Origin: Escherichia coli
GTDB lineage: Bacteria; Pseudomonadota; Gammaproteobacteria; Enterobacterales; Enterobacteriaceae
Length of the DNA: 64,000 nucleotides
Strand: one strand, 5' to 3'
Assembly: GCF_009931435.1 (NCBI RefSeq)
Contig: NZ_CP043414.1
Shown here: piece after piece, positions 1 to 64,000 of the stretch
Layout of the letters: every line of letters begins with the position of its first letter
How positions within the stretch are numbered: the stretch's first letter is position 1
The notes under the pieces: model-generated
The model's database searches: none
What the model was told of the DNA's origin: nothing
The model's input: the letters and a program-made list of their open reading frames with translations, nothing else
Translations under genes and position numbers: made by a program

Positions 1-861
1 CGCGCCGAAGTAGAGCATATACGCGAGGCTGATACACAAGCAGCCGATGGTGAAGTTGCGCGACTTAAACAACGACAGATCGACTATAGGGTTATCGTCG
101 GTCAGCTCCCAGACAATCAGGAAGCTGATAGCCACCACCGCCACCACGGTGAGGATGATAATTTCCTGTGATGAAAACCAGTCCAGCTCTTTACCCCGGT
201 CGAGCATAATCTGCAGGCTGCCGATACCAATCACCAGCAGTGCCAGCCCCACGGCATCAATCCGCCGCCGTTCGGTGCGGGTTTCGCGTCCGCGCAGGGT
301 TTGCAGTGTCATCAACACCACCGCCACGCCAATCGGCACGTTGATGAAGAATATCCAGCCCCAGTGGTAATTATCGCTGATATAACCGCCGAGGATCGGG
401 CCGCAAATTGGCGCGACAATCACCGTCATCGACCACAACGCCAGCGCGATCGAGCGTTTGGCTGGCGGGTAGTTATTCAGCAATAGACTTTGCGAAAGCG
501 GGATCAACGGCCCGGCGACAATTCCCTGAATCACGCGGAAGAAGATCAGCATATTCAGGCTGCTGGAGACACCACATGCCCACGATGCAATAGCGAAGGC
601 GATGGTCGACCAGAGGAACAGCTTCACTTCCCCAACACGTTTTGCCAGCCAGCCGGTAAGCGGGATCGAGATGGCATTCGCCACCCCGAAAGAAGTGATT
701 ACCCACGTTCCCTGGCTGAGCGATGAGCCCAGGTTTCCGGCGATAGTGGGGATCGCTACGTTAGCAATGGTGGAGTCCAGCACCTGCATGAATGTCGCCA
801 GTGACAGCGCAATTGTCATAATGACCAGTTGCGCGCCTTCCAGCGGTTTTTGCTGTTGCAT
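1..861 (-). CDS. emrB: Multidrug efflux MFS transporter EmrB, N-terminal portion only (gene continues past window start)
   Basis: ATG at 861-859 on minus strand directly downstream of emrA; open frame to position 1; context emrR-emrA-emrB. Confidence 0.85.
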   Translation of the reverse strand, partial: MQQQKPLEGAQLVIMTIALSLATFMQVLDSTIANVAIPTIAGNLGSSLSQGTWVITSFGVANAISIPLTGWLAKRVGEVKLFLWSTIAFAIASWACGVSSSLNMLIFFRVIQGIVAGPLIPLSQSLLLNNYPPAKRSIALALWSMTVIVAPICGPILGGYISDNYHWGWIFFINVPIGVAVVLMTLQTLRGRETRTERRRIDAVGLALLVIGIGSLQIMLDRGKELDWFSSQEIIILTVVAVVAISFLIVWELTDDNPIVDLSLFKSRNFTIGCLCISLAYMLYFGA

Positions 862-877
862 CACACGCACCTCTGGA

Positions 878-2050
878 TTAGCCAGCGTTAGCTTTTACGA
901 TATCGTCGATCAGTTTATTGACAGGTGCCAGGCTGATTTCACGCGCGGTACTTACCGCAACCGGTGTGGAACGTACTTTATTTGCCAGTACCTGACCGTC
1001 ACGGTTAGTGGTATTGACGCTCACCAGCGTGGATAAACCGATACGCAGCGGGTATTGCTCCAGCTGTTTCTGGTCCAGTTCAATACGAACAGGCAGACGC
1101 TGAACGACTTTGATCCAGTTACCGGTAGCATTTTGCGCCGGAAGCAGTGAGAACGCGCTACCTGTGCCCATATCCAGACCAACCACTTTACCGGTGTATT
1201 TCACATCATCGCCGTAAATATCGGTGGTGATAGTGACCGGCTGACCGATACGCATATTGGCAATCTGCGTCTCTTTAAAGTTGGCATCCACCCACATATT
1301 GGTGGCTGGAACGACCGCCATCAGCGGCGTCGTTGGGCTAATTTGTGCCCCAGGCTGTACCGCGCGGCGGGAGACATAACCGGTCATCGGACTGACAATA
1401 CGGGTACGCTCCAGCGCCAGCCAGGCGTTACGTACTTCGGTGGCAGCCTGTTGCACGGCAGGCTGATCTTCCAGTTTAGTCCCCAGAATCATCGCCTGAT
1501 TGGCATTGTATTGTTGAATAGCGACGTCCAGTTGCGCCTGGGCACTGGTGACGGCGTCGCGGGCGTGTTGCAGCTCTTCGCGACCAATCAGGTTGGCATT
1601 GCCCAGCGGCACACGGCGGTTGTAGTCGCTTTGTGCTTTCGCGAGGGCGATTTTCTGCACCTCAATATTCGCCTGCAACTGCTTGCTGTTAATCATCAGC
1701 TGGTGGGTTTGGCGAACGCTGGAAGCCAGTGCCGTTTTGGCTTTTTCAAACGCCTGGCGAGCATCTGTCGGGTCGAGAGTGACCAGAACATCGCCTTCTT
1801 TTACAAAATCGGTGTTATCGGCCCAGACTTTCGTCACGCTGCCAGACACCTGAGACATAATTTGAATCTGATTCCCTGCCACGTATGCGTCATCGGTTTC
1901 TTCGAAATGACGCAGTACCAAAAACCAATAAATCCCTATCGCTACGGCAATAATTATAAAGAGCAAGGTGAGAAGGAGGAGCAGACGCTTACGTTTGCCG
2001 CTCTTCTTTACCGGTTGCTGCGGGGTTTGAGTCTCCGCATTTGCGCTCAT
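878..2050 (-). CDS. emrA: Multidrug efflux membrane fusion protein EmrA
   Basis: ORF 878..2062; translation matches EmrA (MSANAETQTPQQPVKK...), start trimmed to MSANAE. Confidence 0.92.
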   Translation of the reverse strand: MSANAETQTPQQPVKKSGKRKRLLLLLTLLFIIIAVAIGIYWFLVLRHFEETDDAYVAGNQIQIMSQVSGSVTKVWADNTDFVKEGDVLVTLDPTDARQAFEKAKTALASSVRQTHQLMINSKQLQANIEVQKIALAKAQSDYNRRVPLGNANLIGREELQHARDAVTSAQAQLDVAIQQYNANQAMILGTKLEDQPAVQQAATEVRNAWLALERTRIVSPMTGYVSRRAVQPGAQISPTTPLMAVVPATNMWVDANFKETQIANMRIGQPVTITTDIYGDDVKYTGKVVGLDMGTGSAFSLLPAQNATGNWIKVVQRLPVRIELDQKQLEQYPLRIGLSTLVSVNTTNRDGQVLANKVRSTPVAVSTAREISLAPVNKLIDDIVKANAG

Positions 2051-2176
2051 ATTGTTCTCCACGATCTTCTTAACTCATCGGCTGAGCCGACCTGCTTGCC
2101 AAAAAGGCCAGCATGTTGCGATGCTGGCCAGTCATTTTTTCTTTTATAAATCTGGATTTTTGAGCGAGATGACGCG

Positions 2177-2707
2177 TTAGCTCATCGCTTCGAGAACCAC
2201 ACCGTCTTGTTCCATCTGGTCGAGACGGGAGAGCAATTTGCGGGTGATTTGCTCGAGCTGATCTTTTTCTGTTGTGCTGAGCGCGGACCAGAGTTGATGC
2301 AGGCAATTATGCTGCGGTGGTAAAACCTCGCGCAAAAACTCGTGACCTTTTTCCGTTAATTGCAGATGCAGGCAGCGGCGATCGTTATCGCTTTCACGAC
2401 GTTCGATCCAACCGCGTTTTTCCAGTTCATCGGCAATACGCGTCGCGTTGGTACGGGATGATCCAAGAGCACAACTCAATTCAGAAGGCTGAATACTGTG
2501 GTTTTCCTGAGACTCCAGCGTAATCAACGCCATAAACAACGTCTCGTTAATCCCCTGAGCCTTCAGCATTTTATTGCGGTTCTCCAGCAGCTTGCTTTGC
2601 ATATGCATGCAAAGACGGGTCAGAAGGATCTCCTGATAAGGAAAATCTTCGTGGCGGCTGGCGCGAAATTTTAGCATTTGTTCAATGGGCGTAAACGAAC
2701 TATCCAT
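2177..2707 (-). CDS. mprA: MarR-family repressor MprA/EmrR
   Basis: 176 aa [17 protein letters not shown]..., upstream of emrA in same orientation. Confidence 0.92.
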
Positions 2708-2797
2708 TTGGGTATGACCTCATTAATTTCAGCCGATATAGTAACGACAGTGACAAATAAAGTAAATGTATTGTTTTAGAAAAATGATTCTTGTGGG

Positions 2798-3133
2798 TTA
2801 TATAATCGCCATCACTTTCCAGGCGAGCCCATAGGCCAGCGCACTAAGCAGTGTTGGGATGATAATGCTGCGTGTTTTATAGAAACTGGCACCCAGTACC
2901 GCGAAGCCGACCAGAGTGGGCACGAAACGGCGTGTATCGTGCATCACTTCTGGTGCGGTAGAGACAACCAGCAGAGCGCATATCGAGGCGATGCCAATGG
3001 TGTCGAGCAAAATACCTACCGCGCCACGTTTGGTTGGGCGGGCATTACCCACACGCAGGCGCAGCGGCAAATAGCGGAAGCAATAATTCGCCGCGCCAAC
3101 CAGTAACCCAAGCAGCAGAACCTCATAGCTCAT
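2798..3133 (-). CDS. ygaH: L-valine exporter small subunit YgaH (AzlD family)
   Basis: 111 aa hydrophobic ORF overlapping the end of ygaZ; conserved ygaZH pair. Confidence 0.8.
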
Positions 3134-3860
3134 CGGGCGCTCCTTGCCAGAATGCCTGGATTAACGCAGTGAGGCAGCCACAGACAATGCCTGCCAGAAT
3201 GGCGACGGGAATAGAAAATAGCGTTATGCCTGCAAGGGCACCAACTAACGCTGCGGTAACGCAAAGAGATTGTTTGCGCTGGAAAGAGGCGAGCAGGAAA
3301 CTCATAAAGAGTGCCGGAAGCATAAAACCTAATGCTGCTTCAACGGCGGGATATCCTTGCAGCAAGCCGCTGCCGGAGAATGCCCCTATTACCGTACCAA
3401 ATACCCACGATGACCATGAACTGAAGGCAATGCCGATCATCCAGTTCTCGCTCCAGCGGCGATTATTGCGTACCAGTTTTGCGGTTGCGGCGGCAAAAAC
3501 CTCATCCGTCAGGCCAAACGCCCACAGGGCAGTTTTCGATTTTTGCAGACGCTGAATAATACGGCTACGCAGTGACGGGCCATACAAAACATGGCGAACA
3601 TCCATTGCCATGACGGTCAGTGCAGCAACCCACAAACTACTCCCGGCTGCCAGCATCGCGGTAATGACGAACTGGCTCGCGCCTGCATAAATGATGCAGG
3701 AGAAAAAAACGCTTTCGAGAGGAGAGAATCCCAGACGGGTCGCATTCAGACCGAACGCAAAGGCCACCGGAATATAACTAATAACAATCGGTAAACTGTC
3801 TTTGCATCCTTCCATGAAGGTCGCCGAACCAGGAGCAGGCTGTGGAGTAGGGCTTTCCAT
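3123..3860 (-). CDS. ygaZ: L-valine exporter subunit YgaZ (AzlC family)
   Basis: 245 aa membrane ORF upstream of ygaH. Confidence 0.8.
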
Positions 3861-3983
3861 AGAGTGTACGCTTAACGATTGTTAATATTATAAATAGACT
3901 GAATGAATATCTTAACCTTATCAGACTGATGGGCTTCTTAACACCCTTATAAGTGTAAAGCCACGAAAACGGTTGCTGATTGC

Positions 3984-5168
3984 TTAAATTGCGGCTTCCT
4001 GACGATGAAAACCTCGCCACCAGACCAGTAAGTTAACCAGGGCAATCGTCGCGCCAGCCAGACAAACGCCAGCCCAACCGCCATGTTGCCAGGCTGAGGC
4101 TGAAATTAGCGAACCGGCGGCACCGCCAATAAAGTAGCTGGTCATGTAACCTGCAGTCAGGCGATTACGCGCATCAGGGTGTATTCGATAAATTACCGTC
4201 TGGTTAGTGATATGCACGCCCTGCACGGTGAGATCCAGCACCAGGATGCCGATAATCAAGGCCAGTACGGAAGTGTGACCAAACCAGATCGCCAGCCATG
4301 AAAGTAACAGCAGCAGCAGACCGAAAGTTGTGGTGTGGTGCGATTTGCCCTTATCGGCAAAACCGCCCGCCGGACGAGCGCCCAACGCTCCGGCAGCTCC
4401 CGCGAGTCCAAACAGACCAATTACGCCATCGCTGTAATTAAAAGGCGGAGCGGCGAGCAAAAAGGCCATTGAGGTCCAGAGAATGCTGAAGTTGGCAAAG
4501 GTCAGGCAGCCCAGCAACGCGCGGGTGCGCAGAATTTTATCGCTGATAAACATGCTGAAAACGGAACCAAGCAACTGTGGGTAGTTGAGGTGGGTTTCTG
4601 ATTTCATTTGTGGCAGACCACGCCATAATGCCAGCGCCATCAGTGCCATTAACACCGAGGCAACCCAAAAGACGGTGCGCCAGCCGCCGAGGTTTGCCAG
4701 CAACCCGGCAACGGTTCGTGCCAGCAAGATCCCCAACAGCAGCCCGCTCATAATGGTGCCGACCACTTTGCCGCGTTTGTCCGGTGAAGCCAGCGTCGCT
4801 GCCAGCGGAACCAGAATTTGTGCCACGACCGAGAATAAACCGGTTAATGCCGTACCGAGGATCATCATCGCCAGCGACTGACTGCTGGCGGTAATCAACA
4901 TACCGCCCGCTGCCAGTAAGGTCATCGAGACAATCAGGCGGCGGCGTTCAAACACATCACCGAGGGGAACAAGAAACAGCAGACCTGCGGCATAGCCCAA
5001 CTGCGCGGCGGTAACAATAAAGCCCGCCGAACTGGCGGAAAGGGAAAAGTTACGCGCGATGGTGTCGAGTAATGGCTGGGCGTAATAGTTACTGGCTACC
5101 GCCAGACCGGTGGCGATAGACATCAGCACGATCAGTGCCGGGCTAAGCTCATGATTAGGTTTAGTCAT
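3984..5168 (-). CDS. ygaY: MFS transporter YgaY (apparently intact here)
   Basis: 394 aa uninterrupted ORF with 12-TM style hydrophobic profile; position between ygaZ and proX. Confidence 0.75.
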   Translation of the reverse strand: MTKPNHELSPALIVLMSIATGLAVASNYYAQPLLDTIARNFSLSASSAGFIVTAAQLGYAAGLLFLVPLGDVFERRRLIVSMTLLAAGGMLITASSQSLAMMILGTALTGLFSVVAQILVPLAATLASPDKRGKVVGTIMSGLLLGILLARTVAGLLANLGGWRTVFWVASVLMALMALALWRGLPQMKSETHLNYPQLLGSVFSMFISDKILRTRALLGCLTFANFSILWTSMAFLLAAPPFNYSDGVIGLFGLAGAAGALGARPAGGFADKGKSHHTTTFGLLLLLLSWLAIWFGHTSVLALIIGILVLDLTVQGVHITNQTVIYRIHPDARNRLTAGYMTSYFIGGAAGSLISASAWQHGGWAGVCLAGATIALVNLLVWWRGFHRQEAAI

Positions 5169-5270
5169 TATTTTTGTTCATCAGGTGATGATTAAGCTGG
5201 AAATCAATAATAGCGGATGTTGATGAATATGGGATGAAAGATAGATTGTTGAAATGTGCGGTGTGGTTTG

Positions 5271-5352
5271 TAGGCATGATAAGACGCGGCCGCATCGCAT
5301 CAGGCATTGTGTACAGAGTGGCGGATGAGGCAAAAGCGCCTTATCCGCCCGA
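5271..5352. repeat. REP-like palindromic elements downstream of proX
   Basis: gtaggcatgataagacgcggccgcatcgcatcaggc and ggcggatgaggcaaaagcgccttatccgcc resemble REP units. Confidence 0.5.
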
Positions 5353-5359
5353 ATAAAAA

Positions 5360-6352
5360 TTACTTCTGCGCTGCCAGCGCCTCATTCACCCAGCCATCGA
5401 ACTGCTGCTGGTGGGCTTTGATCCAGCCATCAACGTGTCCCTGAATATCGCCTTCTGAGGCTTTGCCGTCATGCATGATGGCGTTCTGGGCGTTAATGTC
5501 TGCCACCGGCAACTGCATAATGGCAAACAGTTTCGCTGCTGCCGGGTTTTTCTCGGCCCAGGCTTTGTTGGCAACGATATGCATGGTACTGACCGGGAAG
5601 CCGTAATTCGCGCCATTCGGCAGTTTGGTATCGGCATTTTTATCGCCCGGCAGTGCGGAGAACGGCACCTGCAACCAGACCACATCTTTCCCCGGTTTCA
5701 GTTCGTTACTCACCCAGTACGGCGTCCAGGTGTAGTAAAACACCGGCTTACCCTCTTTGTAACGACTGATGGTGTCAGCCATCATCGCTGCGTAGTTCCC
5801 CTGATTATGGGTTACGGTATTGGTCAGTCCATACGCGGCAAGCTGGTGGTTGATCGCACCTTCGCAGCCCCAGCCTGGGTTACAGCCGGTTAAATCCGCT
5901 TTACCGTCGCCGTTGGTATCGAACAGTTTGGCGATCTTCGGATCTTTCAGTTGCGCGATGTTGGTGATTTTGTACTGGTCGGCGGTTTTCTTATCGATCA
6001 GGTAACCCTGTGCCGCGCCGTTAACGAATACCCCTTCACGATAAAATTTCTTATCGCCACCGGCAGCTTCGTACATGTTGTCATGCAGCGGCGTCCAGTT
6101 CACGGCGGTGAAGGTTGCATCGCCGGAAGCAAGTGAGGTGTAGCCAACGTTGTAATCCACTTCGCTGGGTTTATTGACGGTATAACCTAATTTCTCCAGT
6201 GCACGACTGACCAGCAGCGTCTGGAAGGTTTCTTCAGTGATGGTGCTCTGAACTGGATTAACAGTAATACCTTTGCCCGGCAGATCGGCAGCAAAAGTTT
6301 GTGTAGAGATAAGCGTGGCAAACGCTGTCGCAAAAAGTACGCTATGTCGCAT
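5360..6352 (-). CDS. proX: Glycine betaine/proline ABC transporter periplasmic binding protein ProX
   Basis: ORF 5360..6394; start trimmed to [14 protein letters not shown] signal peptide. Confidence 0.9.
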
Positions 6353-6409
6353 TGTTATTCCTTTTTTTGGCAGGGTGAAAATGCCCGGCGTCACCGGGCA
6401 AGTGCAGAG

Positions 6410-7474
6410 TTACTTAATGAATGGGCGGGTCAGCAGACCGACAGGGCCAGTGGTGTACCAGCGACGGTTGCCGCGACTGCGTGAGTCGCGCCCAACGGCC
6501 TGCGTCAGGCGGTCGAGGATAATGGCGAGGATCACAATCCCGACGCCGCCAACGGTGGCAAGCCCCATATCCAGACGACCGATACCGCGAAGTACCATCT
6601 GACCCAGCCCGCCGACGGCAATCATCGAGGCGATGACCACCATAGAAAGGGCCAGCATCAGCGTCTGGTTAACGCCCGCCATTATGGTCGGCATCGCCAG
6701 CGGTAACTGAACTTTGAACAGCATTTGACGCGGGCTGGCACCGAATGAGCGCGAGGCTTCAATTAAATCCGCCGGAACCTGATTAATACCAAGAATCGTC
6801 AGACGGATAATCGGCGGCAGAGCAAAGATTATAGTCACCACTACGCCCGGCACGTTGCCGATACCAAACAGCATGACGATTGGCACCAGATAAACAAACG
6901 CTGGCGTGGTCTGCATGGCATCAAGCAGTGGACGAATAATTTTCGCCGCTCGCGGACTTCTCGCCAGCCAGATCCCCAACGGCAAACCTATGACGATACA
7001 GAACAGCAGGGCGGTTAACACCAGCGCCAGGGTAACCATGGCCTGCGACCAGGCACCGATTGCGCCGATGGCAATCAGCGAAACCAGAGTCGCCACGCCC
7101 ATTCCGACCCCGGAAATCTGCCAGGCGATGAGAGCGAAAACGATAATCGCCACCGGCGCGGGCATACCCAGCAGCAATTGCTGGAAACCGTTGAGGATGT
7201 AATCAACCGGAACGCGCACGCCCTGAAAGACGGGACGAAAATGGGTAACGACCCAGTCGATCCCTTCAGTGACCCAACTGTCGAGCGGGATTAGCGTTTT
7301 ATGGAACGGATCGAGAATATTAAAATGCTCGACGTTTGGCGCAGGCGTACTGGTCAGCCAGTCAGCGCCACCGCCGTCAGTCGGTGCAGTCGCCGGTGTA
7401 CCCCAGGCGTCTGCAGATTGTGCAGCACTGTCCGCCGCTGGCGTGGTATCCCACGGATTATTTTGATCAGCCAT
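6410..7474 (-). CDS. proW: Glycine betaine/proline ABC transporter permease ProW
   Basis: 354 aa, [19 protein letters not shown]... Confidence 0.92.
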
Positions 7475-8669
7475 TATTTACCCCCTCACGATCTAAAGCG
7501 CGCAGCAGCATTCCTTTCGAAATGATGCCGACATACTGTTGGTCCTCGTCGACCACGGGCACCGCACAGGGCGCTTGTCCGACATGAGAGAGCAACTCGC
7601 TAAGAGGCGTTTGCGCATCGACTGCTAATGGCGCATCAATCAGCGCCGCATCAAGACCTTGCTGCTGCGTTAACGCGGTTTTAAGCGAATCGATAGACAC
7701 AGCGCCGACAAACTTATTACCGCGTTCGATAACGTAGCCATATTCGCGGTCTTCATCCTGCAATAATTTCAATGCCGAACGTGGGCCGAAGCCAGGGGTT
7801 TTACGAATTAAGCCATTCGGTGTCCGACGGGCAATATCTTTCGCACTGAATACCTGACTAATATCAACGCCACGGAAGAAGGTACGGACATAATCATTCG
7901 CCGGATTATTGAGAATTTCATCCGGTGTGCCAACCTGCACCACTTCACCATTTTGCATAATGGCAATTCGGTCGCCAATACGCATCGCTTCGTCGAGATC
8001 GTGAGAAATAAAGACAATGGTACGTTGATGTTTCGCCTGTAATTTTACCAGCTCATCCTGCATCTCAGTGCGAATTAATGGATCAAGCGCCGAGAAGGCT
8101 TCGTCCATTAATAATATATCCGGATTAATTGCTAATGCGCGGGCTAATCCGACGCGTTGACGCATCCCACCAGAGAGTTCGTCCGGGTAGCTATGGGCAT
8201 AATTTTCCAGCCCGACCTGACGCAGTGCATCAAGGGCTTTTTCCCGGCGTTCTTCGGCATTAATTCCGGCCAATTCCATACCGAATGCAGTATTGTCCAG
8301 CACGGTCATATGCGGCATTAAGGCAAAGGACTGGAAGACCATCGCAATCTTTTTTCTGCGCACCTCACGGAGTTCGGCGTCGGATATTTTGGCAATATCC
8401 ACACCATCAATCAGCACTTGCCCGCGGGTGGGTTCAATCAGGCGATTGAGAAGGCGTACCATTGTGGATTTACCCGAACCGGATAATCCCATGATGACAA
8501 ATATCTCGCCTTCTTCAATGGCCAGACTGGCGTCTTTTACGCCAAGCGATAGCCCGGTTTTTTCCAGAATTTGTTCTTTTGAAAGTCCTTGTTCGATATA
8601 TTTGAACGCTCGCTGAGGATGCTCGCCAAATATTTTATAGAGATTTTTAATTTCTAATTTAATTGCCAT
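7467..8669 (-). CDS. proV: Glycine betaine/proline ABC transporter ATPase ProV
   Basis: 400 aa, Walker [10 protein letters not shown], tandem CBS C-terminus. Confidence 0.92.
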
Positions 8670-9023
8670 GCAATAGAAAGATTCCTGTTATTTGTTTATG
8701 TCGATACATTACCCAATGGAAATAGTCACTTTTTTCTACCCTAACATACTGAGAATCTGAGGCAACCCCTGATGGCAAATGTGGCATGAATATTGATGCG
8801 AGCAAATCGCCGGAATTTCCCATGATATAAGGGCTGAGAGCAAATCGAGAAAGTTGATATTTTTTGTCATAGATAGCGAAAAAACGCCTGAATATTGTGG
8901 TTTCAGGCGAATAATGCAACAGAGTATCAGTGTAGATCACCACAAAATATTTGCGTGATAAAAAGCTATTTGGCAGGAATTATTTCCCTACTGTGGTTGG
9001 TGATATTTTTGAAAATAACACAC
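8670..9023 (-). promoter_or_regulatory. proU upstream regulatory and promoter region (AT-rich)
   Basis: 354 bp AT-rich gap upstream of proV; assigned from known locus organisation, individual sites not mapped. Confidence 0.45.
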
Positions 9024-9992
<969 letters not shown>

Positions 9993-12137
9993 TTAAAGTG
10001 CACAGGAGACGCAGCCTTCAATTTCAGTGCCTTCCAGCGCCATCTGACGCAGGCGGATGTAGTAGAGCGTTTTGATACCTTTGCGCCAGGCGTAAATCTG
10101 CGCTTTGTTGATATCGCGAGTGGTGGCGGTATCGGGGAAAAACAGTGTCAGCGACAGCCCCTGATCGACATGGCGAGTCGCTTCGGCGTAGGTGTCGATG
10201 ATCTTTTCTGCGCCGATTTCGTAAGCGTCCTGATACAGCGCCAGATTCTCGTTAGTCATAAATGGGGCAGGGTAGTAAACGCGTCCTGTTTTGCCTTCTT
10301 TGCGTATCTCTACTTTCGCCACAATCGGATGAATACTCGACGTGGCATGGTTGATATAAGAGATGGAGCCGGTTGGCGGCACTGCCTGGAGATTCTGGTT
10401 GTAAATGCCATAGCGCATCACGTCGTCGCGCAGTTGCGCCCACATTTCGCGGGTAGGTAACGTGATGCTGCTACGAGCAAACAACTCGCCAACTTTCGCC
10501 GTTTTCGGTTGCCAGTTACCTTGCAGATATTGGCTAAAATATTCACCGCTGGCATAGCGTGACTGTTTGAACCCGGCGAAGGTTTCACCGCGTTCGCGCG
10601 CCAGCAACATTGAGGTACGCAGCGCGTGCCAGGTGATGGTGTAGAAATAGAGATTGGTGAAATCCAGTGCTTCCGGCGAACCATAGGCGATGCCTTCTCG
10701 CGCCAGATAACCGTGTAAATTCATCTGCCCCAGACCGATAGCGTGTGAGGCGGCATTTCCGGCTTCGATGGACGGCACGCTGCGAATATGACTCATATCT
10801 GACACCGCAGTTAAACCGCGTACGGCGATCTCTACCGTGCGGGCAAAATCGGGGGAATCCATGGTGTGGGCAATATTCAACGAACCTAAATTGCAGGAAA
10901 TATCATGGCCTGTGCGGGCATAGTCGAGATTCTCGTCATACTCTGAGGCGCTGTTAACCTGCAAAATTTCTGAGCAGAGATTGCTCATATTTATACGCCC
11001 GGCAATAGGGTTAGCACGGTTAACCGTGTCTTCATACATGATGTAGGGATAGCCGGACTCAAACTGGATCTCCGCCAGTCGCTGGAAGAAATCACGGGCG
11101 TTGATGTATTTTTTGCGGATTCGCTCATCGGCAACCAGTTCGTCATAGTGTTCACTGATGGCGATATCGGCAAACGGCTTGCCATAAACACGCTCAACGT
11201 CATAGGGCGAAAACAGTGCCATCTGCGCATTCTCTTTTGCCAGATGGAAGGTGATATCCGGGATAACCACGCCCAGCGACAGTGTTTTAATGCGGATTTT
11301 CTCGTCGGCATTTTCCCGCTTTGTATCGAGAAAACGCAGTATATCGGGATGATGGGCATGTAAATAGACTGCGCCAGCACCCTGACGCGCGCCGAGCTGG
11401 TTGGCATAGGAAAATGCGTCTTCCAGCATTTTCATCACCGGAATCACGCCAGAAGATTGATTTTCAATACGTTTAATTGGCGCGCCCGCTTCCCGCAGAT
11501 TCGACAGCAAAAATGCCACGCCGCCGCCGCGTTTCGACAGTTGTAGTGCGGAATTTACCGCCCGGCCAATCGACTCCATATTGTCTTCAATACGCAGCAA
11601 AAAACAGGAAACCAGTTCGCCGCGCTGCTGCTTACCACAGTTGAGGAATGTCGGTGTTGCAGGCTGAAAGCGTCCTGACAGCATCTCATCGGTCAGTTGC
11701 GTCGCCAGTGTTTTATCGCCTTGTGCCAGCGTCAGCGCCACCATCGTGACTCGATCGGCAAAATCTTCCAGATAACGCTTACCGTCGAATGTCTTCAACG
11801 TATAGCTGGTGTAAAACTTCCATGCTCCGAGGAATGTCTGAAAACGAAAACCGCTGGCGTGTGCGTGGGCAAATAGCGTAATGACAAATTCGCGAGAGTA
11901 ACGGTTGAGGACGCTTTCATCATAGTAACCCTCGTTGACCAGCCAGTTCAGGCGCTGCTGTTGGCTGCTGAAGGTCACGCTATTCGGGCGTACATGCGTC
12001 GCCAAAAATGCATCTACTGCCTGGCGGTCTTTATCGAACTGAATGCGACCCGCGTTATCGTAAATATTAAGCATCGCATTCAGAGCGTGGTAATCCATCG
12101 TTTCCTGCGTCAGGCGTTCTGCGGTTGTCGTTGCCAA
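9993..12137 (-). CDS. nrdE: Class Ib ribonucleotide reductase alpha subunit NrdE
   Basis: 714 aa ending in ...CVSCAL. Confidence 0.92.
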
Positions 12138-12520
12138 AATTCGGTTACTCCTTTACGAACGTTTTCGATATCGCTTTGCGTACCCATGAGTTCAAAGCGG
12201 TACAGCCACGGCACGCCGCATTTCCGGGCAATCACATCTCCGGCGCGGCCATACGCCTCACCAAAGTTGCGATTACCCGAAGCAATAACGCCGCGAAGCA
12301 ACGCCCGGTTGTGCTCGTCGTTTAAAAAGCGAATGACCTGCCGTGGCACCGCGCCAGCCGTACCGCCGCCGCCGTAAGAGGGCACGATCAGGATGTAAGG
12401 CTCGTCTACCTGAATCCGTTCCCGCTCATTGAGCGGGATGCGCACCGCGGGCAGTCCTAAACGTTCGATAAAACGCTGCGTATTTTCGGAGCTGCTGGAA
12501 AAGTAGACGAGTTGGCTCAT
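12110..12520 (-). CDS. nrdI: Flavodoxin-like protein NrdI
   Basis: 136 aa, overlaps nrdE start and nrdH end. Confidence 0.9.
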
Positions 12521-12762
12521 GCACTGGCCGCGTGTGGCGCTGGATGCAGACGATTGATCATGTCCGGGCGGAAACCAGACCAGCTAAGATCTCCTGCAAT
12601 CACTACCGGCAACTGACGAAAGCCCTGAGCACGTAACGCTTCCGCCGCTTCAGGAACGCGATCGACATTAATCATTTCAAAATCAAAGCCCCGGTTTTCC
12701 ATCGCCCGTTTGGTGGCGTGGCACTGAACGCAATCGTTACGAGTGTAAATAGTAATGCGCAT
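12517..12762 (-). CDS. nrdH: Glutaredoxin-like protein NrdH
   Basis: 81 aa with CVQC redox motif. Confidence 0.9.
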
Positions 12763-12970
12763 GATTCGTATTTCCGTTTAAAATGAAGATACGGCGCGAT
12801 GATACGCGTCGGGTTGTCTCTCTGTTGATACAGAGATACTAGATGTAGTTGAAAAAAGATTCAACCATACAAGATATGGGAATTTTAGATTGATTACACC
12901 ACCGATGAATGGCTCAACGGGGTAGGGGATTTTGTGTTTTTTTGCCGGGCGATTGCCCGGCATCAGGAAG

Positions 12971-13402
12971 TTACATCCGCATGGAAACGGCCAGGCGGTT
13001 AAAGCAATTCATCAGCCCGATGGCAAATGTTAAGTCGCTGATTTCTGCTGCGCTGAAATGCTCAAGCAAAGGCTGATAAACGTCGTCTTCCGCATGGGTT
13101 CGGGCAATATCGGTCACCGATTCCGCCCATGCCAGCGCCGCCCGCTCGCGATCGTCAAAATGATGGCTTACGCGCCAGCCTGCCAGGGCATCCAGCTTAT
13201 GCTGCGGCACACCGGATTTGCGTAATGCTTTGCTGTGCATCTCCAGACAAAATGCGCAACCATTGATTTGCGAGACGCGCAAATAAACTAACTCCATCAG
13301 CGTAGTTTCCAGCGTGCTATTTTCCAGCGCCGTTTTGGCCTGCACCAGCGCGTTATATACCGTTGGGCTAAGTTCGTAGTAAGGCTGACGTAATGTAGTC
13401 AT
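12971..13402 (-). CDS. Carboxymuconolactone decarboxylase (AhpD-like) family protein
   Basis: 143 aa with CAFCLEMH (CxxC...H) motif typical of the CMD/AhpD family. Confidence 0.65.
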   Translation of the reverse strand: MTTLRQPYYELSPTVYNALVQAKTALENSTLETTLMELVYLRVSQINGCAFCLEMHSKALRKSGVPQHKLDALAGWRVSHHFDDRERAALAWAESVTDIARTHAEDDVYQPLLEHFSAAEISDLTFAIGLMNCFNRLAVSMRM

Positions 13403-13489
13403 ACAGTTTCTCCTCTTATTAACGCCCGCAATGTAGCACTATAATGGACTGCTAAAGAGAGCCATAAATTACCTAAAAAAGCAGACCAT

Positions 13490-14824
13490 ATGCCGCGCTA
13501 TCAGGATATCGCCCGTCAGTTAAAAACGGCTATTGAGCAAGGGGAACTGAAACCCGGCGCAAGGCTACCTTCAAGTCGTACCTGGTCGCAGGAACTGGGG
13601 GTGTCTCGATCCACTGTCGAAAATGCGTATGCTGAGCTGGTGGCGCAAGGATGGCTGATCAGGCGGGGACAGGCTGGCACATTTGTCAGTGAGCAGATAT
13701 ATCCGCAACAATCTACTGTACAAGTTGTGTCTTTTGCCGGTGAAAGTCAGCAACCGTTGCCATTTCAAATGGGATTACCCGCACTCGATCTCTTTCCGCG
13801 AGAGCTGTGGGCGCGGGTGATGGGGCGTCGCCTTCGTACCCAGACGCGCTTTGATTTGGCGTTAGGCGATGTCTGCGGTGAGGCGGCGTTGCGTGAGGCA
13901 ATAGTTGATTACTTACGCGTTTCACGTGGGATTGATTGTCAGCCAGAGCAGGTCTTTATCACTCACGGTTATGCGGCCTCAATGGCTTTAATTCTGCACG
14001 CGCTGGCGAAACCGGGAAACGGGATGTGGATGGAAGATCCCGGCTTTCCACTGATTCGCCCGATTGTCACTCGCCACGGTGTGGAAATTTTGCCTGTGCC
14101 GGTTGATGACAACGGACTGGATATCACAAGCGGAATACAAAATTATCCTGATGCGTGTTTTGCCCTGATAACACCAGCACACCAAAGCCCGCTGGGTGTG
14201 GCGCTCTCTTTAGCGCGCAGGCATCAGATACTGGAATGGGCAGAGCGTAGTCAGGCATGGATTATTGAAGATGATTATGACAGTGAGTTTCGCTATCACG
14301 GTAAGCCGTTACCGGCGTTAAAAAGTCTCGATGCACCGCAGCGGGTAATTTATGCCGGAACATTCAGCAAAGCACTATTTCCTGCATTGCGCTGTGCGTG
14401 GCTGGTGGTGCCGGTGAAGCAAATTGCACAATTCCGCCACCAGGCGTCACTGGCTCCATGTGCGGTACCTGTTCTATGGCAGAACACACTGGCAGACTTT
14501 CTTCGCGAGGGGCATTTCTGGCGGCATCTGAAGAAAATGCGTCAGCATTATGCTCAACGTCGGCAATGGATTGAGCAAGCGTTGACGCAGCAGGGATTTC
14601 AGGTTGTGCCGCAGAAAGGTGGTATCCAGATGGTGATCAGAATGATGGGCGATGATATTGCCCATGCGCGTAAAGCCAATGCTGCAGGCCTTGCGGTGCA
14701 GGCACTTAGCGACTGGCGTATCCGCTCAAGTGGGGAAGGTGGATTACTTCTCTCGTTTACCAATATCGTTAACGAAGGTATGGCGCGACAGGTAGCACAA
14801 CAATTACGTAAAGCCTTAAGCTAA
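13490..14824 (+). CDS. MocR-type (GntR HTH plus aminotransferase-like domain) transcriptional regulator
   Basis: 444 aa; N-terminal GntR-like HTH (SRTWSQELGVSRSTVENAYAEL), large C-terminal PLP-enzyme-like domain; divergent from the CMD gene. Confidence 0.75.
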   Translation: MPRYQDIARQLKTAIEQGELKPGARLPSSRTWSQELGVSRSTVENAYAELVAQGWLIRRGQAGTFVSEQIYPQQSTVQVVSFAGESQQPLPFQMGLPALDLFPRELWARVMGRRLRTQTRFDLALGDVCGEAALREAIVDYLRVSRGIDCQPEQVFITHGYAASMALILHALAKPGNGMWMEDPGFPLIRPIVTRHGVEILPVPVDDNGLDITSGIQNYPDACFALITPAHQSPLGVALSLARRHQILEWAERSQAWIIEDDYDSEFRYHGKPLPALKSLDAPQRVIYAGTFSKALFPALRCAWLVVPVKQIAQFRHQASLAPCAVPVLWQNTLADFLREGHFWRHLKKMRQHYAQRRQWIEQALTQQGFQVVPQKGGIQMVIRMMGDDIAHARKANAAGLAVQALSDWRIRSSGEGGLLLSFTNIVNEGMARQVAQQLRKALS

Positions 14825-14879
14825 AAAACCCCGAAATCAGGTTCCGGGGTCAAGACGCGTATTTATTATCATTGTTGCA

Positions 14880-15209
14880 CTACGATTTGCGCATGCTTAA
14901 CAGTGCGCCGATAAAAATACCAACCGCAGCTGCTGTACCCACGCTACACCAGGGTCTTTCACGAACAAAAGAATCCGCGCAGCCAACGGCATCGCGCGCG
15001 GCTTGCTGAACGCGAGTACGACCATGCATTCGCGCTCTGGTTTCTTTCAGTAGAGCCTGCGCTTTACTACGAGCGGCTTCGGCTTCCCCTTTGGCGTCGC
15101 TGCCCCAGGACTTCAATACAGATTCGAGGCTGTCAGCTAATTGATTGACATCATTCTGGATATCCTGCACGCCATCATCAACGTCGTTGCGGTTCGGTCG
15201 GTTAAACAT
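14880..15209 (-). CDS. ygaM: ElaB/YqjD-family membrane-anchored protein YgaM
   Basis: ORF 14880..15221; C-terminal TM anchor; start assumed at MFNRPNRND. Confidence 0.8.
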   Translation of the reverse strand: MFNRPNRNDVDDGVQDIQNDVNQLADSLESVLKSWGSDAKGEAEAARSKAQALLKETRARMHGRTRVQQAARDAVGCADSFVRERPWCSVGTAAAVGIFIGALLSMRKS

Positions 15210-15360
15210 ATGATCCCCCATTAGAATTCGATGTAATTTTCAGTGTAGACCATAATTTTCTTAACTGAGGTTCATCGCGGCTTTATGGACTTTTCTGAAA
15301 GCGTTGTGAATGCGCAATCAGGTAAGGTAGGCCCGCGGTTGATAATAACGAGGATCAAAT

Positions 15361-15705
15361 ATGTATTTACGACCAGACGAGGTGGCGCGCGTACTTGAAA
15401 AAGTCGGTTTTACTGTCGATGTGGTAACTCAGAAAGCGTATGGTTACCGCCGTGGGGAAAATTATGTCTATGTTAATCGCGAAGCGCGAATGGGACGTAC
15501 CGCTCTGGTAATTCATCCAACATTAAAAGAACGCAGTTCAACACTGGCTGAACCCGCTTCCGATATTAAAACGTGCGACCATTACCAGCAATTTCCGCTC
15601 TATTTAGCGGGTGAACGTCATGAGCATTACGGTATCCCACATGGCTTTAGTTCGCGTGTTGCGCTTGAACGTTATTTGAATGGTTTATTTGGCGAAGCCA
15701 GTTAA
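15361..15705 (+). CDS. ygaC: Uncharacterized protein YgaC
   Basis: 114 aa, [17 protein letters not shown]... Confidence 0.85.
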
Positions 15706-15741
15706 AGACGCGACTGGCGATGCCAGTCGCGAAAAGAAGGG

Positions 15742-16191
15742 TCAGGCTTTTACCTGCTGGTAACGGCTGACTTTAAACAGTCGGCGGCAATAATCGAGGA
15801 AGTAGCCATAAACCGCCCCCATCAACATCGAAACAACGATGTTTGAACTGACCGCAGCCATAATCTGATGCCAGTCTGCGCCCACCACTAACAAGATCGC
15901 CACATACACCGGTGACTGGAACGTCACATACGCCAGGATATCCGCCAGATTTTTTACCCAGCCCGACGGACTAACTTTGCGTGCCGCGCGCATAAACAGA
16001 TCGCGGTACATACCGTATGGCCATGCAATTAAGATGTTCACCGGAATCGCTACCAATCTGGAATAAAGAGACTGTTCGAAGCTCATTCCGGAGAGGAAAA
16101 CTTCAATACACATGTTCACGACAGAACAGTAAACAACCATCGCGAACGTATCTGCAACTGCATGACGCAAGCGTGACTGCGGTGAGAACAT
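15742..16191 (-). CDS. alaE: L-alanine exporter AlaE
   Basis: 149 aa membrane protein [18 protein letters not shown]... Confidence 0.9.
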
Positions 16192-16857
16192 GCTAATGCT
16201 CCTTAATAAAAGCGTAATGGGACGTTAATAGAGATGAAAGCAGTGGATCTCATTGCCATCTGCATTTTCGCATAGCGTATATCGCTGGCTATGACTAATC
16301 AATTAGTGAAAAATTTTTATTTAATCTGTTTTTGTAGATAAAATATTCCGTAGCGGCGCGTTTTTTGTACATTGTGGATTTTTACATGCTGATATGATTT
16401 ATTTTTAATTAAATCAATTAGATATGGGCGTATCTTTATTTTCACTAATGAAAGTTTGGGGGTGAGGTAACGCTATAAGCGTAGAGAATTCGGTGTATGC
16501 AGTGACTGGGTCATTTTCAGCATTTTTTATGCCAGACAATGTACATTAACAGCAGAAAGCACCAGTGAGTGATGTTTATTTTTATTCGTATATATTGCAT
16601 TTTTATTCGATTTGGTTTTATCAGGCTTGCGGAATTAGCGAGCAGAGAGCGCCGCTCTGTTCACCAATAACCGAAATTACTCATCAAATTGGCTAATATA
16701 TAATCTTGAAATTATTCTGAGAGTTTCAGAAAATAACAGCTGAAATAATCTCGTGCAGGACTGTAAATAGATTAAATTTTGTGGAAATATAATAAGTGAT
16801 CGCTTACACTACGCGACGAAATACTTTTTGTTTTGGCGTTAAAAGGTTTCCTTTATT

Positions 16858-17262
16858 ATGTCCGTAATGTTACAAAGTCTAAATAACATTCGCACTCTCC
16901 GTGCGATGGCTCGCGAATTCTCCATTGACGTTCTTGAAGAAATGCTCGAAAAATTCAGGGTTGTCACTAAAGAAAGACGTGAAGAAGAAGAACAGCAGCA
17001 GCGTGAACTGGCAGAGCGCCAGGAAAAAATTAGTACCTGGCTGGAGCTGATGAAAGCTGACGGAATTAACCCGGAAGAGTTATTGGGTAATAGCTCTGCT
17101 GCCGCACCACGCGCTGGTAAAAAACGCCAGCCGCGTCCGGCAAAATATAAATTCACCGATGTTAACGGTGAAACTAAAACCTGGACCGGTCAGGGCCGTA
17201 CACCGAAGCCAATCGCTCAGGCGCTGGCAGAAGGTAAATCTCTCGACGATTTCCTGATCTAA
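16858..17262 (+). CDS. stpA: H-NS paralog StpA
   Basis: 134 aa, [21 protein letters not shown]...; long AT-rich upstream region. Confidence 0.95.
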
Positions 17263-17308
17263 TTACTGAGGCCGGATGTCGCTGCTATGGCGCGTCCGGC
17301 GTCGCTTC

Positions 17309-17833
17309 TCAAGCTTGTTGGTTCCACGGCATCTTATCTAACAACCTTGCCATCCCACAAAAACCGCTAATTCCTGCAAACAGTAACCCGGCACCAACAA
17401 AGCCGCTTAATAAGAAGAAACCGCTATTTACGGTATAACCCAGTACAACACCGATTAATATTAAACCACCCGCGGCGATCTGCACCTGGCGCATTAACGG
17501 CAAGGGTTGAGATTTATTTACCGCTACTGGCAATCCTGCTTTTTTCCAGCCATCAATCCCATCTTCGAGTAAAAAGATTTCTGCGGGTGCGGCAATCGCT
17601 GCTAATTTATCGGCGTTATTACTGGTGCGTTTACCTGCCTGGCAGTGGAAGATAATTTGCTCACGACGTAATTTAGCCGGAAGACCTGACTGTTCGAGCA
17701 CAGATAATGGAGCCAGATCTGCTTCAGGAATATGTTCACGAAGATATTCATCAGCATCACGAATATCGATTAACTTTGCGCCGCGTGCGATTAATTCTTG
17801 TGCATCATGCGGCGAAATGGTTGTCAAAGCCAT
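17309..17833 (-). CDS. ygaP: Membrane-anchored rhodanese YgaP
   Basis: 174 aa, rhodanese active-site region FHCQAGKR plus C-terminal TM helices. Confidence 0.85.
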
Positions 17834-17842
17834 AGTGACTCC

Positions 17843-18142
17843 TTACGGACAATAGACATTTTTCAGGGTGGCGATAATGGCATTTACCGCCTCATTTTTA
17901 ATGGAATATAGAATGCGTTGGGCATCCCGTTGGCTGTCGATAAGCCCTTCGTCTCGCATACGCGCGAGATGCTGTGATGTCGCAGAGGCACTCAATCCGG
18001 TAATGCGCGTCAGCTCTCCCGCGCTGGTACCGGGGGAACCGCTAAGCATGCACAGAATCAGCAACCGTTTGGGGTGGCTCATTGCTTTCAATAAGGCTGC
18101 TGCCTGTTCGGCACTGGCCTGTAATTGCGCGAGTTCAGTCAT
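17843..18142 (-). CDS. ygaV: ArsR-family regulator YgaV
   Basis: 99 aa immediately upstream of ygaP on same strand. Confidence 0.85.
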   Translation of the reverse strand: MTELAQLQASAEQAAALLKAMSHPKRLLILCMLSGSPGTSAGELTRITGLSASATSQHLARMRDEGLIDSQRDAQRILYSIKNEAVNAIIATLKNVYCP

Positions 18143-18324
18143 AGTTATTTAAGTATTTTCTAAATTAAGTAAACTCTAAACTAAAAATACAACATATGCC
18201 AGCATCAGCAGCGTAAATGAGAGTAAAAGCGTAAGCTGAAACTGGCAGGCTCCGCTAAAATTACTACGCTTAAGAGATAAAATCTCTTTTTAAACAATGA
18301 GTAATTTTCTTATAGGGAGTACAT

Positions 18325-18483
18325 ATGGGTTTCTGGAGAATCGTCATCACCATCATTCTGCCGCCGCTCGGCGTGCTGCTCGGTAAAGGGTTCGGTTGGG
18401 CGTTCATTATTAATATTCTGCTGACACTGCTTGGGTATATCCCCGGTTTGATTCACGCGTTCTGGGTGCAAACCCGCGATTAA
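18325..18483 (+). CDS. yqaE: Small membrane protein YqaE (Pmp3/UPF0057 family)
   Basis: 52-codon ORF MGFWRIVITIILPPLGVLLGKGFGWAFIINILLTLLGYIPGLIHAFWVQTRD read directly from sequence; below ORF-track size cutoff. Confidence 0.75.
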   Translation: MGFWRIVITIILPPLGVLLGKGFGWAFIINILLTLLGYIPGLIHAFWVQTRD

Positions 18484-18566
18484 ACCTGTCCTCACCCCCG
18501 CGGCGTTAACGCGCCGCGTTCCTCTGCTACACTTTCTGAGTGTTTCCGTTAACGAATGAGGTAGCT

Positions 18567-19016
18567 ATGGGTCTGTTCAATTTTGTGAAAGATGCTGGAG
18601 AAAAACTCTGGGACGCGGTTACAGGTCAGCACGATAAAGACGATCAGGCGAAGAAGGTGCAGGAGCATTTGAACAAAACCGGTATACCTGATGCCGATAA
18701 AGTGAATATTCAAATTGCCGACGGCAAAGCGACGGTCACTGGTGACGGCTTAAGTCAGGAGGCGAAGGAGAAAATCCTTGTTGCGGTGGGGAATATTTCC
18801 GGTATTGCCAGTGTCGATGATCAGGTGAAAACGGCGACACCAGCCACTGCCAGCCAGTTTTATACCGTTAAGTCTGGCGACACTCTGAGTGCCATTTCCA
18901 AACAGGTCTACGGTAATGCCAATCTGTACAATAAAATCTTCGAAGCGAATAAACCGATGCTAAAAAGCCCGGATAAAATTTACCCGGGGCAAGTGTTGCG
19001 TATTCCTGAAGAGTAG
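18567..19016 (+). CDS. kbp: BON plus LysM domain potassium-binding protein Kbp (YgaU)
   Basis: ORF 18540..19016; start trimmed to [15 protein letters not shown]. Confidence 0.85.
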
Positions 19017-19679
19017 TTAATTGCCAGCCATTGCTTGCTGGATAATGGGAATTGGCGTCAGTAAATGCTGGCGCATTAACTCACTGGCGCGCGCGGTATC
19101 TCGCGCCAGTACCGCCGCAGTCAGGGTCTGGTGCTGATCGCGTTTATCCTCCAGCATTTCCACCGAAAGCACTGTTCGCCGCAGCCAGATAAATCGATAG
19201 CGCGCCGCCAGATCAAACAACCGTTCACGCATTTGCAGCAAATAGTGAGAACCACAGCCCGCCACAATTGCCGTATGAAACGCCTGATGACGCAGATCCC
19301 ACTCATCAAGCATTTTCTCACTGGCGTCACAGGCCTCCAGCTTACTCAGCAGATGCGCTTTTGCGAGAACGTCTGCCTCCCATTCATCGCCACCGCGGGC
19401 AATCGCCAGACTGACCAGCATCGCTTCCATATTGGCGCGGGCGTCGAAAATATCGAGCAGCTCCTGCTCTGACATAGACGCCACCCGATACCCTTTTTGA
19501 TTCACCACCGTGACCAGTCGTTCTGCTACCAGTTGCGAAAGCGCTTCCCGCAACGGCCCAACGCCAAGTGCATAACGCGATGTCAGCAAACTCATCCGTA
19601 ATTTTTCATCCGGTTGAAAATTACCGCGAATAATATCGTTCTTCAGCCAGCGATAGCCATCCAGAGACGTAATGGTCAT
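19017..19679 (-). CDS. csiR: GntR-family repressor CsiR
   Basis: ORF 19017..19697; start trimmed to MTITSLDGYRWL. Confidence 0.85.
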   Translation of the reverse strand: MTITSLDGYRWLKNDIIRGNFQPDEKLRMSLLTSRYALGVGPLREALSQLVAERLVTVVNQKGYRVASMSEQELLDIFDARANMEAMLVSLAIARGGDEWEADVLAKAHLLSKLEACDASEKMLDEWDLRHQAFHTAIVAGCGSHYLLQMRERLFDLAARYRFIWLRRTVLSVEMLEDKRDQHQTLTAAVLARDTARASELMRQHLLTPIPIIQQAMAGN

Positions 19680-19699
19680 GGTGTGACTCCTGATCATTA

Positions 19700-21100
19700 T
19701 TAGCGCGTATTATGAACGGGTGTTTTTTGCCACAATACCAGTTTTTTCCAGCGCGCCATAATCGGCACGGTACAGATTATCCCTATCGCTAATAAACCGG
19801 TGGAGATCACTTCTAACTGTTGCGCCGGGCGGAATAGCATCACTACCAACACAAAGGTAATAAAGCCGATTACCAGCCAGGTGAGCCACGGGTAAAGCCA
19901 CATTCGCAGGCGAATTTCGCTTCCTTCTGCTCGCAGGATTTTGCGCATTCGTAATTGCGAAACGGCGATGACTAAATAAACCAGCAGGGCGATAGCGCCG
20001 GAGCTGTCGATCAGAAATTTAAACACTTTCGCCGGTGCGTAATAGTTAACCACCACCGTTAAAAACGCCGCGCCGGTGGAGAGTAACACCGCCACGTACG
20101 GGGTTTTACTGCGGTTAATTTTGCCCATTACCGCGGGTGCATCACCGCGACGGCTTAAGGAGTAGAGCATCCTTGACGCGGTATACAGCGCCGAGTTCAG
20201 GCAACTGGTTACGGAAAGTAATATCACGCAGTCCATGATTAATTTCGCATGAGGAATATTGAGCAATTCCAGAACCGAGCGATAAGATCCAACGGCTTTC
20301 AGTCCCGGCATATTCCACGGTATTAATGCCACGACGACAAAAATAGAGCACAAATAGAAGATAGAAATACGCCAGATAACCGAGTTGGTGGCGCGGACAA
20401 TATGTTTTCCCGGCGTGTCGGATTCCGCGGCGGCAATGGTGACAATTTCTGCGCCCATAAACGAGAACATGGTGATCAACATCGCGCTTAATACCGCACC
20501 GAAGCCATTGGGCATAAAGCCGCCGCTATCCCACAATCTTGAGATCCCGCTCACTTCGGCATACGGGTAAAAACCGCTAATTGCGACTGCACCAAGGAAT
20601 ATAAATGCCAGAATGGCAATGACTTTGCACAGCGCCAGCCAGAACTCAAATTCGCCGTAGTTTTTAACGCTTAATAAATTACTGCCAGTTAAGGCGAGGG
20701 TAATGACGAGGGAAAACAACCAGATAGGAATGCCTGGAACCCACGAGTGCAGGATCATGGCGGCGATATTGGCTTCCAGCGGGATAACCAGTACCCAAAA
20801 CCACCAGTACAGCCAGCCGATGGTATAACCCGCCCAACGACCAATAGCTTTATCGGCATAGGTGGAAAACGAACCCGTGTCGGGCGTGGCAACCGCCATT
20901 TCCGCCAGCATTCGCATAATCATAACCACCAGTAATCCGGCGAACAGATAGGCCAGTAATACCGCTGGACCCGCTTCGGCGATGGCGACGCTGGAACCGA
21001 CAAACAGACTTGCGCCGATAACACCGGCAATAGACAACATGGTGACGTGGCGTGACTTCAGCCCGCCGCCTAACTCATGTGGTTGCGATGATTGCCCCAT
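19700..21100 (-). CDS. gabP: GABA permease GabP
   Basis: ORF 19700..21163; start trimmed to MGQSSQPHELGGGLKSRH (466 aa). Confidence 0.92.
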   Translation of the reverse strand: MGQSSQPHELGGGLKSRHVTMLSIAGVIGASLFVGSSVAIAEAGPAVLLAYLFAGLLVVMIMRMLAEMAVATPDTGSFSTYADKAIGRWAGYTIGWLYWWFWVLVIPLEANIAAMILHSWVPGIPIWLFSLVITLALTGSNLLSVKNYGEFEFWLALCKVIAILAFIFLGAVAISGFYPYAEVSGISRLWDSGGFMPNGFGAVLSAMLITMFSFMGAEIVTIAAAESDTPGKHIVRATNSVIWRISIFYLCSIFVVVALIPWNMPGLKAVGSYRSVLELLNIPHAKLIMDCVILLSVTSCLNSALYTASRMLYSLSRRGDAPAVMGKINRSKTPYVAVLLSTGAAFLTVVVNYYAPAKVFKFLIDSSGAIALLVYLVIAVSQLRMRKILRAEGSEIRLRMWLYPWLTWLVIGFITFVLVVMLFRPAQQLEVISTGLLAIGIICTVPIMARWKKLVLWQKTPVHNTR

Positions 21101-21184
21101 CCTGAATCCTCTCGAAAGTGTGTCACTTGGGAGAGCGCCCCGACATTTCCCGCGTCGGGTCACGCGTGTAATTGTTATTGGTTC

Positions 21185-21420
21185 TTTTTGCCGGAGAGCG
21201 GCTCCGCCTTATCCGGCCGACATAGATTTATTCCTGTTCACGTACAGATTGTCGGATGCGGCGTAAACGCCTTATCCGACTTGGATTCTCGTAGGCCGGA
21301 CAAGACGCGAAGCGTCGCCTCCGGCATGGTGCGCCGAATGTCGGATGCGGCGTAAACGCCTTATCCGACCTACATTTCCGTAGGCCGGACAAGACGCAAA
21401 GCGTCGCCTCCGGCATGGGT
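21185..21420. repeat. Cluster of REP (BIME) elements between gabP and gabT
   Basis: Repeated tcggatgcggcgtaaacgccttatccgac and gtaggccggacaagacgc units in alternating orientation. Confidence 0.85.
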
Positions 21421-21426
21421 GCGGTG

Positions 21427-22707
21427 CTACTGCTTCGCCTCATCAAAACACTGGCTGATGATCTCCAGACCCTGACGGATCTGAGCATCTTCAATAGTGA
21501 GCGGGACAAGGATGCGCAGCACGTTGTAATACGGGCCGCAGGAGAGAAGAATCAGGCCTTTATCGCGGGCGCGCGCCACGATGTCGGCGGTGAGTTTGGC
21601 GTCCGGTTTACTGTGATCGCCACCTTCAAACAGCTCGATAGCAATCATCGCCCCCAGCCCGCGAACGTCGCCTACCTCAGTGTGTTTTTCGGCGATCGCC
21701 AGCAATCCGTCTTTCAGCTTTTGCCCCAGATCGTTGGCTTTTTGCAGCAGATTTTCCTGTTCAAACACCTTCAACACTTCCAGCGCCGCGACGCAGGCAA
21801 TCGGGTTACCCGCATAAGTGCCGCCTAAGCCGCCCGGAGCGACAGCGTCCATCACTTCGGCGCGCCCGGTGACGCCCGCCAGCGGGAAACCGCCTGCGAT
21901 CGATTTCGCAAAGGTGGTGAGATCAGGTGCCACGCCCATTTGTTCCATCGCAAACAGCGTGCCGGTACGCCCCGCGCCGCTTTGCACTTCATCGGCAATC
22001 AACATGATCCCGTGCTCGTCACACAGCGCACGTAAACGCTGCATAAAGGCTGGCGTCGCGGCGTAGAAACCGCCTTCGCCCTGAACCGGCTCAATCACGA
22101 TGGCGGCGATATCTTCCGGCGCCGCGTCATTTTTAAAAATTCGGTGAATACTTGCGATAGCGTCATCTTCACTGATCCCGTGGAGCGGGCAAGGATAAAG
22201 CGCGCGATAAACATGGCCCGGCATCAGGCCCATCCCAGCAGAGTACGGATTCACCTTGCCAGTCAGCGCCAGCGTATAGTGCGTGCGCCCGTGATACGCG
22301 CCGCTAAAGGCGATGGTGCCGCTACGTTTGGTGGCGGCGCGGGCGATTTTCACCGCGTTTTCCACCGCTTCGGAACCAGTCGTCACCAGCAGCGTTTTTT
22401 TGGCAAAATCGCCTGGCACCTTCTGATTCATAATCTCGCACAGCTCCAGATACGGCTCGTAGGCCAGCACCTGGAAGCAGGTGTGCGACAGTTTTTTCAA
22501 CTGCGCTTCCACCGCCGCAACCACTTTCGGATGCAGGTGCCCGGTATTGAGCACCGCAATCCCGCCCGCGAAATCAAGATACTCACGGCCTTCAACGTCC
22601 CACACCCGGCAGTTTTCCGCGCGGTCAGCGAAAATCGGGTGAATTTGCCCAACGCCACGGGGAATCGCCTGACTGCGGCGTTGCATTAACTCTTTATTGC
22701 TGCTCAT
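21427..22707 (-). CDS. gabT: 4-aminobutyrate aminotransferase GabT
   Basis: 426 aa, MSSNKELMQRRSQAIPRGVG... Confidence 0.92.
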   Translation of the reverse strand: MSSNKELMQRRSQAIPRGVGQIHPIFADRAENCRVWDVEGREYLDFAGGIAVLNTGHLHPKVVAAVEAQLKKLSHTCFQVLAYEPYLELCEIMNQKVPGDFAKKTLLVTTGSEAVENAVKIARAATKRSGTIAFSGAYHGRTHYTLALTGKVNPYSAGMGLMPGHVYRALYPCPLHGISEDDAIASIHRIFKNDAAPEDIAAIVIEPVQGEGGFYAATPAFMQRLRALCDEHGIMLIADEVQSGAGRTGTLFAMEQMGVAPDLTTFAKSIAGGFPLAGVTGRAEVMDAVAPGGLGGTYAGNPIACVAALEVLKVFEQENLLQKANDLGQKLKDGLLAIAEKHTEVGDVRGLGAMIAIELFEGGDHSKPDAKLTADIVARARDKGLILLSCGPYYNVLRILVPLTIEDAQIRQGLEIISQCFDEAKQ

Positions 22708-22720
22708 TCGCGTTCTCCAG

Positions 22721-24169
22721 TTAAAGACCGATGCACATGTATTTGATTTCTAAATAATCTTCGATGCCATACTTCGAACCTTCACGACCCAGCCCCGAGG
22801 CTTTTATGCCGCCGAACGGGGCCACTTCATTGGAAATAATGCCGGTATTGATACCGACGATGCCGTATTCCAGCGCCTCGCCCACGCGGAAGACGCGGCT
22901 TAAATCACGGGCGTAAAAATAGGCGGCAAGGCCAAACTCGGTGTCATTGGCCTGCGCAATCACATCGGTTTCATCTTTAAAGCGGAACAGCGGGGCGAGG
23001 GGGCCGAACGTCTCTTCTTTCGACACTTTGGCGTTGGCCGGAACATCCACCAGAATGGTCGGCTGGAAGAAGTTGCCGCCGCGTTCATGCGCTTTGCCTC
23101 CGCAAACCACGCGCGCGCCTTTCTCCAGCGCATCGGCGATATGCTCTTCCACTTTTGCTACCGCTTTTTCATCGATCAGTGGCCCAATGGTGACGCCTTT
23201 TTCCAGCCCATCACCGATGTGCAGTTTGCTCACCGCCTGCTGCAATTTTTCGGCAAAGCGGTCATACACGCCGTCCTGCACATACAGGCGGTTGGCGCAG
23301 ACGCAGGTTTGCCCGGCGTTACGGAATTTCGAGGCCAGCGCGCCTTCCACGGCTTTATCGAGATCGGCATCGTCAAAGACAATAAACGGTGCGTTGCCGC
23401 CCAGCTCCAGCGACACTTTTTTGATGTCTTTCGCGCACTGTTCCATTAACTGACGGCCAATTTCGGTCGAGCCGGTAAACGACAGCTTGCGCACCAGCGG
23501 ATTGCTGGTCAGTTCGTTACCGACCGCGCCCGCCGAACCGGTGACCACGTTAAATACGCCAGCCGGAATGCCCGCGCGAATCGCCAGCTCTGCCAGCGCC
23601 AGCGCAGAGAACGGCGTCTGACTGGCGGGCTTCAGCACCATCGTGCAGCCTGCCGCCAACGCCGGACCGGCTTTACGGGTAATCATCGCCGCCGGGAAGT
23701 TCCACGGCGTGATAGCGGCGGTAACGCCAATCGGCTGCTTGATAACAATCAGGCGTTTATCGGCCTGATGACCGGGAATGGTGTCGCCATAAATACGCTT
23801 GCCTTCTTCGGCAAACCACTCAATAAAGGAGGCGGCGTAGCTGATTTCGCCTTTCGCTTCAGCCAGCGGTTTACCCTGTTCGAGGGTCATCAGGCGCGCT
23901 AAATCGTCCTGGTGCTCCATCATCAAATTGAACCAGTTACGCAGAATGTTGGCGCGCTCTTTGGCGGTAAGGGCACGCCAGGCGGGCAGGGCGCGGTTGG
24001 CGGCGTCGATAGCGGCGCGGGTTTCATCTGCGCCCATTTTGGGTACGCTACCCAGCTTGTCGCCGTTTGCCGGATTAGTGACCTCGATGACTTCGCCATT
24101 GTTGGCGTCCAGCCACTCCCCGTTAATTAACGCCTGCTGGCGGAATAAGTTACTGTCGTTCAGTTTCAT
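22721..24169 (-). CDS. gabD: Succinate-semialdehyde dehydrogenase GabD
   Basis: 482 aa, MKLNDSNLFRQQALINGEW... Confidence 0.92.
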   Translation of the reverse strand: MKLNDSNLFRQQALINGEWLDANNGEVIEVTNPANGDKLGSVPKMGADETRAAIDAANRALPAWRALTAKERANILRNWFNLMMEHQDDLARLMTLEQGKPLAEAKGEISYAASFIEWFAEEGKRIYGDTIPGHQADKRLIVIKQPIGVTAAITPWNFPAAMITRKAGPALAAGCTMVLKPASQTPFSALALAELAIRAGIPAGVFNVVTGSAGAVGNELTSNPLVRKLSFTGSTEIGRQLMEQCAKDIKKVSLELGGNAPFIVFDDADLDKAVEGALASKFRNAGQTCVCANRLYVQDGVYDRFAEKLQQAVSKLHIGDGLEKGVTIGPLIDEKAVAKVEEHIADALEKGARVVCGGKAHERGGNFFQPTILVDVPANAKVSKEETFGPLAPLFRFKDETDVIAQANDTEFGLAAYFYARDLSRVFRVGEALEYGIVGINTGIISNEVAPFGGIKASGLGREGSKYGIEDYLEIKYMCIGL

Positions 24170-24191
24170 CGCTACATCCTGTTTTCAAAGG

Positions 24192-35800: not shown

Positions 35801-37396
35801 TTAATGACGCCACGGGATAATGTTACGCCAGTTAAACTTGAAGGGGGGGGCCGGATTACCGATAGCGCGACATTAACTATCGGAAATGGCGTCGATACGA
35901 CGCTTGCCGACCTGACGGCTGCCAGCCGGGGCAGTGTCTGGCTTAACAGCAATAATTCCTGTGCAGGCACCAGCAACTGCGAATATAGAGTAAACAGTTT
36001 GCTCCTCAACGACGGTGATGTTTATTTATCAGCACAAACAGCAGCGCCTGCCACAACTAACGGTATCTACAATACGCTGACCACCAGTGAACTTTCCGGC
36101 AGCGGTAATTTCTACCTGCATACCAACGTTGCAGGCTCCCGGGGCGATCAACTGGTCGTCAACAACAACGCCACTGGCAATTTTAACATCTTTGTTCAGG
36201 ATACCGGCGTCAGCCCTCAGTCTGACGACGCGATGACGCTGGTGAAAACAGGGGGAGGGGATGCTTCGTTTACGCTGGGTAATACCGGCGGTTTCGTTGA
36301 TCTTGGGACCTATGAGTATGTCCTGAAAAGCGACGGCAACAGCAACTGGAACCTGACCAATGATGTCAAACCCAACCCGGCCCCCAACCCAAATCCGAAA
36401 CCGGATCCAAAACCAGACCCAAAACCGGATCCGAAACCAGACCCGACTCCCGATCCAACGCCGACACCCGTCCCGGAGAAACGCATCACGCCTTCTACGG
36501 CAGCCGTACTCAATATGGCAGCAACATTACCGTTGGTCTTTGATGCTGAGCTAAACAGTATTCGCGAGCGGTTGAACATAATGAAAGCGAGTCCACACAA
36601 CAATAATGTCTGGGGGACGACGTATAACACCCGTAATAATGTCACCACCGATGCGGGTGCCGGGTTTGAGCAGACGCTGACCGGAATGACGGTGGGGATC
36701 GATAGCCGTAATGGTATTCCTGAGGGGATTGCTACGCTGGGCGCTTTTATGGGTTATTCCCATTCACATATCGGTTTTGATCGTGGAGGACATGGCAGTG
36801 TGGGCAGTTATTCTCTGGGGGGCTATGTCAGCTGGGAACATGAAAGTGGTTTCTATCTGGACGGTATCGTGAAGCTGAACCGCTTTGAAAGTAACGTAGC
36901 CGGTAAAATGAGCAGCGGTGGAGCCGCCAACGGCAGTTATCGCAGCAACGGGCTGGGCGGTCACATTGAAACCGGGATGCGATTTACCGATGGTAACTGG
37001 AACCTGACGCCGTATGCATCGTTAACGGGGTTCACCGCTGATAACCCCGAATATCATTTATCCAATGGTATGGAATCGAAATCAGTCGATACCCGCAGTA
37101 TATATCGTGAACTGGGCGCAACGCTGAGTTACAACATGCGTCTGGGGAACGGCATGGAAGTTGAGCCGTGGCTGAAGGCGGCTGTGCGCAAAGAATTTGT
37201 CGATGATAACCGGGTGAAAGTGAATAATGACGGTAATTTTGTCAATGATTTGTCGGGCAGACGTGGAATATACCAGGCAGGTATTAAAGCCTCATTCAGC
37301 AGTTCGTTAAGCGGGCATCTCGGGGTGGGGTATAGCCATGGTGCCGGTGTGGAATCCCCGTGGAACGCGGTGGCTGGTGTGAACTGGTCGTTCTGA
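32822..37396 (+). CDS. ypjA: AIDA-I-type autotransporter adhesin YpjA
   Basis: ORF 32735..37396; start placed at MNRTSRYYFRRSVLSLLISALIYAPPGMA signal peptide after GAGG RBS; repetitive passenger, Pro-rich linker, C-terminal beta-barrel ending ...NWSF. Confidence 0.85.
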   Translation: MNRTSRYYFRRSVLSLLISALIYAPPGMAAFTSNVIGVVNDETVDGVQKVDERGTTNNTHIINHGRQDVYGGVSNRSLIESGGYQDVGGHNNFVGQANNTTINGGRQTIHDGGISTGTIIESGNQDVYTGGISNGTTIKGGNSHISGGTANGTIIDGGSQRVTTQGHVDSTTINKSGSQDITQGSLATNTTINGGRQYVEQSTVETTTIKNGGEQRVYESYALDTTIEGGTQSLNNKSTAKYTQIYSGGTQIVDYTSTSDVIEIYSGGVLDVSGGTATNVTQHDGVILKTNTNGTTVSGTNSEGAFSIHNHVADNVLLENGGHLDINAYGSANKTIIKDKGTMSVLTNAKADATRIDNGGVMDVAGNATNTIINGGTQNINNHGIATGTNINSGTQNIKSGGKADTTNISSGSRQVVEKDGTATGSNISAGGSLIVYTGGIAHGVNQETGSALVANTGAGTDIEGYNKLSHFTITGGEANYVVLENTGELTVVAKTTAKNTTVDAGGKLIVQKEAKTDTTRLNNGGVLEVQDGGEAKHVEQQSGGALIASTTSGTLIEGTNSFGDAFYIRNSEAKNVVLENAGSLTVVTGSRAVDTIINANGKMDVYGKDVGTVLNSAGTQTIYASATSDKANIKGGKQTVYGLATEANIESGEQIVDGGSTDKTHIKGGTQTVQNYGKAINTDIVSGLQQIMANGTAEGSIINGGSQVVNEGGLAENSVLNDGGTLDVREKGSATGIQQSSQGALVATTRATRVTGTRADGVAFSIEQDAANNILLANGGVLTVESDTTSAKTQVNAGGREIVKTKATATGTMLTGGEQIVEGVANETTINDGGIQTVSANGEAVKTTINEGGTLTVNDNGKATDIIQNSGAALQTSTANGIEISGTHQYGTFSIAGNLATNVLLENGGNLLVLAGTEARDSTVGNGGAMQNLGQDFATKVNSGGQYTLGRSKDEFQALARAEDLQVAGGTAIVYAGTLADASVSGATGSLSLMTPRDNVTPVKLEGGGRITDSATLTIGNGVDTTLADLTAASRGSVWLNSNNSCAGTSNCEYRVNSLLLNDGDVYLSAQTAAPATTNGIYNTLTTSELSGSGNFYLHTNVAGSRGDQLVVNNNATGNFNIFVQDTGVSPQSDDAMTLVKTGGGDASFTLGNTGGFVDLGTYEYVLKSDGNSNWNLTNDVKPNPAPNPNPKPDPKPDPKPDPKPDPTPDPTPTPVPEKRITPSTAAVLNMAATLPLVFDAELNSIRERLNIMKASPHNNNVWGTTYNTRNNVTTDAGAGFEQTLTGMTVGIDSRNGIPEGIATLGAFMGYSHSHIGFDRGGHGSVGSYSLGGYVSWEHESGFYLDGIVKLNRFESNVAGKMSSGGAANGSYRSNGLGGHIETGMRFTDGNWNLTPYASLTGFTADNPEYHLSNGMESKSVDTRSIYRELGATLSYNMRLGNGMEVEPWLKAAVRKEFVDDNRVKVNNDGNFVNDLSGRRGIYQAGIKASFSSSLSGHLGVGYSHGAGVESPWNAVAGVNWSF

Positions 37397-37406
37397 CCAT
37401 CAACGA

Positions 37407-37430
37407 AAAAGCCCACATCTGTGGGCTTTC
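37407..37430 (+). terminator. Rho-independent terminator after ypjA
   Basis: aaaaagcccacatctgtgggctttc: 6 bp GC-rich stem, 4 nt loop, T-rich tail. Confidence 0.7.
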
Positions 37431-38146
37431 ATATCACCAGGAGCCGCGGCTCCTTTGCGTATCCTTTTATGTCTCCTCACCGTCTGGTCGGTGTCTTGCT
37501 GAGACTTCTAACTTCCTGTTTTTGTTGGTGTTGTCCTTGTACCGTCCAATCATGATGCTGGCGTCTCTGTAATTAGTTATGTAATAACATGATAAATAAA
37601 TGGTTATTTGATTTAATAATAATTTAGGGTGCTAAAAAGGAACCATTAAATCTAAACTATCTGGTATTGCCGCATTTCTTATCAACCATATGATGGGCAA
37701 GATAGCACAACCATCAGTTCAGCTACCATCAGGGAGTTGAATTCAAAGTCATCACAACAAAACCCTCTCTGTTTGCTATAAACGAGATGAAGATTGGTAT
37801 TGCCACCACTACCGTATCAATCAGGGCGAAAGGTTGAGCTAAAGAGGGTAAAGCTCGACCTCACGTCTTAGAAAATGCTGTCCTTCAAACATGATTAGTG
37901 CAGAATTTAAACTGATTACTCGTAATGCCCTAATAAATATGAATATTTTAAAATAGGTTAAAACAGCCAAACTTATAGCACTTTTTGCTAAAGTCCTTAA
38001 AGCCTCGTCCTGTCACCTCATCCACGCTGCTCTTCGCCATCTGTGTAAAAAATGCTCAATAACGAAATAATTCCGGCAAAGCAGGTGTTGATTGTCATAC
38101 GCGATATTCGAATAATAACTCCATCAAAACAACAATGGAGAAATAT

Positions 38147-38347
38147 ATGGCAGTAAGAAGATTTATTCGTTTACCTGAAGTTATCAACAGAACTGGCTAT
38201 GGCAAAACATGGATTTATCACCTTATCAAGCGGGGTGAATTCCCTGAACCTATAAAGACTGGTGCAAGAACAATAGCATTTATTGAAAGTGAGATTGATG
38301 AATGGATTGAAGCTATTATTCGAAACTCACGCCAGAACGCAGCATAA
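38147..38347 (+). CDS. alpA: AlpA-family (excisionase-like) transcriptional regulator
   Basis: FIRLPEVINRTGYGKTWIYHLIKRGEFPEPIKTGARTIAFIESEIDEWIEA matches AlpA/phage regulatory HTH pattern. Confidence 0.8.
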   Translation: MAVRRFIRLPEVINRTGYGKTWIYHLIKRGEFPEPIKTGARTIAFIESEIDEWIEAIIRNSRQNAA

Positions 38348-38416
38348 AAACAGAAATAGGATCTCGTGTCGAACAGATATCTGTTCGCTCAGGGAATCTT
38401 ATTACCCTAAACAATA

Positions 38417-38719
38417 ATGGAGAAGAGTATGAAGATAGAACTTATTACGACAAAACAGTTTATTGAACAAGCCGAATGTTATTTCAGGAACTATATAGAC
38501 GGATTGCGGAGGAATGCACCAGATGATTTTTATTATTTTCTCAACAATAAATACAATATGAATGACATTATGGAAAGTATCATTAAAAAAACGAGATATC
38601 ATTTTTATGATGACACAGAAGAAGGTAAAAGGAATCGGATTTATGGAGAAGTAAGCCACAGTAAGGTAAAGCAACACCTTCGTCAGCTTTGGATTGTCTA
38701 TAAATGTGTATACCGCTAA
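38417..38719 (+). CDS. Hypothetical protein
   Basis: 100 aa ORF downstream of alpA, same strand; no recognisable motif. Confidence 0.4.
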   Translation: MEKSMKIELITTKQFIEQAECYFRNYIDGLRRNAPDDFYYFLNNKYNMNDIMESIIKKTRYHFYDDTEEGKRNRIYGEVSHSKVKQHLRQLWIVYKCVYR

Positions 38720-38771
38720 TACTTATACAAATATTTTGCTATTCCAATATTAAACTAAATAGGAAATAAAA

Positions 38772-39068
38772 ATGAATACATTTAAAAATAAATCTACTGA
38801 AATCTTTTATGTTGTGTCCTTGCATATCTACGCGGAGCTTTTTAACTCAAAGGATAAAACGACCAGCAATATGATTATAACGCATGTAATGGATCATGAG
38901 TTTGTCTGTAGGCTAATCGATCTGGCGATGAGAAATGCTGAGAAGCATCTTCTGAAAAAAGCATGGAAAAAGAACGCTGCTGAAAAACTGTCTGAGGTGG
39001 ATTTTAAAGGGGTTAAGCAGGCATTAGCTAAAATGCATTACACTGTTCTGGCGGAATCAATATGTTGA
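38772..39068 (+). CDS. Hypothetical protein
   Basis: 98 aa ORF, same strand as alpA cluster; no recognisable motif. Confidence 0.4.
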   Translation: MNTFKNKSTEIFYVVSLHIYAELFNSKDKTTSNMIITHVMDHEFVCRLIDLAMRNAEKHLLKKAWKKNAAEKLSEVDFKGVKQALAKMHYTVLAESIC

Positions 39069-39116
39069 TATGTTCTGACGTCTATCGGCCCCTTCTTGGG
39101 GCTGATAATCGGATGA

Positions 39117-39599
39117 TTAAGGTGCTATTCTGCGGCGAGCTTTGTTTTGCTGCTGTTCAATGGTTGAGGCTATGGTCGATAGTTGCTCAAGACTCTGTTC
39201 AATTGAACGCTGGAACGCAACAGCGGCTTCAGTACGTTGTTTTATGACCAAGGCTACTATTTCTTCATCGCTCTTTTCTGAAATGGCCTTACGGTATAAT
39301 ACGCGTTCGTTAAATAAATCGAGATTACCAGTTGGTCTCGCTGATGTATTAGCTTTTGAACTGCTGATGGGATTTAACTCGTCAATAAAGTATTCAATAA
39401 GAGATTCTCTCTTCTTTTCAAGTCTGCGAAGTTCGGTATGTGCAGATTTAAATTTCTGAGCCTTAACTAATGGAATATCATCGGAACGCAGTTTGCGATA
39501 TTCATTTCTGTATTCTTCTATCGAAATATGATTTTATAGTTCTTTGACTGTATTTACACATTCGATTAAATCACTGTTGTCTGTTTTTACTTTTCTCAT
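39117..39599 (-). pseudogene. Hypothetical gene interrupted by an in-frame TAA (codon 22)
   Basis: Minus-strand frame ATG at 39599 reads MRKVKTDNSDLIECVNTVKEL-stop then 138 further sense codons with no Met or stop until 39117. Confidence 0.35.
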
Positions 39600-39753
39600 A
39601 AGAAATACCTCGTAAATAAAATGGTTGATATATTTATATTACGAGATATGGTGTTAGTGTCAAATTAGCTCTTTAGCTCTCTTGGCAAGAAAATACCTTT
39701 AATGCAATCGTAGTTTATTACGGTGATTTTTTTAACCTGTTTCCCGCTGGTAA

Positions 39754-40311
39754 TTAATTTTTATTATTCACTGGTTTCTTTTTTTCCTTCAAGTAATAAG
39801 TTTTCATGAAAGTCAAACGATCACCATTAAACATATAGTCTGGATTAATAAAATAATAGTTTTGTATCATGGTCTCAGCAATAAATTTCTTGTCAGCAAG
39901 TTCTTTCATCCCTTTGAAATATGTCGTTCTTGATATTTTTACAATCTCTTGATCAACAATATCGAATGACATTAATATCGTATCTGTATCTTTATTGTCT
40001 CTAATAGCAAGATACAGTATCTTAAATACTTTCTTACCTGATGAGGATAAACCCTCAATAGCTGATACGCCATCCACATAAAGTTTCACGAACTGTGTCT
40101 TGTCTACTTCCATTGACTGAAAGAAACCACCATGTCCAACCTGTTCTCCTGTATTTTCATTTACTACGGCTAAGCGATCTTTTCCTGTTGTGATACGTCT
40201 GATACCTGTTTTTGTATGTATATTTGTATCATTAAGGAATGGGTTTTTTACATGGCGAGGTAGACCTCTTCTTGATTTCTTTACTTCCGTTTGTATTTTA
40301 TTTTCTATCAT
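39754..40311 (-). CDS. Hypothetical protein, possibly DNA-binding or replication-associated
   Basis: 185 aa basic ORF adjacent to a highly structured repeat-containing intergenic region; function not recognisable by eye. Confidence 0.5.
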   Translation of the reverse strand: MIENKIQTEVKKSRRGLPRHVKNPFLNDTNIHTKTGIRRITTGKDRLAVVNENTGEQVGHGGFFQSMEVDKTQFVKLYVDGVSAIEGLSSSGKKVFKILYLAIRDNKDTDTILMSFDIVDQEIVKISRTTYFKGMKELADKKFIAETMIQNYYFINPDYMFNGDRLTFMKTYYLKEKKKPVNNKN

Positions 40312-40721
40312 GATATTTACTCCTTTATTTTTTTAGTTATACATTTAAGTAAATACTATATTTTGTGTGCAAGTCAATACTTAAAATTTATATTTTTTAA
40401 AATAACTAACACTTGATGTTTTTACGTATAAAACTTGTAGTGCTACAGAATATATACAAATAACACTTTATTATTTTTATTTGAGAATAGTTATCAACTT
40501 AAGTACCGGGATTCGGGACTTTAACTCCCGAGAGTGCGTACTTTGTTTTAAGCTATAGCTGGCTTGAGAGCAGTTTTCTTCTTCATTATTCAAATAGCGA
40601 AGCTTTGGATGACATTTTAAAGAATGTAATATTGAAAATAGTTCTTCTTTTTAGTTTATTGGTGCCTTATCAAAATGGCACCAGTGGTGTTATCTGTTTT
40701 ATTTTTCCGACTATGTTATTA

Positions 40722-40758
40722 CAGCGAAGTGATTGTGTGGAACAATCACGAATCGCTG
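40722..40758. repeat. 37 bp near-palindromic element copy 1 (CAGCG-AA-GTGATTGT-N5-ACAATCAC-GAAT-CGCTG)
   Basis: Read directly; perfect 8 bp inner inverted repeat plus outer 5 bp arms. Confidence 0.7.
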
Positions 40759-40860
40759 CTTTTATTGTGAGAGCTTAATTAATTTTTCTTTTACTTTATA
40801 TGCGTCTTCGACGCGATCTTTTTTTGGATAAATCCATCATTAACAGGGGCAAGCCCTGTC

Positions 40861-40897
40861 CAGCAAAGTGATTGTCGGCAACAATCACGAAATGCTG
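40861..40897. repeat. 37 bp near-palindromic element copy 2 (CAGCA-AA-GTGATTGT-N5-ACAATCAC-GAAA-TGCTG)
   Basis: Same architecture as copy 1; outer arms changed on both sides so pairing is preserved. Confidence 0.7.
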
Positions 40898-41227
40898 CTA
40901 CTAAAGATATAGTTTTCCTATACGTTTAAGAGCAAATGCTATATGTCAGATGGGGAATGCTATGTTTAAACATAGGATCTGAATTAAAAGTTAAAAGGAA
41001 AATAGATCTAACTATGTTCGAATACATTCGCTTATTACCTCATAGTAGTAAAATAAAATACAAAATGTCAGTTTTAGGGCGTAGCCGTGCGTAAGCATAG
41101 AGATAAATATCTTTTCAAAAAGAAGTTTAAAAATAATAAGTAAAAGCATGAAGAAAACACAGATATATTTGATTTTTACGCTTACGATAGAGTATTAAGC
41201 AGTAATAAATAAAAAAGGGAAAACACA

Positions 41228-41497
41228 ATGAACAATATCAAAATGATTACGCTCTTCTATCCCCATGAAAAAACACCATTTATGATCTGTATTGTAAACA
41301 AAGTAGAAGATACAGAACTTGGATTGAAATTAACTCTTGAAAACGGCAACAACATTTGTGTCAATAATTATAGTCATTATCTGTTATCAGAGTCTGTAAA
41401 TCGTTGTAATAAAGAAAGGTTAAAGAGTATTTATATTCGCTTGGTTTCAGAACTCACGCAGATGAGTGAAGAAACTATAAAATCGCAGATGTTTTAA
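41228..41497 (+). CDS. Hypothetical protein
   Basis: 89 aa ORF, first of four co-oriented genes. Confidence 0.45.
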   Translation: MNNIKMITLFYPHEKTPFMICIVNKVEDTELGLKLTLENGNNICVNNYSHYLLSESVNRCNKERLKSIYIRLVSELTQMSEETIKSQMF

Positions 41498-41579
41498 AAG
41501 TTATATTGAACATAATAAATATTTTTGATATTACGGTCAGTTGCATGGTATTAAATAAAAGAATAACAGGAAAAATATC

Positions 41580-41984
41580 ATGCGAAAAATAAAAACAAAA
41601 ATCTACTTGCCTACAGCTTTAACAGGAAACATGGATAAACACTATATCCCTGTTCTAGAGGATTTAAGAAAAGCGATATACAGCGACAGAATGTTATCAA
41701 GGCTTGCAGATAACGGTAGTATTGTTATCCATAGTTCAGTTGGGTATCCGGTTGCTAAATACAAAAACACGGGGATTAGCATAGGTATAGAACCATTGAA
41801 TCCAATGATAAGACAAGATCTGACTCTTGGATATATCGTGGTCGTCAGAAACGGGAAATCATCACAGGAGATTAATGGTTTACTTAACAGGTCATTGCCA
41901 AAAGCAATAAGCACTTTTAAGGATCACATCAATGAATATGAAGCAGTAAAAAGTAAAATGCGACAACAAACTATGATCTGGTAA
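41580..41984 (+). CDS. Hypothetical protein
   Basis: 134 aa ORF, 82 bp after preceding gene. Confidence 0.5.
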   Translation: MRKIKTKIYLPTALTGNMDKHYIPVLEDLRKAIYSDRMLSRLADNGSIVIHSSVGYPVAKYKNTGISIGIEPLNPMIRQDLTLGYIVVVRNGKSSQEINGLLNRSLPKAISTFKDHINEYEAVKSKMRQQTMIW

Positions 41985-42021
41985 AATATTTAATCTGATA
42001 ACTTCAGGAGGAGGATGAGCG

Positions 42022-43005
42022 ATGGAAGGTAAGTTAATTTTTTGTTCCGATGCAATACTACGGTTTCAGTCCGATTACGATGAAACCGCTGCCGTTCCAT
42101 TGCTATCCATCCAGAACGTCATAGCCGATACCGATCCGTTCTTTCTTCTCCGTTTCTTCCACCATACCGTTCTGATTGAAGAAGGAACAACGCTGGCAAG
42201 TATCTTTCTGGCAATAGAACCGTGGAAGGCTTTGTTAGCGGCTTATCTGGACAGAGATGTTGGTGCTTATATAGATGAGGTAAGAAAACCGTCCGGGCCA
42301 ACGACATGGGATATTGAATGGATTGGGATTGATCGTCGTAGCATGGTTTACCGCGCTTATAAACGTCAGGAGATGCAGGATGGAGAGGATTTTTCTGACT
42401 ATTTAAACCGGGAACGCGTTCTGACCGATGAATTTGAAATTGAAAGTGGCTGTGAGGCTTCTGGCTACATTAAAGGTGATAAAGAACGCTGGAGCATCAG
42501 TGGTGATGTTCACGAGATAAAGAATCTGCCTGTAATCCTCTATAGCAAACAGACATTGATGACTTCACCGAAAGACGGTTTGCTGAAGAAAAACGTATCG
42601 GGTGTGAAGAGTTCCAAGCACAGTTGCTTCGTTTATGGCGATACCTCGTTTTCATTGAGAGAGGTTATGGAAGCCATCTACATTAGCGGGCTGTTCTTCT
42701 ATGCGCCAAGAGACGCCGCCAGTAGTCTTGATGCGCTGAAAGCGAGTGTGGCTGGACTGGAAGACGAACTGACCGAGGTGCCTGAAACAGAATCGGATAA
42801 TAATGAAACAGATGAAGAACCTACCATCGTCGTAGCCGACGGTGCTTTTGATTCGCTCGCTGCTCACATGGAGTCTGAAAAAGCGGAGTGGCAATACATT
42901 AAGAAGTTGTGCCAGCAAGATAGCGAGCTGCCCATACGTATTGGTAGTATCAGAATAGCTGAGCCTGCGGAGCTATGTATTGGCGGGAAAATCTTACATG
43001 AATAG
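42022..43005 (+). CDS. Hypothetical protein with acidic C-terminal segment
   Basis: 327 aa ORF, 37 bp after preceding gene; locally higher GC than neighbours. Confidence 0.55.
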   Translation: MEGKLIFCSDAILRFQSDYDETAAVPLLSIQNVIADTDPFFLLRFFHHTVLIEEGTTLASIFLAIEPWKALLAAYLDRDVGAYIDEVRKPSGPTTWDIEWIGIDRRSMVYRAYKRQEMQDGEDFSDYLNRERVLTDEFEIESGCEASGYIKGDKERWSISGDVHEIKNLPVILYSKQTLMTSPKDGLLKKNVSGVKSSKHSCFVYGDTSFSLREVMEAIYISGLFFYAPRDAASSLDALKASVAGLEDELTEVPETESDNNETDEEPTIVVADGAFDSLAAHMESEKAEWQYIKKLCQQDSELPIRIGSIRIAEPAELCIGGKILHE

Positions 43006-43171
43006 GTACAGGCAACAGTTAGCATTGTGGTGAAAGGATATGGTGTATGTTTGCTCACTTTTTTGTGTTATCTCCTGATCAACCCTATGTCGACTATGGT
43101 AAAATTCCCAACTTTAACACCAACGTAGCAAGTGTTTTATGAGCGCGTAGTCAACCAGTAAGGACATTGAA

Positions 43172-44089
43172 TTGAACATTAACGCAACACCAGTATTAAT
43201 TACACTTGTCTACGAAGCGCTTTTAAGATCCTTTTGGCGTAAACCCGCACTCAAAAAATTTTTGTTATCGTCGCATATTTCTGAAAGCTTCATTTCAACT
43301 TGGAGAGAAGATGAATCAAAAAGAAATTTTTTAGATCGTTTGTTCCCTAAATTACAAAGTAGTGCAAAAGGAAAAAATGTTATCTGCCATATGGCAGTTA
43401 ATCTTTCTGAACAGACTTCTTTTCCTGATTTAAAAGGCTGGGAAGATTCTCTACAAATGATTCAATCTGCAACTGATGCCATAAAAGATTTAAAAAACTA
43501 TATAACAAAACAAAATGAAGAACATCAGACTGAAAAAGAAAAACAAGAGTTCAGAGCACGAGCAGAAAAAGAGAGAACTGAAATAAAACGCTCTGAGACG
43601 GATTTGATGAAATTAAAGAATGAATTTGAGTGTTTGCATAATGAAATAGGAACTCAAAATGGTGGCTACGCATTTGAAAAGTGGTTTTTTAAACTTGTAG
43701 ACTACTGTGAAATTGTCTGTAAAAAACCATATAAAACTAATGGTAGGCAAGTAGATGGAGCCATAACTATTGAAGGCACTACGTACCTTGTTGAATTAAA
43801 ATTTCAGAAAACACAGGCTGACGCCATCGACATCGACTCATTAAAAGCTAAAGTGAGTAAAATGGCTGATAACACGATGGCTGTAATGATTTCTGTATCA
43901 GGTTATTCCTCTGTTGCCATAACTGAATCATCGGGTAGTCGAACCCCTTTATTATTATTAGATTATAGCCATTTATATTTATTCTTGAGTGGTGGAATGA
44001 GATTTGATGAAATAATTACACGGATAAGACGCCATTCTTCACAAACAGGAGAATCTTACCTATCTGTAAATTCATTTGGTGGATTTTAA
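43172..44089 (+). CDS. Protein with C-terminal PD-(D/E)xK (Mrr-like) nuclease motif
   Basis: 305 aa; GGYAFEKWFFKLVDYCEIV...VDGAITIEGTTYLVELKFQK fits E...D...(E)xK restriction-endonuclease-fold signature; N-terminal region with coiled-coil-like stretch. Confidence 0.55.
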   Translation: MNINATPVLITLVYEALLRSFWRKPALKKFLLSSHISESFISTWREDESKRNFLDRLFPKLQSSAKGKNVICHMAVNLSEQTSFPDLKGWEDSLQMIQSATDAIKDLKNYITKQNEEHQTEKEKQEFRARAEKERTEIKRSETDLMKLKNEFECLHNEIGTQNGGYAFEKWFFKLVDYCEIVCKKPYKTNGRQVDGAITIEGTTYLVELKFQKTQADAIDIDSLKAKVSKMADNTMAVMISVSGYSSVAITESSGSRTPLLLLDYSHLYLFLSGGMRFDEIITRIRRHSSQTGESYLSVNSFGGF

Positions 44090-44149
44090 ATAAACAATAA
44101 TGCTGTATGAAGTAATCTCAGCATTATTGTTTCCAATAATTAATGTTGG

Positions 44150-44527
44150 TTAATCCATCAAGCCGCGTGAAGTCTTACTTGCAGTATGACGAAAATCATA
44201 ACGTTCCACAACATCACCCTTAAACCAGATATCCAGTGATTTAATATGTGCTGTGCTGCTATTGGTCAACAGAGCAAGGCCCGGTATGTAGTTAGATAGC
44301 TGGCTTTCTCCCGTCATACTTGAGTAGTTCCACATCTCCTGTCCATCATTCGTAGCGCGTGTCTGAGGCTCTCCAAAGGCAGCAAGAATTTCTTGTTGGG
44401 TTGTTTTTCCATTGACGATTTTAACTTTAACCGTCTGATGATTTTCATCAGTTAGGGATTTATTACCATGAACGGTACAGCCACTAAGTGGTAATATGAT
44501 AAAAATAGCAAATAACAATTTTTTCAT
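44150..44527 (-). CDS. Lipoprotein, BamE/OmlA-like pattern
   Basis: ORF 44150..44569; start at MKKLLFAIFIILPLSGC (lipobox); G.T.QQ...G.P pattern resembling SmpA/OmlA fold. Confidence 0.55.
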   Translation of the reverse strand: MKKLLFAIFIILPLSGCTVHGNKSLTDENHQTVKVKIVNGKTTQQEILAAFGEPQTRATNDGQEMWNYSSMTGESQLSNYIPGLALLTNSSTAHIKSLDIWFKGDVVERYDFRHTASKTSRGLMD

Positions 44528-44558
44528 TTTAGTTCCATAAATAGATGATAGATGAGAC

Positions 44559-64000: not shown

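Follow-up and report, generated by a model that had tools for sequence, protein, structure and literature searches.

YnfM of Escherichia coli is a CCCP-sensitive glutarate exporter (PMC12622518) that has also been described as an exporter of cyanidin-3-glucoside, and TCDB places YgaY (P76628) beside it, as entry 2.A.1.36.3 of the YnfM (acriflavin-sensitivity) family (quoted in PMC5417439). In K-12, the ygaY gene has been used as a pseudogene control deletion (Price et al.) and, in metabolic engineering, as a neutral site for integration, and it has been termed cryptic (Rashid et al. 2023). The MG1655 gene (b2681, once split as b2680/b2681) carries a pseudogene annotation and measures 1178 bp, 7 bp less than the gene described here, with which it shares locus and gene order and 96.9% identity over a 1.7-kb region.

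The window, by which we mean the whole 64,000-nt stretch of E. coli DNA that was analysed, carries at this locus a single ORF of 394 aa on the minus strand, which starts at the ATG at 5168-5166 and ends at the TAA at 3986-3984 (Table 1). The ORF lies between proX and ygaZ-ygaH-emrR and thus occupies the ygaY position, and the window order emrR/mprA, ygaH, ygaZ, ygaY, proX and proW is the MG1655 order proW-proX-ygaY-ygaZ-ygaH-mprA in reverse. The product matches the Pfam MFS_1 profile (PF07690) at E=6.8e-42, with 144 bits against a gathering score of 33.4 bits, which is far beyond chance, and a hydropathy scan predicts 12 hydrophobic segments arranged as six, a central loop (residues 185-220) and six. 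The helix 2-3 loop, PLGDVFERRRL, resembles motif A (GxLaDrxGrkxxl) in keeping the Asp and the Arg-Arg pair and aligns with PLSDAIGRKPV of YnfM, while its internal Gly is replaced by Glu, and a strict regular expression for the motif gave no match. An earlier note on this DNA had described a continuous 394-aa MFS transporter ORF at this place and had stated that ygaY is interrupted in K-12; the ORF listing and the MFS_1 profile bear out the first point, with the strand now assigned, and the MG1655 annotation bears out the second, so that K-12 ygaY is not an intact and identical copy of the window gene; nor does the window ORF contain an internal stop. We consider it very likely that ygaY of the window is the intact ancestral form, that K-12 became the exception by losing one repeat unit, and that the protein is probably an exporter.

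Table 1. Features of the ygaY locus and of the genomic island in the window.
Feature	Position	Strand	Basis or remark
emrR/mprA	2177-2707
ygaH	2798-3133
ygaZ	3123-3860	-	AzlC family, L-valine exporter subunit; downstream neighbour
ygaY-ygaZ spacer	3861-3983	-	GC 0.36
Promoter-like site ahead of ygaZ	3915 to 3887	-	TTAAGA-17-TATAAT; consensus match only
ygaY, intact MFS transporter ORF	3984-5168	-	1185 bp; ORF listing, PF07690, 12 hydrophobic segments
Site homologous to K-12 lesion	4899-4916	-	ORF nt 253-270, codons 85-90, predicted helix 3
AT-rich region 5' of ygaY	5169-5260	-	92 bp, GC 0.34
REP/BIME-type palindromic element	5273-5350	-	One unit, in the proX-ygaY spacer; Rfam naRNA4 RF02564
proX	5360-6352	-	Upstream neighbour, last gene of proVWX; annotated 993 bp mapped by offset from a relative
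MobA/MobL relaxase	47283-48764	-	Island
PilS-type type IV pilin	50107-50670	+	Island
Shufflon-type PilV-like protein	50723-52186	+	Island
LmuB, Lamassu defence pair	52247-54019	-	Island; E=2e-224
LmuA, Lamassu defence pair	53991-55079	-	Island; E=2e-137
P4-type tyrosine integrase	55625-56854	-	Island
ssrA (tmRNA gene)	57019-57381	-	Beside the island

The closest complete genome differs from the window by 8 nt within ygaY, and RefSeq annotates the same 1185-bp CDS there as an intact "MFS transporter"; the exact YgaY protein of the window is itself on record in public assemblies. A draft assembly (GCA_016664965.1, contig DADCLT010000018.1) matches window positions 2484-6668 at 4184 of 4185 nt, and this near-identity means that the lineage of the window is already in public data, though absent from the set of complete genomes.

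In BLASTP, YgaY aligns with E. coli YnfM over its full length (E=1e-20) at 26% identity over 409 columns, a level that fixes neither the substrate nor the direction of transport, and this full-length similarity together with the TCDB listing makes it a member of the YnfM family, TC 2.A.1.36. The NCBIfam search with YgaY returned no equivalog at or above its cut-off, with 62.5 of 401 bits for SotB (PRK03545), 50.4 of 303 for Bcr/CflA, 51.8 of 400 for Cmx/CmrA and 37.5 of 479 for EmrD. Sequence hits in the PDB were weak as well, to GlcP over the N-terminal half only and to SotB over the full length, and neither search gave a family-level functional assignment. YgaY is most likely an exporter of a small organic solute driven by the proton motive force, a reading that draws on export by its paralogue YnfM and on the weaker full-length similarity to DHA1-type exporters. 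It may instead be an importer of the solute:H+ symporter kind, which we hold to be a real but distinctly smaller possibility, for which the top partial NCBIfam match speaks, an aromatic acid/H+ symporter subfamily aligned to the N-terminal half (E=9.6e-22, 77 against 418 bits), together with the best PDB match, the glucose/H+ symporter GlcP, likewise confined to that half. The matches that run the full length of the protein, by contrast, are to the exporters YnfM, SotB/PRK03545, Cmx/CmrA, Bcr/CflA and EmrD, all below the family cut-offs, and the neighbouring ygaZH and emrRAB likewise encode exporters. A more specific proposal, which we regard as speculative and would not expect to hold in full, is that YgaY is a selectively maintained exporter, little studied since K-12 lacks it, and that its substrate is perhaps dicarboxylate-like or a stress-related metabolite. 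The fixed position of ygaY, with the osmoprotectant importer proVWX on one side and the valine exporter ygaZH on the other, would be in loose agreement with such a role.

Escherichia, Shigella and Citrobacter all have ygaY, which encodes an MFS secondary transporter, among their conserved core genes. Orthologues of 394 aa with 93-99% identity are found in E. fergusonii, E. albertii, E. marmotae, Shigella and Citrobacter, and the order proX-ygaY-azlC-azlD is kept in the genomes that carry them. The window gene differs from that of E. marmotae by 73 synonymous and 9 nonsynonymous codons and from that of Citrobacter by 161 and 28, so that synonymous changes far outnumber nonsynonymous ones in each comparison, that with K-12 (35 against 2) included, which argues that ygaY is maintained by selection. 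As judged from these codon counts, ygaY is under strong purifying selection and the intact form is both ancestral and normal. The window allele is separated from that of E. fergusonii by 54 differences (95.4% identity), and other E. coli alleles by 68-85, a closeness that could stem from an old recombination at the locus. At the head of the list of homologues stands a 596-aa protein from a metagenome, which matches 99% of the YgaY query at 73% identity and points to a mis-called ORF or to a fusion that includes ygaY.

In the case of the flanking DNA, a simple scan of the AT-rich stretch upstream of ygaY (5169-5260) turned up no sigma-70 consensus promoter, and the gene has a weak Shine-Dalgarno sequence; its expression may thus be low or conditional. 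The proX-ygaY spacer is 191 bp long in both the window and K-12 and 290, 291 or 452 bp in other strains, the added length coming from a further repeat unit or from unrelated inserted sequence, and the palindromic element within it matches naRNA4 (RF02564) at 58.2 bits, just under the gathering score of 59.5 bits. In K-12, the 5' region of ygaY is one partner in a bridge, mediated by H-NS, to the proU downstream regulatory element, and read-through from proVWX is kept out of ygaY by StpA (Rashid et al. 2023). The gene could accordingly be intact and yet cryptic here too, silenced by H-NS/StpA or barely translated and of no phenotypic consequence. The upstream GC content of 0.34, the coding strand's lack of a sigma-70 consensus and the weak Shine-Dalgarno sequence favour this, as do the H-NS signal, seen in some K-12 experiments, and the bridge at ygaY in K-12 and the rise in ygaY transcripts that loss of StpA brings after osmotic shock (Rashid et al. 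2023). The excess of synonymous over nonsynonymous change across Escherichia and Citrobacter and the strictly conserved length of 394 aa are, however, unexpected in a gene that is never expressed, and we judge lasting crypticity to be improbable. Conditional silencing, on the other hand, is compatible with the preferred explanation of an intact, selected transporter gene.

The alignment with K-12 that the earlier note had called for shows a net loss of 7 nt in K-12, with 37 substitutions and one 7-nt gap between the window ORF and the K-12 gene (mafft). Of the substitutions, 35 are synonymous and two nonsynonymous (V72M and I394N), and the frame-repaired K-12 protein differs from that of the window by V72M, G88C and I394N. 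Translation in K-12 ends after 88 aa, the frame being shifted inside predicted helix 3. The nature of the lesion becomes plain in NCTC86, a phylogroup A strain with an intact ygaY that is only 1 other nt apart from K-12: it reads CTGG CGGCATG CGGCATG TTG where K-12 reads CTGG CGGCATG TTG, and this perfect tandem pair against the single unit indicates that K-12 lost one 7-nt unit. When CGGCATG was put back computationally into the K-12 sequence, a full ORF without internal stop resulted, 1 nt from NCTC86, which marks K-12 ygaY as a single-event pseudogene. At the same site the window reads CTGG CAGCGGG CGGTATG TTG and contains no tandem repeat; the K-12-type pseudogene allele, with its single CGGCATG at codons 86-88, is absent from it, the corresponding sequence being CTGGCAGCGGGCGGTATG, in frame. 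Because the window allele differs at the site, mafft placed the gap in the window-versus-K-12 alignment as GGCAGCG, and the tandem-repeat lesion was masked there.

The K-12 allele derives from the Gly88Cys class, whose codons 86-90 make up a perfect (CGGCATG)x2 pair, and the unit was probably lost through replication slippage in what appears to be a recent event. We also considered a quasi-palindrome template switch, since the deleted bases lie within an imperfect inverted repeat. DNA folding gave -11.6 kcal/mol for the window allele and -9.9 kcal/mol with K-12-like flanks before the deletion and -8.3 kcal/mol after it; the 16-nt arms remain imperfect once the bases are gone, and since the tandem-repeat explanation is also simpler, the template switch was rejected.

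The distribution of alleles was surveyed in 5426 complete E. coli genomes by near-exact-match queries of 30-70 nt around the K-12 site. Among the sampled alleles the steps run from type W through types L and N to K-12. Type W (CAGCGGG CGGTATG, without the repeat) is the allele of the window, O157:H7, O111:H8 and E. fergusonii, and with 2140 genomes it is the commonest of those counted. Type L (GCG GCA GGC GGC; 1656 genomes) carries synonymous changes only, type N (789 genomes) adds the change of GGC to TGC that produces Gly88Cys and makes the repeat perfect, and the K-12 junction, which is type N minus one unit, occurs in 353 genomes. The counts for W, L and N come from exact-match queries with a 30-mer, which replaced a megablast class at 90.9% identity (1078 genomes) that mixes W and N types, as megablast splits gaps free of cost; about 470 of the 5426 genomes have other variants of the 30-mer and fall outside the four counted alleles. 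LLAAGGML is the peptide encoded at the lesion site in E. marmotae, E. albertii and Citrobacter alike, so that Gly88 is ancestral. All 60 genomes in an evenly spaced sample of the 353 with the K-12 allele are K-12 laboratory derivatives, among them MG1655, W3110-type strains, BW25113, C600, MC4100, JM109, TG1, J53, S17-1, EPI300 and RP437. The broken allele was thus found only in K-12 laboratory derivatives among the genomes sampled, K-12 being the notable genome.

This distribution bears on whether the single unit of K-12 could be the older state and type N a revertant, which would have arisen when an ancient 7-bp deletion was later offset by a 7-bp tandem duplication that restored the frame. 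Type N does differ from type W by a cluster of four substitutions that make a perfect tandem 7-mer, which has the look of a duplication scar. The common intermediate L, however, has three synonymous changes without G88C, so that single substitutions suffice; all outgroups encode Gly88; and the single unit was found only in the sampled K-12 laboratory lineage, 1 nt from NCTC86. We therefore regard this order of events as highly improbable, and an ancient deletion with a compensating duplication is not needed as the origin of G88C given the abundant intermediate allele and the outgroup states. That the K-12 difference is a sequencing or annotation artefact has a negligible probability in view of 353 independently assembled genomes with an identical 70-nt junction and of C600, where ygaY is annotated as "MFS transporter, frameshifted" and is identical to MG1655 across the whole gene.

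The loss of one unit in K-12 looks like a one-off event. A three-unit (CGGCATG) allele was found in none of the 5426 complete genomes, which argues that the repeat is not an active site of phase variation; a contingency locus was rejected on this ground and also because the single unit is limited to the sampled K-12 laboratory lineage and the window has no repeat. Two independent lesions came to light by chance, in S115 and PCP06021, and an intact 1185-bp ORF is present in all 11 of the other E. coli genomes that were inspected over the full length of the gene. Strain S115 (NZ_CP158441.1) has a separate 19-bp deletion at ORF nt 252-270, which overlaps exactly with the site of the K-12 lesion, and its gene is annotated as "frameshifted"; with S115 and K-12 as the only two events, a local deletion hotspot, a coincidence and an assembly error cannot be told apart. 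In PCP06021 (NZ_CM129877.1) a deletion spans most of ygaY, the whole of ygaZ and the beginning of ygaH, and a remnant of 159 bp is left of ygaY.

Elsewhere in the window, a genomic island at about 41000-56900 is integrated beside ssrA, and no contiguous counterpart of it was found in any of the 5426 complete E. coli genomes. Its gene content (Table 1) makes it look like a mobilisable element that carries an anti-phage system. To the right of the island, the core genes recN, nadK, grpE and yfjD (55700-64000) have 95.5-95.7% identity to the best complete E. coli genomes, and window positions 1-25000 have 98.6% identity to the nearest genome; either this strain stands rather far from every complete RefSeq E. 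coli genome, or its right flank is recombinant.

That ygaY is intact here and a pseudogene in K-12 is already known in substance, because the K-12 pseudogene is annotated and RefSeq regularly lists intact orthologues as "MFS transporter", and it represents ordinary strain-level variation. The present analysis makes minor additions, namely that K-12 has lost one unit of a 7-nt tandem pair, that the repeat exists only in the Gly88Cys class, that the broken allele was seen only in K-12 laboratory derivatives among the genomes sampled, and that the window carries the commonest, repeat-free allele. The earlier description of a minor strain-level pseudogene polymorphism was fair as such, and its emphasis needs to be turned around, the state of the window being the usual one and K-12 the outlier. 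One consequence is that functional genomics in K-12 is blind to the function of ygaY, though it is intact in the sampled strains and sister genera and evolves there under purifying selection. If the speculative proposal of a selectively maintained, little-studied exporter holds, a transport phenotype would exist in wild E. coli that is beyond the reach of K-12 screens such as the Keio collection and fitness assays. Re-insertion of CGGCATG would repair K-12 ygaY and open the way to work on the protein in K-12 itself.

In comparison with known systems, close equivalents of the window gene are intact RefSeq orthologues such as WP_039021929.1 (strain 2017-02-2CC) and WP_000165699.1 (several strains), which are encoded by the same 1185-bp CDS in the same position and are 2-4 aa apart from the window protein through allelic substitutions only. 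The sugar efflux transporter SotB/YdeA (PDB 6KKI) and the Bcr/CflA, Cmx/CmrA and EmrD transporters have a weak similarity that extends over YgaY residues 11-390, with scores so far below the cut-offs that YgaY is not a member of any of these families. In the case of YnfM (b1596, TC 2.A.1.36.1), a proton-coupled exporter of glutarate/dicarboxylate, the relationship is that of a paralogue and not an orthologue, and YnfM has the divergent LysR-type regulator gene ynfL alongside, whereas YgaY is without such a neighbour. YnfM is nevertheless also a 12-helix MFS protein that aligns with YgaY from end to end, and the two have the loop motif PL(G/S)D..(E/G)R(R/K) in common.

What the first reader, a model, noticed from the sequence alone, without database searches (positions are those of the whole stretch)
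12971..14824. Divergent CMD-family gene and MocR-type regulator inserted between nrdH and ygaM
As far as I recall, K-12 has ygaM directly next to nrdH. Here a 143 aa AhpD/CMD-like protein and a 444 aa GntR-aminotransferase-fusion regulator sit in between, arranged as a typical regulator-target divergon. This looks like a small strain-variable metabolic or stress module within the core region.
Basis: partly seen in the sequence, partly recalled or inferred. Interest (0 to 1): 0.4.

Follow-up and report, generated by a model that had tools for sequence, protein, structure and literature searches.

The report
Ancestral gene pair lost in K-12
A PLP-type (MocR) transcription regulator and the small AhpD-like thiol protein it is predicted to control lie between nrdH and ygaM because they are ancestral to the enterobacteria. 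K-12 and about three quarters of sequenced E. coli lost them in one old 1.9-kb deletion, so this is an ordinary, already catalogued but untested module and not an insertion.

Summary
A 143-aa CMD/AhpD-like gene (12971-13402, minus strand) and a 444-aa GntR+aminotransferase (MocR-type) regulator (13490-14824, plus strand) sit back to back between nrdH and ygaM. K-12-like genomes have only a 247-bp spacer there.

The interpretation needs its direction reversed. The order nrdE-nrdI-nrdH-CMD<>MocR-ygaM-ygaC-alaE is kept in E. albertii, E. whittamii, Citrobacter, Salmonella, Klebsiella, Raoultella, Buttiauxella, Cedecea and others. The pair is therefore ancestral.

Among 5426 complete E. coli genomes, 1387 carry the pair and 4032 share one identical deletion junction.

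Both genes are under purifying selection (dN/dS 0.03-0.16). The 87-bp spacer holds overlapping divergent -10 elements and three ATGGnCTnn boxes. The boxes have invariant 22/24-bp spacing in 58/58 loci, the commonest MocR operator layout and the one known for PdxR.

The CMD protein is a PA0269 homologue with the Glu/Cys-x-x-Cys/His relay intact. The regulator-target link is already listed in a 2016 comparative-genomics study (regulog Spro_3719, including STM2803). I found no experiment on it.

NCBI's newer "pdxR" label is not supported by gene context. Verdict: real, ordinary, already known, low interest.

The parts
12971..13402 (-). CMD/AhpD-like gene, 143 aa. Predicted catalytic relay: Glu37 (13292-13294), Cys49 (13256-13258), Cys52 (13247-13249), His56 (13235-13237). 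Phe51 replaces Tyr50 of PA0269.
   Evidence: ORF. PF02627. TIGR00778 ahpD_dom above its cut-off. PDB PA0269 2ijc/2o4d/7xw1 at E 1e-31 over the full length. Residue codons verified. dN/dS 0.03-0.11 among Escherichia.
12944..12961 (.). GC-rich hairpin GCCGGGC-GATT-GCCCGGC, 10 nt beyond the CMD stop codon. On the CMD strand it is followed by an A-run, not a U-run, so it is not a canonical terminator. It is absent from K-12-type alleles.
   Evidence: Sequence. Not reported by the terminator scan. Lies inside the segment missing in K-12.
13403..13489 (.). 87-bp divergent control region. It contains the Shine-Dalgarno of CMD (GAGGAG, complement of 13410-13415) and overlapping -10 elements in ACTATAAT (13438-13445). 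TATAAT at 13440-13445 faces the regulator gene; TATAGT, the complement of 13438-13443, faces CMD.
   Evidence: Sequence. Column conservation over 58 enterobacterial loci. The 13434-13489 stretch is 84% identical to the window in 55 non-Escherichia loci, against 55% for the rest of the spacer and 42% for regulator third-codon positions. The promoter assignment is my reading; the simple consensus scan did not call it.
13444..13452 (+). Box 1, ATGGACTGC. It is the inverted partner of box 3 and overlaps the regulator-side -10 and start region.
   Evidence: Present in 58/58 loci at fixed spacing. It co-varies with box 3 in four Kluyvera-type loci (ATGGTCTTA / TAAGACCAT).
13457..13465 (-). Box 2, ATGGCTCTC on the minus strand. 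It is a direct repeat of box 3 and lies where a -35 element for the CMD promoter would be.
   Evidence: 58/58 loci; the span from box 1 start to box 2 end is always 22 bp.
13481..13489 (-). Box 3, ATGGTCTGC on the minus strand. It is preceded by a conserved A-tract (13475-13480) and abuts the regulator's ATG.
   Evidence: 58/58 loci; the distance from box 2 end to box 3 end is always 24 bp. Column conservation 0.9-1.0.
13490..14824 (+). MocR-type regulator, 444 aa: GntR winged helix (aa 4-66), aminotransferase-like domain (about aa 100-436), and the PLP-binding lysine Lys294 (14369-14371) in the motif TFSKAL.
   Evidence: ORF. Pfam. NCBIfam. Aligns end to end with B. clausii PdxR 7pq9 (E 3e-63) and B. 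subtilis GabR 4n0b (E 6e-57), with the FSK lysine aligned. Codon verified. dN/dS 0.06-0.16.
14827..14851 (-). ygaM terminator hairpin. Its T-run overlaps the regulator's stop codon. It is retained in K-12-type alleles and marks the right edge of the deletion.
   Evidence: Terminator scan. Junction alignments.
12938..14822 (.). Segment missing from K-12-type alleles (about 1.87-1.89 kb; edges uncertain by about 5 bp on the left and 15 bp on the right). In its place K-12 has 22 bp, TTGTGATTCACCAGGCAAAAAG, of unclear origin.
   Evidence: Alignments of the window with three pair-less genomes. 4032 genomes match a 101-bp probe across this junction.
13489..14077 (.). Segment missing in a second, smaller deletion allele (589 bp, between two CCAT microhomologies). 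This allele removes the regulator's start codon, wHTH and linker but keeps CMD and the operator.
   Evidence: L004 compared with L003. 111 of the 1387 pair-carrying genomes cover less than 80% of the pair, and the examples show about 69% coverage.
12867..12916 (.). Left-flank context: the distal NrdR box of nrdHIEF (12867-12882, ATACAAGATATGGGAA) and a roughly 35-bp patch. Both differ sharply between pair-carrying and K-12-type alleles.
   Evidence: NrdR probe sequence in PMC12176259 mapped onto the loci. Alignments.

Best explanation
This is an ancestral enterobacterial two-gene unit. A MocR-type (GntR wHTH + PLP-binding aminotransferase-like) transcription factor is transcribed divergently from the gene it controls, a small AhpD-like Cys-x-x-Cys thiol oxidoreductase of the PA0269 type.

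Shown here:
- The unit occupies the same nrdH...ygaM slot across the family.
- It is under purifying selection.
- About 74% of complete E. coli genomes, K-12 included, lack it through one shared ~1.9-kb deletion.

Inferred by analogy with PdxR and GabR:
- A regulator dimer reads a 46-bp operator of three ATGGnCTnn boxes, two direct and one inverted, with fixed 22/24-bp spacing and an A-tract.
- This operator lies over two overlapping back-to-back promoters.
- Binding to the outer inverted pair (boxes 1+3) would shut both promoters.
- A ligand-dependent shift to the direct pair (boxes 2+3, over the CMD -35 position and within the regulator's own leader) would switch CMD on while keeping the regulator autorepressed.
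- The ligand would react with or replace PLP at Lys294.
- The CMD protein then reduces a peroxide or another oxidised or electrophilic substrate through Cys49/Cys52.

The ligand, the sign of regulation and the true substrate are all unknown.
For: Gene identities.

Ancestry: about 50 of the 80 loci found with the regulator show nrdE-nrdI-nrdH-CMD(-)/MocR(+)-ygaM-ygaC-alaE. They include E. albertii, E. whittamii, Escherichia sp. E1V33, Citrobacter spp., S. enterica diarizonae, Klebsiella, Raoultella, Yokenella, Buttiauxella, Cedecea and Pseudescherichia.

Single deletion: three pair-less genomes share the same junction. 4032 genomes match the junction probe, and 4032 + 1387 = 5419 of 5426.

No sign of mobility: GC content is 0.49-0.55, like the flanks. 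Only short chance repeats were found. No copy is on a plasmid.

Selection: dN/dS is 0.03-0.16.

Operator: three boxes with invariant spacing in 58/58 loci. The region is 84% conserved, against 42% at synonymous positions. The arms co-vary in Kluyvera-type loci.

Precedent: the '-> -> <-' layout is the commonest MocR motif structure, 32% of regulons (PMC5320631). B. clausii PdxR uses two direct repeats plus one inverted repeat within a 48-bp A/T-tract site and switches between them with PLP (PMC10450172).

Functional link: more distant relatives of the regulator (45-48% identity) in Achromobacter, Bordetella, Rhizobium and Burkholderiaceae also sit next to a CMD homologue, in other orientations. 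The published regulog 'Spro_3719 - Enterobacteriales' lists CKO_04020, KPN_03002, STM2803 and others with COG2128 as the target. The group 'PA0268' lists P. aeruginosa PA0268 with COG2128.

Chemistry: PA0269 shows weak, cysteine-dependent H2O2 reduction (PMC3141380). Glu37, Cys49, Cys52 and His56 are kept here.
Against: Nothing about regulation or chemistry has been tested in any enterobacterium that I could find. In Salmonella, STM2804 is described as a gene of no known function and was used as a marker insertion site.

The promoter assignment is by eye; the consensus scan did not report it. PA0269's peroxidase rate is very low, so peroxide may not be the real substrate. Tyr50 of the relay is Phe here.

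The regulator is repeatedly inactivated in E. coli: the whole-unit deletion, a 589-bp deletion in about 111 genomes, and Gln232stop in the window's nearest relative. The unit is therefore dispensable in many settings. NCBI's HMM names the regulator PdxR, which would imply a different role.
Confidence: 0.8

Rival explanations
1. One reading: the pair was inserted into this strain's lineage by horizontal transfer, between two genes that were originally adjacent.
For: K-12-like genomes do have nrdH next to ygaM. Alleles of the pair within E. coli are unusually diverged and mosaic: regulator dS is 0.40 between the window and O157, against 0.06 between the window and B2, and the O157 allele is close to Escherichia sp. 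E1V33. This shows that recombination has moved alleles between lineages.
Against: The same slot and orientation occur in about 50 other enterobacterial species. There is no GC shift, no flanking repeats or integrase, and no plasmid copy. All pair-less genomes share one junction carrying 22 bp of filler, which is the signature of a single deletion.
Confidence: 0.03
2. The regulator is a true PdxR, as NCBI's current pipeline names it. It would sense PLP and control vitamin B6 metabolism, with the CMD gene as a side target or none at all.
For: NCBIfam NF052282 (PdxR, equivalog) scores 409 bits against a cut-off of 320. The closest solved structure is B. clausii PdxR. The operator layout is the same as that of PdxR. 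PLP-metabolism regulons are the commonest class of MocR regulons.
Against: No pdxS, pdxT, pdxK or other B6 gene is adjacent in any of the 58 enterobacterial loci; the divergent partner is the CMD gene in all 58. The 2016 regulon study places the orthologues (STM2803, CKO_04020, KPN_03002) in a separate group of unassigned function whose target is COG2128. It places the enterobacterial B6 regulators elsewhere: PdxR2 = STM2436 with pdxK, and PdxW. The same protein also scores 361 bits on the rhizopine MocR model and matches GabR almost as well as PdxR in the PDB (197 against 217 bits), so the HMM hit looks like subfamily-level similarity.
Confidence: 0.12
3. In E. coli the unit is a decaying relic with no current function, on its way to loss in every lineage.
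For: There are three independent ways of losing the regulator or the whole unit within the species. Insertion in the Salmonella orthologue STM2804 was used as a marker site. No literature links the unit to any phenotype.
Against: Both reading frames are intact in the window. dN/dS is 0.03-0.16 within Escherichia. The operator is identical or nearly so across Escherichia alleles whose coding sequences differ by up to 10%. The unit is retained across the family.
Confidence: 0.15

Closest known systems
Predicted regulog 'Spro_3719 - Enterobacteriales' of Suvorova & Rodionov 2016 (PMC5320631 supplement): S. Typhimurium STM2803, C. koseri CKO_04020, K. pneumoniae KPN_03002, Serratia Spro_3719, each with a COG2128 target
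   Same: Same regulator orthologous group, same single target family (COG2128 = this CMD/AhpD-like protein), and same divergent arrangement. A Citrobacter koseri regulator protein (P0061) is 76% identical to the window's. Klebsiella pneumoniae and a Salmonella subspecies appear in my own scan, where both show the window's synteny.
   Different: E. coli was not listed there because only K-12, which lacks the pair, was analysed. That work gave no function, and nothing in it is experimental.
Pseudomonas aeruginosa PA0268-PA0269 (PA0269 structures 2O4D/2IJC/7XW1; PMC3141380)
   Same: PA0269 aligns with the window protein over its full length (E 1e-31) with the Glu/Cys/Cys/His relay conserved. A MocR regulator, PA0268, is predicted to control it.
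   Different: The regulator belongs to a different orthologous group. A cupin (COG1917) is co-regulated in Pseudomonas. The relay has Tyr50 where the window protein has Phe51.
Bacillus clausii PdxR-pdxST (7PQ9; PMC10450172)
   Same: Same protein architecture. The regulator and target genes are divergent. The operator has two direct repeats and one inverted repeat within about 48 bp, with A/T tracts, lying over both promoters.
   Different: The alignment to PdxR is full-length but distant (E 3e-63, 217 bits; no percent identity was computed). The target is PLP synthase, not an AhpD-like gene. Enterobacteria lack pdxST (established knowledge). The effector here is unknown.
Mycobacterium tuberculosis AhpD
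   Same: CMD-fold protein with a Cys-x-x-Cys plus His/Glu proton relay, which defines the AhpD core domain (TIGR00778 hit above cut-off; PMC3141380).
   Different: The full-length AhpD model scores far below its cut-off (30 against 192 bits). The relay sits in N-terminal rather than C-terminal helices. No ahpC is adjacent. The reductant partner is unknown.
Bacillus subtilis GabR-gabTD
   Same: MocR regulator divergent from its target, with autorepression and ligand-dependent activation through an external aldimine at the PLP lysine. It aligns end to end with the window regulator (E 6e-57).
   Different: The GabR operator has two direct repeats only. The effector is GABA and the targets are GABA catabolic genes.

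Membership tests
MocR subfamily of GntR transcription factors | N-terminal GntR-type winged helix-turn-helix | tested here: met
   PF00392, E 1.4e-17, residues 4-66.
MocR subfamily of GntR transcription factors | C-terminal fold-type-I aminotransferase-like domain with the PLP-binding lysine | tested here: met
   PF00155, E 4e-26. Lys294 in TFSKAL aligns with the FSK lysine of PdxR and GabR.
MocR subfamily of GntR transcription factors | Operator of 2-4 direct or inverted repeat boxes near its own gene | tested here: met
   Three ATGGnCTnn boxes with fixed 22/24-bp spacing in 58/58 loci. The layout '-> -> <-' is the commonest in the family.
MocR subfamily of GntR transcription factors | Binds PLP, and ligand binding changes DNA binding | not testable with these tools
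   Needs purified protein.
PdxR (NCBIfam NF052282; pyridoxine biosynthesis regulator) | Sequence score above the curated cut-off | tested here: met
   409 bits against 320. The protein also scores 361 bits on the rhizopine MocR model (cut-off 650).
PdxR (NCBIfam NF052282; pyridoxine biosynthesis regulator) | Controls or adjoins vitamin B6 genes (pdxST, pdxK, pdxU, pdxO) | tested here: not met
   The neighbours are nrdH, the CMD gene and ygaM in the enterobacterial loci. The published regulon for the orthologues contains only COG2128 and is not in the PdxR, PdxW or PdxQ groups.
PdxR (NCBIfam NF052282; pyridoxine biosynthesis regulator) | PLP acts as the effector (anti-activator) | not testable with these tools
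   Biochemical test needed.
AhpD-like proteins within the CMD family (PF02627 / TIGR00778) | CMD fold and AhpD core-domain signature | tested here: met
   PF02627 at 72.8 bits (cut-off 23). TIGR00778 at 52.5 bits (cut-off 27.8). PA0269 structures at E 1e-31.
AhpD-like proteins within the CMD family (PF02627 / TIGR00778) | Cys-x-x-Cys with the His and Glu of the proton relay | tested here: met
   Glu37, Cys49, Cys52 and His56 are present; the fifth relay residue is Phe51 instead of Tyr or His.
AhpD-like proteins within the CMD family (PF02627 / TIGR00778) | Thiol-dependent peroxidase activity, or re-reduction of AhpC | not testable with these tools
   Only the homologue PA0269 was assayed, and its activity was weak. 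No ahpC is adjacent here.
True gamma-carboxymuconolactone decarboxylase (PcaC) | pca pathway context and the gamma-CMD active-site motifs, which lack Cys-x-x-Cys | tested here: not met
   No pca genes in the neighbourhood. The protein has the Cys-x-x-Cys motif that PMC3141380 reports as absent from gamma-CMD enzymes.
Genomic island or horizontally inserted cassette | Composition shift, flanking repeats, integrase or tRNA anchor, patchy and non-syntenic distribution | tested here: not met
   GC content matches the flanks. Only chance repeats were found. There is no mobility gene. The pair is syntenic in about 50 species.

The most novel reading that the evidence does not exclude
The unit may be a PLP-based sensor of a redox or electrophile signal rather than a vitamin B6 regulator. 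Its loss in the K-12-type lineage came as one event together with a rewritten distal NrdR box of the neighbouring nrdHIEF operon. The two E. coli allele classes would then differ both in an AhpD-like defence and in how the oxidative-stress and iron-limitation ribonucleotide reductase is repressed. The natural regulator-null alleles (the 589-bp deletion and Gln232stop) would be ready-made tests of the sign of regulation.
Probability: 0.12. Interest if true: 0.45.

Novelty: already known. Interest (0 to 1): 0.15.

Why it matters
It matters little beyond bookkeeping, but four points are useful.

1. It corrects a natural K-12-centred error. Genes missing from K-12 are often ancestral losses, not strain-specific gains.
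2. It flags a probable over-annotation now spreading in RefSeq, where 'pdxR' is applied to a regulator whose only predicted target is an AhpD-like gene.
3. It gives a precise operator and promoter model, and natural knock-out alleles, for a widespread MocR-AhpD-like pairing (53 predicted regulons) that I could not find tested in any organism.
4. The deletion allele is linked to a different distal NrdR box. Anyone extrapolating nrdHIEF regulation from K-12 to B2 or O157 strains should know this.

Tried and rejected
- **More operator sites.** I searched the window for ATGGNCT. It gave 27 matches against 28 expected, so the bare half-site is uninformative.
- **ygaM-ygaC spacer.** A pair of half-sites there (15247-15253 and 15285-15291) looked like a second operator. 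The first half is not conserved in other genera, and the spacer is identical in K-12-type genomes that lack the regulator. I rejected it as a target.
- **RNA families.** An Rfam scan of 12000-16800 at E <= 1 found nothing.
- **Repeats.** The repeat search gave only short chance matches and no flanking repeats.
- **Promoter scan.** The consensus scan did not call the spacer promoters, so their assignment rests on my reading and on conservation.
- **Literature.** Searches were empty or irrelevant for: MocR with carboxymuconolactone decarboxylase; PA0268; STM2803/STM2804; the other regulog locus tags; and the Sakai tags ECs3534/ECs3535, inferred from ygaM = ECs3533. The only hit used STM2804 as a marker insertion site.
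- **MpaR.** This P. aeruginosa MocR regulator was checked as a possible relative. It is PA4132-linked and unrelated.
- **Poor assembly.** Genome P276M looked like a fourth allele but is an error-rich assembly with frameshifts in every gene. I ignored it.
- **Faulty regex.** A first composite regex for the three boxes had wrong spacing and matched almost nothing. It was replaced by an explicit distance count.
- **Not run.** I did not predict structures, because close solved homologues exist for both proteins.
Full report
**What is there.** The window is E. coli chromosome. Between nrdH (12517-12762, minus strand) and ygaM (14880-15209, minus strand) lie two intact reading frames at exactly the coordinates given: 12971-13402 (minus, 143 aa) and 13490-14824 (plus, 444 aa). 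Pfam assigns the first to the carboxymuconolactone decarboxylase family (PF02627). It assigns the second a GntR DNA-binding domain plus a class I/II aminotransferase domain, which is the MocR architecture. A K-12-like genome has only a 247-bp spacer between nrdH and ygaM.

**How variable it is.** Of 5426 complete E. coli genomes, 5421 match the flanks. 1387 carry the pair, always on the chromosome, once, at this site. A 101-bp probe across the K-12 junction matches 4032 genomes at full length. Since 4032 + 1387 = 5419, the locus is essentially two-state. Three pair-less genomes from different sources share the same junction, including 22 bp of filler sequence. Carriers include B2 strains (IHE3034, LF82, APEC O2:K1; about 97% identical to the window) and O157:H7 (about 91%). 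Only 14 genomes carry the window's own allele at 99% identity or more. The collection is biased towards clinical strains, so 26% is not a population frequency.

**Direction of the change.** I scanned one genome per bacterial species with an alignment of the regulator and located the window's neighbouring proteins in the 80 loci returned. The order nrdE-nrdI-nrdH-CMD(-)/MocR(+)-ygaM-ygaC-alaE recurs widely. It is found in E. albertii, E. whittamii, Escherichia sp. E1V33, many Citrobacter, S. enterica subsp. diarizonae, Klebsiella, Raoultella, Yokenella, Buttiauxella, Cedecea, Pseudescherichia and several unnamed Enterobacteriaceae. GC content across the pair equals that of the flanks. There are no flanking repeats or mobility genes. 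The pair is therefore ancestral at this site, and the K-12 state is a single ~1.9-kb deletion (about 12938-14822). It removed the CMD gene with its 3' hairpin, the control region and the regulator, and stopped at the ygaM terminator. 'Inserted' is the wrong word.

**Are the genes alive?** Pairwise dN/dS among Escherichia alleles is 0.03-0.11 for the CMD gene and 0.06-0.16 for the regulator, which indicates long-term purifying selection. Even so, the regulator is lost repeatedly within E. coli.
- About 111 carriers have a 589-bp deletion between two CCAT microhomologies (window 13489-14077). It removes the start codon and DNA-binding domain but leaves the CMD gene and operator.
- The window's nearest relative (99.9% identical, identical CMD gene) has Gln232stop in the regulator.
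- Two Franconibacter-type species keep the regulator but have lost the CMD gene.

The unit is thus conserved but dispensable in many settings.

**The control region.** The 87-bp spacer (13403-13489) has four conserved blocks over 58 enterobacterial loci:
- the CMD ribosome-binding site (complement of 13410-13415);
- TAGCACTATAATGGaCTg (13434-13451);
- GAGAGCCATA (13456-13466);
- AAAAAgCAGACCAT (13476-13489).

The 13434-13489 stretch is 84% identical to the window in 55 non-Escherichia loci. The rest of the spacer is 55% identical, and regulator third-codon positions are 42% identical.

Within the stretch are three boxes: ATGGACTGC (13444-13452, plus strand), ATGGCTCTC (13457-13465, minus strand) and ATGGTCTGC (13481-13489, minus strand). 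All 58 loci have all three, with invariant 22-bp and 24-bp spacing. In four Kluyvera-type loci the outer boxes change together, to ATGGTCTTA and TAAGACCAT, which preserves the palindrome.

Read on the minus strand the layout is two direct repeats followed by an inverted one. That is the commonest structure among predicted MocR operators. It is also the one shown experimentally for B. clausii PdxR, where PLP shifts binding from the direct to the inverted pair on a 48-bp, A/T-tract-containing site.

ACTATAAT (13438-13445) gives a TATAAT facing the regulator gene and a TATAGT facing the CMD gene. Box 1 overlaps these, box 2 lies at the CMD -35 position, and box 3 abuts the regulator's ATG. The promoter reading is mine; the simple consensus scan did not call it.

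From this anatomy I infer autorepression plus ligand-dependent control of the CMD gene, by analogy with PdxR and GabR. The sign of regulation and the ligand are not known.

**The two proteins.** The CMD protein aligns over its full length with P. aeruginosa PA0269 (E 1e-31). That protein is an AhpD-like hexameric helical protein with weak H2O2-reducing activity that thiol alkylation abolishes (PMC3141380). Glu37, Cys49, Cys52 and His56 of the proposed proton relay are present, and Tyr50 of PA0269 is Phe51 here. The protein passes only the AhpD core-domain model and falls far below the cut-offs for true AhpD or the YciW-related families. It has the Cys-x-x-Cys motif that real gamma-carboxymuconolactone decarboxylases lack.

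The regulator aligns end to end with B. clausii PdxR (E 3e-63) and B. subtilis GabR (E 6e-57), and the PLP lysine (Lys294) is conserved.

**What is already known.** Suvorova and Rodionov (2016, PMC5320631) reconstructed MocR regulons in about 250 genomes. Their supplement lists a regulog 'Spro_3719 - Enterobacteriales'. It contains S. Typhimurium STM2803, C. koseri CKO_04020, K. pneumoniae KPN_03002 and others, each with COG2128 (this CMD/AhpD-like family) as the only target. It also lists a group 'PA0268' that pairs P. aeruginosa PA0268 with COG2128. COG2128 appears in 53 MocR regulons in all.

In relatives within the same group the co-regulated genes are AcpD-type (COG1182), Bcp peroxiredoxin (COG1225), COG4232, cupin (COG1917) and acetyltransferase (PF00583) families. 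This points to redox or electrophile defence rather than vitamin B6.

My scan independently shows that more distant relatives of the regulator (45-48% identity) in Achromobacter, Bordetella, Rhizobium and Burkholderiaceae also adjoin a CMD homologue, in different orientations. I found no experimental work on any member. STM2804 is described as a gene of no known function and was used as a marker insertion site.

**The 'pdxR' label.** Recent RefSeq records name the regulator 'MocR-like pyridoxine biosynthesis transcription factor PdxR', because it scores 409 bits on NF052282 against a cut-off of 320. The defining context is missing, however. No B6 gene is adjacent in any locus. The 2016 study puts the orthologues outside its PdxR, PdxW and PdxQ groups and assigns the enterobacterial B6 regulators to other proteins. 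I treat the label as probable over-annotation and leave about 12% for it being right.

**Side observations.**
- **Mosaic alleles.** The window's regulator is close to the B2 allele (dS 0.06), but its CMD gene is not (dS 0.30). The O157 regulator and ygaM are as far from the window as another species would be (dS 0.33-0.40), yet close to Escherichia sp. E1V33 (dS about 0.1). They share with it a ~94-bp REP-like insert after the regulator.
- **NrdR box.** The left edge of the variable region starts inside the distal NrdR box of nrdHIEF. K-12-type alleles have ACACAATATATAGCAA, the sequence used in published NrdR binding assays (PMC12176259). The window, other carriers, other Escherichia species, Citrobacter and Salmonella have A[T/C]ACAAGATATGGGAA, followed by a ~35-bp patch that is only about 40% identical to K-12. 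The deletion allele is therefore linked to a changed nrdHIEF operator. I could not explain the origin of that patch.

**Verdict.** The feature is real and correctly described, but it is an ancestral, annotated and computationally catalogued two-gene unit. Its absence from K-12 is a deletion. It is of low general interest. It is useful mainly as a correction of direction, an annotation caveat, and a well-defined operator model for an untested MocR-AhpD-like pairing.

Noticed in passing
window 12867-12916 (compare L001 1968-2016): The distal NrdR box of nrdHIEF is ATACAAGATATGGGAA here, and ACACAAGATATGGG/TAA in B2 and O157. All deletion alleles have ACACAATATATAGCAA, the sequence used in published NrdR binding assays. 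The next ~35 bp are only about 40% identical between the two allele classes. The window-type box is the one shared with E. albertii, E. whittamii, Citrobacter and Salmonella. The origin of the K-12 patch is unexplained.
   Followed up: partly
window 13489-14077; L004 2581-3336: About 111 E. coli genomes carry a 589-bp deletion between two CCAT microhomologies. It removes the regulator's start codon, DNA-binding domain and linker but keeps the CMD gene and all three operator boxes. This is a natural regulator-null allele.
   Followed up: yes
L088 3531-4865 (strain R32_14_1F); window 14183: The window's closest relative (99.9% identical over the pair, identical CMD gene) has a C-to-T change that turns Gln232 of the regulator into a stop codon. 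The window copy is intact.
   Followed up: yes
window 12971-15209 compared with L002, L003, L005: Alleles are mosaic. The window's regulator resembles the B2 allele (dS 0.06) but its CMD gene does not (dS 0.30). The O157:H7 regulator and ygaM are at species-level distance from the window (dS 0.33-0.40) yet close to Escherichia sp. E1V33 (dS about 0.1), while O157's nrdH and ygaC are identical to K-12's.
   Followed up: partly
L002 about 3930-4070 and L005 about 4595-4745 (no counterpart in the window, between 14851 and 14852): O157:H7 and Escherichia sp. E1V33 have about 94 extra bases between the regulator and ygaM, with a degenerate REP-like sequence (CCCTGATGCGCTATGTTTTTCAGGCCTGTAGGCGGACAAGGCG).
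   Followed up: no
RefSeq records under hits H2, H4, H5 and L003: Newer NCBI annotation names the regulator 'pdxR, MocR-like pyridoxine biosynthesis transcription factor', while older records say 'PLP-dependent aminotransferase family protein'. The name follows from an HMM score and is not supported by gene context.
   Followed up: yes
window 15247-15253 and 15285-15291 (ygaM-ygaC spacer): Two operator-like half-sites (AGACCAT and ATGGACT) occur in outward-facing order. The first is not conserved in other genera, and the spacer is identical in genomes without the regulator. The block TTTATGGACTTTTCTGAAAGCG (15282-15303) is itself strongly conserved across genera for an unknown reason.
   Followed up: partly
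L044 and L051 (Franconibacter helveticus, 'Enterobacter' pulveris); L011, L014-L023 (Citrobacter freundii complex): Two species keep the regulator but have lost the CMD gene, with only 340 bp between nrdH and the regulator. Many Citrobacter freundii-complex species lack ygaM after the regulator.
   Followed up: no
window 14880-15221: The mechanical ORF for ygaM starts four codons upstream (113 aa, MGDHMFNR...) of the start annotated in RefSeq (109 aa).
   Followed up: no
L085 (strain P276M): This 'complete' genome has frameshifts or truncations in nrdE, nrdI, nrdH, ygaM, alaE and stpA within 4 kb. This looks like uncorrected long-read errors rather than biology.
   Followed up: no

Follow-up and report, generated by a model that had tools for sequence, protein, structure and literature searches.

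The window analysed here is a stretch of 64,000 nucleotides of Escherichia coli DNA, and it carries on its plus strand an intact ypjA gene, in which a short tandem repeat forms part of a longer proline-rich tract. The features of the gene to which we refer below, given in window positions, are the following.

32816..37396, plus strand: ypjA/ehaD coding sequence, intact (ORF list, translation, Pfam, RefSeq annotation)
35990..36358, plus strand: pertactin-like C-terminal passenger (autochaperone) domain (PF03212, residues 1059-1181, E=2e-44)
36368..36475, plus strand: (X-Pro)18 proline-rich spacer KPNPAPNPNP(KPDP)4TPDPTPTPVP, 36 residues (translation, AF2)
36383..36394, plus strand: 12-bp unit CCCAACCCAAAT (PNPN in frame), present as a single copy in the window (allele comparison)
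36398..36445, plus strand: KPDP array of four 12-bp units, in DNA terms two units of 24 bp, encoding (KPDP)4 (sequence, Tandem Repeats Finder)
36491..36583, plus strand: predicted alpha-helix entering and plugging the barrel (ITPSTAAVLNMAATLPLVFDAELNSIRERLN...; AF2 helix 178-208, pLDDT ~90)
36605..37390, plus strand: 12-stranded outer-membrane beta-barrel, or translocator domain (PF03797, residues 1265-1504, E=2.5e-45)

The name ypjA, which a sequence-only reading had already given to the gene, agrees with the RefSeq annotation: in the best-matching genomes, which are 99.8% identical to the window at this locus, the gene is called ypjA (adhesin-like autotransporter YpjA/EhaD). The order of its neighbours, tRNA(CAT) and ypjCB, is the same in the window as in strain ST2747, and the gene is orthologous to K-12 ypjA, whose locus lies downstream of ileY and ypjC. 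The ORF lister began the frame at a TTG codon (32735); the start is likely ATG 32816 (MKFMNRT...) or ATG 32825 (MNRT...), the latter giving a signal peptide of 29 aa. A putative N-terminal Sec signal peptide, MNRTSRYYFRRSVLSLLISALIYAPPGMA, is seen in the translation, and the signal peptide of YpjA has been described as 29 aa long (PMC13101318).

Pfam finds nine AIDA repeats in the protein (PF16168 x9, E=7e-137), a Pertactin domain and an Autotransporter beta-domain, in the order AIDA x9, Pertactin, proline-rich tract and beta-domain. The pertactin-like domain, which contains an RGD motif, matches pertactin (1DAB) and IgA1 protease (3H09). In the AlphaFold2 (AF2) model the beta-helix rungs of the passenger end at query residue 133, and the barrel consists of 12 long strands, predicted with a pLDDT of ~90, that match the beta-domains of BrkA (3QQ2) and Vag8 (7AKV). 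A 12-strand barrel with a pore helix and an AIDA/pertactin-like beta-helical passenger place YpjA among the type Va (classical) autotransporters, as an adhesin of the AIDA type.

The four near-identical 12-bp units noticed in the sequence-only reading as encoding (KPDP)4 are found at 36398-36445 in the sequence itself, by Tandem Repeats Finder and in translation. They are, in order, AAACCGGATCCA, AAACCAGACCCA, AAACCGGATCCG and AAACCAGACCCG, and in the frame of the long plus-strand ORF they read KPDPKPDPKPDPKPDP. The units are identical at 9-11 of 12 positions pairwise; since units 1 and 3, and likewise 2 and 4, agree at 11/12 in alternation, the true period of the DNA is 24 bp. Tandem Repeats Finder reports 4.8 copies with 78% matches at period 12 (score 67) and 2.5 copies with 83% matches at period 24 (score 87). 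The array is one of only two tandem arrays within the 64-kb window, and when the codons of the ypjA ORF were shuffled 2000 times, at least three tandem identical tetrapeptides never resulted.

The array is embedded in a tract whose DNA has the form (CCN NNN)18, with periodicities of 6, 12 and 24 bp. The end of the X-Pro tract at 36475 lies slightly further than position 36470, where the repeat region had been closed before. In Pfam the tract has a compositional, sub-threshold match to PF05887 (PARP), no Rfam family reached significance around it, and a literature search for ypjA together with 'proline-rich' found nothing. An ORF on the opposite strand (36310-36648, 112 aa) was considered as a gene and rejected: it matches only KRTAP, a family of glycine-rich low complexity, and was taken as a mirror of the proline codons.

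The repeat had been placed between passenger and barrel, and this placement holds, with the Pertactin domain reaching to residue 1181, the beta-domain beginning at residue 1265 and the intervening tract modelled by AF2 at low confidence. The mean pLDDT of the model is 83, and just two segments, query residues 26-33 and 138-172, have values below 50. The second of these segments corresponds exactly to the X-Pro tract, whose lack of ordered structure is a prediction only, and it is flanked by confidently modelled parts, namely the beta-helix, helix 178-208 and the barrel. By Pfam and AlphaFold together, the tract follows the pertactin-like autochaperone domain that closes the passenger and precedes the pore helix. 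Low confidence over the tract is compatible with disorder of whatever kind. On one side of the spacer is the final beta-helix rung of the passenger and on the other the alpha-helix running through the outer-membrane barrel; we infer that, instead of folding into a globule, the spacer is an extended, charged stalk of the polyproline-II type, roughly 11 nm in length, and that it would keep the adhesive beta-helix away from the membrane surface.

Homologs in E. albertii, Citrobacter, Salmonella, Klebsiella and Leminorella also have a proline-rich segment ahead of the conserved RITPSTAAVLNMAA motif of the predicted helix, a motif kept in the Citrobacter, Salmonella, Klebsiella and Leminorella relatives. 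The proline-rich segments of these homologs are unrelated in sequence and in length. The exception is formed by the YejO relatives, in which there is no proline-rich stretch anywhere. When the last 478 aa of the protein were used as a query, scored over the best 8000 candidates by shared words, the matches were chiefly paralogs and fragments, with no full-length YpjA cluster among them, and they bear on family context alone.

Had copy number been the same in every allele, this would have spoken against a change of linker length, but E. coli ypjA alleles carry 18, 19 or 20 X-Pro pairs. Among the ypjA-positive complete genomes sampled, about 32% have 18 pairs (window type), about 50% have 19 (K-12 type) and about 14% have 20 (O157 type), percentages that were pooled from three rank-spread listings of 160 rows in all, which are overlapping samples of 2,525 records. 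At an identity of 99% or more, complete E. coli genomes gave 625 matches to the window-type allele, which spans 451 bp, 1266 to that of the K-12 type, spanning 457 bp, and 267 to that of the O157 type, spanning 463 bp. In a small but independent sample of 12 metagenome contigs, 18 pairs were found in five, 19 in two and 20 in five, with no other length within the range of 13-23 pairs that the pattern scan covered. Direct reading of the tract covered about 25 ypjA sequences; for the others the survey relies on alignment spans and identity bands.

In every ypjA allele read, the length of the tract is a multiple of 6 bp and proline stands at every second residue, in a register unbroken by substitution. 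Uninterrupted KPDP runs range from two to five units among alleles. Most differences between alleles are not of KPDP copy number: the common differences in length stem from a duplication of 12 bp (NPNP) and from one NP unit of 6 bp, both adjoining the KPDP array, and the remaining variation within the KPDP run is due to point substitutions. The 20-pair class arises where CCCAACCCAAAT is tandemly duplicated, as a perfect copy, in O157/O145-type alleles. The natural indel step is 6 bp, that is, one X-Pro pair, and not only 12 bp. We also observed two private variants. The first, (KPDP)5, occurs in a single genome among about 2,500, that of OkiPb01694, which differs from the (KPDP)4 allele of SCU-113 by one mismatch in 651 bp and a perfect tandem copy of AAACCGGATCCG. 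The second, in 027_SK3, shows no mismatches to K-12 and has lost CCAAAG between CCAAA direct repeats, a loss of 6 bp; both variants could in principle be assembly errors. Of the suggestion that such repeats are prone to slipped-strand change, one part stands, since in-frame length does vary and one 12-bp KPDP gain was found, but 'prone' overstates the behaviour of an imperfect repeat whose (KPDP)5 form is a singleton.

From these observations, we consider it likely that the KPDP repeats are the core of an X-Pro spacer in which rare slippage has produced a few stable, in-frame length alleles. Now and then, short direct repeats would slip during replication or recombine unequally, with gain or loss of X-Pro pairs; because whole pairs are gained or lost, the reading frame and the proline register are always kept, and because the repeats are imperfect, such events should be rare. 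The outcome would be a small set of old alleles with 18, 19 or 20 pairs, distributed by lineage and accompanied by sporadic private variants. The ypjA tract is a slowly evolving, in-frame length polymorphism, and neither a hypermutable or on-off switch nor a rapidly varying locus.

Several long (NP)n forms, in O55:H7 DEC5B, O139:H1 P15-25 and TB06052 (spans of 503-577 bp), were considered as extreme ypjA alleles and rejected. The three genomes whose context was checked all have them between ymgJ and minE, at the ycgV locus, and strain A10 has both ypjA and the ycgV-locus paralog; as they belong to a different locus, they were left out of the ypjA allele count. The paralog is like YpjA in its C-terminal architecture, in flanks that are >90% identical and in having, in the same place, an X-Pro tract that closes with ...DPTPDPTPTPVPEKR, and differs from it in a long (NP)n run of roughly 20 to 33 pairs, built of more homogeneous 6/12-bp units. 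Its spans across genomes are 437, 497, 503, 509, 515, 547, 560, 577 and 581 bp, and its tract is far more length-variable than that of ypjA. PGAP labels the paralog 'ypjA', a mislabel that inflates the apparent allele diversity of the gene.

Three other accounts of the variation have to be weighed against rare slippage in a spacer. If the array were a hypermutable repeat of the contingency type, frequent slipped-strand changes in KPDP number would generate mixed linker lengths that tune reach or permit escape from antibodies. The repeat is indeed in tandem with in-frame units, both private changes are of a single unit on otherwise identical backgrounds, and the paralog has many (NP)n lengths at the equivalent position. 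Yet a contingency locus would offer a long tract of perfect, homogeneous units, whereas the longest exact repeat in the KPDP array is 11 bp and its units are identical at only 9-11 of 12 positions; it would differ among close isolates, whereas only the two private variants were seen among about 2,500 genomes, (KPDP)5 in just one of them; and it would switch expression, which is impossible here since all changes are multiples of 6 bp in the coding frame. About 96% of the sampled rows fall into the three length classes, and the K-12 laboratory, O145:H28 and O157:H7 genomes each have a single length among the matches listed. We regard this account as very improbable. Old allelic divergence shuffled by homologous recombination, possibly including exchange with the ycgV-locus paralog, would leave the repeats with little mutational weight, and this is a possible, if tentative, alternative. 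The three common alleles are separated by 21-30 substitutions per 651 bp, many of them synonymous changes inside the tract, the KPNP version of the fourth unit, as (KPDP)3KPNP, is present on both 18- and 20-pair backgrounds, and the closeness of the paralog flanks to ypjA fits such exchange; against it, the two private indels lie on backgrounds with zero and one other differences in about 650 bp, both have short direct repeats at their borders, as is characteristic of slippage, and the insertion of the O157 type repeats CCCAACCCAAAT perfectly in tandem. Recombination between alleles, as opposed to repeated slippage, may nonetheless explain part of the pattern.

The tract might instead be functionally neutral, low-complexity filler in a cryptic and often decaying gene, its X-Pro register kept only by the 6-bp mutational unit. 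Sequence of ypjA is absent from 2,902 of 5,426 genomes, pseudogene alleles are frequent (through frameshifts, an internal stop and, within the tract itself, an insertion of IS1203), and the tract varies freely in sequence and length among species. With pseudogenes this frequent, the linker may be under weak selection only, and mutation could account for most of the pattern. Against neutrality, relatives in five genera have kept a proline-rich segment in precisely this place although its sequence has turned over completely, and the X-Pro register is unbroken in every ypjA allele read; this retention suggests constraint on the composition of the tract, if not on its length. We consider pure filler rather doubtful, a little more so than old divergence, and favour the slowly evolving spacer.

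The importance of the finding is modest. The tract could act as a simple typing marker, and changes in linker length would probably be tolerated in surface-display constructs based on YpjA. A more ambitious reading, that the X-Pro stalks of YpjA and of the ycgV-locus paralog are evolutionarily tuned rulers matched to the thickness of O-antigen or capsule, with slippage giving the raw variation, seems to us a long shot; if true, the adhesive beta-helix would just clear the O-antigen or capsule layer of its strain, on stalks of 18-20 pairs in YpjA and about 25 to 39 pairs in the paralog. The much more variable (NP)n tract of the paralog would be the better system for asking whether the length of an autotransporter stalk is under selection.

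A proline-rich spacer with in-frame length differences is ordinary for this class of protein. In Bordetella pertactin, the number of proline-rich repeats in regions 1 and 2 varies among alleles on a slow timescale, and region 2 is unresolved in the crystal (PMC8931430, PMC3966384). Region 2, (PQP)n, and region 1, (GGFGP)n, are like the YpjA tract in being proline-rich tandem repeats in an autotransporter passenger, and the YpjA tract follows directly on the Pfam Pertactin domain, which aligns to pertactin residues 430-534. The unit is PQP in pertactin and X-Pro or KPDP in YpjA; pertactin variation has been linked to immune and vaccine pressure, which has no known counterpart in YpjA; and the pertactin passenger is cleaved from its barrel. 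TibA, YpjA and YcgV belong to one phylogenetic group of biofilm-forming AIDA-type autotransporters (PMC9289746), and TibA, a self-associating autotransporter of ETEC, has a proline-rich domain (residues 627-677) between its junction/autochaperone region and its membrane-embedded domain (PMC3835316). That domain resembles the YpjA tract in position and differs from it in sequence. The proline-rich domain of TibA has been tied experimentally to function; we know of no such tie for that of YpjA. Lying after the autochaperone domain and before the barrel, and differing among alleles by in-frame units, the YpjA linker is a proline-rich spacer like pertactin region 2 and that of TibA, with a small and stable set of length alleles. 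The X-Pro spacers of the TonB type (Glu-Pro / Lys-Pro) are charged, alternating dipeptides thought to be extended and fairly rigid, a rod that spans distance instead of folding. TonB belongs to a different family and acts in the periplasm, whereas YpjA is at the cell surface. The two are not homologous; their likeness is one of composition and, presumably, of physical behaviour.

The window sequence and its translation bear out the four 12-bp KPDP-coding units that the sequence-only reading had placed in ypjA, and these units form the core of a longer proline-rich tract, which we count in X-Pro pairs.

32735-37396, + strand: ypjA ORF, intact, as bounded by the ORF lister (likely start at ATG 32816 or 32825)
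36368-36475, + strand: X-Pro tract KPNPAPNPNP(KPDP)4TPDPTPTPVP, 18 pairs in strict alternation, from the translation
36398-36445, + strand: KPDP array, AAACCGGATCCA AAACCAGACCCA AAACCGGATCCG AAACCAGACCCG, from the window sequence

The array, which reads KPDPKPDPKPDPKPDP in the frame of the long ORF, lies inside the span first proposed (36360-36470), and the tract ends slightly past it, at 36475. Tandem Repeats Finder reports 4.8 copies at period 12 (score 67) and 2.5 copies at period 24 (83% matches, score 87). Units 1 and 3, like units 2 and 4, are identical at 11 of 12 positions, adjacent units at 9-10 of 12; because alternate units are more alike than neighbours, the array at the DNA level consists of two imperfect 24-bp copies, and its longest exact repeat is 11 bp. 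Three tandem identical tetrapeptides arose in none of 2000 codon shuffles of the ORF. Nothing suggests a second feature at the tract, on the other strand or as RNA: an antisense ORF (36310-36648) gave only a glycine-rich low-complexity match, and no Rfam family was significant around the tract. The array is one of two tandem arrays in the 64-kb window; the other, at 21250-21423 (89-bp unit, 1.9 copies, 91% identity), includes a palindromic GCCGGATGCGGCGT-type sequence and, from its sequence, looks like an intergenic repeat of the REP/BIME type.

The best E. coli matches (99.8%) carry the annotation ypjA, 'adhesin-like autotransporter YpjA/EhaD', and the gene order tRNA(CAT), ypjCB, ypjA is common to the window and strain ST2747. 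Its domains are nine AIDA repeats, then Pertactin (residues 1059-1181) and an Autotransporter beta-domain (1265-1504); between the latter two, a Pro-repeat family gives a compositional match that stays below threshold. The segment N-terminal to the tract aligns with the passengers of pertactin and IgA1 protease, in their C-terminal part, and the segment C-terminal to it with the BrkA and Vag8 beta-domains, all of solved structure. In an AlphaFold2 model of the last 478 residues, built on 19 aligned sequences (mean pLDDT 83), beta-helix rungs extend to residue 133, and residues 178-208 form a confident helix ahead of a 12-stranded barrel; the tract occupies model residues 138-172, with pLDDT below 50. 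Domain order, structure alignments and model agree that the repeat is a linker between passenger and barrel, as had been claimed, and in the model it connects the autochaperone end of the passenger with the pore helix. The Pertactin domain of YpjA also carries an RGD tripeptide (AGSRGDQLVV, window ~36090-36100), as pertactin itself does.

Two observations concern the surroundings of the gene. ARAGORN calls a tRNA-Met with anticodon CAT at 29605-29680; since the counterpart in ST2747, at the matching site upstream of ypjCB, is annotated tRNA-Ile, the sequence probably represents ileY, whose CAT anticodon is read as Ile once modified. The 5 kb immediately 3' of ypjA (37400-42400) are poorly conserved, being covered to at least 80% in only 56 genomes, with only 92% identity in the top-ranked, widest-coverage matches. 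Matching regions carry annotations for RepL, DUF4756, H-NS-family and DUF6404 proteins, and ST2747 has P4-like primase/Icd/ash gene remnants in their place; the segment looks like a variable island adjoining ypjA.

A 451-bp query around the tract found matches in 2,524 of 5,426 complete E. coli genomes, the ypjA or paralog locus being absent from the other 2,902. Genomes of each length type were counted with allele-specific queries at a cut-off of at least 99% identity, which at these query sizes excludes a 6-bp gap.

Table. Length types of the ypjA tract (pooled rows: 160, from three overlapping rank-spread samples of one set of 2,525 records, the IS-truncated copy of strain F765 being listed once in each).
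Type; X-Pro pairs; span; genomes at >=99%; share of pooled rows
Window; 18; 451 bp; 625; 32%
K-12; 19; 457 bp; 1266; 50%
O157; 20; 463 bp; 267; 14%

The pattern was also scanned for independently in metagenome contigs, with 13-23 pairs allowed; 12 contigs came back, with 18 (n=5), 19 (n=2) or 20 (n=5) pairs. The predicted in-frame length polymorphism holds in a weak form, as 18, 19 and 20 pairs in multiples of 6 bp, and every listed K-12 laboratory derivative, O145:H28 strain and O157:H7 strain has the tract length typical of its group.

About 2% of the pooled rows were long forms (spans of 497-581 bp) in which the KPNP...KPDP part gives way to an (NP)n run some 20 to 33 pairs long. We rejected these as ypjA alleles: in A10, P15-25 and LSU61 the gene sits between ymgJ and minE, at the ycgV locus, and A10 has both genes. 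This paralog, labelled 'ypjA' by PGAP, encodes roughly 1,120-1,150 aa and lies outside the window (L015:3883-7251 in A10, L032:2383-5823 in P15-25, L033:2371-5763 in LSU61). Its spans of 437, 497, 503, 509, 515, 547, 560, 577 and 581 bp make its tract far more length-variable than that of ypjA proper, and 12 bp separate the copies of O55:H7 DEC5B and O157:H7 LSU61. The paralog shows the effect of a more homogeneous repeat at the matching protein position, and is the more interesting relative.

Read directly in about 25 ypjA sequences, the tract always has a length that is a multiple of 6 bp and proline at every second residue. Compared with the 18-pair type, the 20-pair O157/O145 type carries CCCAACCCAAAT (NPNP) a second time, as a perfect tandem copy lying upstream of (KPDP)4, which is itself unchanged; the K-12 type is (KPDP)3-NP-KPDP with different synonymous codons; further alleles have K to T or D to N changes, such as (KPDP)2-TPDP-NP-KPDP and (KPDP)3-KPNP. 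Copy number among alleles therefore does vary, from 2 to 5 uninterrupted KPDP units; point changes and the 6-bp NP unit account for most of this. OkiPb01694, the only genome with (KPDP)5, has an exact tandem copy of AAACCGGATCCG and one other base different in 651 from the (KPDP)4 allele of SCU-113; over 651 bp, 027_SK3 departs from K-12 only in having lost CCAAAG between CCAAA direct repeats. These appear to be two clean, recent single-unit events bearing the signature of slippage at short direct repeats.

The window copy of ypjA is intact, and many strains have a ypjA annotated as pseudogene (loci L002, L009, L010, L013, L016 and L029): O157:H7 N8B7-2, ST2747, SCU-113, OkiPb01694 and O145 RM8995 show frameshifts, 2012C-4227 an internal stop. 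In F765 (NZ_AP026082.1, L005:1-640) the IS3-family element IS1203 is inserted inside the tract (junction ...GGTTCA/GACCCGACTCCCGAG), removing the passenger and leaving the C-terminal part of the gene alone. Because ypjA is so often inactivated, relaxed selection on it is plausible.

We infer that the tract would form an extended, polyproline-II-like charged stalk that keeps the beta-helix off the membrane; at about 3.1 Å per residue, its 36 residues would span about 11 nm, or about 0.6 nm per X-Pro pair, and rare events of slipped replication or unequal recombination would shift its length. Allele differences of one or two pairs, about 5-10% of this length, are unlikely to have a functional effect.

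In E. albertii, relatives carry 15-16 X-Pro pairs whose sequence differs, and a set of partial homologs of 654 residues, about 72% identical to the query, has 9. In relatives from Citrobacter, Salmonella, Klebsiella and Leminorella, a Pro-rich segment of unrelated sequence occupies the matching site, right before the conserved RITPSTAAVLNMAA helix start, and YejO-type relatives have no Pro-rich segment there. In many relatives, then, position and composition are conserved, sequence and length are not. YpjA and YcgV, both without published structure, are grouped with AIDA-I, TibA and Ag43 as biofilm-forming autotransporters (PMC9289746); our literature search found no published description of polymorphism in the ypjA tract. 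On every criterion tested the tract departs from a contingency locus: such loci have perfect long repeats, vary among close relatives and switch expression through unit changes, whereas the YpjA tract has exact repeats of at most 11 bp, shows no variation between close relatives and cannot switch expression by its changes. It is a proline-rich spacer that evolves slowly; both the gene and this kind of spacer are already known, and the case is an ordinary one. Its closest precedents are the proline-rich repeat regions of pertactin, whose repeat numbers vary by allele on a slow timescale and whose R2 is left unresolved by the crystal structure (PMC3966384, PMC8931430), and the proline-rich domain of TibA, which follows the junction region and precedes the membrane domain (PMC3835316).

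Follow-up and report, generated by a model that had tools for sequence, protein, structure and literature searches.

A 922-bp segment with alpA and two small genes as the probable excisionase end of a ROD21-like island with an exchanged, ssrA-specific integration module in Escherichia coli

The 922-bp segment studied here (positions 38147-39068 of the window, which is the whole 64,000-nucleotide stretch of an E. coli contig that was analyzed) is most probably the conserved end, bearing the excisionase (RDF) gene, of an integrative mobilizable island of the ROD21-like (EARL) type in which an ssrA-specific integration module has replaced the original one; the probability of this reading is put at roughly 0.8. 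A preliminary description of this DNA had noted an AlpA-type regulator about 17 kb from the integrase, at the edge of the island close to ypjA, with two small genes following it. Both observations were borne out, as alpA lies 17.3 kb from the ssrA integrase and the two genes are located 3′ of it on the same strand (Table 1). The ypjA stop codon is at 37396, and the alpA start is found 751 bp beyond it and about 580 bp inside the ypjA-side junction of the island. The puzzle that this layout had posed is mostly explained already.

Table 1. Coordinates of the features of the island and its borders, as positions in the window.
Feature	Coordinates	Strand	Description
ypjA-side attachment remnant	37556..37565		Degenerate pseudo-ssrA 3′ end TGCTGGCG; left island boundary
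Non-coding island arm	37566..38146		Junction to alpA
Promoter candidate for alpA	38088..38116	+	Sigma-70-like, TTGATT-17-AATAAT; consensus match only
alpA	38147..38347	+	66 aa; predicted winged-helix RDF/excisionase-type DNA-binding protein; SEN1998 orthologue
RNA hairpin	38355..38403	+	18-bp palindrome CGAACAGATATCTGTTCG (38369-38386); between alpA and ORF1, without U-tract
ORF1	38429..38719 (alternative start 38417)	+	96 aa (100 aa), all-alpha; orthologue of SEN1997/c2415
ORF2	38772..39068	+	98 aa, helical; orthologue of SEN1996/c2414
GC-rich hairpin	39084..39106		ATCGGCCCC-TTCTT-GGGGCTGAT; separates ORF2 from the convergent DUF4756 pseudogene; candidate transcription-unit end
DUF4756-family pseudogene	39117..39599	-	In-frame TAA at codon 22
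RepL-like replication/maintenance protein	39754..40311	-	Pfam RepL, E 1.5e-5, 25 bits (cut-off 20.3); RefSeq annotation of homologues
MobA/MobL (MOBQ) relaxase	47283..48764	-	Pfam PF03389, E 2.7e-54
TraD-like conjugal transfer protein	49410..49715	+	Pfam PF06412, E 1e-10
Type IV pilin PilS	50107-50670	+	Pfam PilS, E 1.5e-28
PilV-like tip protein	50723-52186	+	Pfam Shufflon_N, E 3.9e-14
Lamassu LmuB	52247-54019	-	PADLOC, E 1.8e-224
Lamassu LmuA	53991-55079	-	PADLOC, E 2.1e-137
Integrase remnant	55349..55606	-	C-terminal 85 codons, Asn-tRNA EARL-type
Intact integrase	55625..56854	-	P4-type tyrosine integrase, ssrA lineage; adjoins the tmRNA gene
ssrA	57019..57381	-	tmRNA gene

The distance between alpA and the integrase had been taken as a sign of composite origin, on the assumption that AlpA-type regulators sit beside their cognate integrases. 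This assumption holds for CP4-57 of E. coli K-12 (intA-yfjH-alpA) but not for ROD21-like islands, which have int and the RDF gene at opposite ends. For EARL islands, the integrase was reported close to one attachment site and the RDF close to the other "in all cases" (PMC6035254), and this arrangement has been used as a boundary criterion for such islands (PMC10763509). When synteny was compared with CP4-57 and with other ssrA islands, alpA was adjacent to intA in CP4-57 and int-distal in the ssrA island of CFSAN061763. Orthologous islands routinely share the int-distal order, which was observed in every related locus with a readable integrase end, HH97, CFSAN061763, C. rodentium and ICEKp258.2 among them. 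On shorter enterobacterial contigs, alpA and the small ORFs stand in the same order where an edge of the element borders chromosomal genes. Contigs from E. coli, Citrobacter and other enterobacteria repeat this order. Since an int-distal RDF is the rule in the ROD21-like family, the 17-kb gap is no evidence of composite origin; the apparent distance of alpA from the integrase arises from drawing the island as a linear map, opened at its attachment site.

The comparison also largely refuted the idea that alpA was parted from its cognate integrase by rearrangement or by accretion of unrelated elements, with its position being a scar of composite assembly. Such a history is very unlikely. It would agree with the mosaic makeup of the island (an integrase remnant adjoining the integrase, the Lamassu cargo, the deleted hns genes) and with the 1.2 kb that separates alpA from intA in CP4-57, whereas the orthologous RDF regularly occupies the int-distal position, as in ROD21, ICEKp258.2, the serU island, the asnT islands of the CI5 type and the second island of the ssrA lineage, and the alpA of the window is not the alpA of CP4-57 (33% protein identity). 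The Yersinia HPI likewise encodes its RDF, Hef, far from int; both this element and ICEKp1 differ from the island of the window in element family, integrase and cargo.

In terms of its sequence, the AlpA of the window matched Pfam PF05930 Phage_AlpA (E 1.2e-16; 60.7 bits, cut-off 21) as well as PHROG excisionase/regulator families, and its pI is 9.8. It is 80% identical over 61 aligned residues, and 71% identical globally, to SEN1998 of ROD21, which was equated with a 72-aa S. Enteritidis protein through residues matching the published ones. Among the residues that are reported to matter for the activity of SEN1998 as an RDF (PMC8844411), Tyr-30, Pro-39 as well as Arg-47 are identical in the AlpA of the window, and Phe-24 is replaced by Tyr. 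The protein is closer to its counterpart in ROD21, an island integrated at an Asn tRNA gene (71%), than to that of the other ssrA island, in CFSAN061763 (60%), and thus AlpA identity does not track integrase type, which counts against the excisionase-end reading.

By analogy with SEN1998, the AlpA of the window would bind DNA that flanks the att sites and bias the integrase towards excision. SEN1998 binds both att regions by EMSA, its deletion from ROD21 cut excision only slightly, and int mRNA was unchanged by either its deletion or its overexpression (PMC8844411). Because deletion of SEN1998 barely lowers excision, the RDF role is weak even in the model island. The two attachment arms of the window island have no convincing repeat motifs in common that could serve as RDF/Int arm sites, and no AlpA binding motif was identified.

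It is possible, with the odds clearly against it, that AlpA is instead chiefly a transcription factor (an activator or antiterminator) that turns on ORF1, ORF2, hnsT in relatives, or other island genes, and that its part in recombination directionality is minor. The AlpA of P. aeruginosa is an antiterminator, that of K-12 is annotated as a transcriptional activator, and a stable hairpin without a U-tract lies between alpA and ORF1 (dG -19.9 kcal/mol, z -2.8). The nearly unchanged excision upon SEN1998 deletion (PMC8844411) points the same way, as does the lower island gene expression that follows when ROD21 excision is blocked by deletion of int and SEN1998 (PMC6035254). Against this stand the in vitro binding of SEN1998 to both att regions, the indifference of int mRNA to its overexpression or deletion (PMC8844411), the lack of an identified AlpA motif, and the only partial conservation of the hairpin in distant relatives; in close relatives it is kept. 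A transcriptional function of AlpA would be compatible with the excisionase-end reading of the segment.

The left boundary of the island was set by comparison with K-12 psaA and with CFSAN061763. The ypjA-side remnant is the counterpart of psaA (TGGTGGGCTGGCGG, which directly follows CCAATCATGAT in the K-12 context), and CFSAN061763 carries TGGTGCTGGCG at the equivalent place. On the integrase side, the attachment repeat consists of the last 15 nt of ssrA (57019-57033, TGGTGGAGCTGGCGG on the + strand), and the core GCTGGCG is common to the ypjA-side remnant and to ssrA at 57026-57032. The ypjA-side repeat is badly degraded, with 8 of the 15 nt left (TGCTGGCG), and the island may therefore excise poorly or not at all. 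The left arm was also searched for long copies of the ssrA 3′ end in direct repeat, and none of at least 11 nt turned up. A T-loop-like 10-mer at 37732 (GGGAGTTGAA) was considered as the attachment core and was dropped, as the homology to all E. coli ends exactly at 37556-37565.

With these ends, attP would be located between int and alpA, both of which read inward from the two ends of the island. In the excised circle, int and alpA would become divergent neighbours about 750 bp apart, and the non-coding arm would form half of an int-attP-alpA control region. In ICEKp1, int transcription can depend on DNA that is joined across attP in the circle (PMC13023037). The arm contains no ORF of at least 60 aa in the ORF list, and hence no DUF6387/SEN1999-like gene. 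Of 5,426 E. coli genomes, roughly 80 contain its stretch from 37897 to 38133, conserved at about 74%. The block with the promoter candidate is nearly invariant between the islands of the window and of CFSAN061763, and the spacer of the candidate contains the palindrome ATTCGAAT.

The island is composite, as had been proposed, on evidence other than the position of alpA. The intact integrase is 87.5% identical in protein sequence to the ssrA integrase of CFSAN061763 and 49% identical to IntA of K-12, and with the Asn-type integrase of EARL islands, represented by that of the CI5 asnT island, the identity is as low as 33%. It is abutted by the integrase remnant, which has 92.5% nucleotide identity to the integrase gene beside tRNA-Asn in E. 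coli CI5; for the relaxase, TraD and pilus genes of the backbone, the nucleotide identity to the CI5 island is 91.5%. Recombination breakpoints were placed at 55624/55625 and at about 38147-38162, and the homology to ROD21 begins 15 bp inside alpA. The Asn-type remnant, the divergent ssrA-type integrase and the two breakpoints together indicate that the composite structure is real. The replaced int/attP/alpA-upstream segment comprises 55625-57018 together with 37566 to about 38160. On the circular form these two stretches join into a single unbroken piece of about 2 kb; on the integrated map, a swap of this one cassette looks like changes at both ends of the island. The locus is a clear case of a target change, from Asn-tRNA to ssrA, by the swap of a single int-attP-promoter cassette.

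In comparison with ROD21, the orthologous trio SEN1998/SEN1997/SEN1996 (80%, 96% and 93% protein identity) is present in the same order, on the same strand and at the end opposite int, and the MOBQ relaxase, TraD, PilS/PilV, RepL-like and DUF4756 backbone and the low GC content are shared as well. The published sizes of the ROD21 trio genes are 219, 303 and 297 bp, with c2415 and c2414 listed as the CFT073 homologues (PMC3198454). The GC content of the island of the window, 37.7% compared to 49-50% in its flanks, is within the published EARL range of 35.7-39.2% (PMC7074111). As in EARL islands, a SEN1998-type RDF lies opposite the integrase and relaxase, TraD and pilin genes are present. The island departs from the EARL definition in that it lies between ssrA and ypjA, with repeats derived from the ssrA 3′ end rather than from Asn-tRNA; in that its intact integrase does not belong to the EARL clade, the 85-codon remnant being the sole survivor of that type; and in the lack of the DUF6387/SEN1999 gene of about 843 bp beside the RDF gene, which is found in most but not all members (ROD21, HH97, L009 and L010-L015 have it). 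It also differs from ROD21 in having neither hnsT nor hns, with hnsT, DUF6404 and hns removed at a deletion junction at 39108/39178, and in having Lamassu in place of TIR/CBASS-type cargo. With this cargo the island brings an anti-phage system to the ssrA hotspot.

In uropathogenic E. coli, the serU island (c2414/c2415 in CFT073; examined in strain HH97) showed 93-95% nucleotide identity to the window from 38276, inside alpA, to pilV (52180). It also combines a ROD21-related backbone with a non-EARL integrase, as already described (PMC7074111). In contrast to the island of the window, it occupies another site, its integrase is 32% identical to that of the window, its alpA diverges over the 5′ two-thirds of the gene (57% identity at the protein level), and it keeps hnsT, DUF6404, hns and tcpC. 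The CFSAN061763 island has the same ypjA ... ssrA site, the related integrase with an adjoining integrase fragment, the conserved alpA-upstream arm and promoter block, and, at the ypjA edge, alpA with small ORFs after it. However, its AlpA is the more distant one noted above, its small ORFs (104 and 98 aa) are other paralogues, a NIPSNAP gene is inserted in its arm, and its cargo is different. CP4-57 resembles the island of the window in the ssrA 3′-end site, the pseudo-ssrA remnant by ypjA, the P4-type integrase and an AlpA-family protein, and differs in the low identity of its integrase and AlpA, with no other gene content common to both. The identification as a CP4-57-type prophage was rejected on the 17-kb distance of alpA from int and the lack of yfj genes in the island. 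A phage-inducible chromosomal island (PICI) was also rejected, as no packaging or capsid genes were found and MOBQ relaxase, TraD and pilus genes were present instead.

The two small genes had been described as unannotatable. This is true in that neither has a significant family in Pfam, NCBIfam or PADLOC, but both are orthologues of named, uncharacterised genes, SEN1997/SEN1996 of S. Enteritidis and c2415/c2414 of CFT073. Their products are basic (pI 9.1 for both) and match PHROGs of unknown function over their full length (ORF1, phrog_38005, 4.5e-65; ORF2, phrog_19730, 5.3e-49). Homologues occur in several enterobacterial genera, and the dN/dS values of 0.08-0.32 demonstrate purifying selection; ORF1 and ORF2 are therefore real genes. 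The predicted structure of ORF1 is a helical bundle (pLDDT 86.5), and the model of ORF2 is poor (pLDDT 49). Sequence-profile searches of the PDB gave no significant match. When 1.84 billion representatives were searched exhaustively with an ORF2 profile, only 14 matches were returned, all within its own family and none to a known one.

Profile comparisons through intermediate sequences place ORF1 and ORF2, as distant paralogues, in a single family whose genes are arrayed in tandem downstream of alpA, a relationship reported here for the first time. The direct comparison was not significant (hhalign probability 1.9%, shuffle z 0.2), whereas the comparisons via intermediates reached hhalign probabilities of 94%, 81% and 92% and shuffle z-scores of 5.9-10. 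Members of the family are basic, all-alpha proteins of about 100 aa that share the motif (K/E)ST-x-x-F in their N-terminal part and (D/E)V-x-F-x-x-VK-x-x-L in their C-terminal part, and the arrays downstream of the RDF gene contain 2-4 diverged paralogues on one strand. The conserved "hypothetical" genes beside the RDF gene in ROD21, in ICEKp258.2 and in the serU island of uropathogens belong to one diverged paralogue family, which makes them a defined target in medically relevant islands. The two genes occur together in all nine loci in which both positions are readable. An addiction pair, such as a toxin-antitoxin system that stabilises the island, would fit this co-occurrence and the adjacency of two genes of about 100 codons each, but it is hardly credible: the genes do not overlap and are separated by a 52-bp gap, the products are both basic and paralogous to one another instead of having two distinct folds, neither matched a known family of toxins or antitoxins, and the size of the array varies from 2 to 4.

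In terms of distribution, the ORF1/ORF2 family is confined to ROD21-like islands. It is absent from 50,697 phage records, and among 72,556 plasmid records no genuine plasmid carries it, the few matching records being very large or a small fragment. The idea that ORF1 and ORF2 are leading-region genes was rejected on this absence from phages and on the doubtful nature of the plasmid matches. The preliminary description had also raised the possibility that these genes are regulators or anti-defence factors, which the analysis left without support, though not refuted. It is unlikely that they are anti-defence or anti-restriction proteins that shield the island upon entry into a new host. A small, mobile-element-restricted, variable one-strand array of 2-4 diverged paralogues does resemble anti-defence loci. 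However, both proteins are basic, unlike DNA-mimic anti-restriction proteins; the likely oriT, placed between mobQ and traD, is about 8 kb away, and the genes are not in an immediate leading region; the family is missing from the phage records and from genuine plasmids; and the orthologues are under strong purifying, not diversifying, selection. PADLOC, whose library consists of defence and not anti-defence models, gave sub-threshold matches only for the two proteins (ORF2, E 0.019).

The three genes may form one transcription unit that would run from the promoter-like site at 38088-38116 to the hairpin at 39084-39106. The hairpin between alpA and ORF1 could end transcription, which counts against a single unit. 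In relatives hnsT comes after ORF2, and in canonical relatives the same gene string continues into this H-NS antagonist gene; ORF1 and ORF2 themselves showed no similarity to H-NST. With low confidence, we suggest that the two proteins are accessory nucleic-acid- or nucleoid-protein-binding factors that are co-expressed with the RDF and help to switch on the AT-rich island, which is silenced by H-NS, at about the time of excision and transfer. The more specific proposal that this family, co-expressed with the RDF and H-NST, supplies the effectors so far missing from accounts of how ROD21-like islands are activated, whether as excision/replication accessory factors or as antagonists of host silencing or defence, is doubtful; if true, it would explain why deletion of SEN1998 alone barely affects excision. 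As hnsT and hns were lost from the island of the window while ORF1 and ORF2 remained intact, any link of these proteins to H-NS antagonism would be independent of the island's own H-NS genes.

The window is an E. coli-like chromosome segment, with 95-99% identity to E. coli genomes in its core flanks, and a 19.5-kb island with a GC content of 37.7%, against 49-50% in the flanks, lies in it between ypjA and ssrA. Between 38276, inside alpA, and 52180, in pilV, this island shares 93-95% identity with the serU island known from extraintestinal E. coli such as HH97, and it contains the backbone genes characteristic of the ROD21-like (EARL) family: a MobA/MobL relaxase, TraD, PilS pilin, PilV and a RepL-like gene. 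A Salmonella Enteritidis contig, reached through a homologue of ORF2, the second small gene after alpA, has the order DUF6387 - AlpA (72 aa) - 96-aa ORF - 85-aa ORF - SMODS gene; its AlpA protein agrees with SEN1998, the excision factor of ROD21, at all published residues and secondary-structure positions (PMC8844411). SEN1998 (219 bp, AlpA), SEN1997 (303 bp) and SEN1996 (297 bp) are listed in PMC3198454 with the CFT073 homologues c2415 and c2414, and the proteins of alpA, ORF1 and ORF2 in the window are 80%, 96% and 93% identical to the three Salmonella proteins, respectively. The island is an ssrA-retargeted derivative of the ROD21-like islands. None of the complete E. coli genomes in the collection had this exact mosaic, and an ssrA-targeted derivative of ROD21-like islands was not found in the literature searched.

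Coordinates of the principal features of the island and its borders
Feature	Coordinates	Strand	Remarks
ypjA autotransporter gene	ends 37396		
Sigma-70-like promoter candidate	38088-38116		Consensus-type site
AlpA-family ORF	38147-38347	+	Pfam PF05930, E 1.2e-16
ORF1	38429-38719	+	Same strand as alpA; 96 aa, 100 aa from upstream ATG
ORF2	38772-39068	+	Same strand as alpA; 98 aa
GC-rich hairpin	39084-39106		3′ of ORF2
DUF4756 gene	39117-39599	-	In-frame TAA nonsense at codon 22; adjoins hnsT/hns deletion
Lamassu LmuB	52247-54019	-	Anti-phage cargo
Lamassu LmuA (DUF4297)	53991-55079	-	Anti-phage cargo
Integrase remnant, Asn-tRNA EARL type	55349-55606	-	Last 85 codons, directly beside intact ssrA-type integrase
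Integrase	55625-56854		Only intact copy; adjoins ssrA
ssrA (tmRNA gene)	57019-57381	-	

The preliminary description had placed alpA at the ypjA edge, followed by two small ORFs and far from the integrase, and this layout was borne out, with 17.3 kb between the two genes. Its reading of this position as a sign of composite origin did not hold, because an integrase-distal alpA is already known as the documented norm for ROD21-like islands; EARL islands have the integrase gene close to one attachment site and the RDF gene close to the other 'in all cases' (PMC6035254). Synteny comparison likewise placed int and alpA at opposite ends in the HH97 serU island, in the second ssrA/ypjA island of E. 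coli CFSAN061763 and in the published gene table of ICEKp258.2. On C. rodentium and other enterobacterial contigs, the alpA/small-ORF order was found at the element edge beside chromosomal genes; the region read there did not reach the integrase ends. In the window, int and alpA both point into the island, int from the side of ssrA and alpA from that of ypjA. Joining coordinates 57018 and 37566 brings the two genes to about 750 bp from each other, divergently oriented and on either side of attP, and the distance in the integrated form thus reflects the attP site and is no rearrangement scar. In ICEKp1, regulation can depend on the attP junction (PMC13023037), a precedent that might by analogy extend to EARL islands. 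In the HH97 serU island (loci L001/L003), it is the alpA end that touches the tRNA-Ser 3′ end, with the integrase at the zinT side, the reverse of the usual arrangement with int beside the tRNA gene.

The island is indeed composite, but on other grounds, namely an integrase remnant, breakpoints and an arm of ssrA-lineage type. The intact integrase shares 87.5% identity with its CFSAN061763 ssrA counterpart, 49% with K-12 IntA and no more than 32-33% with the integrases of the serU island and of the Asn-tRNA type. The remnant has 92.5% nucleotide identity to the tRNA-Asn-adjacent integrase in the E. coli CI5 island, a ROD21-like element. A comparable fragment is present in CFSAN061763, which argues that the hybrid lineage is established and not a one-off. 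The breakpoint at 55624/55625 coincides with the stop codon of the newly acquired integrase. At the other end, ROD21 homology starts at 38162, 15 bp inside alpA, and the 580-bp arm upstream of alpA resembles only ssrA-lineage islands (~74%, in about 80 of 5,426 genomes). On the circular map, the exchanged DNA forms a single uninterrupted cassette of ~2 kb (55625-57018 plus 37566 to ~38160) with int, attP and the promoter region of alpA, which supports regarding int-attP-alpA as a unit. An analogous integrase exchange has already been described for the serU island (PMC7074111).

At the ypjA end of the island, a search for a long ssrA repeat gave none. In K-12, psaA (TGGTGGGCTGGCGG) marks the ypjA-proximal end of CP4-57, directly 3′ of …CCAATCATGAT; the equivalent place holds TGGTGCTGGCG in CFSAN061763 and TGCTGGCG in the window (37556-37565), and homology to nearly all E. 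coli genomes ends here. The ypjA-side repeat corresponds to the final 15 nt of ssrA (57019-57033) and keeps the core GCTGGCG intact, but excision may be impaired by the degradation of this copy. A block conserved with CFSAN061763 (37717-37745), ~170 bp inside the boundary, contains GGGAGTTGAA, identical to the ssrA T-loop and T-stem segment (57032-57041), which could be left from a former attachment site or match by chance. Directly upstream of the integrase start codon, three GGGACCC/GGGTCCC-type motifs (56856-56895) are possible regulatory or arm-type sites. A tRNA with anticodon CAU (29605-29680, +), called tRNA-Met by ARAGORN and annotated as tRNA-Ile in its CFSAN061763 homologue, is located outside the island, upstream of the ypjCB-like and ypjA genes.

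ORF1 and ORF2 had no match in Pfam, NCBIfam or PADLOC. They are real genes, as indicated by full-length homologues in Escherichia, Salmonella, Klebsiella, Citrobacter, Kluyvera, Raoultella and Yersinia and by dN/dS values of 0.08-0.32. Both proteins are basic (pI 9.1). ORF1 is confidently predicted as a helical bundle (pLDDT 86.5), for which a structural-neighbour search gave no informative match; the ORF2 model is poor (pLDDT 49), and an exhaustive profile search with ORF2 returned only 14 representative clusters, all inside the family. Neither gene occurred in 50,697 phage records, and the few matches among 72,556 plasmid records included records of 393 kb, 502 kb and 4.8 Mb and one 2.5-kb fragment, which from their size look chromosome-derived or mislabelled; PHROG membership of the two genes is therefore probably prophage-prediction spill-over. 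Islands differ in how many small ORFs follow alpA, from 2 to 4. A 108-aa member, on a contig with a Yersinia-type ORF2, aligned without gaps to both ORF1 (shuffle z 5.9) and ORF2 (z 10.1), and in profile-profile comparison its family matched ORF2 with 94% probability, ORF1 with 81% and the 96/98-aa family with 92%. Direct comparison of ORF1 with ORF2, by profile-profile and shuffle test, was not significant. From these sequence relationships we conclude that ORF1 and ORF2 are distant paralogues in a tandemly expanded, island-specific family; the variable number of the small ORFs and their relatedness are new here. Recognition of this single family, like the clean int-attP cassette swap, is of modest interest.

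Homology and published experiments on the orthologue support placing AlpA in the RDF class, as a winged-helix DNA-binding protein that would bind att-flanking DNA; in ROD21, the effect of SEN1998 on excision was small (PMC8844411). As a rival role, AlpA would be an activator or antiterminator. The sigma-70-like site sits in a block almost invariant between the window and CFSAN061763 islands, which are elsewhere about 75% identical. We propose that the alpA promoter and operator would lie in the arm next to attP, that alpA, ORF1 and ORF2 would be co-transcribed, and that the small proteins would serve as accessory DNA- or nucleoid-protein-binding factors in island activation; alternatively, they would be anti-defence or addiction proteins. 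A palindrome, ATTCGAAT (38104-38113), in the spacer of the promoter-like site and conserved in the CFSAN061763 island, is a possible operator. Between alpA and ORF1 is a hairpin without a U-tract (38355-38403; dG -19.9 kcal/mol, z -2.8) that is kept in close relatives and only partly in distant ones. A 23-nt direct repeat (38127-38149 and 38409-38431; 83% identical, AAACAA[C/T]AATGGAGAA…ATG) forms the translation-initiation regions of alpA and ORF1.

In canonical relatives, the same-strand string runs on into a 78-80-aa protein with the H-NS N-terminal domain only, H-NST, a known H-NS antagonist. Relative to HH97, the window has lost 1.4 kb that contains hnsT, DUF6404 and a full-length hns paralogue (junction 39108/39178). 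The complete Lamassu pair sits between pilV and the integrase remnant. The defence cargo that related islands have in its place is TIR/TcpC, ApeA, a Dcm/ATPase pair or a SIR2-family protein, and in ROD21 it is a SMODS/SLATT pair at the alpA end, immediately following the small ORFs. A non-coding stretch of ~900 bp upstream of the RepL-like gene contains two 39-nt internally palindromic repeats (CAGCGAAGTGATTGT…ACAATCACGAATCGCTGCT; 40722-40760 and 40861-40899, 139 bp apart) that are kept in ROD21, HH97, CFSAN061763 and C. rodentium and could be a replication origin or operator.

Follow-up and report, generated by a model that had tools for sequence, protein, structure and literature searches.

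The window analyzed here, a stretch of 64,000 nucleotides of Escherichia coli DNA (RefSeq assembly GCF_009931435.1, contig NZ_CP043414.1), contains a mobilizable genomic island of ~19.5 kb, whose low GC content (37.7%) sets it apart from the core (~50%). It is bounded on one side by a 1553-aa autotransporter gene (32735-37396) and on the other by an integrase gene (55625-56854) together with the ssrA tmRNA gene (57019-57381). The backbone of the island comprises genes for an AlpA-type recombination directionality factor (RDF), two conserved proteins of 98 and 100 aa, a DUF4756 protein, a RepL-like winged-helix protein, a DUF4755 protein, lipoproteins, a MobQ relaxase, TraD, a type IV pilin and PilV; positions 38276-52180 match the annotated island of E. 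coli 2016C-3878, with its mobQ, traD, bfpA-like pilin and pilV genes, at 93%. Between PilV and the ssrA-side integrase lies a cargo, a Lamassu anti-phage system (52247-55079, minus strand). A second low-GC stretch (36.8%) occupies 29700-32700, between a CAT-anticodon tRNA gene (29605-29680) and the autotransporter gene, and encodes a 484-aa DUF5507+DUF5508 protein (30432-31886). The gene of concern here, that of the DUF4756 protein, and the features around it are as follows:

38135..38347, plus strand: AlpA-like RDF (Phage_AlpA Pfam matches on orthologs; 62% identity to the homologue at locus L008)
38772..39068, plus strand: convergent 98-aa conserved island gene of unknown function (phrog_19730, E 5e-49; the same neighbour in the islands of E. 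coli GCA_038076705.1, L010, and Salmonella, L011)
39069..39116, no strand: 48-bp spacer from the DUF4756 stop to the convergent 98-aa gene, the place of variable cargo in other islands
39117..39599, minus strand: the DUF4756-family pseudogene (160 sense-codon positions and a terminal stop, interrupted by a stop at codon 22)
39120..39533, minus strand: 138 codons stranded past the stop, the same as in the intact allele (codons 23-160 match L010 without a difference)
39534..39536, minus strand: premature ochre stop TAA, codon 22 (from the alignment; AAA in 19 of 19 comparators)
39537..39599, minus strand: leftover translatable ORF of 21 codons (MRKVKTDNSDLIECVNTVKEL), spanning helix 1 of the predicted structure and the unstructured N-terminus ahead of it
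39608..39611, minus strand: Shine-Dalgarno GAGG, 8 nt 5' of the ATG, intact
39636..39663, minus strand: strong sigma-70-type promoter, TTGACA, 16-nt spacer, TAATAT (10 of 12 consensus matches), intact
39754..40311, minus strand: upstream neighbour, RepL-like protein (SEN1990 winged-helix type in ROD21), 185-aa ORF intact (PF05732, E 1.5e-5; annotation of RefSeq orthologs)
52247-54019, minus strand: LmuB of the Lamassu system (PADLOC E 2e-224)
53991-55079, minus strand: LmuA of the Lamassu system (PADLOC E 2e-137)

An earlier note, made by reading this DNA alone, had described a minus-strand frame that opens with the ATG at 39599-39597, runs for 21 sense codons into a TAA at 39536-39534 and then stays open for 138 codons free of both Met and stops. 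We confirmed this description as accurate throughout; the frame closes with a terminal TAA at 39119-39117. The long open stretch beyond the internal TAA is not a product of chance, since 138 stop-free codons have a probability of ~8e-5 at the base composition of the island and shuffling the stretch 20,000 times never gave a version devoid of stops. A listing of the in-frame start-like codons past the stop yielded no ATG or GTG; the earliest canonical start is a TTG at 39251 (codon 117), with no evident Shine-Dalgarno sequence or ribosome-binding site ahead of it.

The same note had called the product unrecognizable by eye. To profile searches it is readily recognizable: with the stop replaced by Lys, the bridged product matches the Pfam family DUF4756 (PF15948) at E 8e-59 and 198.6 bits, the gathering threshold of the family being 25 bits, and the match spans residues 1-157 of the protein and positions 1-156 of the 158 in the profile. 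No function is attached to this family, however, and the corresponding PHROGs match, phrog_38784, is likewise annotated as of unknown function. By its whole-protein HMM score and near full-length coverage, the window copy is a DUF4756 member by descent; yet, where a functional member is an uninterrupted ORF of ~155-160 codons, this one has a TAA at codon 22 and is a pseudogene. DNA homologues of the gene occur in 723 of 5,426 complete E. coli genomes, under the annotation 'DUF4756 family protein', and the family is very narrow, with 37 representatives at 50% identity (many of them fragments) among 1.84 billion proteins. Pairwise dN/dS values of 0.05-0.28 among intact orthologs indicate that DUF4756 is a real protein-coding gene, held under purifying selection.

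The AlphaFold2 model of the product (pLDDT 86, pTM 0.73) is all-helical, and predicts a small protein with a long C-terminal helix ending in a basic tail. Its helix 1 corresponds to residues 9-21 and ends exactly at the stop, which thus takes away everything past the first helix. Searches with the product found nothing below E 0.4 in the PDB and no match in NCBIfam or PADLOC, and a structure search with the predicted fold returned no informative relative.

The decisive observation concerns the state of codon 22 in the relatives of the gene. As a check, the earlier note had proposed asking whether the TAA position is a sense codon elsewhere, and it is: AAA (Lys) is found in 19 of 19 comparators, namely 17 E. 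coli loci (16 complete genomes and the draft L010), one Salmonella locus and Citrobacter youngae. The Salmonella allele recurs, intact, on more than 1000 contigs, and in more distant DUF4756 members the equivalent position is occupied by K, R or N. The earlier note had also allowed for two outcomes at odds with a broken gene, i.e., orthologs sharing the stop along with a separate downstream start, or a downstream frame without coding conservation. We found neither: each ortholog is one continuous ORF of 155-160 aa, without the stop and without a second start, and the above range of dN/dS makes the coding conservation of the downstream frame clear.

The closest of the intact copies is that of E. 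coli GCA_038076705.1 (contig JARHOZ010000029.1, locus L010), whose 160-aa protein, P0001, is 100% identical to the window product once Lys22 is restored. The two islands align over 12,046 bp at 99.2% identity; in both, the cargo slot downstream of DUF4756 is empty and the chromosomal neighbour is the end of the autotransporter gene. Across the ~2.8 kb from 37557 to 40385 they differ at just two bases: 39536, where the coding strand has T in the window and A in its relatives, and 39628 in the leader. The former is the sole difference in the coding sequence, the other 159 codons being the same. At 39628 the window has the base of most other islands, whence L010 is the derived one at that site; hence, the nonsense substitution is the only change in the window lineage in these ~2.8 kb. 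Most of the other backbone ORFs shared by the two are of equal length, with differences of 5 to 14 codons in the remainder.

Some further comparisons with L010 may be recorded here. We considered and rejected the residues C14, P88 and A127 of the window copy as marks of decay, since intact P0001 has all three; they are older than the stop. Amid the otherwise ~99.9%-identical backbone, a 1.1-kb patch at 40876-42004 is ~6% divergent and looks like a recombination tract; it covers two small ORFs (41228-41497 and 41580-41984) as well as non-coding DNA past the 5' side of the RepL-like gene. The apparent start of the ORF at 42022-43005 is moved by a 1-bp indel at 42038. Beyond AlpA, L010 (12044-20275) differs from the window (37400-38135) in carrying a reverse-transcriptase gene, an SMC/AAA-ATPase gene and an IS3-family transposase; the first two of these are possibly a retron- or DRT-like defence system.

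The expression signals of the gene are likewise those of its intact relatives. Its promoter is kept in 12 of the 12 aligned loci, whichever gene lies upstream, and the ACGAGG motif in 11 of the 12. Indeed, the promoter/leader block at 39600-39670 on the minus strand (ATTTGACAC..CCATATCTCGTAATATAAATA..ACGAGG) is conserved nearly base for base in these 12 islands, even though identity between their proteins falls as low as ~55% and the upstream gene is not always the same. As conservation of this block exceeds that of the coding sequence, its invariant spacer may be an operator.

Taken together, these observations make it highly probable that the window carries a private and very recent AAA-to-TAA nonsense mutation in its DUF4756 gene. 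The earlier note had offered a recently inactivated gene as one of its two readings, and the uniform AAA of the comparators, the near-identical intact allele and the single coding difference at 39536 give that reading strong support. Three findings speak for a pseudogene made by a nonsense mutation: (i) the orthologs have a sense codon at the site; (ii) the family is a real coding gene under purifying selection; (iii) there is no alternative downstream start with a ribosome-binding site. Briefly, we propose the following course of events. One A-to-T transversion on the coding strand would have turned the Lys22 codon AAA into the ochre stop TAA. The gene is probably still transcribed, and ribosomes starting at 39599 would be released at 39536-39534 by RF1 or RF2, the outcome being a 21-residue peptide with only the first predicted helix. 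The 138 codons past the stop would be left untranslated, because no in-frame ATG or GTG follows and the sole TTG, at codon 117, lacks an evident ribosome-binding site. Other genes should escape any polar effect, since the next gene is convergent and 48 bp away. That no second mutation has accumulated points to a lesion that is very young in evolutionary terms.

Within the collections searched, the lesion appears to be private to this genome. The 31-mer with the TAA (GTCAAAGAACTATAAAATCATATTTCGATAG) has no exact match in the JGI metagenome contigs; a 35-mer allowing either A or T finds only Citrobacter youngae, with AAA, among the GTDB species representatives; and in the complete E. coli genomes the best match to the gene is ~94-96% identical, with all of the sampled comparators having AAA.

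The foremost alternative is that the T at 39536 is a base-calling or assembly error, the true codon being AAA and the gene as intact as it is in the GCA_038076705.1 island. That this base is the only coding difference from the intact allele, that the mutated 31-mer is found nowhere in the metagenome contigs, that the best match to the gene among the complete E. coli genomes reaches only ~94-96% identity, and that the site falls within a homopolymeric run of six A residues are all in keeping with such an error. However, errors in homopolymers are typically insertions or deletions, whereas here we have a substitution; neither the ORF list of the 64-kb window nor the 12 kb common to L010 shows a further internal stop or truncated ORF; and real lesions of the DUF4756 gene are on record in finished genomes. 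We hence consider an error unlikely.

Next, the TAA might be decoded, via leaky readthrough or an ochre-suppressor tRNA such as a mutant tRNA-Lys, so that a functional full-length protein is still made. Classical lysT-derived ochre suppressors insert Lys, which is the wild-type residue at this site, the 138 downstream codons are perfectly preserved, and the expression signals are intact. Nevertheless, a very young lesion would leave the downstream frame intact anyway, and TAA is the most efficiently terminated of all stop codons in E. coli. Programmed readthrough would call for conservation of the stop among orthologs, of which 0 of 19 have it, so that there is no conserved recoding site, and for a known stimulatory RNA element; an Rfam search of 37400-41200 gave no structured element at the locus and no match at E <=1 other than one chance-level snoRNA elsewhere. 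A candidate for the suppressor tRNA is also wanting within the window, where we found only the CAT-anticodon tRNA and the tmRNA. The second reading of the earlier note, that the stop is bypassed, thus gains no support, there being neither conservation of the stop in any relative nor a recoding context, and we regard a functional product made by decoding of the TAA as very improbable. The milder version, in which an ochre-suppressing tRNA-Lys variant or the A-rich context lets the codon-22 TAA be read at a meaningful rate, leaving the gene down-tuned rather than dead, also strikes us as a very slim prospect.

We give hardly any credence to reinitiation, in which the short ORF would be followed by a separate protein from a non-canonical start, e.g., the ATT at codon 25 or the ATA at codon 27. 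Terminating ribosomes are able to reinitiate close by, and these near-cognate codons do lie 2 and 4 codons past the stop. Against this, the frame offers no in-frame ATG or GTG and no Shine-Dalgarno-like sequence before codons 25-27; the product would be without helix 1 of a compact predicted fold; and every ortholog is a single ORF of 155-160 aa without an internal start signal, on which ground we rejected a two-gene organization. Frameshifting or hopping was also rejected, for the conserved downstream frame is frame 0, such that only readthrough could rescue the gene, and an overlapping known RNA was rejected as Rfam found none.

Coming back to the preferred reading of a recent nonsense mutation, similar lesions have struck this gene elsewhere. 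Two of the 16 inspected copies from complete E. coli genomes are annotated as pseudogenes, those of TUM18781 and MS 21-1. The TUM18781 copy resembles that of the window in having its own inactivation in the A-run at codons 21-23 and in sharing the same C-terminal variant, and differs in that its lesion is a +1 A frameshift. MS 21-1 shows an independent inactivation by a TAA at codon 79 of a divergent allele (75% identity). The public protein sets further contain several frameshifted fragments of the gene. In light of these independent lesions, the sporadic decay of an accessory DUF4756 gene is unremarkable. The run of six A residues at codons 21-23 (CTAAAAAAT; 39532-39537 on the minus strand of the window, 6420-6430 of L002 in TUM18781) has thus been hit independently in two genomes, by an A-to-T substitution in the window and by a +1 A in E. 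coli TUM18781, in both cases on the same C-terminal variant; this may be either coincidence or a small mutational hotspot. Separately, in E. coli ECOR29 (L012 1208-1883) DUF4756 is preceded by an alternative to the RepL-like gene, which encodes a 263-aa hypothetical protein; this gene bears an internal stop and is itself annotated as a pseudogene, a further sign of ongoing decay in such islands.

With 14 of the 16 inspected E. coli complete-genome copies (a non-random sample) and the copies on more than 1000 Salmonella contigs being intact, loss of DUF4756 is the exception and may come at some cost. The lesion itself is an ordinary gene inactivation of an already-known kind, and neither a recoding event nor new biology. 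It calls for annotation of the locus as 'DUF4756 family protein, pseudogene (internal stop)', as the NCBI pipeline already does for comparable copies. Its value is modest: the window offers a natural knockout of a conserved, uncharacterized island gene, for which GCA_038076705.1 provides a near-isogenic intact island for comparison.

The 3' end of the gene has a history of its own. The last ~20 codons (39117-39180, minus strand) exist in two variants, and which of them is present matches the downstream content without exception. The common variant (…SEFEPSSQKRRKMSL) was found at 16 loci, each with an Hfp-type H-NS paralogue on the same strand ~155-160 bp downstream. The rarer variant, of the …STIASTIEQQQNKARRRIAP / STIEQQQNKARRRIAP type, is that of the window and was found at 4 loci (the window, L010, Salmonella L011 and TUM18781), with no H-NS gene there. 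This co-variation indicates a breakpoint of cargo exchange inside the 3' end of DUF4756, at ~39178. Cargo found at the spacer position in other E. coli includes H-NS paralogues, NACHT, Ser/Thr kinase or DUF6404 genes; in the window, L010 and Salmonella L011 the slot after DUF4756 is empty. Mapping in the UPEC strain 536 has placed the main transcription start of hfp 339 bp ahead of its ATG. By our own arithmetic this start would fall inside the 3' part of DUF4756, which may explain why the 3' end travels with the hfp module. The close linkage to the H-NS paralogue Hfp, immediately downstream in most islands, suggests that DUF4756 might have a role in the regulation of island genes. As regards the neighbour on the other side, the RepL-like SEN1990 is dispensable for replication or maintenance of ROD21, and SEN1991, directly downstream of it, is slightly, not significantly, up in the SEN1990 mutant (PMC10655114); from its position, we infer that SEN1991 is the DUF4756 gene.

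Against this background, the island can be compared with the published EARL (Enterobacteriaceae-associated ROD21-like) family, the description of which gives an Asn-tRNA gene as the common integration site. ICEKp258.2 of K. pneumoniae, a member of this family, has a DUF4756 gene listed beside an H-NS homologue, and SEN1998 is the RDF in EARL islands. The likeness extends to the AlpA-type RDF, DUF4755, the SEN1990-type gene, DUF4756 and the low GC content, as well as to the conjugation/pilus backbone of MobQ relaxase, TraD, type IV pilin and PilV; the island of L010 has Pfam matches to MobA_MobL and TraD. In contrast, the pairing of an excision/integration module of P4-like integrase and AlpA-type RDF with an Asn-tRNA site is not what we find here: the window island adjoins ssrA instead of an Asn-tRNA gene, and its P4-type integrase shares only 32% identity with that of a typical E. 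coli EARL island. It also differs in being without an H-NS paralogue and in having the Lamassu system as its cargo. We found no exact direct repeat of at least 12 bp between the 3' end of ssrA and the left end of the island that could serve as a left att repeat. The integration module of the window island looks to have been swapped. At the level of the gene, the proteins annotated as 'DUF4756 family protein' in RefSeq (WP_023155936.1 of E. coli D7 and KPNJ2_RS27855 of K. pneumoniae ICEKp258.2) have the same size, the same promoter and the same place beside the RepL-like gene as the window copy, which departs from them in its codon-22 TAA and its less common C-terminal variant (…STIASTIEQQQNKARRRIAP) with no downstream H-NS paralogue. 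Thus, by its backbone the island corresponds to the EARL family, with an integration module that differs.

Follow-up and report, generated by a model that had tools for sequence, protein, structure and literature searches.

A conserved DNA hairpin module in the non-coding spacer of EARL mobilizable islands, a possible signal for second-strand synthesis

The window analysed here is a 64 kb stretch of Escherichia coli DNA that contains a genomic island inserted at ssrA. By its gene content the island is a member of the published EARL (Enterobacteriaceae-associated ROD21-like) family (PMC6035254, PMC8844411). It carries a P4-type integrase at the tmRNA gene, an AlpA-type directionality factor, a MOBQ relaxase, a TraD-like gene (the TraD annotation being found in relatives of the island) and a RepL-like homolog of SEN1990, which is preceded at the homologous position by the long non-coding spacer described for the family (PMC10655114). 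The island DNA is 80-94% identical to that of the serU islands of Nissle, 536 and other strains. Members of the family include ROD21 of Salmonella Enteritidis, ICEKp258.2 of Klebsiella ST258 and the tcpC (serU) island of uropathogenic E. coli and Nissle, and EARL islands are carriers of virulence and defence genes. The EARL literature consulted names no oriT and remarks only upon the long non-coding spacer.

The spacer harbors two 37 bp palindromes, c1 and c2, that share their inner inverted repeat, as the original prediction had claimed. The two copies are 139 bp apart. Exactly two matches to the inner palindrome GTGATTGT-N5-ACAATCAC were observed in 64 kb, compared with 0.02 expected by chance, and a covariance model applied to the window with its filters off found c1 and c2 and no further copy. 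Scores on the + strand were 102.8 bits for c2, within the full module at 40821-40901, and 39.6 bits for c1, as compared with 22 and 21 bits on the - strand. Both palindromes sit in a core of about 240 bp, comprising at least five hairpins, that is the best-conserved portion of the intergenic region: column identity across six genera is 0.85-0.93 in the core versus 0.55-0.75 in the flanks. This makes the module the best-preserved non-coding sequence of the EARL family. An AT-rich stretch (40765-40800) separates c1 from c2, and the - strand sequence TTATCCAAA at 40823-40831 agrees at 8 of 9 positions with the DnaA-box consensus, making it a candidate DnaA box.

Table 1. Features of the island that bear on the hairpin module, with positions in the window
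Feature	Position	Strand	Remarks
AlpA-like ORF	38135-38347		AlpA-type recombination directionality factor
RepL-like gene, ROD21 SEN1990 homolog	39754-40311	-	Winged-helix protein, 185 aa; Pfam RepL E = 1.9e-5; PGAP annotation
Conserved block beside RepL	40500-40605		Kept even in islands without the hairpin module (Izhakiella L007, L179)
Hairpin GGTGCC-N10-GGCACC	40661-40682	+	Followed by a T-rich run; upstream border of the conserved core
Copy c1 (HP-b1)	40722-40758	+	CAGCG-AA-GTGATTGT-GTGGA-ACAATCAC-GAAT-CGCTG; outer arms CAGCG/CGCTG, inner arms GTGATTGT/ACAATCAC, loop GTGGA, asymmetric internal loop AA vs GAAT
Hairpin HP-t, G+C-rich	40802-40814	+	GCGTC-TTC-GACGC, then T run 40819-40825
Palindrome TGGATAAATCCA	40825-40836		Almost invariant (A1, invariant; A3, at least 90% conserved)
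Small hairpin HP-a	40843-40859	+	ACAGGG-GCAAG-CCCTGT; directly 5' of c2; stem covaries, loop free
Copy c2 (HP-b2)	40861-40897	+	CAGCA-AA-GTGATTGT-CGGCA-ACAATCAC-GAAA-TGCTG; outer arms CAGCA/TGCTG, inner arms as in c1, loop CGGCA, then conserved 3' tail GAAATGCTGCT
Possible hairpin HP-c	40908-40922	+	TATAG-TTTTC-CTATA, within conserved block GATATAGTTTTCCTATACGTTTAAGAGCAAATGCTATATG
Conserved motif AGGGCGTAGCCGTGCG	41076-41091	+	Two possible mini-hairpins, GGC-GTA-GCC and TGC-GTAA-GCA
Divergent 89 aa ORF (MNNIKMITLF...)	41228-41497	+	Usual right-hand neighbour, ~330 nt past c2
MobQ-family relaxase gene	47283-48764	-	NF041496, 249.7 bits (cut-off 200)
Candidate primary oriT	48883-48912	+	Inverted repeat ACACTGC-GTA-GCAGTGT, then A, then TAGGTGGGCATT; ~120 nt upstream of mobQ
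P4-type integrase	55625-56854		NF007246, 450.8 bits (cut-off 434); adjoins tmRNA 57019-57381

The module is present in 726 of 5426 E. coli genomes, at 1036 places with a median of one place per genome, and wherever the surroundings were examined (about a dozen loci) each family copy was located in a related island. Phage collections gave no match to the module region. In plasmid collections including PLSDB, the matches were limited to chromosome-like records or to an island copy inside a Klebsiella plasmid; since no plasmid resembles the module, it is no mimic of a helper plasmid's oriT. The 37 bp element is therefore island-specific and not the generic, REP- or ERIC-like repeat that the original prediction had to reckon with. 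REP, BIME and ERIC repeats of E. coli are likewise short, imperfect and intergenic palindromes, but REP-type repeats number hundreds of copies across the core genome, whereas the present element belongs to one island family and lacks dispersed copies on the core chromosome. A functionless or selfish repeat, that is, a miniature palindromic element which spread within the island family and persists by descent, would account for the variable copy number (1-6 per locus) and for the decay of some extra copies (L004 copy 3, with 3 mismatches, and the L011 copy at 17338, with 2). We consider it improbable in view of the conservation of the core relative to its flanks in six genera, the compensated changes described below, the strictly uniform orientation, the recurrence of two kinds of position from island to island and the absence of the element from the remainder of the chromosome.

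None of 127 loci shows copies of mixed orientation, and in loci that also carry mobQ all copies (60/60) are opposite to that gene. Six of the seven loci fetched through MobQ contain modules, again all opposite to mobQ, and the seventh ends before the RepL region. Relative to the RepL-like gene, 78 modules are opposite and 18 are in the same orientation. Most loci that cover a RepL-like gene have one module cluster beside it, and eight extra copies lie upstream of mobQ at a distance of 664-799 nt, which places them immediately 3' of the putative nick.

The original prediction relied on the outer arms of the palindrome, which change together between c1 and c2. This joint change is real (G-C versus A-T), but it concerns a single polymorphic pair for which mismatched intermediates are frequent: among 93 distinct copies from many islands, the pair is G-C in 25, A-T in 45, A.C in 11, G.T in 4 and other in 8, with c1 tending to G-C and c2 to A-T. 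Taken alone, the outer-arm difference is weak evidence of selection on pairing. The claimed selection on a hairpin holds on other grounds. In an alignment of 80 distinct modules, 98.1% of cells are paired and 6 pairs have changed on both sides, with 19 such cells as compared with 1.5 in shuffles; none of 500 shuffles equalled the observed values, a statistic that overstates independence because the sequences are phylogenetically related. When the partner columns were slid as a control, pairing fell to 28-61%.

These compensated double changes come chiefly from the neighbouring small hairpins, together with a few variants of the 37 bp element. The small hairpin noticed earlier near 40852 corresponds to HP-a, which covaries with changes on both sides in 4 of its 5 pairs (stem variants CGGAG/CTCC, TAGGG/CCCTA, CAGGA/TCCTG, CAGTGC/GCACTG and ACAGG/CCTGT). 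In HP-t, GCGTC/GACGC alternates with GCGGC/GCCGC, pair 112/119 being U-A in 10 sequences and G-C in 4. HP-c is weakly supported: it shows mostly T.G wobbles and 1 compensated pair, and RNAalifold favours an alternative long-range pairing. As to the 37 bp element itself, its inner arms do not vary in 16 of 16 cores, and this near invariance of the 8 bp arms goes beyond the need of a purely structural hairpin. Rare variants have compensated inner arms (GTGATTAT/ATAATCAC), and single compensated cases of a C-G closing pair and of an A-T first pair were also observed. The GTGATTAT/ATAATCAC variant coexists with canonical copies within the same island in both L065 and L099, which argues against a symmetric site that co-evolves with a single island-specific dimer. 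Of the earlier alternative of a hairpin or a symmetric protein-binding site, the selection on pairing thus stands, whereas binding by a single dimeric regulator is disfavoured. The spacing of the palindrome does not appear to fit the sites of CRP, Fur, LexA, FNR, LacI/GalR-type and GntR-type regulators, nor MatP, SlmA, dif and IHF sites.

The nature of the mismatches points to DNA, and not RNA, as the selected form. On the + strand of the 37 bp element, non-Watson-Crick cells comprise 11 G.T, 18 A.C and 14 others; G.T and A.C are thus about equally frequent, and a lack of wobble preference on either strand is expected of DNA but not of a selected RNA. Assignment of a strand by wobble pairs was also attempted and abandoned, the bias seen in an early small sample having disappeared from the larger one. 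On either strand, the 261 nt core folds better than each of 200 shuffled sequences (DNA z-scores -3.5 and -4.2). Because the palindromes fold equally on both strands, the active strand is assigned solely from the asymmetry of the flanks and the polarity of the oriT.

Another explanation is control at the level of transcription, with the module as an operator or an element near a promoter, as a 5'-UTR structure of the rightward genes (89 aa ORF operon, traD) or as part of a small RNA extending from c1 to a terminator at HP-t. We regard this explanation as doubtful, though not far-fetched. Modules are found in divergent intergenic regions, with a co-oriented right neighbour in 74 of 92 classified clusters and a divergent left neighbour in 88 of 97; a start codon follows a copy by 61 to ~105 nt in L021 and Klebsiella L009, and in L043 the module is upstream of and co-oriented with the RepL-like gene. 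At least 18 clusters, however, face the 3' end of a convergent gene. Thus, c1-c2-c2' of L099 abut the end of mobQ, and the compensated variant of L134 and L138 is 26 nt from a convergent stop. HP-t and the following T run look like an intrinsic terminator on the + strand, but c1 is followed by a T run that is not conserved and c2 by none at all; only HP-t is terminator-like. Many c1 loops end in T, which yields TACAAT, similar to a -10 box, yet no + strand promoter-like site is present in 40312-41227. The coexistence of variant and canonical copies speaks here too against a single dimeric regulator. SEN1991 was slightly and non-significantly up in a SEN1990 mutant, but in the sole RNA-seq report for the family, on ROD21, transcription in the spacer was low (PMC10655114). 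A structured RNA, which had also been put forward, is not supported, given this low transcription, the lack of G.U preference on either strand and the outcome of an Rfam search of 37000-45000, in which nothing was found at E <= 1.

The gene next to the spacer is not the uncharacterised gene it was taken for, since its product is annotated RepL and is a homolog of the partly characterised SEN1990. No solved structure matched it in sequence, and a scan of the genome collection with this protein retrieved 6 loci only. The conserved block beside the gene (Table 1) probably serves repL as promoter or operator, or else as a Rep site, and a promoter-like site is found on the - strand at 40497-40470. 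The palindromes could belong to a RepL-dependent oriV in which they would act with the DnaA-box-like site and the AT-rich spacer, and which the neighbouring RepL-like protein would fire after excision. In most loci covering a RepL-like gene, of whichever of three types, the module cluster does adjoin it, and small circular Mob plasmids have no Rep candidate other than RepL-like homologs, which makes a Rep function of this family plausible. These small RepL-like plasmids lack the element, however, and the arms stay the same next to RepL-like proteins sharing no more than 19% identity, predicted recognition helix included, while the element is absent from islands whose RepL is 67-68% identical. 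An origin or operator served by the 185 aa protein, as proposed earlier, is not supported by this pattern, and a RepL-specific operator or iteron was rejected because the arms do not follow Rep type.

Iteron-type origins, such as those of pSC101 and R6K and the PIME oriV (bioRxiv 10.64898/2026.01.12.698999), resemble the locus in having an adjacent rep-like gene, a DnaA-box-like site and an AT-rich stretch. They differ in their array of direct repeats (at least 3, tracking Rep type), in place of which only two palindromes are found here. Extra copies upstream of mobQ, far from any repL, and an orientation that tracks mobQ and not repL argue likewise against a RepL-dependent origin. Deletion of SEN1990 in ROD21 left copy number, maintenance and the amount of excised island unchanged (PMC10655114). 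That experiment was performed without a helper plasmid, and it is not decisive since other mobilizable islands replicate only with a helper present (bioRxiv 10.64898/2026.01.12.698999). Overall, we find a RepL-dependent origin at the palindromes quite unlikely.

An origin of transfer at the palindromes had also been considered, both in the original prediction and by the authors of PMC10655114, who speculated on an oriT in this poorly transcribed spacer. The layout of an inverted repeat followed by a tail is indeed like that of MOBQ oriTs. A much better oriT is nevertheless found beside mobQ: judged against the MOBQ consensus of PMC3832669, the element at 48883-48912 is the probable primary oriT of the island. 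Its inverted repeat covaries between islands, with five different arm sequences, whereas the nick region TA(A/G)GTGGGCATTG does not change, even where the relaxases are ~40% identical. With respect to the MOBQ nick core TAAGTGCG|CCCT ~8 nt past an inverted repeat, the mobQ-adjacent element is again the better fit, in its layout as in its conservation. Pattern scans of the island with the MOBQ nick consensus alone were uninformative owing to many chance matches. The palindromes, for their part, lie 8 kb from the mobQ start codon, and their arms are unchanged beside the ~40%-identical relaxases instead of covarying with a cognate relaxase. It is thus very improbable that they are the primary origin of transfer.

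The module could still be a secondary site for MobQ, with the inner inverted repeat and the tail (T/G)AAGTGCTGCT imitating a MOBQ oriT. Binding, termination or recombination by the relaxase could then take place at the module, with a possible part in cargo turnover. In MOBQ-type oriTs (RSF1010/R1162; consensus NWACCNNTAAGTGCGCCCTYNN), as in the module, an inverted repeat stands directly before a conserved single-strand tail, here (T/G)AAGTGC (PMC3832669). The module differs in that its match is partial, its tail is paired with the left flank and several copies occur per island. Against the consensus WACCNNTAAGTGCGCCCTY (PMC3832669), the family c2 consensus scores 11/17 and Klebsiella-type c2 13/17, but the window copies score 10/17, which is equalled or bettered at 711 window positions (0.56% of window positions reach 10, 0.12% reach 11 and 0.002% reach 13), and the likeness was noticed post hoc. 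TAAGTG is common to the module tail and the nick region of the island, and all copies are direct repeats with the polarity of the oriT, the inverted repeat preceding the nick region in one and the tail in the other. This nick polarity would be that of RSF1010-type oriTs, from which it is taken by analogy. The putative nick, though, would fall within the outer stem, the c1 tails (GAA[C/T/G]CGCTGCT) fit worse, and free covariation in the inverted repeat beside mobQ contrasts with frozen HP-b arms, which indicates that the two are under different constraints. Cargo is flanked by duplicated module sets in L011, L037 and L029, but the two sets of L011 come from different island lineages, pointing to accretion or homologous recombination and not to site-specific exchange. 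We therefore view a secondary MobQ site as unlikely. On the same evidence from L011, a cassette or attC-like exchange was rejected; no GTTRRRY/RYYYAAC cores of integron attC sites were found in the element, and the only integrase is the P4-type one.

The broader idea that the module relates to replication or transfer, as the original prediction had it, is still the most likely reading, although its particular forms of a RepL-served origin and a primary oriT are unsupported. The module is conserved, is under selection for pairing, keeps one orientation with respect to mobQ and the oriT, and is independent of RepL type and relaxase subtype. We tentatively propose, as a possibility short of an even chance, that the palindromes belong to a strand-specific DNA hairpin module that primes second-strand synthesis in EARL mobilizable islands, similar to a single-strand origin (sso). 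We infer single-stranded DNA to be the active form, the + strand to be the transferred strand and priming to be the activity. The MobQ relaxase would nick the oriT beside mobQ, and the + strand would be displaced and transferred. On this strand, the module would fold into a row of hairpins (HP-b1, HP-t, a mini-hairpin, HP-a, HP-b2 and HP-c), which conserved host replication proteins would read as a start signal for the complementary strand, as at a single-strand origin (sso/ssi). Replication driven by RepL, should it involve a single-stranded intermediate, would use the same signal. That the arms do not follow the proteins of the island, remaining invariant across the divergent RepL-like proteins and relaxases, fits recognition by a conserved host factor.

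Multiple imperfect hairpins with conserved pairing and an orientation fixed relative to mobQ are as expected for an sso or ssi. A close likeness is to the sso of ICEBs1 (sso1), pTA1060 and pBAA1, which are non-coding regions of ~200 bp with several short stem-loops, orientation-specific with respect to the displaced strand and near relaxase and replication genes. For sso1, these are three stem-loops beside the relaxase gene, with a second, redundant region as backup (PMC4595007). The module, with its 240 bp core, at least five hairpins, uniform orientation and 1-6 copies, is comparable, but it resides in a Gram-negative host and has far more constrained inner arms than a purely structural sso would require; no similarity to any known sso or ssi was detected in plasmid and phage collections including PLSDB. 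Another likeness is to the Frpo-type elements of F and IncI1 leading regions and to ssiA/ssiB of the RSF1010 oriV, which are also repeated intergenic hairpins that share one orientation with respect to oriT and act on the strand being transferred or displaced. Each Frpo-type element is one long hairpin (~300 nt) that reconstitutes a -35/-10 promoter, whereas the module is a string of short hairpins; ssiA and ssiB are on opposite strands and need the plasmid's own primase, whereas no primase was seen in the island. We know of no single-strand origin previously defined for a Gram-negative integrative mobilizable element.

Some features run counter to priming. A place upstream of a co-oriented gene (~80% of classified clusters) with a divergent left neighbour (91%) is also that of a promoter or operator. 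HP-t with its T run has a terminator-like appearance that is sensible only for RNA. The inner arms are more constrained than a structural hairpin requires.

A role as second-strand origin or secondary relaxase site, if borne out, would account for the establishment in new hosts of islands that are not self-transmissible, and the module would provide a sequence marker for related elements. In its boldest form, the proposal is that of a dedicated, repeated EARL second-strand origin read by host proteins on the incoming strand or, more radically, of secondary MobQ substrates that allow cargo exchange, and this form is rather improbable. In the radical variant, MobQ, an HUH-family nuclease, would cut and rejoin the island at several hairpins, so that cargo lying rightward of the modules would be exchanged in an integron-like manner. 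The oriT candidate beside mobQ is separate and well supported, and both it and the module are distinct from the RepL-like gene.

Two further elements accompany the core. The hairpin at its upstream border is conserved in the Klebsiella locus L009. Downstream, the motif AGGGCGTAGCCGTGCG was compared with the RfaH ops / JUMPStart element, from which its core differs by a deletion and an insertion. A 52 aa ORF (40936-41094) that ends in this motif was rejected as a gene, as its coding sequence is not conserved, an extra G shifting the frame in L037 unit 1. The motif itself is found 160-196 nt past c2 in almost all islands.

The window is flanked by E. coli sequence, with 57000-61000 being 99.4% identical to the ssrA-smpB-recN region of many strains. 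Starting at about 29 kb and ending at the tmRNA gene, a low-G+C island comprises, in order, AlpA, small ORFs, (H-NS, DUF4756), RepL, a long spacer, cargo, mobQ, traD, type IV pilus genes and the integrase. This is the gene order of the published EARL (ROD21-like) family of mobilizable genomic islands (PMC6035254, PMC10763509). The 185 aa gene beside the spacer, 40312-41227, had been described as uncharacterised. Its homologs are named "replication/maintenance protein RepL" in the PGAP annotation (NCBI), and it is a homolog of the partly characterised SEN1990 of ROD21, a predicted winged-helix protein whose deletion left the copy number and maintenance of excised ROD21 unchanged (PMC10655114). 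The same study remarks on the long non-coding spacer with low transcription, where an oriT is the authors' speculation; the EARL literature consulted, including that study, names no oriT and describes no repeated element in the spacer. Among 5426 complete E. coli genomes, this ssrA-borne island variant (29000-57400) has no close match, the best for the tested 38.0-48.8 kb stretch being 94% over 86%. The island also carries a 1553 aa autotransporter, and the cargo region of relatives holds TIR, SIR2, NACHT and macro-domain genes.

As first noted, the spacer contains two 37 bp palindromes, c1 and c2, each of which folds as a bulged hairpin (HP-b) on either strand. Their inner palindrome occurs twice in the window versus 0.02 expected, and a covariance-model search of the window found no copy beyond these two. 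In an alignment of 19 homologous spacers from E. coli, Klebsiella, Cedecea, Pluralibacter and uncultured sources, the best-conserved part is a core at 40715-40950, with column identity of 0.85-0.93 versus 0.55-0.75 in the flanks. The c1-c2 distance is about 139 bp almost everywhere (range 130-164 bp). In Klebsiella, TTTTCCTATACGTT follows both c1 and c2, which thus look like an old tandem duplication. In almost every island the motif AGGGCGTAGCCGTGCG stands 160-196 nt 3' of c2; in locus L043 the distance is 54 nt. The motif can fold into two mini-hairpins whose loops are GTA or GTAA. It has a loose likeness to the RfaH ops/JUMPStart core, and to a MOBQ nick core in reverse complement, but fits neither.

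Coordinates of island features in the window
Feature	Position	Strand	Remarks
Autotransporter	32735-37396		1553 aa
AlpA-like gene	38135-38347		carried by the island
RepL-like gene	39754-40311	-	185 aa; Pfam RepL, weak match, E = 1.9e-5
Block next to RepL	40500-40605		candidate RepL operator or origin
HP-b1 (c1)	40722-40758		core, 1st
AT-rich stretch			core, 2nd
HP-t	40802-40814		core, 3rd; G+C-rich hairpin with T run
Invariant palindrome	40825-40836		core, 4th; TGGATAAATCCA
HP-a	40843-40859		core, 5th; small hairpin
HP-b2 (c2)	40861-40897		core, 6th
Conserved block			core, 7th; possible hairpin HP-c
Motif AGGGCGTAGCCGTGCG	41076-41091	+	
mobQ	47283-48764	-	MobQ-family relaxase; NF041496, 249.7 bits
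Probable primary oriT	48883-48912	+	~120 nt upstream of mobQ; ACACTGC-GTA-GCAGTGT, A, TAGGTGGGCATT
mobQ-traD spacer hairpin	49065-49076		GCCC-GTAA-GGGC
mobQ-traD spacer hairpin	49096-49111		CCCGCC-GTAA-GGCGGG
P4-type integrase	55625-56854		next to tmRNA gene
tmRNA gene	57019-57381		

Selection for DNA-type pairing in the module is firmly established. In 16 full cores, 97.5% of the cells are paired and two-sided changes affect five pairs (three in HP-a, one in HP-t, one in HP-c). In 80 distinct c2 modules, 98.1% are paired, with two-sided changes in six pairs and in 19 cells versus 1.5 in shuffles; none of 500 shuffles reached the observed values, a control that overstates independence since the sequences are related by descent. 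Sliding the partner columns of these modules lowered pairing to 28-61%. HP-a stems come in six or more versions, and the loops are free. The inner arms of HP-b are nearly frozen, by construction at AGC, TGAT, ATCA and GCT, which the copy pattern held fixed, yet compensated variants occur at position 7 (G-C to A-T; GTGATTAT/ATAATCAC), at the closing pair (T-A to C-G) and at position 1 (G-C to A-T). The position 7 variant coexists with canonical copies in the same islands (L065, L099), which favours pairing within a strand over the co-evolution of a symmetric site with a single dimeric protein. The outer-arm pair first singled out as compensatory (G-C 25, A-T 45, A.C 11, G.T 4, other 8) is real, although weak evidence alone.

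A structured RNA had also been proposed. Mismatches in a selected RNA would be mostly G.U on its own strand. The 93 distinct HP-b copies contain 43 non-Watson-Crick cells on the + strand, 11 G.T, 18 A.C (G.T on the - strand) and 14 other; there is no G.U excess, and the mix resembles that of isolated, unselected changes in a DNA hairpin. The element has no match in Rfam, no conserved T run follows c1, and RNA-seq of ROD21 gave low signal in the corresponding spacer (PMC10655114). What keeps an RNA or promoter reading alive is HP-t, whose T run makes it resemble a terminator; in addition, a co-oriented gene follows about 80% of the module clusters that were classified, as judged from crude ORF calls of at least 100 aa. 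Control at the level of transcription is considered doubtful.

The palindromes do not appear to be an origin or operator served by the adjacent 185 aa protein. The RepL-like proteins next to modules are of three very different types, with 19-35% identity to the window protein and different predicted recognition helices, and the HP-b arms are identical across all three. Two islands, L007 (Izhakiella) and L179, encode a RepL 67-68% identical to that of the window and lack the module. Thus, the palindromes are not specific RepL sites, and part of a RepL-dependent oriV is an unlikely role, since the arms do not track RepL type. The module is firmly shown to be independent of both RepL type and relaxase subtype. 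The RepL-like family itself is plausibly a real Rep: homologs about 50% identical are the sole Rep candidate on 2.3-4.8 kb metagenomic contigs (L048-L056), which lack the module. The ends of one of them, L056, overlap by 141 nt, which makes it circular at about 3.5 kb; besides the RepL-like gene it encodes a Mob_Pre relaxase and two small ORFs, and nothing else. The family thus seems to count true plasmid replication initiators of Gram-negative-type metagenomes among its members. The spacers of L007 (2600-2700) and L179 carry two or three iteron-like direct repeats of TTTCTTCGGGTTTGT and a different palindrome, GATTGAGC-N6-GCTCAATC. Islands without the module still keep the block beside RepL, with GGGACTTTAACTCCCGAG and AAGCTATAGCTGGCTTGAGAGCAGTTTTC. 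This block bears a faint resemblance to the DNA that precedes repL on the small plasmids.

The orientation of the module is firmly fixed relative to mobQ and oriT. The 127 loci contain 1-6 copies each, with one shared orientation within a locus. Where mobQ is also present, 60/60 copies lie on the strand opposite to it; relative to RepL, 78 are opposite and 18 the same. Seven loci fetched via MobQ behave likewise (six carry modules, the seventh ends before the RepL region), and eight copies lie 664-799 nt upstream of the mobQ start. Judged from its sequence, a site next to mobQ is probably the family's primary oriT. This candidate is built from an inverted repeat, a single base and TA(A/G)GTGGGCATTG. 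The repeat varies with compensation between islands (ACACTGC/GCAGTGT, GCATTAC/GTAATGC, ACACTC/GAGTGT, CTCAC/GTGAG), its loop often being GAA, and the nick-like region does not change, even where the relaxases are only about 40% identical. This region matches the published MOBQ consensus TAAGTGCGCCCT (PMC3832669) at 8-9/12 positions. Given this much better candidate, the proposal that the palindromes are themselves the primary transfer origin is very improbable. We take the window + strand to be the nicked and transferred strand, by analogy with RSF1010-type oriTs; on this strand, modules read inverted repeat then tail. The tail 3' of the inner repeat is (T/G)AAGTGCTGCT. Scored against WACCNNTAAGTGCGCCCTY over 17 positions, last arm bases included, the family consensus of c2 matches at 11, Klebsiella-type c2 at 13, and window c1 and c2 at just 10, scores reached by 0.12%, 0.002% and 0.56% of window positions, respectively. 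This likeness, noticed post hoc, is only suggestive, and a secondary relaxase site is retained as a rival reading. The two G+C-rich hairpins of the mobQ-traD spacer are conserved in the Klebsiella island.

The module is firmly established as a conserved, island-specific, repeated element. The c2 module occurs at 1036 places in 726 of 5426 complete E. coli genomes (median one per genome) and on none of their plasmids. Neither the phage collection nor any true plasmid contains it, save for an island copy inside one Klebsiella plasmid. Scans of viral contigs, with the inner arms held fixed, and of metagenomic contigs, with TGGATAAATCCA, CAGC and GTGA held fixed, gave well over 100 further loci. 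All family copies with inspected surroundings lie in related islands; other pattern matches are chance occurrences in unrelated coding sequence. Being island-specific, the element is not a generic repeat of the REP or ERIC kind. A functionless repeat is improbable.

Every functional reading of the module is drawn from sequence. In our judgement, its arms are too short and bulged to form stable cruciforms in duplex DNA, and single-stranded DNA is thus the most plausible active form. Such DNA would arise from the island through mobilisation or rolling-circle-type replication, and conserved host proteins might then read the module as a second-strand initiation signal. The closest precedent is sso1 of ICEBs1, which has three stem-loops, is orientation-specific and lies beside the relaxase gene, with a redundant second site (PMC4595007). 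Because of this precedent and the plausible single-stranded form, we tentatively favor a second-strand signal as one possible role; a broader class, comprising any element that acts on the single strand being transferred and so including secondary relaxase sites, is a more credible assignment, if still short of probable.

In E. coli SCU-485 (L011, 16690-20070), an insert of three genes, encoding a hypothetical protein, an AAA ATPase and an HNH endonuclease, resembles a defence system and is bracketed by two c1-c2 sets that belong to different island lineages. The spacer is thus an apparent hotspot at which cargo or islands accrete. The Klebsiella pneumoniae plasmid pINF177.2, a 310 kb IncFIB/IncHI1B conjugative plasmid, hosts a complete EARL-like module (L009) running from DUF6387 and AlpA to RepL-like, mobQ and traD. 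EARL-like islands are thus able to ride on plasmids.

Follow-up and report, generated by a model that had tools for sequence, protein, structure and literature searches.

The window, by which we mean the whole 64,000-nucleotide stretch of Escherichia coli DNA analysed here, contains four consecutive plus-strand genes: g1 (41228–41497, 89 aa), g2 (41580–41984, 134 aa), g3 (42022–43005, 327 aa) and g4 (43172–44089, 305 aa). As described in the original prediction, they are co-oriented and closely spaced, with gaps of 82, 37 and 166 nt. The four ORFs are genuine genes, yet they are not one system. g1, g2 and g3 belong to a mobilisable island, as backbone or accessory genes: g1 and g3 are part of the island backbone, while g2 is an ORFan lying within a separate indel. 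g4 encodes a stand-alone predicted nuclease and is cargo in a slot whose left flank is formed by g3. The first three proteins had been noted as unrecognisable, and this holds, with zero matches in Pfam, NCBIfam and PHROG, and none in PADLOC at E ≤ 1.

A ROD21-like island next to ssrA

The expectation that g4 resides in a mobile island proved correct. E. coli core genes flank the island: gab genes to its left, and ssrA, smpB, ratA and recN to its right. It adjoins the tmRNA gene (ssrA, 57019–57381); the sole tRNA gene in the window is a tRNA-Met gene at 29605. The island integrase (NF007246, 451 bits) and MobQ (250 bits) both score above cutoff, and positions 41001–46000 are collinear, at ~96% identity, with an E. 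coli island whose annotation includes RepL, MobQ, TraD, BfpA and PilV. The backbone of the element is of the ROD21/EARL type. Besides a tyrosine integrase gene, it comprises MobQ relaxase, TraD-like, type IV pilin and RepL-like (SEN1990-type) genes that, like those for PilV and lipoproteins, are shared with ROD21/EARL islands. EARL islands are described as inserting at Asn-tRNA genes (PMC6035254, PMC10655114), whereas the window element sits at ssrA and has its own integrase. It occupies the tmRNA locus, which is reported to be a defence-island hotspot of E. coli and home to IMEs among other elements (PMC10121019). Searches detected neither att repeats matching the 3′ end of ssrA nor an RDF, and for want of such repeats the left boundary of the island can be placed only approximately, at about 37.4–38.1 kb. 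Islands of this kind are present in roughly 8–10% of complete E. coli genomes, CFT073 and Nissle among them, and also in Salmonella Enteritidis. The large ORFs at 30432–37396 were considered as MukFEB-like genes and rejected, as tblastn returned nothing; they encode a YpjCB-family protein and an Ag43-type autotransporter.

A divergent backbone gene (39754..40311, minus strand) lies at the RepL position. It has zero matches in NCBIfam, and its counterparts in sister islands are annotated as ‘replication/maintenance protein RepL’ (SEN1990 in ROD21). SEN1990 is reportedly a wHTH protein that is dispensable for ROD21 maintenance (PMC10655114). The 916-nt spacer between this RepL-like gene and g1 contains two copies of a 39-nt hairpin element, 139 nt apart (40722..40899, no strand assigned), with the core GTGATTGT-N5-ACAATCAC; the two copies fold with z-scores of -5.8 and -4.4. 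All related islands that were retrieved contain the core, nine of them in two or three copies and CFT073 in one. The hairpin pair is a candidate backbone cis element, of the operator or origin type. No Rfam RNA family was detected in the region.

An exchangeable cargo slot

Alignment with four sister islands (blastn) shows that backbone homology ends at 42965/6, within the 3′ end of g3, and restarts at 44150/2, at the 3′ end of a convergent lipoprotein gene. This gene (44150..44569, minus strand) forms the right flank of the slot and is 95–96% identical in sister islands; RefSeq names its homologues ‘lipoprotein’ or ‘SEN1984 family lipoprotein’. The intervening cargo segment (42966..44150, unstranded) consists of the last 13 codons of g3, the 166-nt spacer, g4, and a 60-nt spacer to the first base of the lipoprotein gene. 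A recombination breakpoint separates g4 from g1–g3. The breakpoints are identical for three cargo types. In related islands the slot is occupied by g4 together with an FRG/PDC-S15 gene (3.5e-100), by Thoeris (ThsA, 8e-203; ThsB, 1.4e-85), or by a ComEA-family gene, which has no relation to g4 and stands beside a g3 that is 92% identical. g3 is always directly upstream of the variable cargo in these islands. The slot between g3 and the convergent lipoprotein gene is a hotspot for varied, mostly defence-type cargo. To our knowledge, it has not previously been described as such, and the hotspot and island literature cited here does not mention it.

The GC content of g3 is indeed raised (0.460, against 0.307 for g1, 0.360 for g2 and 0.339 for g4), as had been observed, but it does not mark module shuffling as proposed: g3 is part of the backbone, and the swapped segment is that of g4. 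The slot shares two conserved flanks, sharp breakpoints and interchangeable defence systems with the hotspots of P2/P4, ICE and IME elements (PMC9122126, PMC10121019). Some occupants were not recognised as defence genes by the tests applied, namely the ComEA-family protein of CFT073, which has zero matches to the defence models of PADLOC, and SEN1985, a putative methyltransferase in ROD21. The latter adjoins the SEN1984 lipoprotein gene (PMC10655114), which would place the slot of ROD21 at SEN1985/SEN1984. These results are of an ordinary kind and do not overturn the current understanding of defence islands. Knowing where ROD21-like islands hold their variable immune cargo is practically useful, and the g3/lipoprotein slot provides a defined hotspot that can be mined for cargo such as the CFT073 protein.

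The predicted nuclease g4

The g4 start codon is TTG, 6 nt downstream of an AAGGA ribosome-binding site. The N-terminus of the protein aligns with that of its family in an alignment of 27 homologues, and the RefSeq CDS in CM146014 covers the same stretch. In the AlphaFold model (pLDDT 77), an N-terminal helical domain (residues about 7–80) is followed by a coiled-coil-like pair of long helices (residues 93–158) and an alpha/beta C-terminal PD-(D/E)xK domain of the FokI/Mrr type (residues 162–292), in agreement with the predicted fusion of a nuclease domain to an unrelated, coiled-coil-like N-terminus. The nuclease signature on which that prediction was built is likewise confirmed: FE169, VD195G and VE208LK210 are invariant in the 27 homologues, and they include the putative catalytic residues E169, D195, E208 and K210. 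The C-terminal domain combines an alpha/beta core with the (E)...D...(D/E)xK pattern of restriction-endonuclease-like folds, and its model matches such folds in Foldseek. In the family alignment, 26% of the columns do not vary, among them the catalytic residues and positions in the N-terminal domain.

Profile searches identify the family more readily than the window protein. Nothing in Pfam matched g4, which fails to hit Mrr_cat (PF04471) even at E ≤ 10, whereas a homologue (P0051, 61% identical) matches this model at 2.4e-6 over residues 165–268, and precomputed PF04471 assignments are present in many family members. A PDB sequence search with the g4 profile matched nothing, and the N-terminal region, an all-helical bundle followed by the coiled coil, has no Pfam or PDB match. 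In PADLOC-DB v2.0.0, g4 has no significant model match, the best being PDC-S02 (E 0.0046) and PDC-M29B (0.005). The weak alignment with PDC-S02, a single-gene candidate, covers the coiled coil and nuclease (residues 102–263) and at 14 bits is below family membership. PDC systems in PADLOC are unvalidated candidates.

Among characterised enzymes, type IV restriction endonucleases of the Mrr kind offer one comparison. Like Mrr, g4 has a C-terminal PD-(D/E)xK domain with an E...D...ExK motif, and homologues of g4 match Mrr_cat; it also consists of one polypeptide that lacks a cognate methyltransferase. The DNA-binding N-terminal domain of E. coli Mrr is a winged helix; in contrast, the N-terminus of g4 is modelled as an all-helical bundle with a long coiled coil, for which our searches gave no match to a known fold. 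The cleavage domains of FokI and R.BspD6I share just 10–11% sequence identity with the g4 domain, and g4 has neither a recognisable sequence-specific DNA-recognition domain nor a type IIS methyltransferase partner. Among PDB structures, Foldseek ranks Cdn1 first (8z4i, E 7e-4), and the nuclease domain matches the Can2 family as well. In Cdn1, Can2 and Card1, as proposed for g4, a regulatory domain at the N-terminus precedes the nuclease at the C-terminus, but g4 lacks a CARF or SAVED domain, and none of the contexts examined has cyclase or CRISPR genes next to g4. It also differs from type II restriction-modification, as no DNA methyltransferase, cognate or otherwise, adjoins g4 in the window or in the other g4 contexts that we inspected.

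g4 is an autonomous gene. Only 4 of 5426 complete E. coli genomes carry it, and all four genes occur together in the window and in CP149565. Solitary homologues with ~60% identity are found in Pseudomonas, Xenorhabdus, Aeromonas, Commensalibacter, Oceanospirillum and Methylophaga, with no common neighbour. Across the ten contexts compared, the only ORF family common to all is g4 itself, and eight unrelated contexts contain it without g1–g3. The homologues lie either between housekeeping genes, in some cases with no other defence gene near, or within defence islands. Defence genes beside them include a GmrSD_N gene, a SduA_C/Shedu-type gene, and GajB with PD-T7-4; a Chryseobacterium plasmid with a g4 homologue has Gabija and Abi in the neighbourhood, and Lamassu is present on the same island as g4 in the window. 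The family of ~300-aa proteins is widespread across many phyla and labelled solely by automatic annotation, with UniProt and RefSeq using ‘restriction endonuclease type IV Mrr domain-containing’ for relatives of g4; our literature search returned no paper on it. The genes upstream of the Methylophaga homologue were compared with g2 and g3 as possible diverged copies and rejected.

The reading that we favour, and consider fairly probable, is that the region serves as a hotspot for cargo within a ROD21-like integrative mobilisable element next to ssrA, and that its cargo in the window, the autonomous predicted nuclease g4, likely acts in defence by cutting DNA. A defence role had been proposed for the region, and for g4 it is plausible: the same slot holds Thoeris in sister islands, and defence genes stand beside its homologues. 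We propose that g4 could self-associate through its coiled coil, bringing two cleavage domains together as in FokI, and that the conserved N-terminal domain may restrain or target the nuclease until a trigger arrives, which could be modified DNA, foreign DNA or an infection cue. Once triggered, g4 would cut DNA and thereby restrict phage or other incoming DNA, and this action would need neither a partner methyltransferase nor g1–g3. Judged from sequence and predicted structure, g4 is a plausible single-gene defence nuclease, and a clean candidate for studying this type of defence. Several observations point away from a defence role, namely the missing PADLOC match, the position of the window protein under the Mrr_cat threshold, the copies with an indel, the housekeeping contexts, and the slot occupants not recognised as defence genes.

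g4 might instead serve the island, as an addiction or stabilisation nuclease or by attacking rival mobile DNA; alternatively, it might be a decaying orphan restriction gene that no longer has a function. This reading would fit the carriage of the family on mobile elements and plasmids, the presence of TA modules near homologues in two contexts, and the lack of an adjacent methyltransferase in the ten contexts compared. Two of the four E. coli carriers fit it too: a frameshifting 1-nt indel (917 of 918 nt) in their copy leaves RefSeq to annotate only 232 aa, so that g4 is evidently not under strong selection everywhere. However, the full-length protein retains ~60% identity between Alpha- and Gammaproteobacteria, which together with the invariant columns argues for a maintained function. 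No antitoxin-like partner is conserved beside the family in the ten contexts, and solitary single-copy genes between housekeeping genes are atypical of addiction modules. We regard such a role as rather unlikely, and return to defence by g4 alone as the preferred reading.

The g3 family and the four-gene reading

g3 is far more widespread in E. coli than g4. It was found in 451 of 5426 complete genomes, and a query spanning 41000–44300 matches in 520, so that g3 or parts of the g1–g3 block occur in about 450–520 genomes. Its close homologues are from Enterobacterales in every case, among them proteins with 89–92% identity in S. Enteritidis, Dublin and Gallinarum; the wider family forms 184 clusters at 50% identity. 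Plasmids are essentially devoid of g3. Nine species-level loci contain g3 without g1, g2 or g4. We found no recognisable DNA-binding or enzymatic domain in g3: searches of 70 family members against Pfam, and of the PDB with the family alignment (70 sequences), gave zero matches, and an AF2 model built from a shallow alignment of 21 sequences reached a pLDDT of 34.

A conserved cassette found in five other genera begins with a g3 homologue, followed by MukF-like, MukE-like, MukB-like and JetD-like genes, and its flanks differ. The hosts are Klebsiella indica, Kluyvera, Tatumella, Phytobacter and the Enterobacteriaceae isolate RIT714. The MukB model scores 1489 bits in this cassette, whereas MukF and MukE, at 58 and 65 bits, are far under their cutoffs. 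Pfam gives MukE/MksE and MukB matches with a faint JetD_C match, and PADLOC gives JetD1 (1.3e-5) and JetC3 (3.9e-5); g3 itself matches none of the Wadjet (JetABCD) components. No paper on the cassette was found in the literature. Beside ApeA, a distant g3 homologue directly adjoins a gene for a HicB-like antitoxin; this HicB-like gene, upstream of the g3 homologue, was considered as a relative of g2 and rejected after comparison.

These arrangements raise the idea that g3 is a shared leader, such as a regulator, sensor or safety factor, for whichever effector follows it, in which case g3 and g4 would form a two-gene unit. The constant position of g3 upstream of the cargo, with the breakpoint inside its 3′ end, is consistent with this, as are the cassette and the HicB-like/ApeA neighbourhood. 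A promoter and terminator scan, which yielded fewer sites than shuffled sequence and so carries little information, found no promoter-like site in the g3–g4 spacer, so g3 and g4 may be co-transcribed. Against this idea, annotation shows a frameshifted g3 beside intact ThsA and ThsB in E50 and M-17; g4 homologues outside this island lineage never have a g3 neighbour; three loci (L022, L026 and L027) contain g3 with no cargo of the cassette or effector kind beside it; and no recognisable domain in g3 suggests DNA binding or catalysis. We consider a leader role improbable. The broader form of the idea, that the g3 family is the first gene functionally coupled to diverse immune effectors (an Mrr-like nuclease, Thoeris, other cargo and the undescribed five-gene Wadjet-like cassette), appears equally doubtful. 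If it were true, g3 might be a common regulator, trigger sensor or self-protection factor for the mobile element.

The originally predicted module, taken as one co-transcribed defence or toxin system in which g4 would be the effector and g1–g3 would supply sensors, regulators or an antitoxin, is very improbable: the co-orientation, gaps of at most 166 nt, joint presence of all four genes in two sequences and lack of a convincing internal promoter or terminator within g1–g4 (again with fewer sites than in shuffles) speak for it, but it fails because synteny is not conserved, one of the outcomes that the prediction itself had named as refuting it. Conserved co-occurrence and order of g1–g4 across unrelated genomes were not found, and each gene occurs without the others. 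The module is thus largely refuted by synteny, given also the abundance of g3 relative to g4, the eight solitary contexts of g4 and the breakpoint between g4 and g1–g3. A simpler and directly testable picture, that of a single nuclease gene in a cargo slot, replaces the speculative four-gene system.

The histories of g2 and g1 bear on the same point. The indel containing g2 (41498–41973 of the window) is absent from several sister islands; g2 is missing in L012, L019, L020 and L032, the first three of which carry g1, g3 and g4. Its 70 homologues, all with at least 65% identity and none with a domain, are confined to islands of Escherichia, Salmonella and Citrobacter. g1 is present in related islands and frameshifted in CFT073 and R1, and islands with intact cargo carry frameshifted or disrupted copies of g1 or of g3. 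In CM146014, g1 has been lost after an IS3 insertion, while g2–g4 are intact.

Four open reading frames in a mobilisable element

The four plus-strand open reading frames, here g1 to g4, were recovered exactly where the original prediction had placed them: g1 at 41228–41497 (89 aa), g2 at 41580–41984 (134 aa), g3 at 42022–43005 (327 aa), and g4 at 43172–44089 (305 aa), with intergenic gaps of 82, 37, and 166 nt. The start codon of g4 is TTG, with an AAGGA site 6 nt ahead, and is backed by the family alignment and by a RefSeq coding sequence of equal span in E. coli CM146014. Searches of Pfam, NCBIfam, PADLOC, and PHROGs returned no match for g1, g2, or g3, in keeping with the earlier impression that they resembled nothing recognised.

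The window is Escherichia chromosome, with flanks ~98% identical to E. coli, the gab/glaH/lhgO genes in its left part and ssrA, smpB, ratA, and recN in its right part. A low-GC block runs up to the tmRNA gene (ssrA, 57019–57381), where it ends. The predicted mobile-island setting is confirmed by a tyrosine integrase gene (55625–56854; NF007246, 451 bits, above cutoff) adjoining the tmRNA gene, by a MobQ relaxase gene (47283–48764) and type IV pilin genes within the block, and by the collinearity of 41001–46000, at ~96% identity, with an annotated E. coli island bearing RepL, MobQ, TraD, BfpA, and PilV. Homologues of g3 (89–92% identity) are found in Salmonella Enteritidis, Dublin, and Gallinarum, the serovars carrying the excisable island ROD21, whose gene list has the same lipoprotein/unknown ORFs/RepL-like order as the window element (PMC10655114, PMC6035254). 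This makes the window element an integrative mobilisable element (IME) with a backbone of the ROD21/EARL type, although its insertion site, unlike that of those excisable islands, is ssrA and not an Asn-tRNA gene. In E. coli, defence-carrying mobile elements, IMEs among them, have a known hotspot at the tmRNA locus (PMC10121019).

The putative g4 nuclease family

The window g4 protein falls below Pfam thresholds. A 61%-identical homologue matches Mrr_cat at 2.4e-6, and E169, D195, E208, and K210 are all invariant among 27 homologues, which upholds the PD-(D/E)xK fold proposed for g4. Invariant columns make up 26% of this alignment and include the N-terminal residues W22, R23, W44, K50, R51, D55, FPDL84–87, and WEDS90–93. 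The database proteins matching g4 number more than 1000, nearly all of ~304 aa, with full-length identities of ~60% in Pseudomonas, Xenorhabdus, Aeromonas, Oceanospirillum, Methylophaga, Thiocapsa, and the alphaproteobacterium Commensalibacter.

The gene is autonomous: in a clustering of every ORF up to 4 kb away from g4 across ten contexts, g4 was the sole family shared by all ten. Its homologues are solitary genes, lying between fbp and ppa in Xenorhabdus, after asnB in Aeromonas, and adjoining ilvD in Commensalibacter; the one in Methylophaga is near ParDE. Several neighbourhoods are rich in defence genes. Of two Pseudomonas species, both with the homologue in a variable spot, one has a GmrSD_N gene beside it and the other an SduA_C (Shedu-type) gene; the Oceanospirillum homologue adjoins GajB (3.5e-172), PD-T7-4 (7e-99), and TA modules. 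On a Chryseobacterium plasmid, a 27%-identical full-length relative lies by Gabija (GajA 1e-194, GajB 1.4e-148) and an Abi gene.

We consider it reasonably probable that g4 is a regulated DNA endonuclease that acts autonomously and is carried by the element as defence cargo. Dimerisation through its coiled coil would bring together two FokI-like cleavage domains, which the highly conserved N-terminal domain may gate or target in response to a presumed trigger; the predicted activity, and with it the phenotype, would be the cutting of foreign or modified DNA. In fold and motifs g4 conforms to the PD-(D/E)xK nucleases, and its putative mode is that of a type IV/Mrr-like or FokI-like enzyme. It differs from Mrr in showing no Mrr N-terminal DNA-binding domain and from restriction-modification systems in having no methyltransferase partner, none adjoining g4 in any context examined, from the window and Xenorhabdus to Chryseobacterium. 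It has no significant match among the PADLOC models, and is best described as a new putative member of a broad class, the stand-alone restriction-type nucleases in mobile-element defence hotspots.

That g4 instead serves the island itself, or is a decaying orphan nuclease, seems unlikely to us, even though two of the four E. coli carriers speak for decay. The copies in CP149565 (22171–23084 of the fetched locus) and CP149553 match 917 of 918 nt with a 1-nt indel, tblastn places them in two frames, and the RefSeq product has only 232 aa; both are probably recent pseudogenes.

The cargo slot and gene co-occurrence

In alignments of the window with four sister islands, backbone homology stops at 42965/42966, 40 nt before the g3 stop codon, and restarts where the convergent lipoprotein gene has its 3' end (44150/44152). 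These breakpoints are the same whichever cargo sits between them; g2 lies in a second, independent indel (41498–41973). The exchanged segment is thus g4 with its spacer and not the GC-rich g3. The GC content of g3 is indeed higher (0.460 vs 0.307, 0.360, and 0.339 for g1, g2, and g4), but the module shuffling read into it does not apply to this gene.

The slot holds diverse cargo. E50 and M-17 carry g3 followed by SIR2 and TIR genes, which PADLOC identifies as Thoeris (ThsA 8e-203, ThsB 1.4e-85). In R1 and CFT073, g3 (92% and ~86% identical) is followed by a 390-aa gene unrelated to g4 and labelled a ComEA family DNA-binding protein in RefSeq (6024–7196 in the CFT073 locus, 6047–7219 in locus L011), which fills the slot in other strains as well. 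Its product has no PADLOC match and is an uncharacterised occupant of the slot that elsewhere holds g4 or Thoeris. Directly after g4 in E. coli AP027813 lies a 466-aa gene (6741–8141 of that locus), labelled FRG-domain in RefSeq, that matches the PADLOC candidate system PDC-S15 at 3.5e-100 and represents a second defence-candidate cargo; the Serratia copy (10196–11596) is of the same size, and the Erwinia locus stops just past g4. While the defence-hotspot concept is well established, the g3/lipoprotein slot itself appears undescribed in the literature examined.

Of 5426 complete E. coli genomes, 520 had matches to a query of 41000–44300, most of which was covered in only 3; g3 alone was present in 451 genomes and g4 in 4. 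E. coli AP027813, Serratia marcescens UMH3, and Erwinia sp. OLFS4 have g1, g3, and g4 without g2; g1 is frameshifted in CFT073 and R1; and in CM146014 an IS3 insertion removed g1, leaving g2–g4 intact. Among 12 loci with g3, one genome per species, nine have no detectable g1, g2, or g4. A working pair of g3 and its adjacent effector is quite improbable, as E50 and M-17 have a g3 annotated as frameshifted beside intact Thoeris genes, and g4 is solitary elsewhere. The four-gene module originally proposed fails on synteny, each gene occurring without the others, and we give it hardly any credence. The novel four-gene system falls; g4 remains a good candidate as a single gene, with g3 as a side lead.

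Relatives of g3 and other elements of the window

The ORFan g2 has 70 homologues, from islands of Escherichia, Salmonella, and Citrobacter. All close g3 homologues belong to Enterobacterales, and the wider family comprises 184 clusters at 50% identity. No Pfam domain was found across 70 diverse members, nor any PDB relative by sequence. In Klebsiella indica (7998–16889 in loci L021/L031), Kluyvera georgiana, Tatumella, Phytobacter, and Enterobacteriaceae isolate RIT714 (the further loci being L023, L024, L025, and L029), a g3 homologue leads a conserved cassette: the g3-like gene (332 aa) is followed by MukF-like (470 aa, divergent, scoring 58 bits where the cutoff is 407), MukE-like (260 aa), and MukB-like (1527 aa; 1489 bits) genes. 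A fifth gene in Klebsiella indica (335 aa) has a faint JetD_C match (PADLOC JetD1, 1.3e-5); in the other four genera the retrieved loci stop at the MukB-like gene. With its MukF-, MukE-, and MukB-like genes and, in Klebsiella indica, faint JetD similarity, the cassette resembles, by sequence, a Wadjet-like system of the Muk type preceded by one additional gene; our literature search found no description of it. The cassette flanks differ between the five genera, and g3 homologues in Enterobacter, Atlantibacter, and Pantoea lack the Muk-type block. The simplest interpretation is that g3 repeatedly lies at the edge of variable cargo, to which it may be functionally linked.

Between the RepL-like gene and g1, a 916-nt spacer contains two copies of a 39-nt hairpin element (40722–40760 and 40861–40899; core GTGATTGT-N5-ACAATCAC), whose folding is far more favourable than that of shuffled sequence (z −5.8 and −4.4). 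All the related islands retrieved from E. coli, Serratia, and Erwinia share the core, with 2–3 copies in nine and one in CFT073. The element may serve the wHTH SEN1990-type protein as an operator or be a site of the origin/oriT type.

Left of the mobilisable element, a low-GC stretch with a tRNA-Met gene (29605–29680), a YpjCB-family protein (30432–31886, 962 bits), and an Ag43/AIDA-type autotransporter (32735–37396, 1553 aa) is apparently a distinct and older island segment, situated between the gab genes and the element. A 750-aa ORF on the minus strand (26792–29044), also in low-GC DNA, has no PADLOC match and only trivial NCBIfam matches. Rfam places naRNA4, a REP-derived nucleoid-associated ncRNA, at 21294–21370 (minus strand), within the part of the window that is core chromosome. 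By the integrase, in the same island as g4, the minus strand carries a Lamassu pair (52247–55079) consisting of LmuB (52247–54019; PADLOC 1.8e-224) and LmuA/DUF4297 (53991–55079; PADLOC 2.1e-137).
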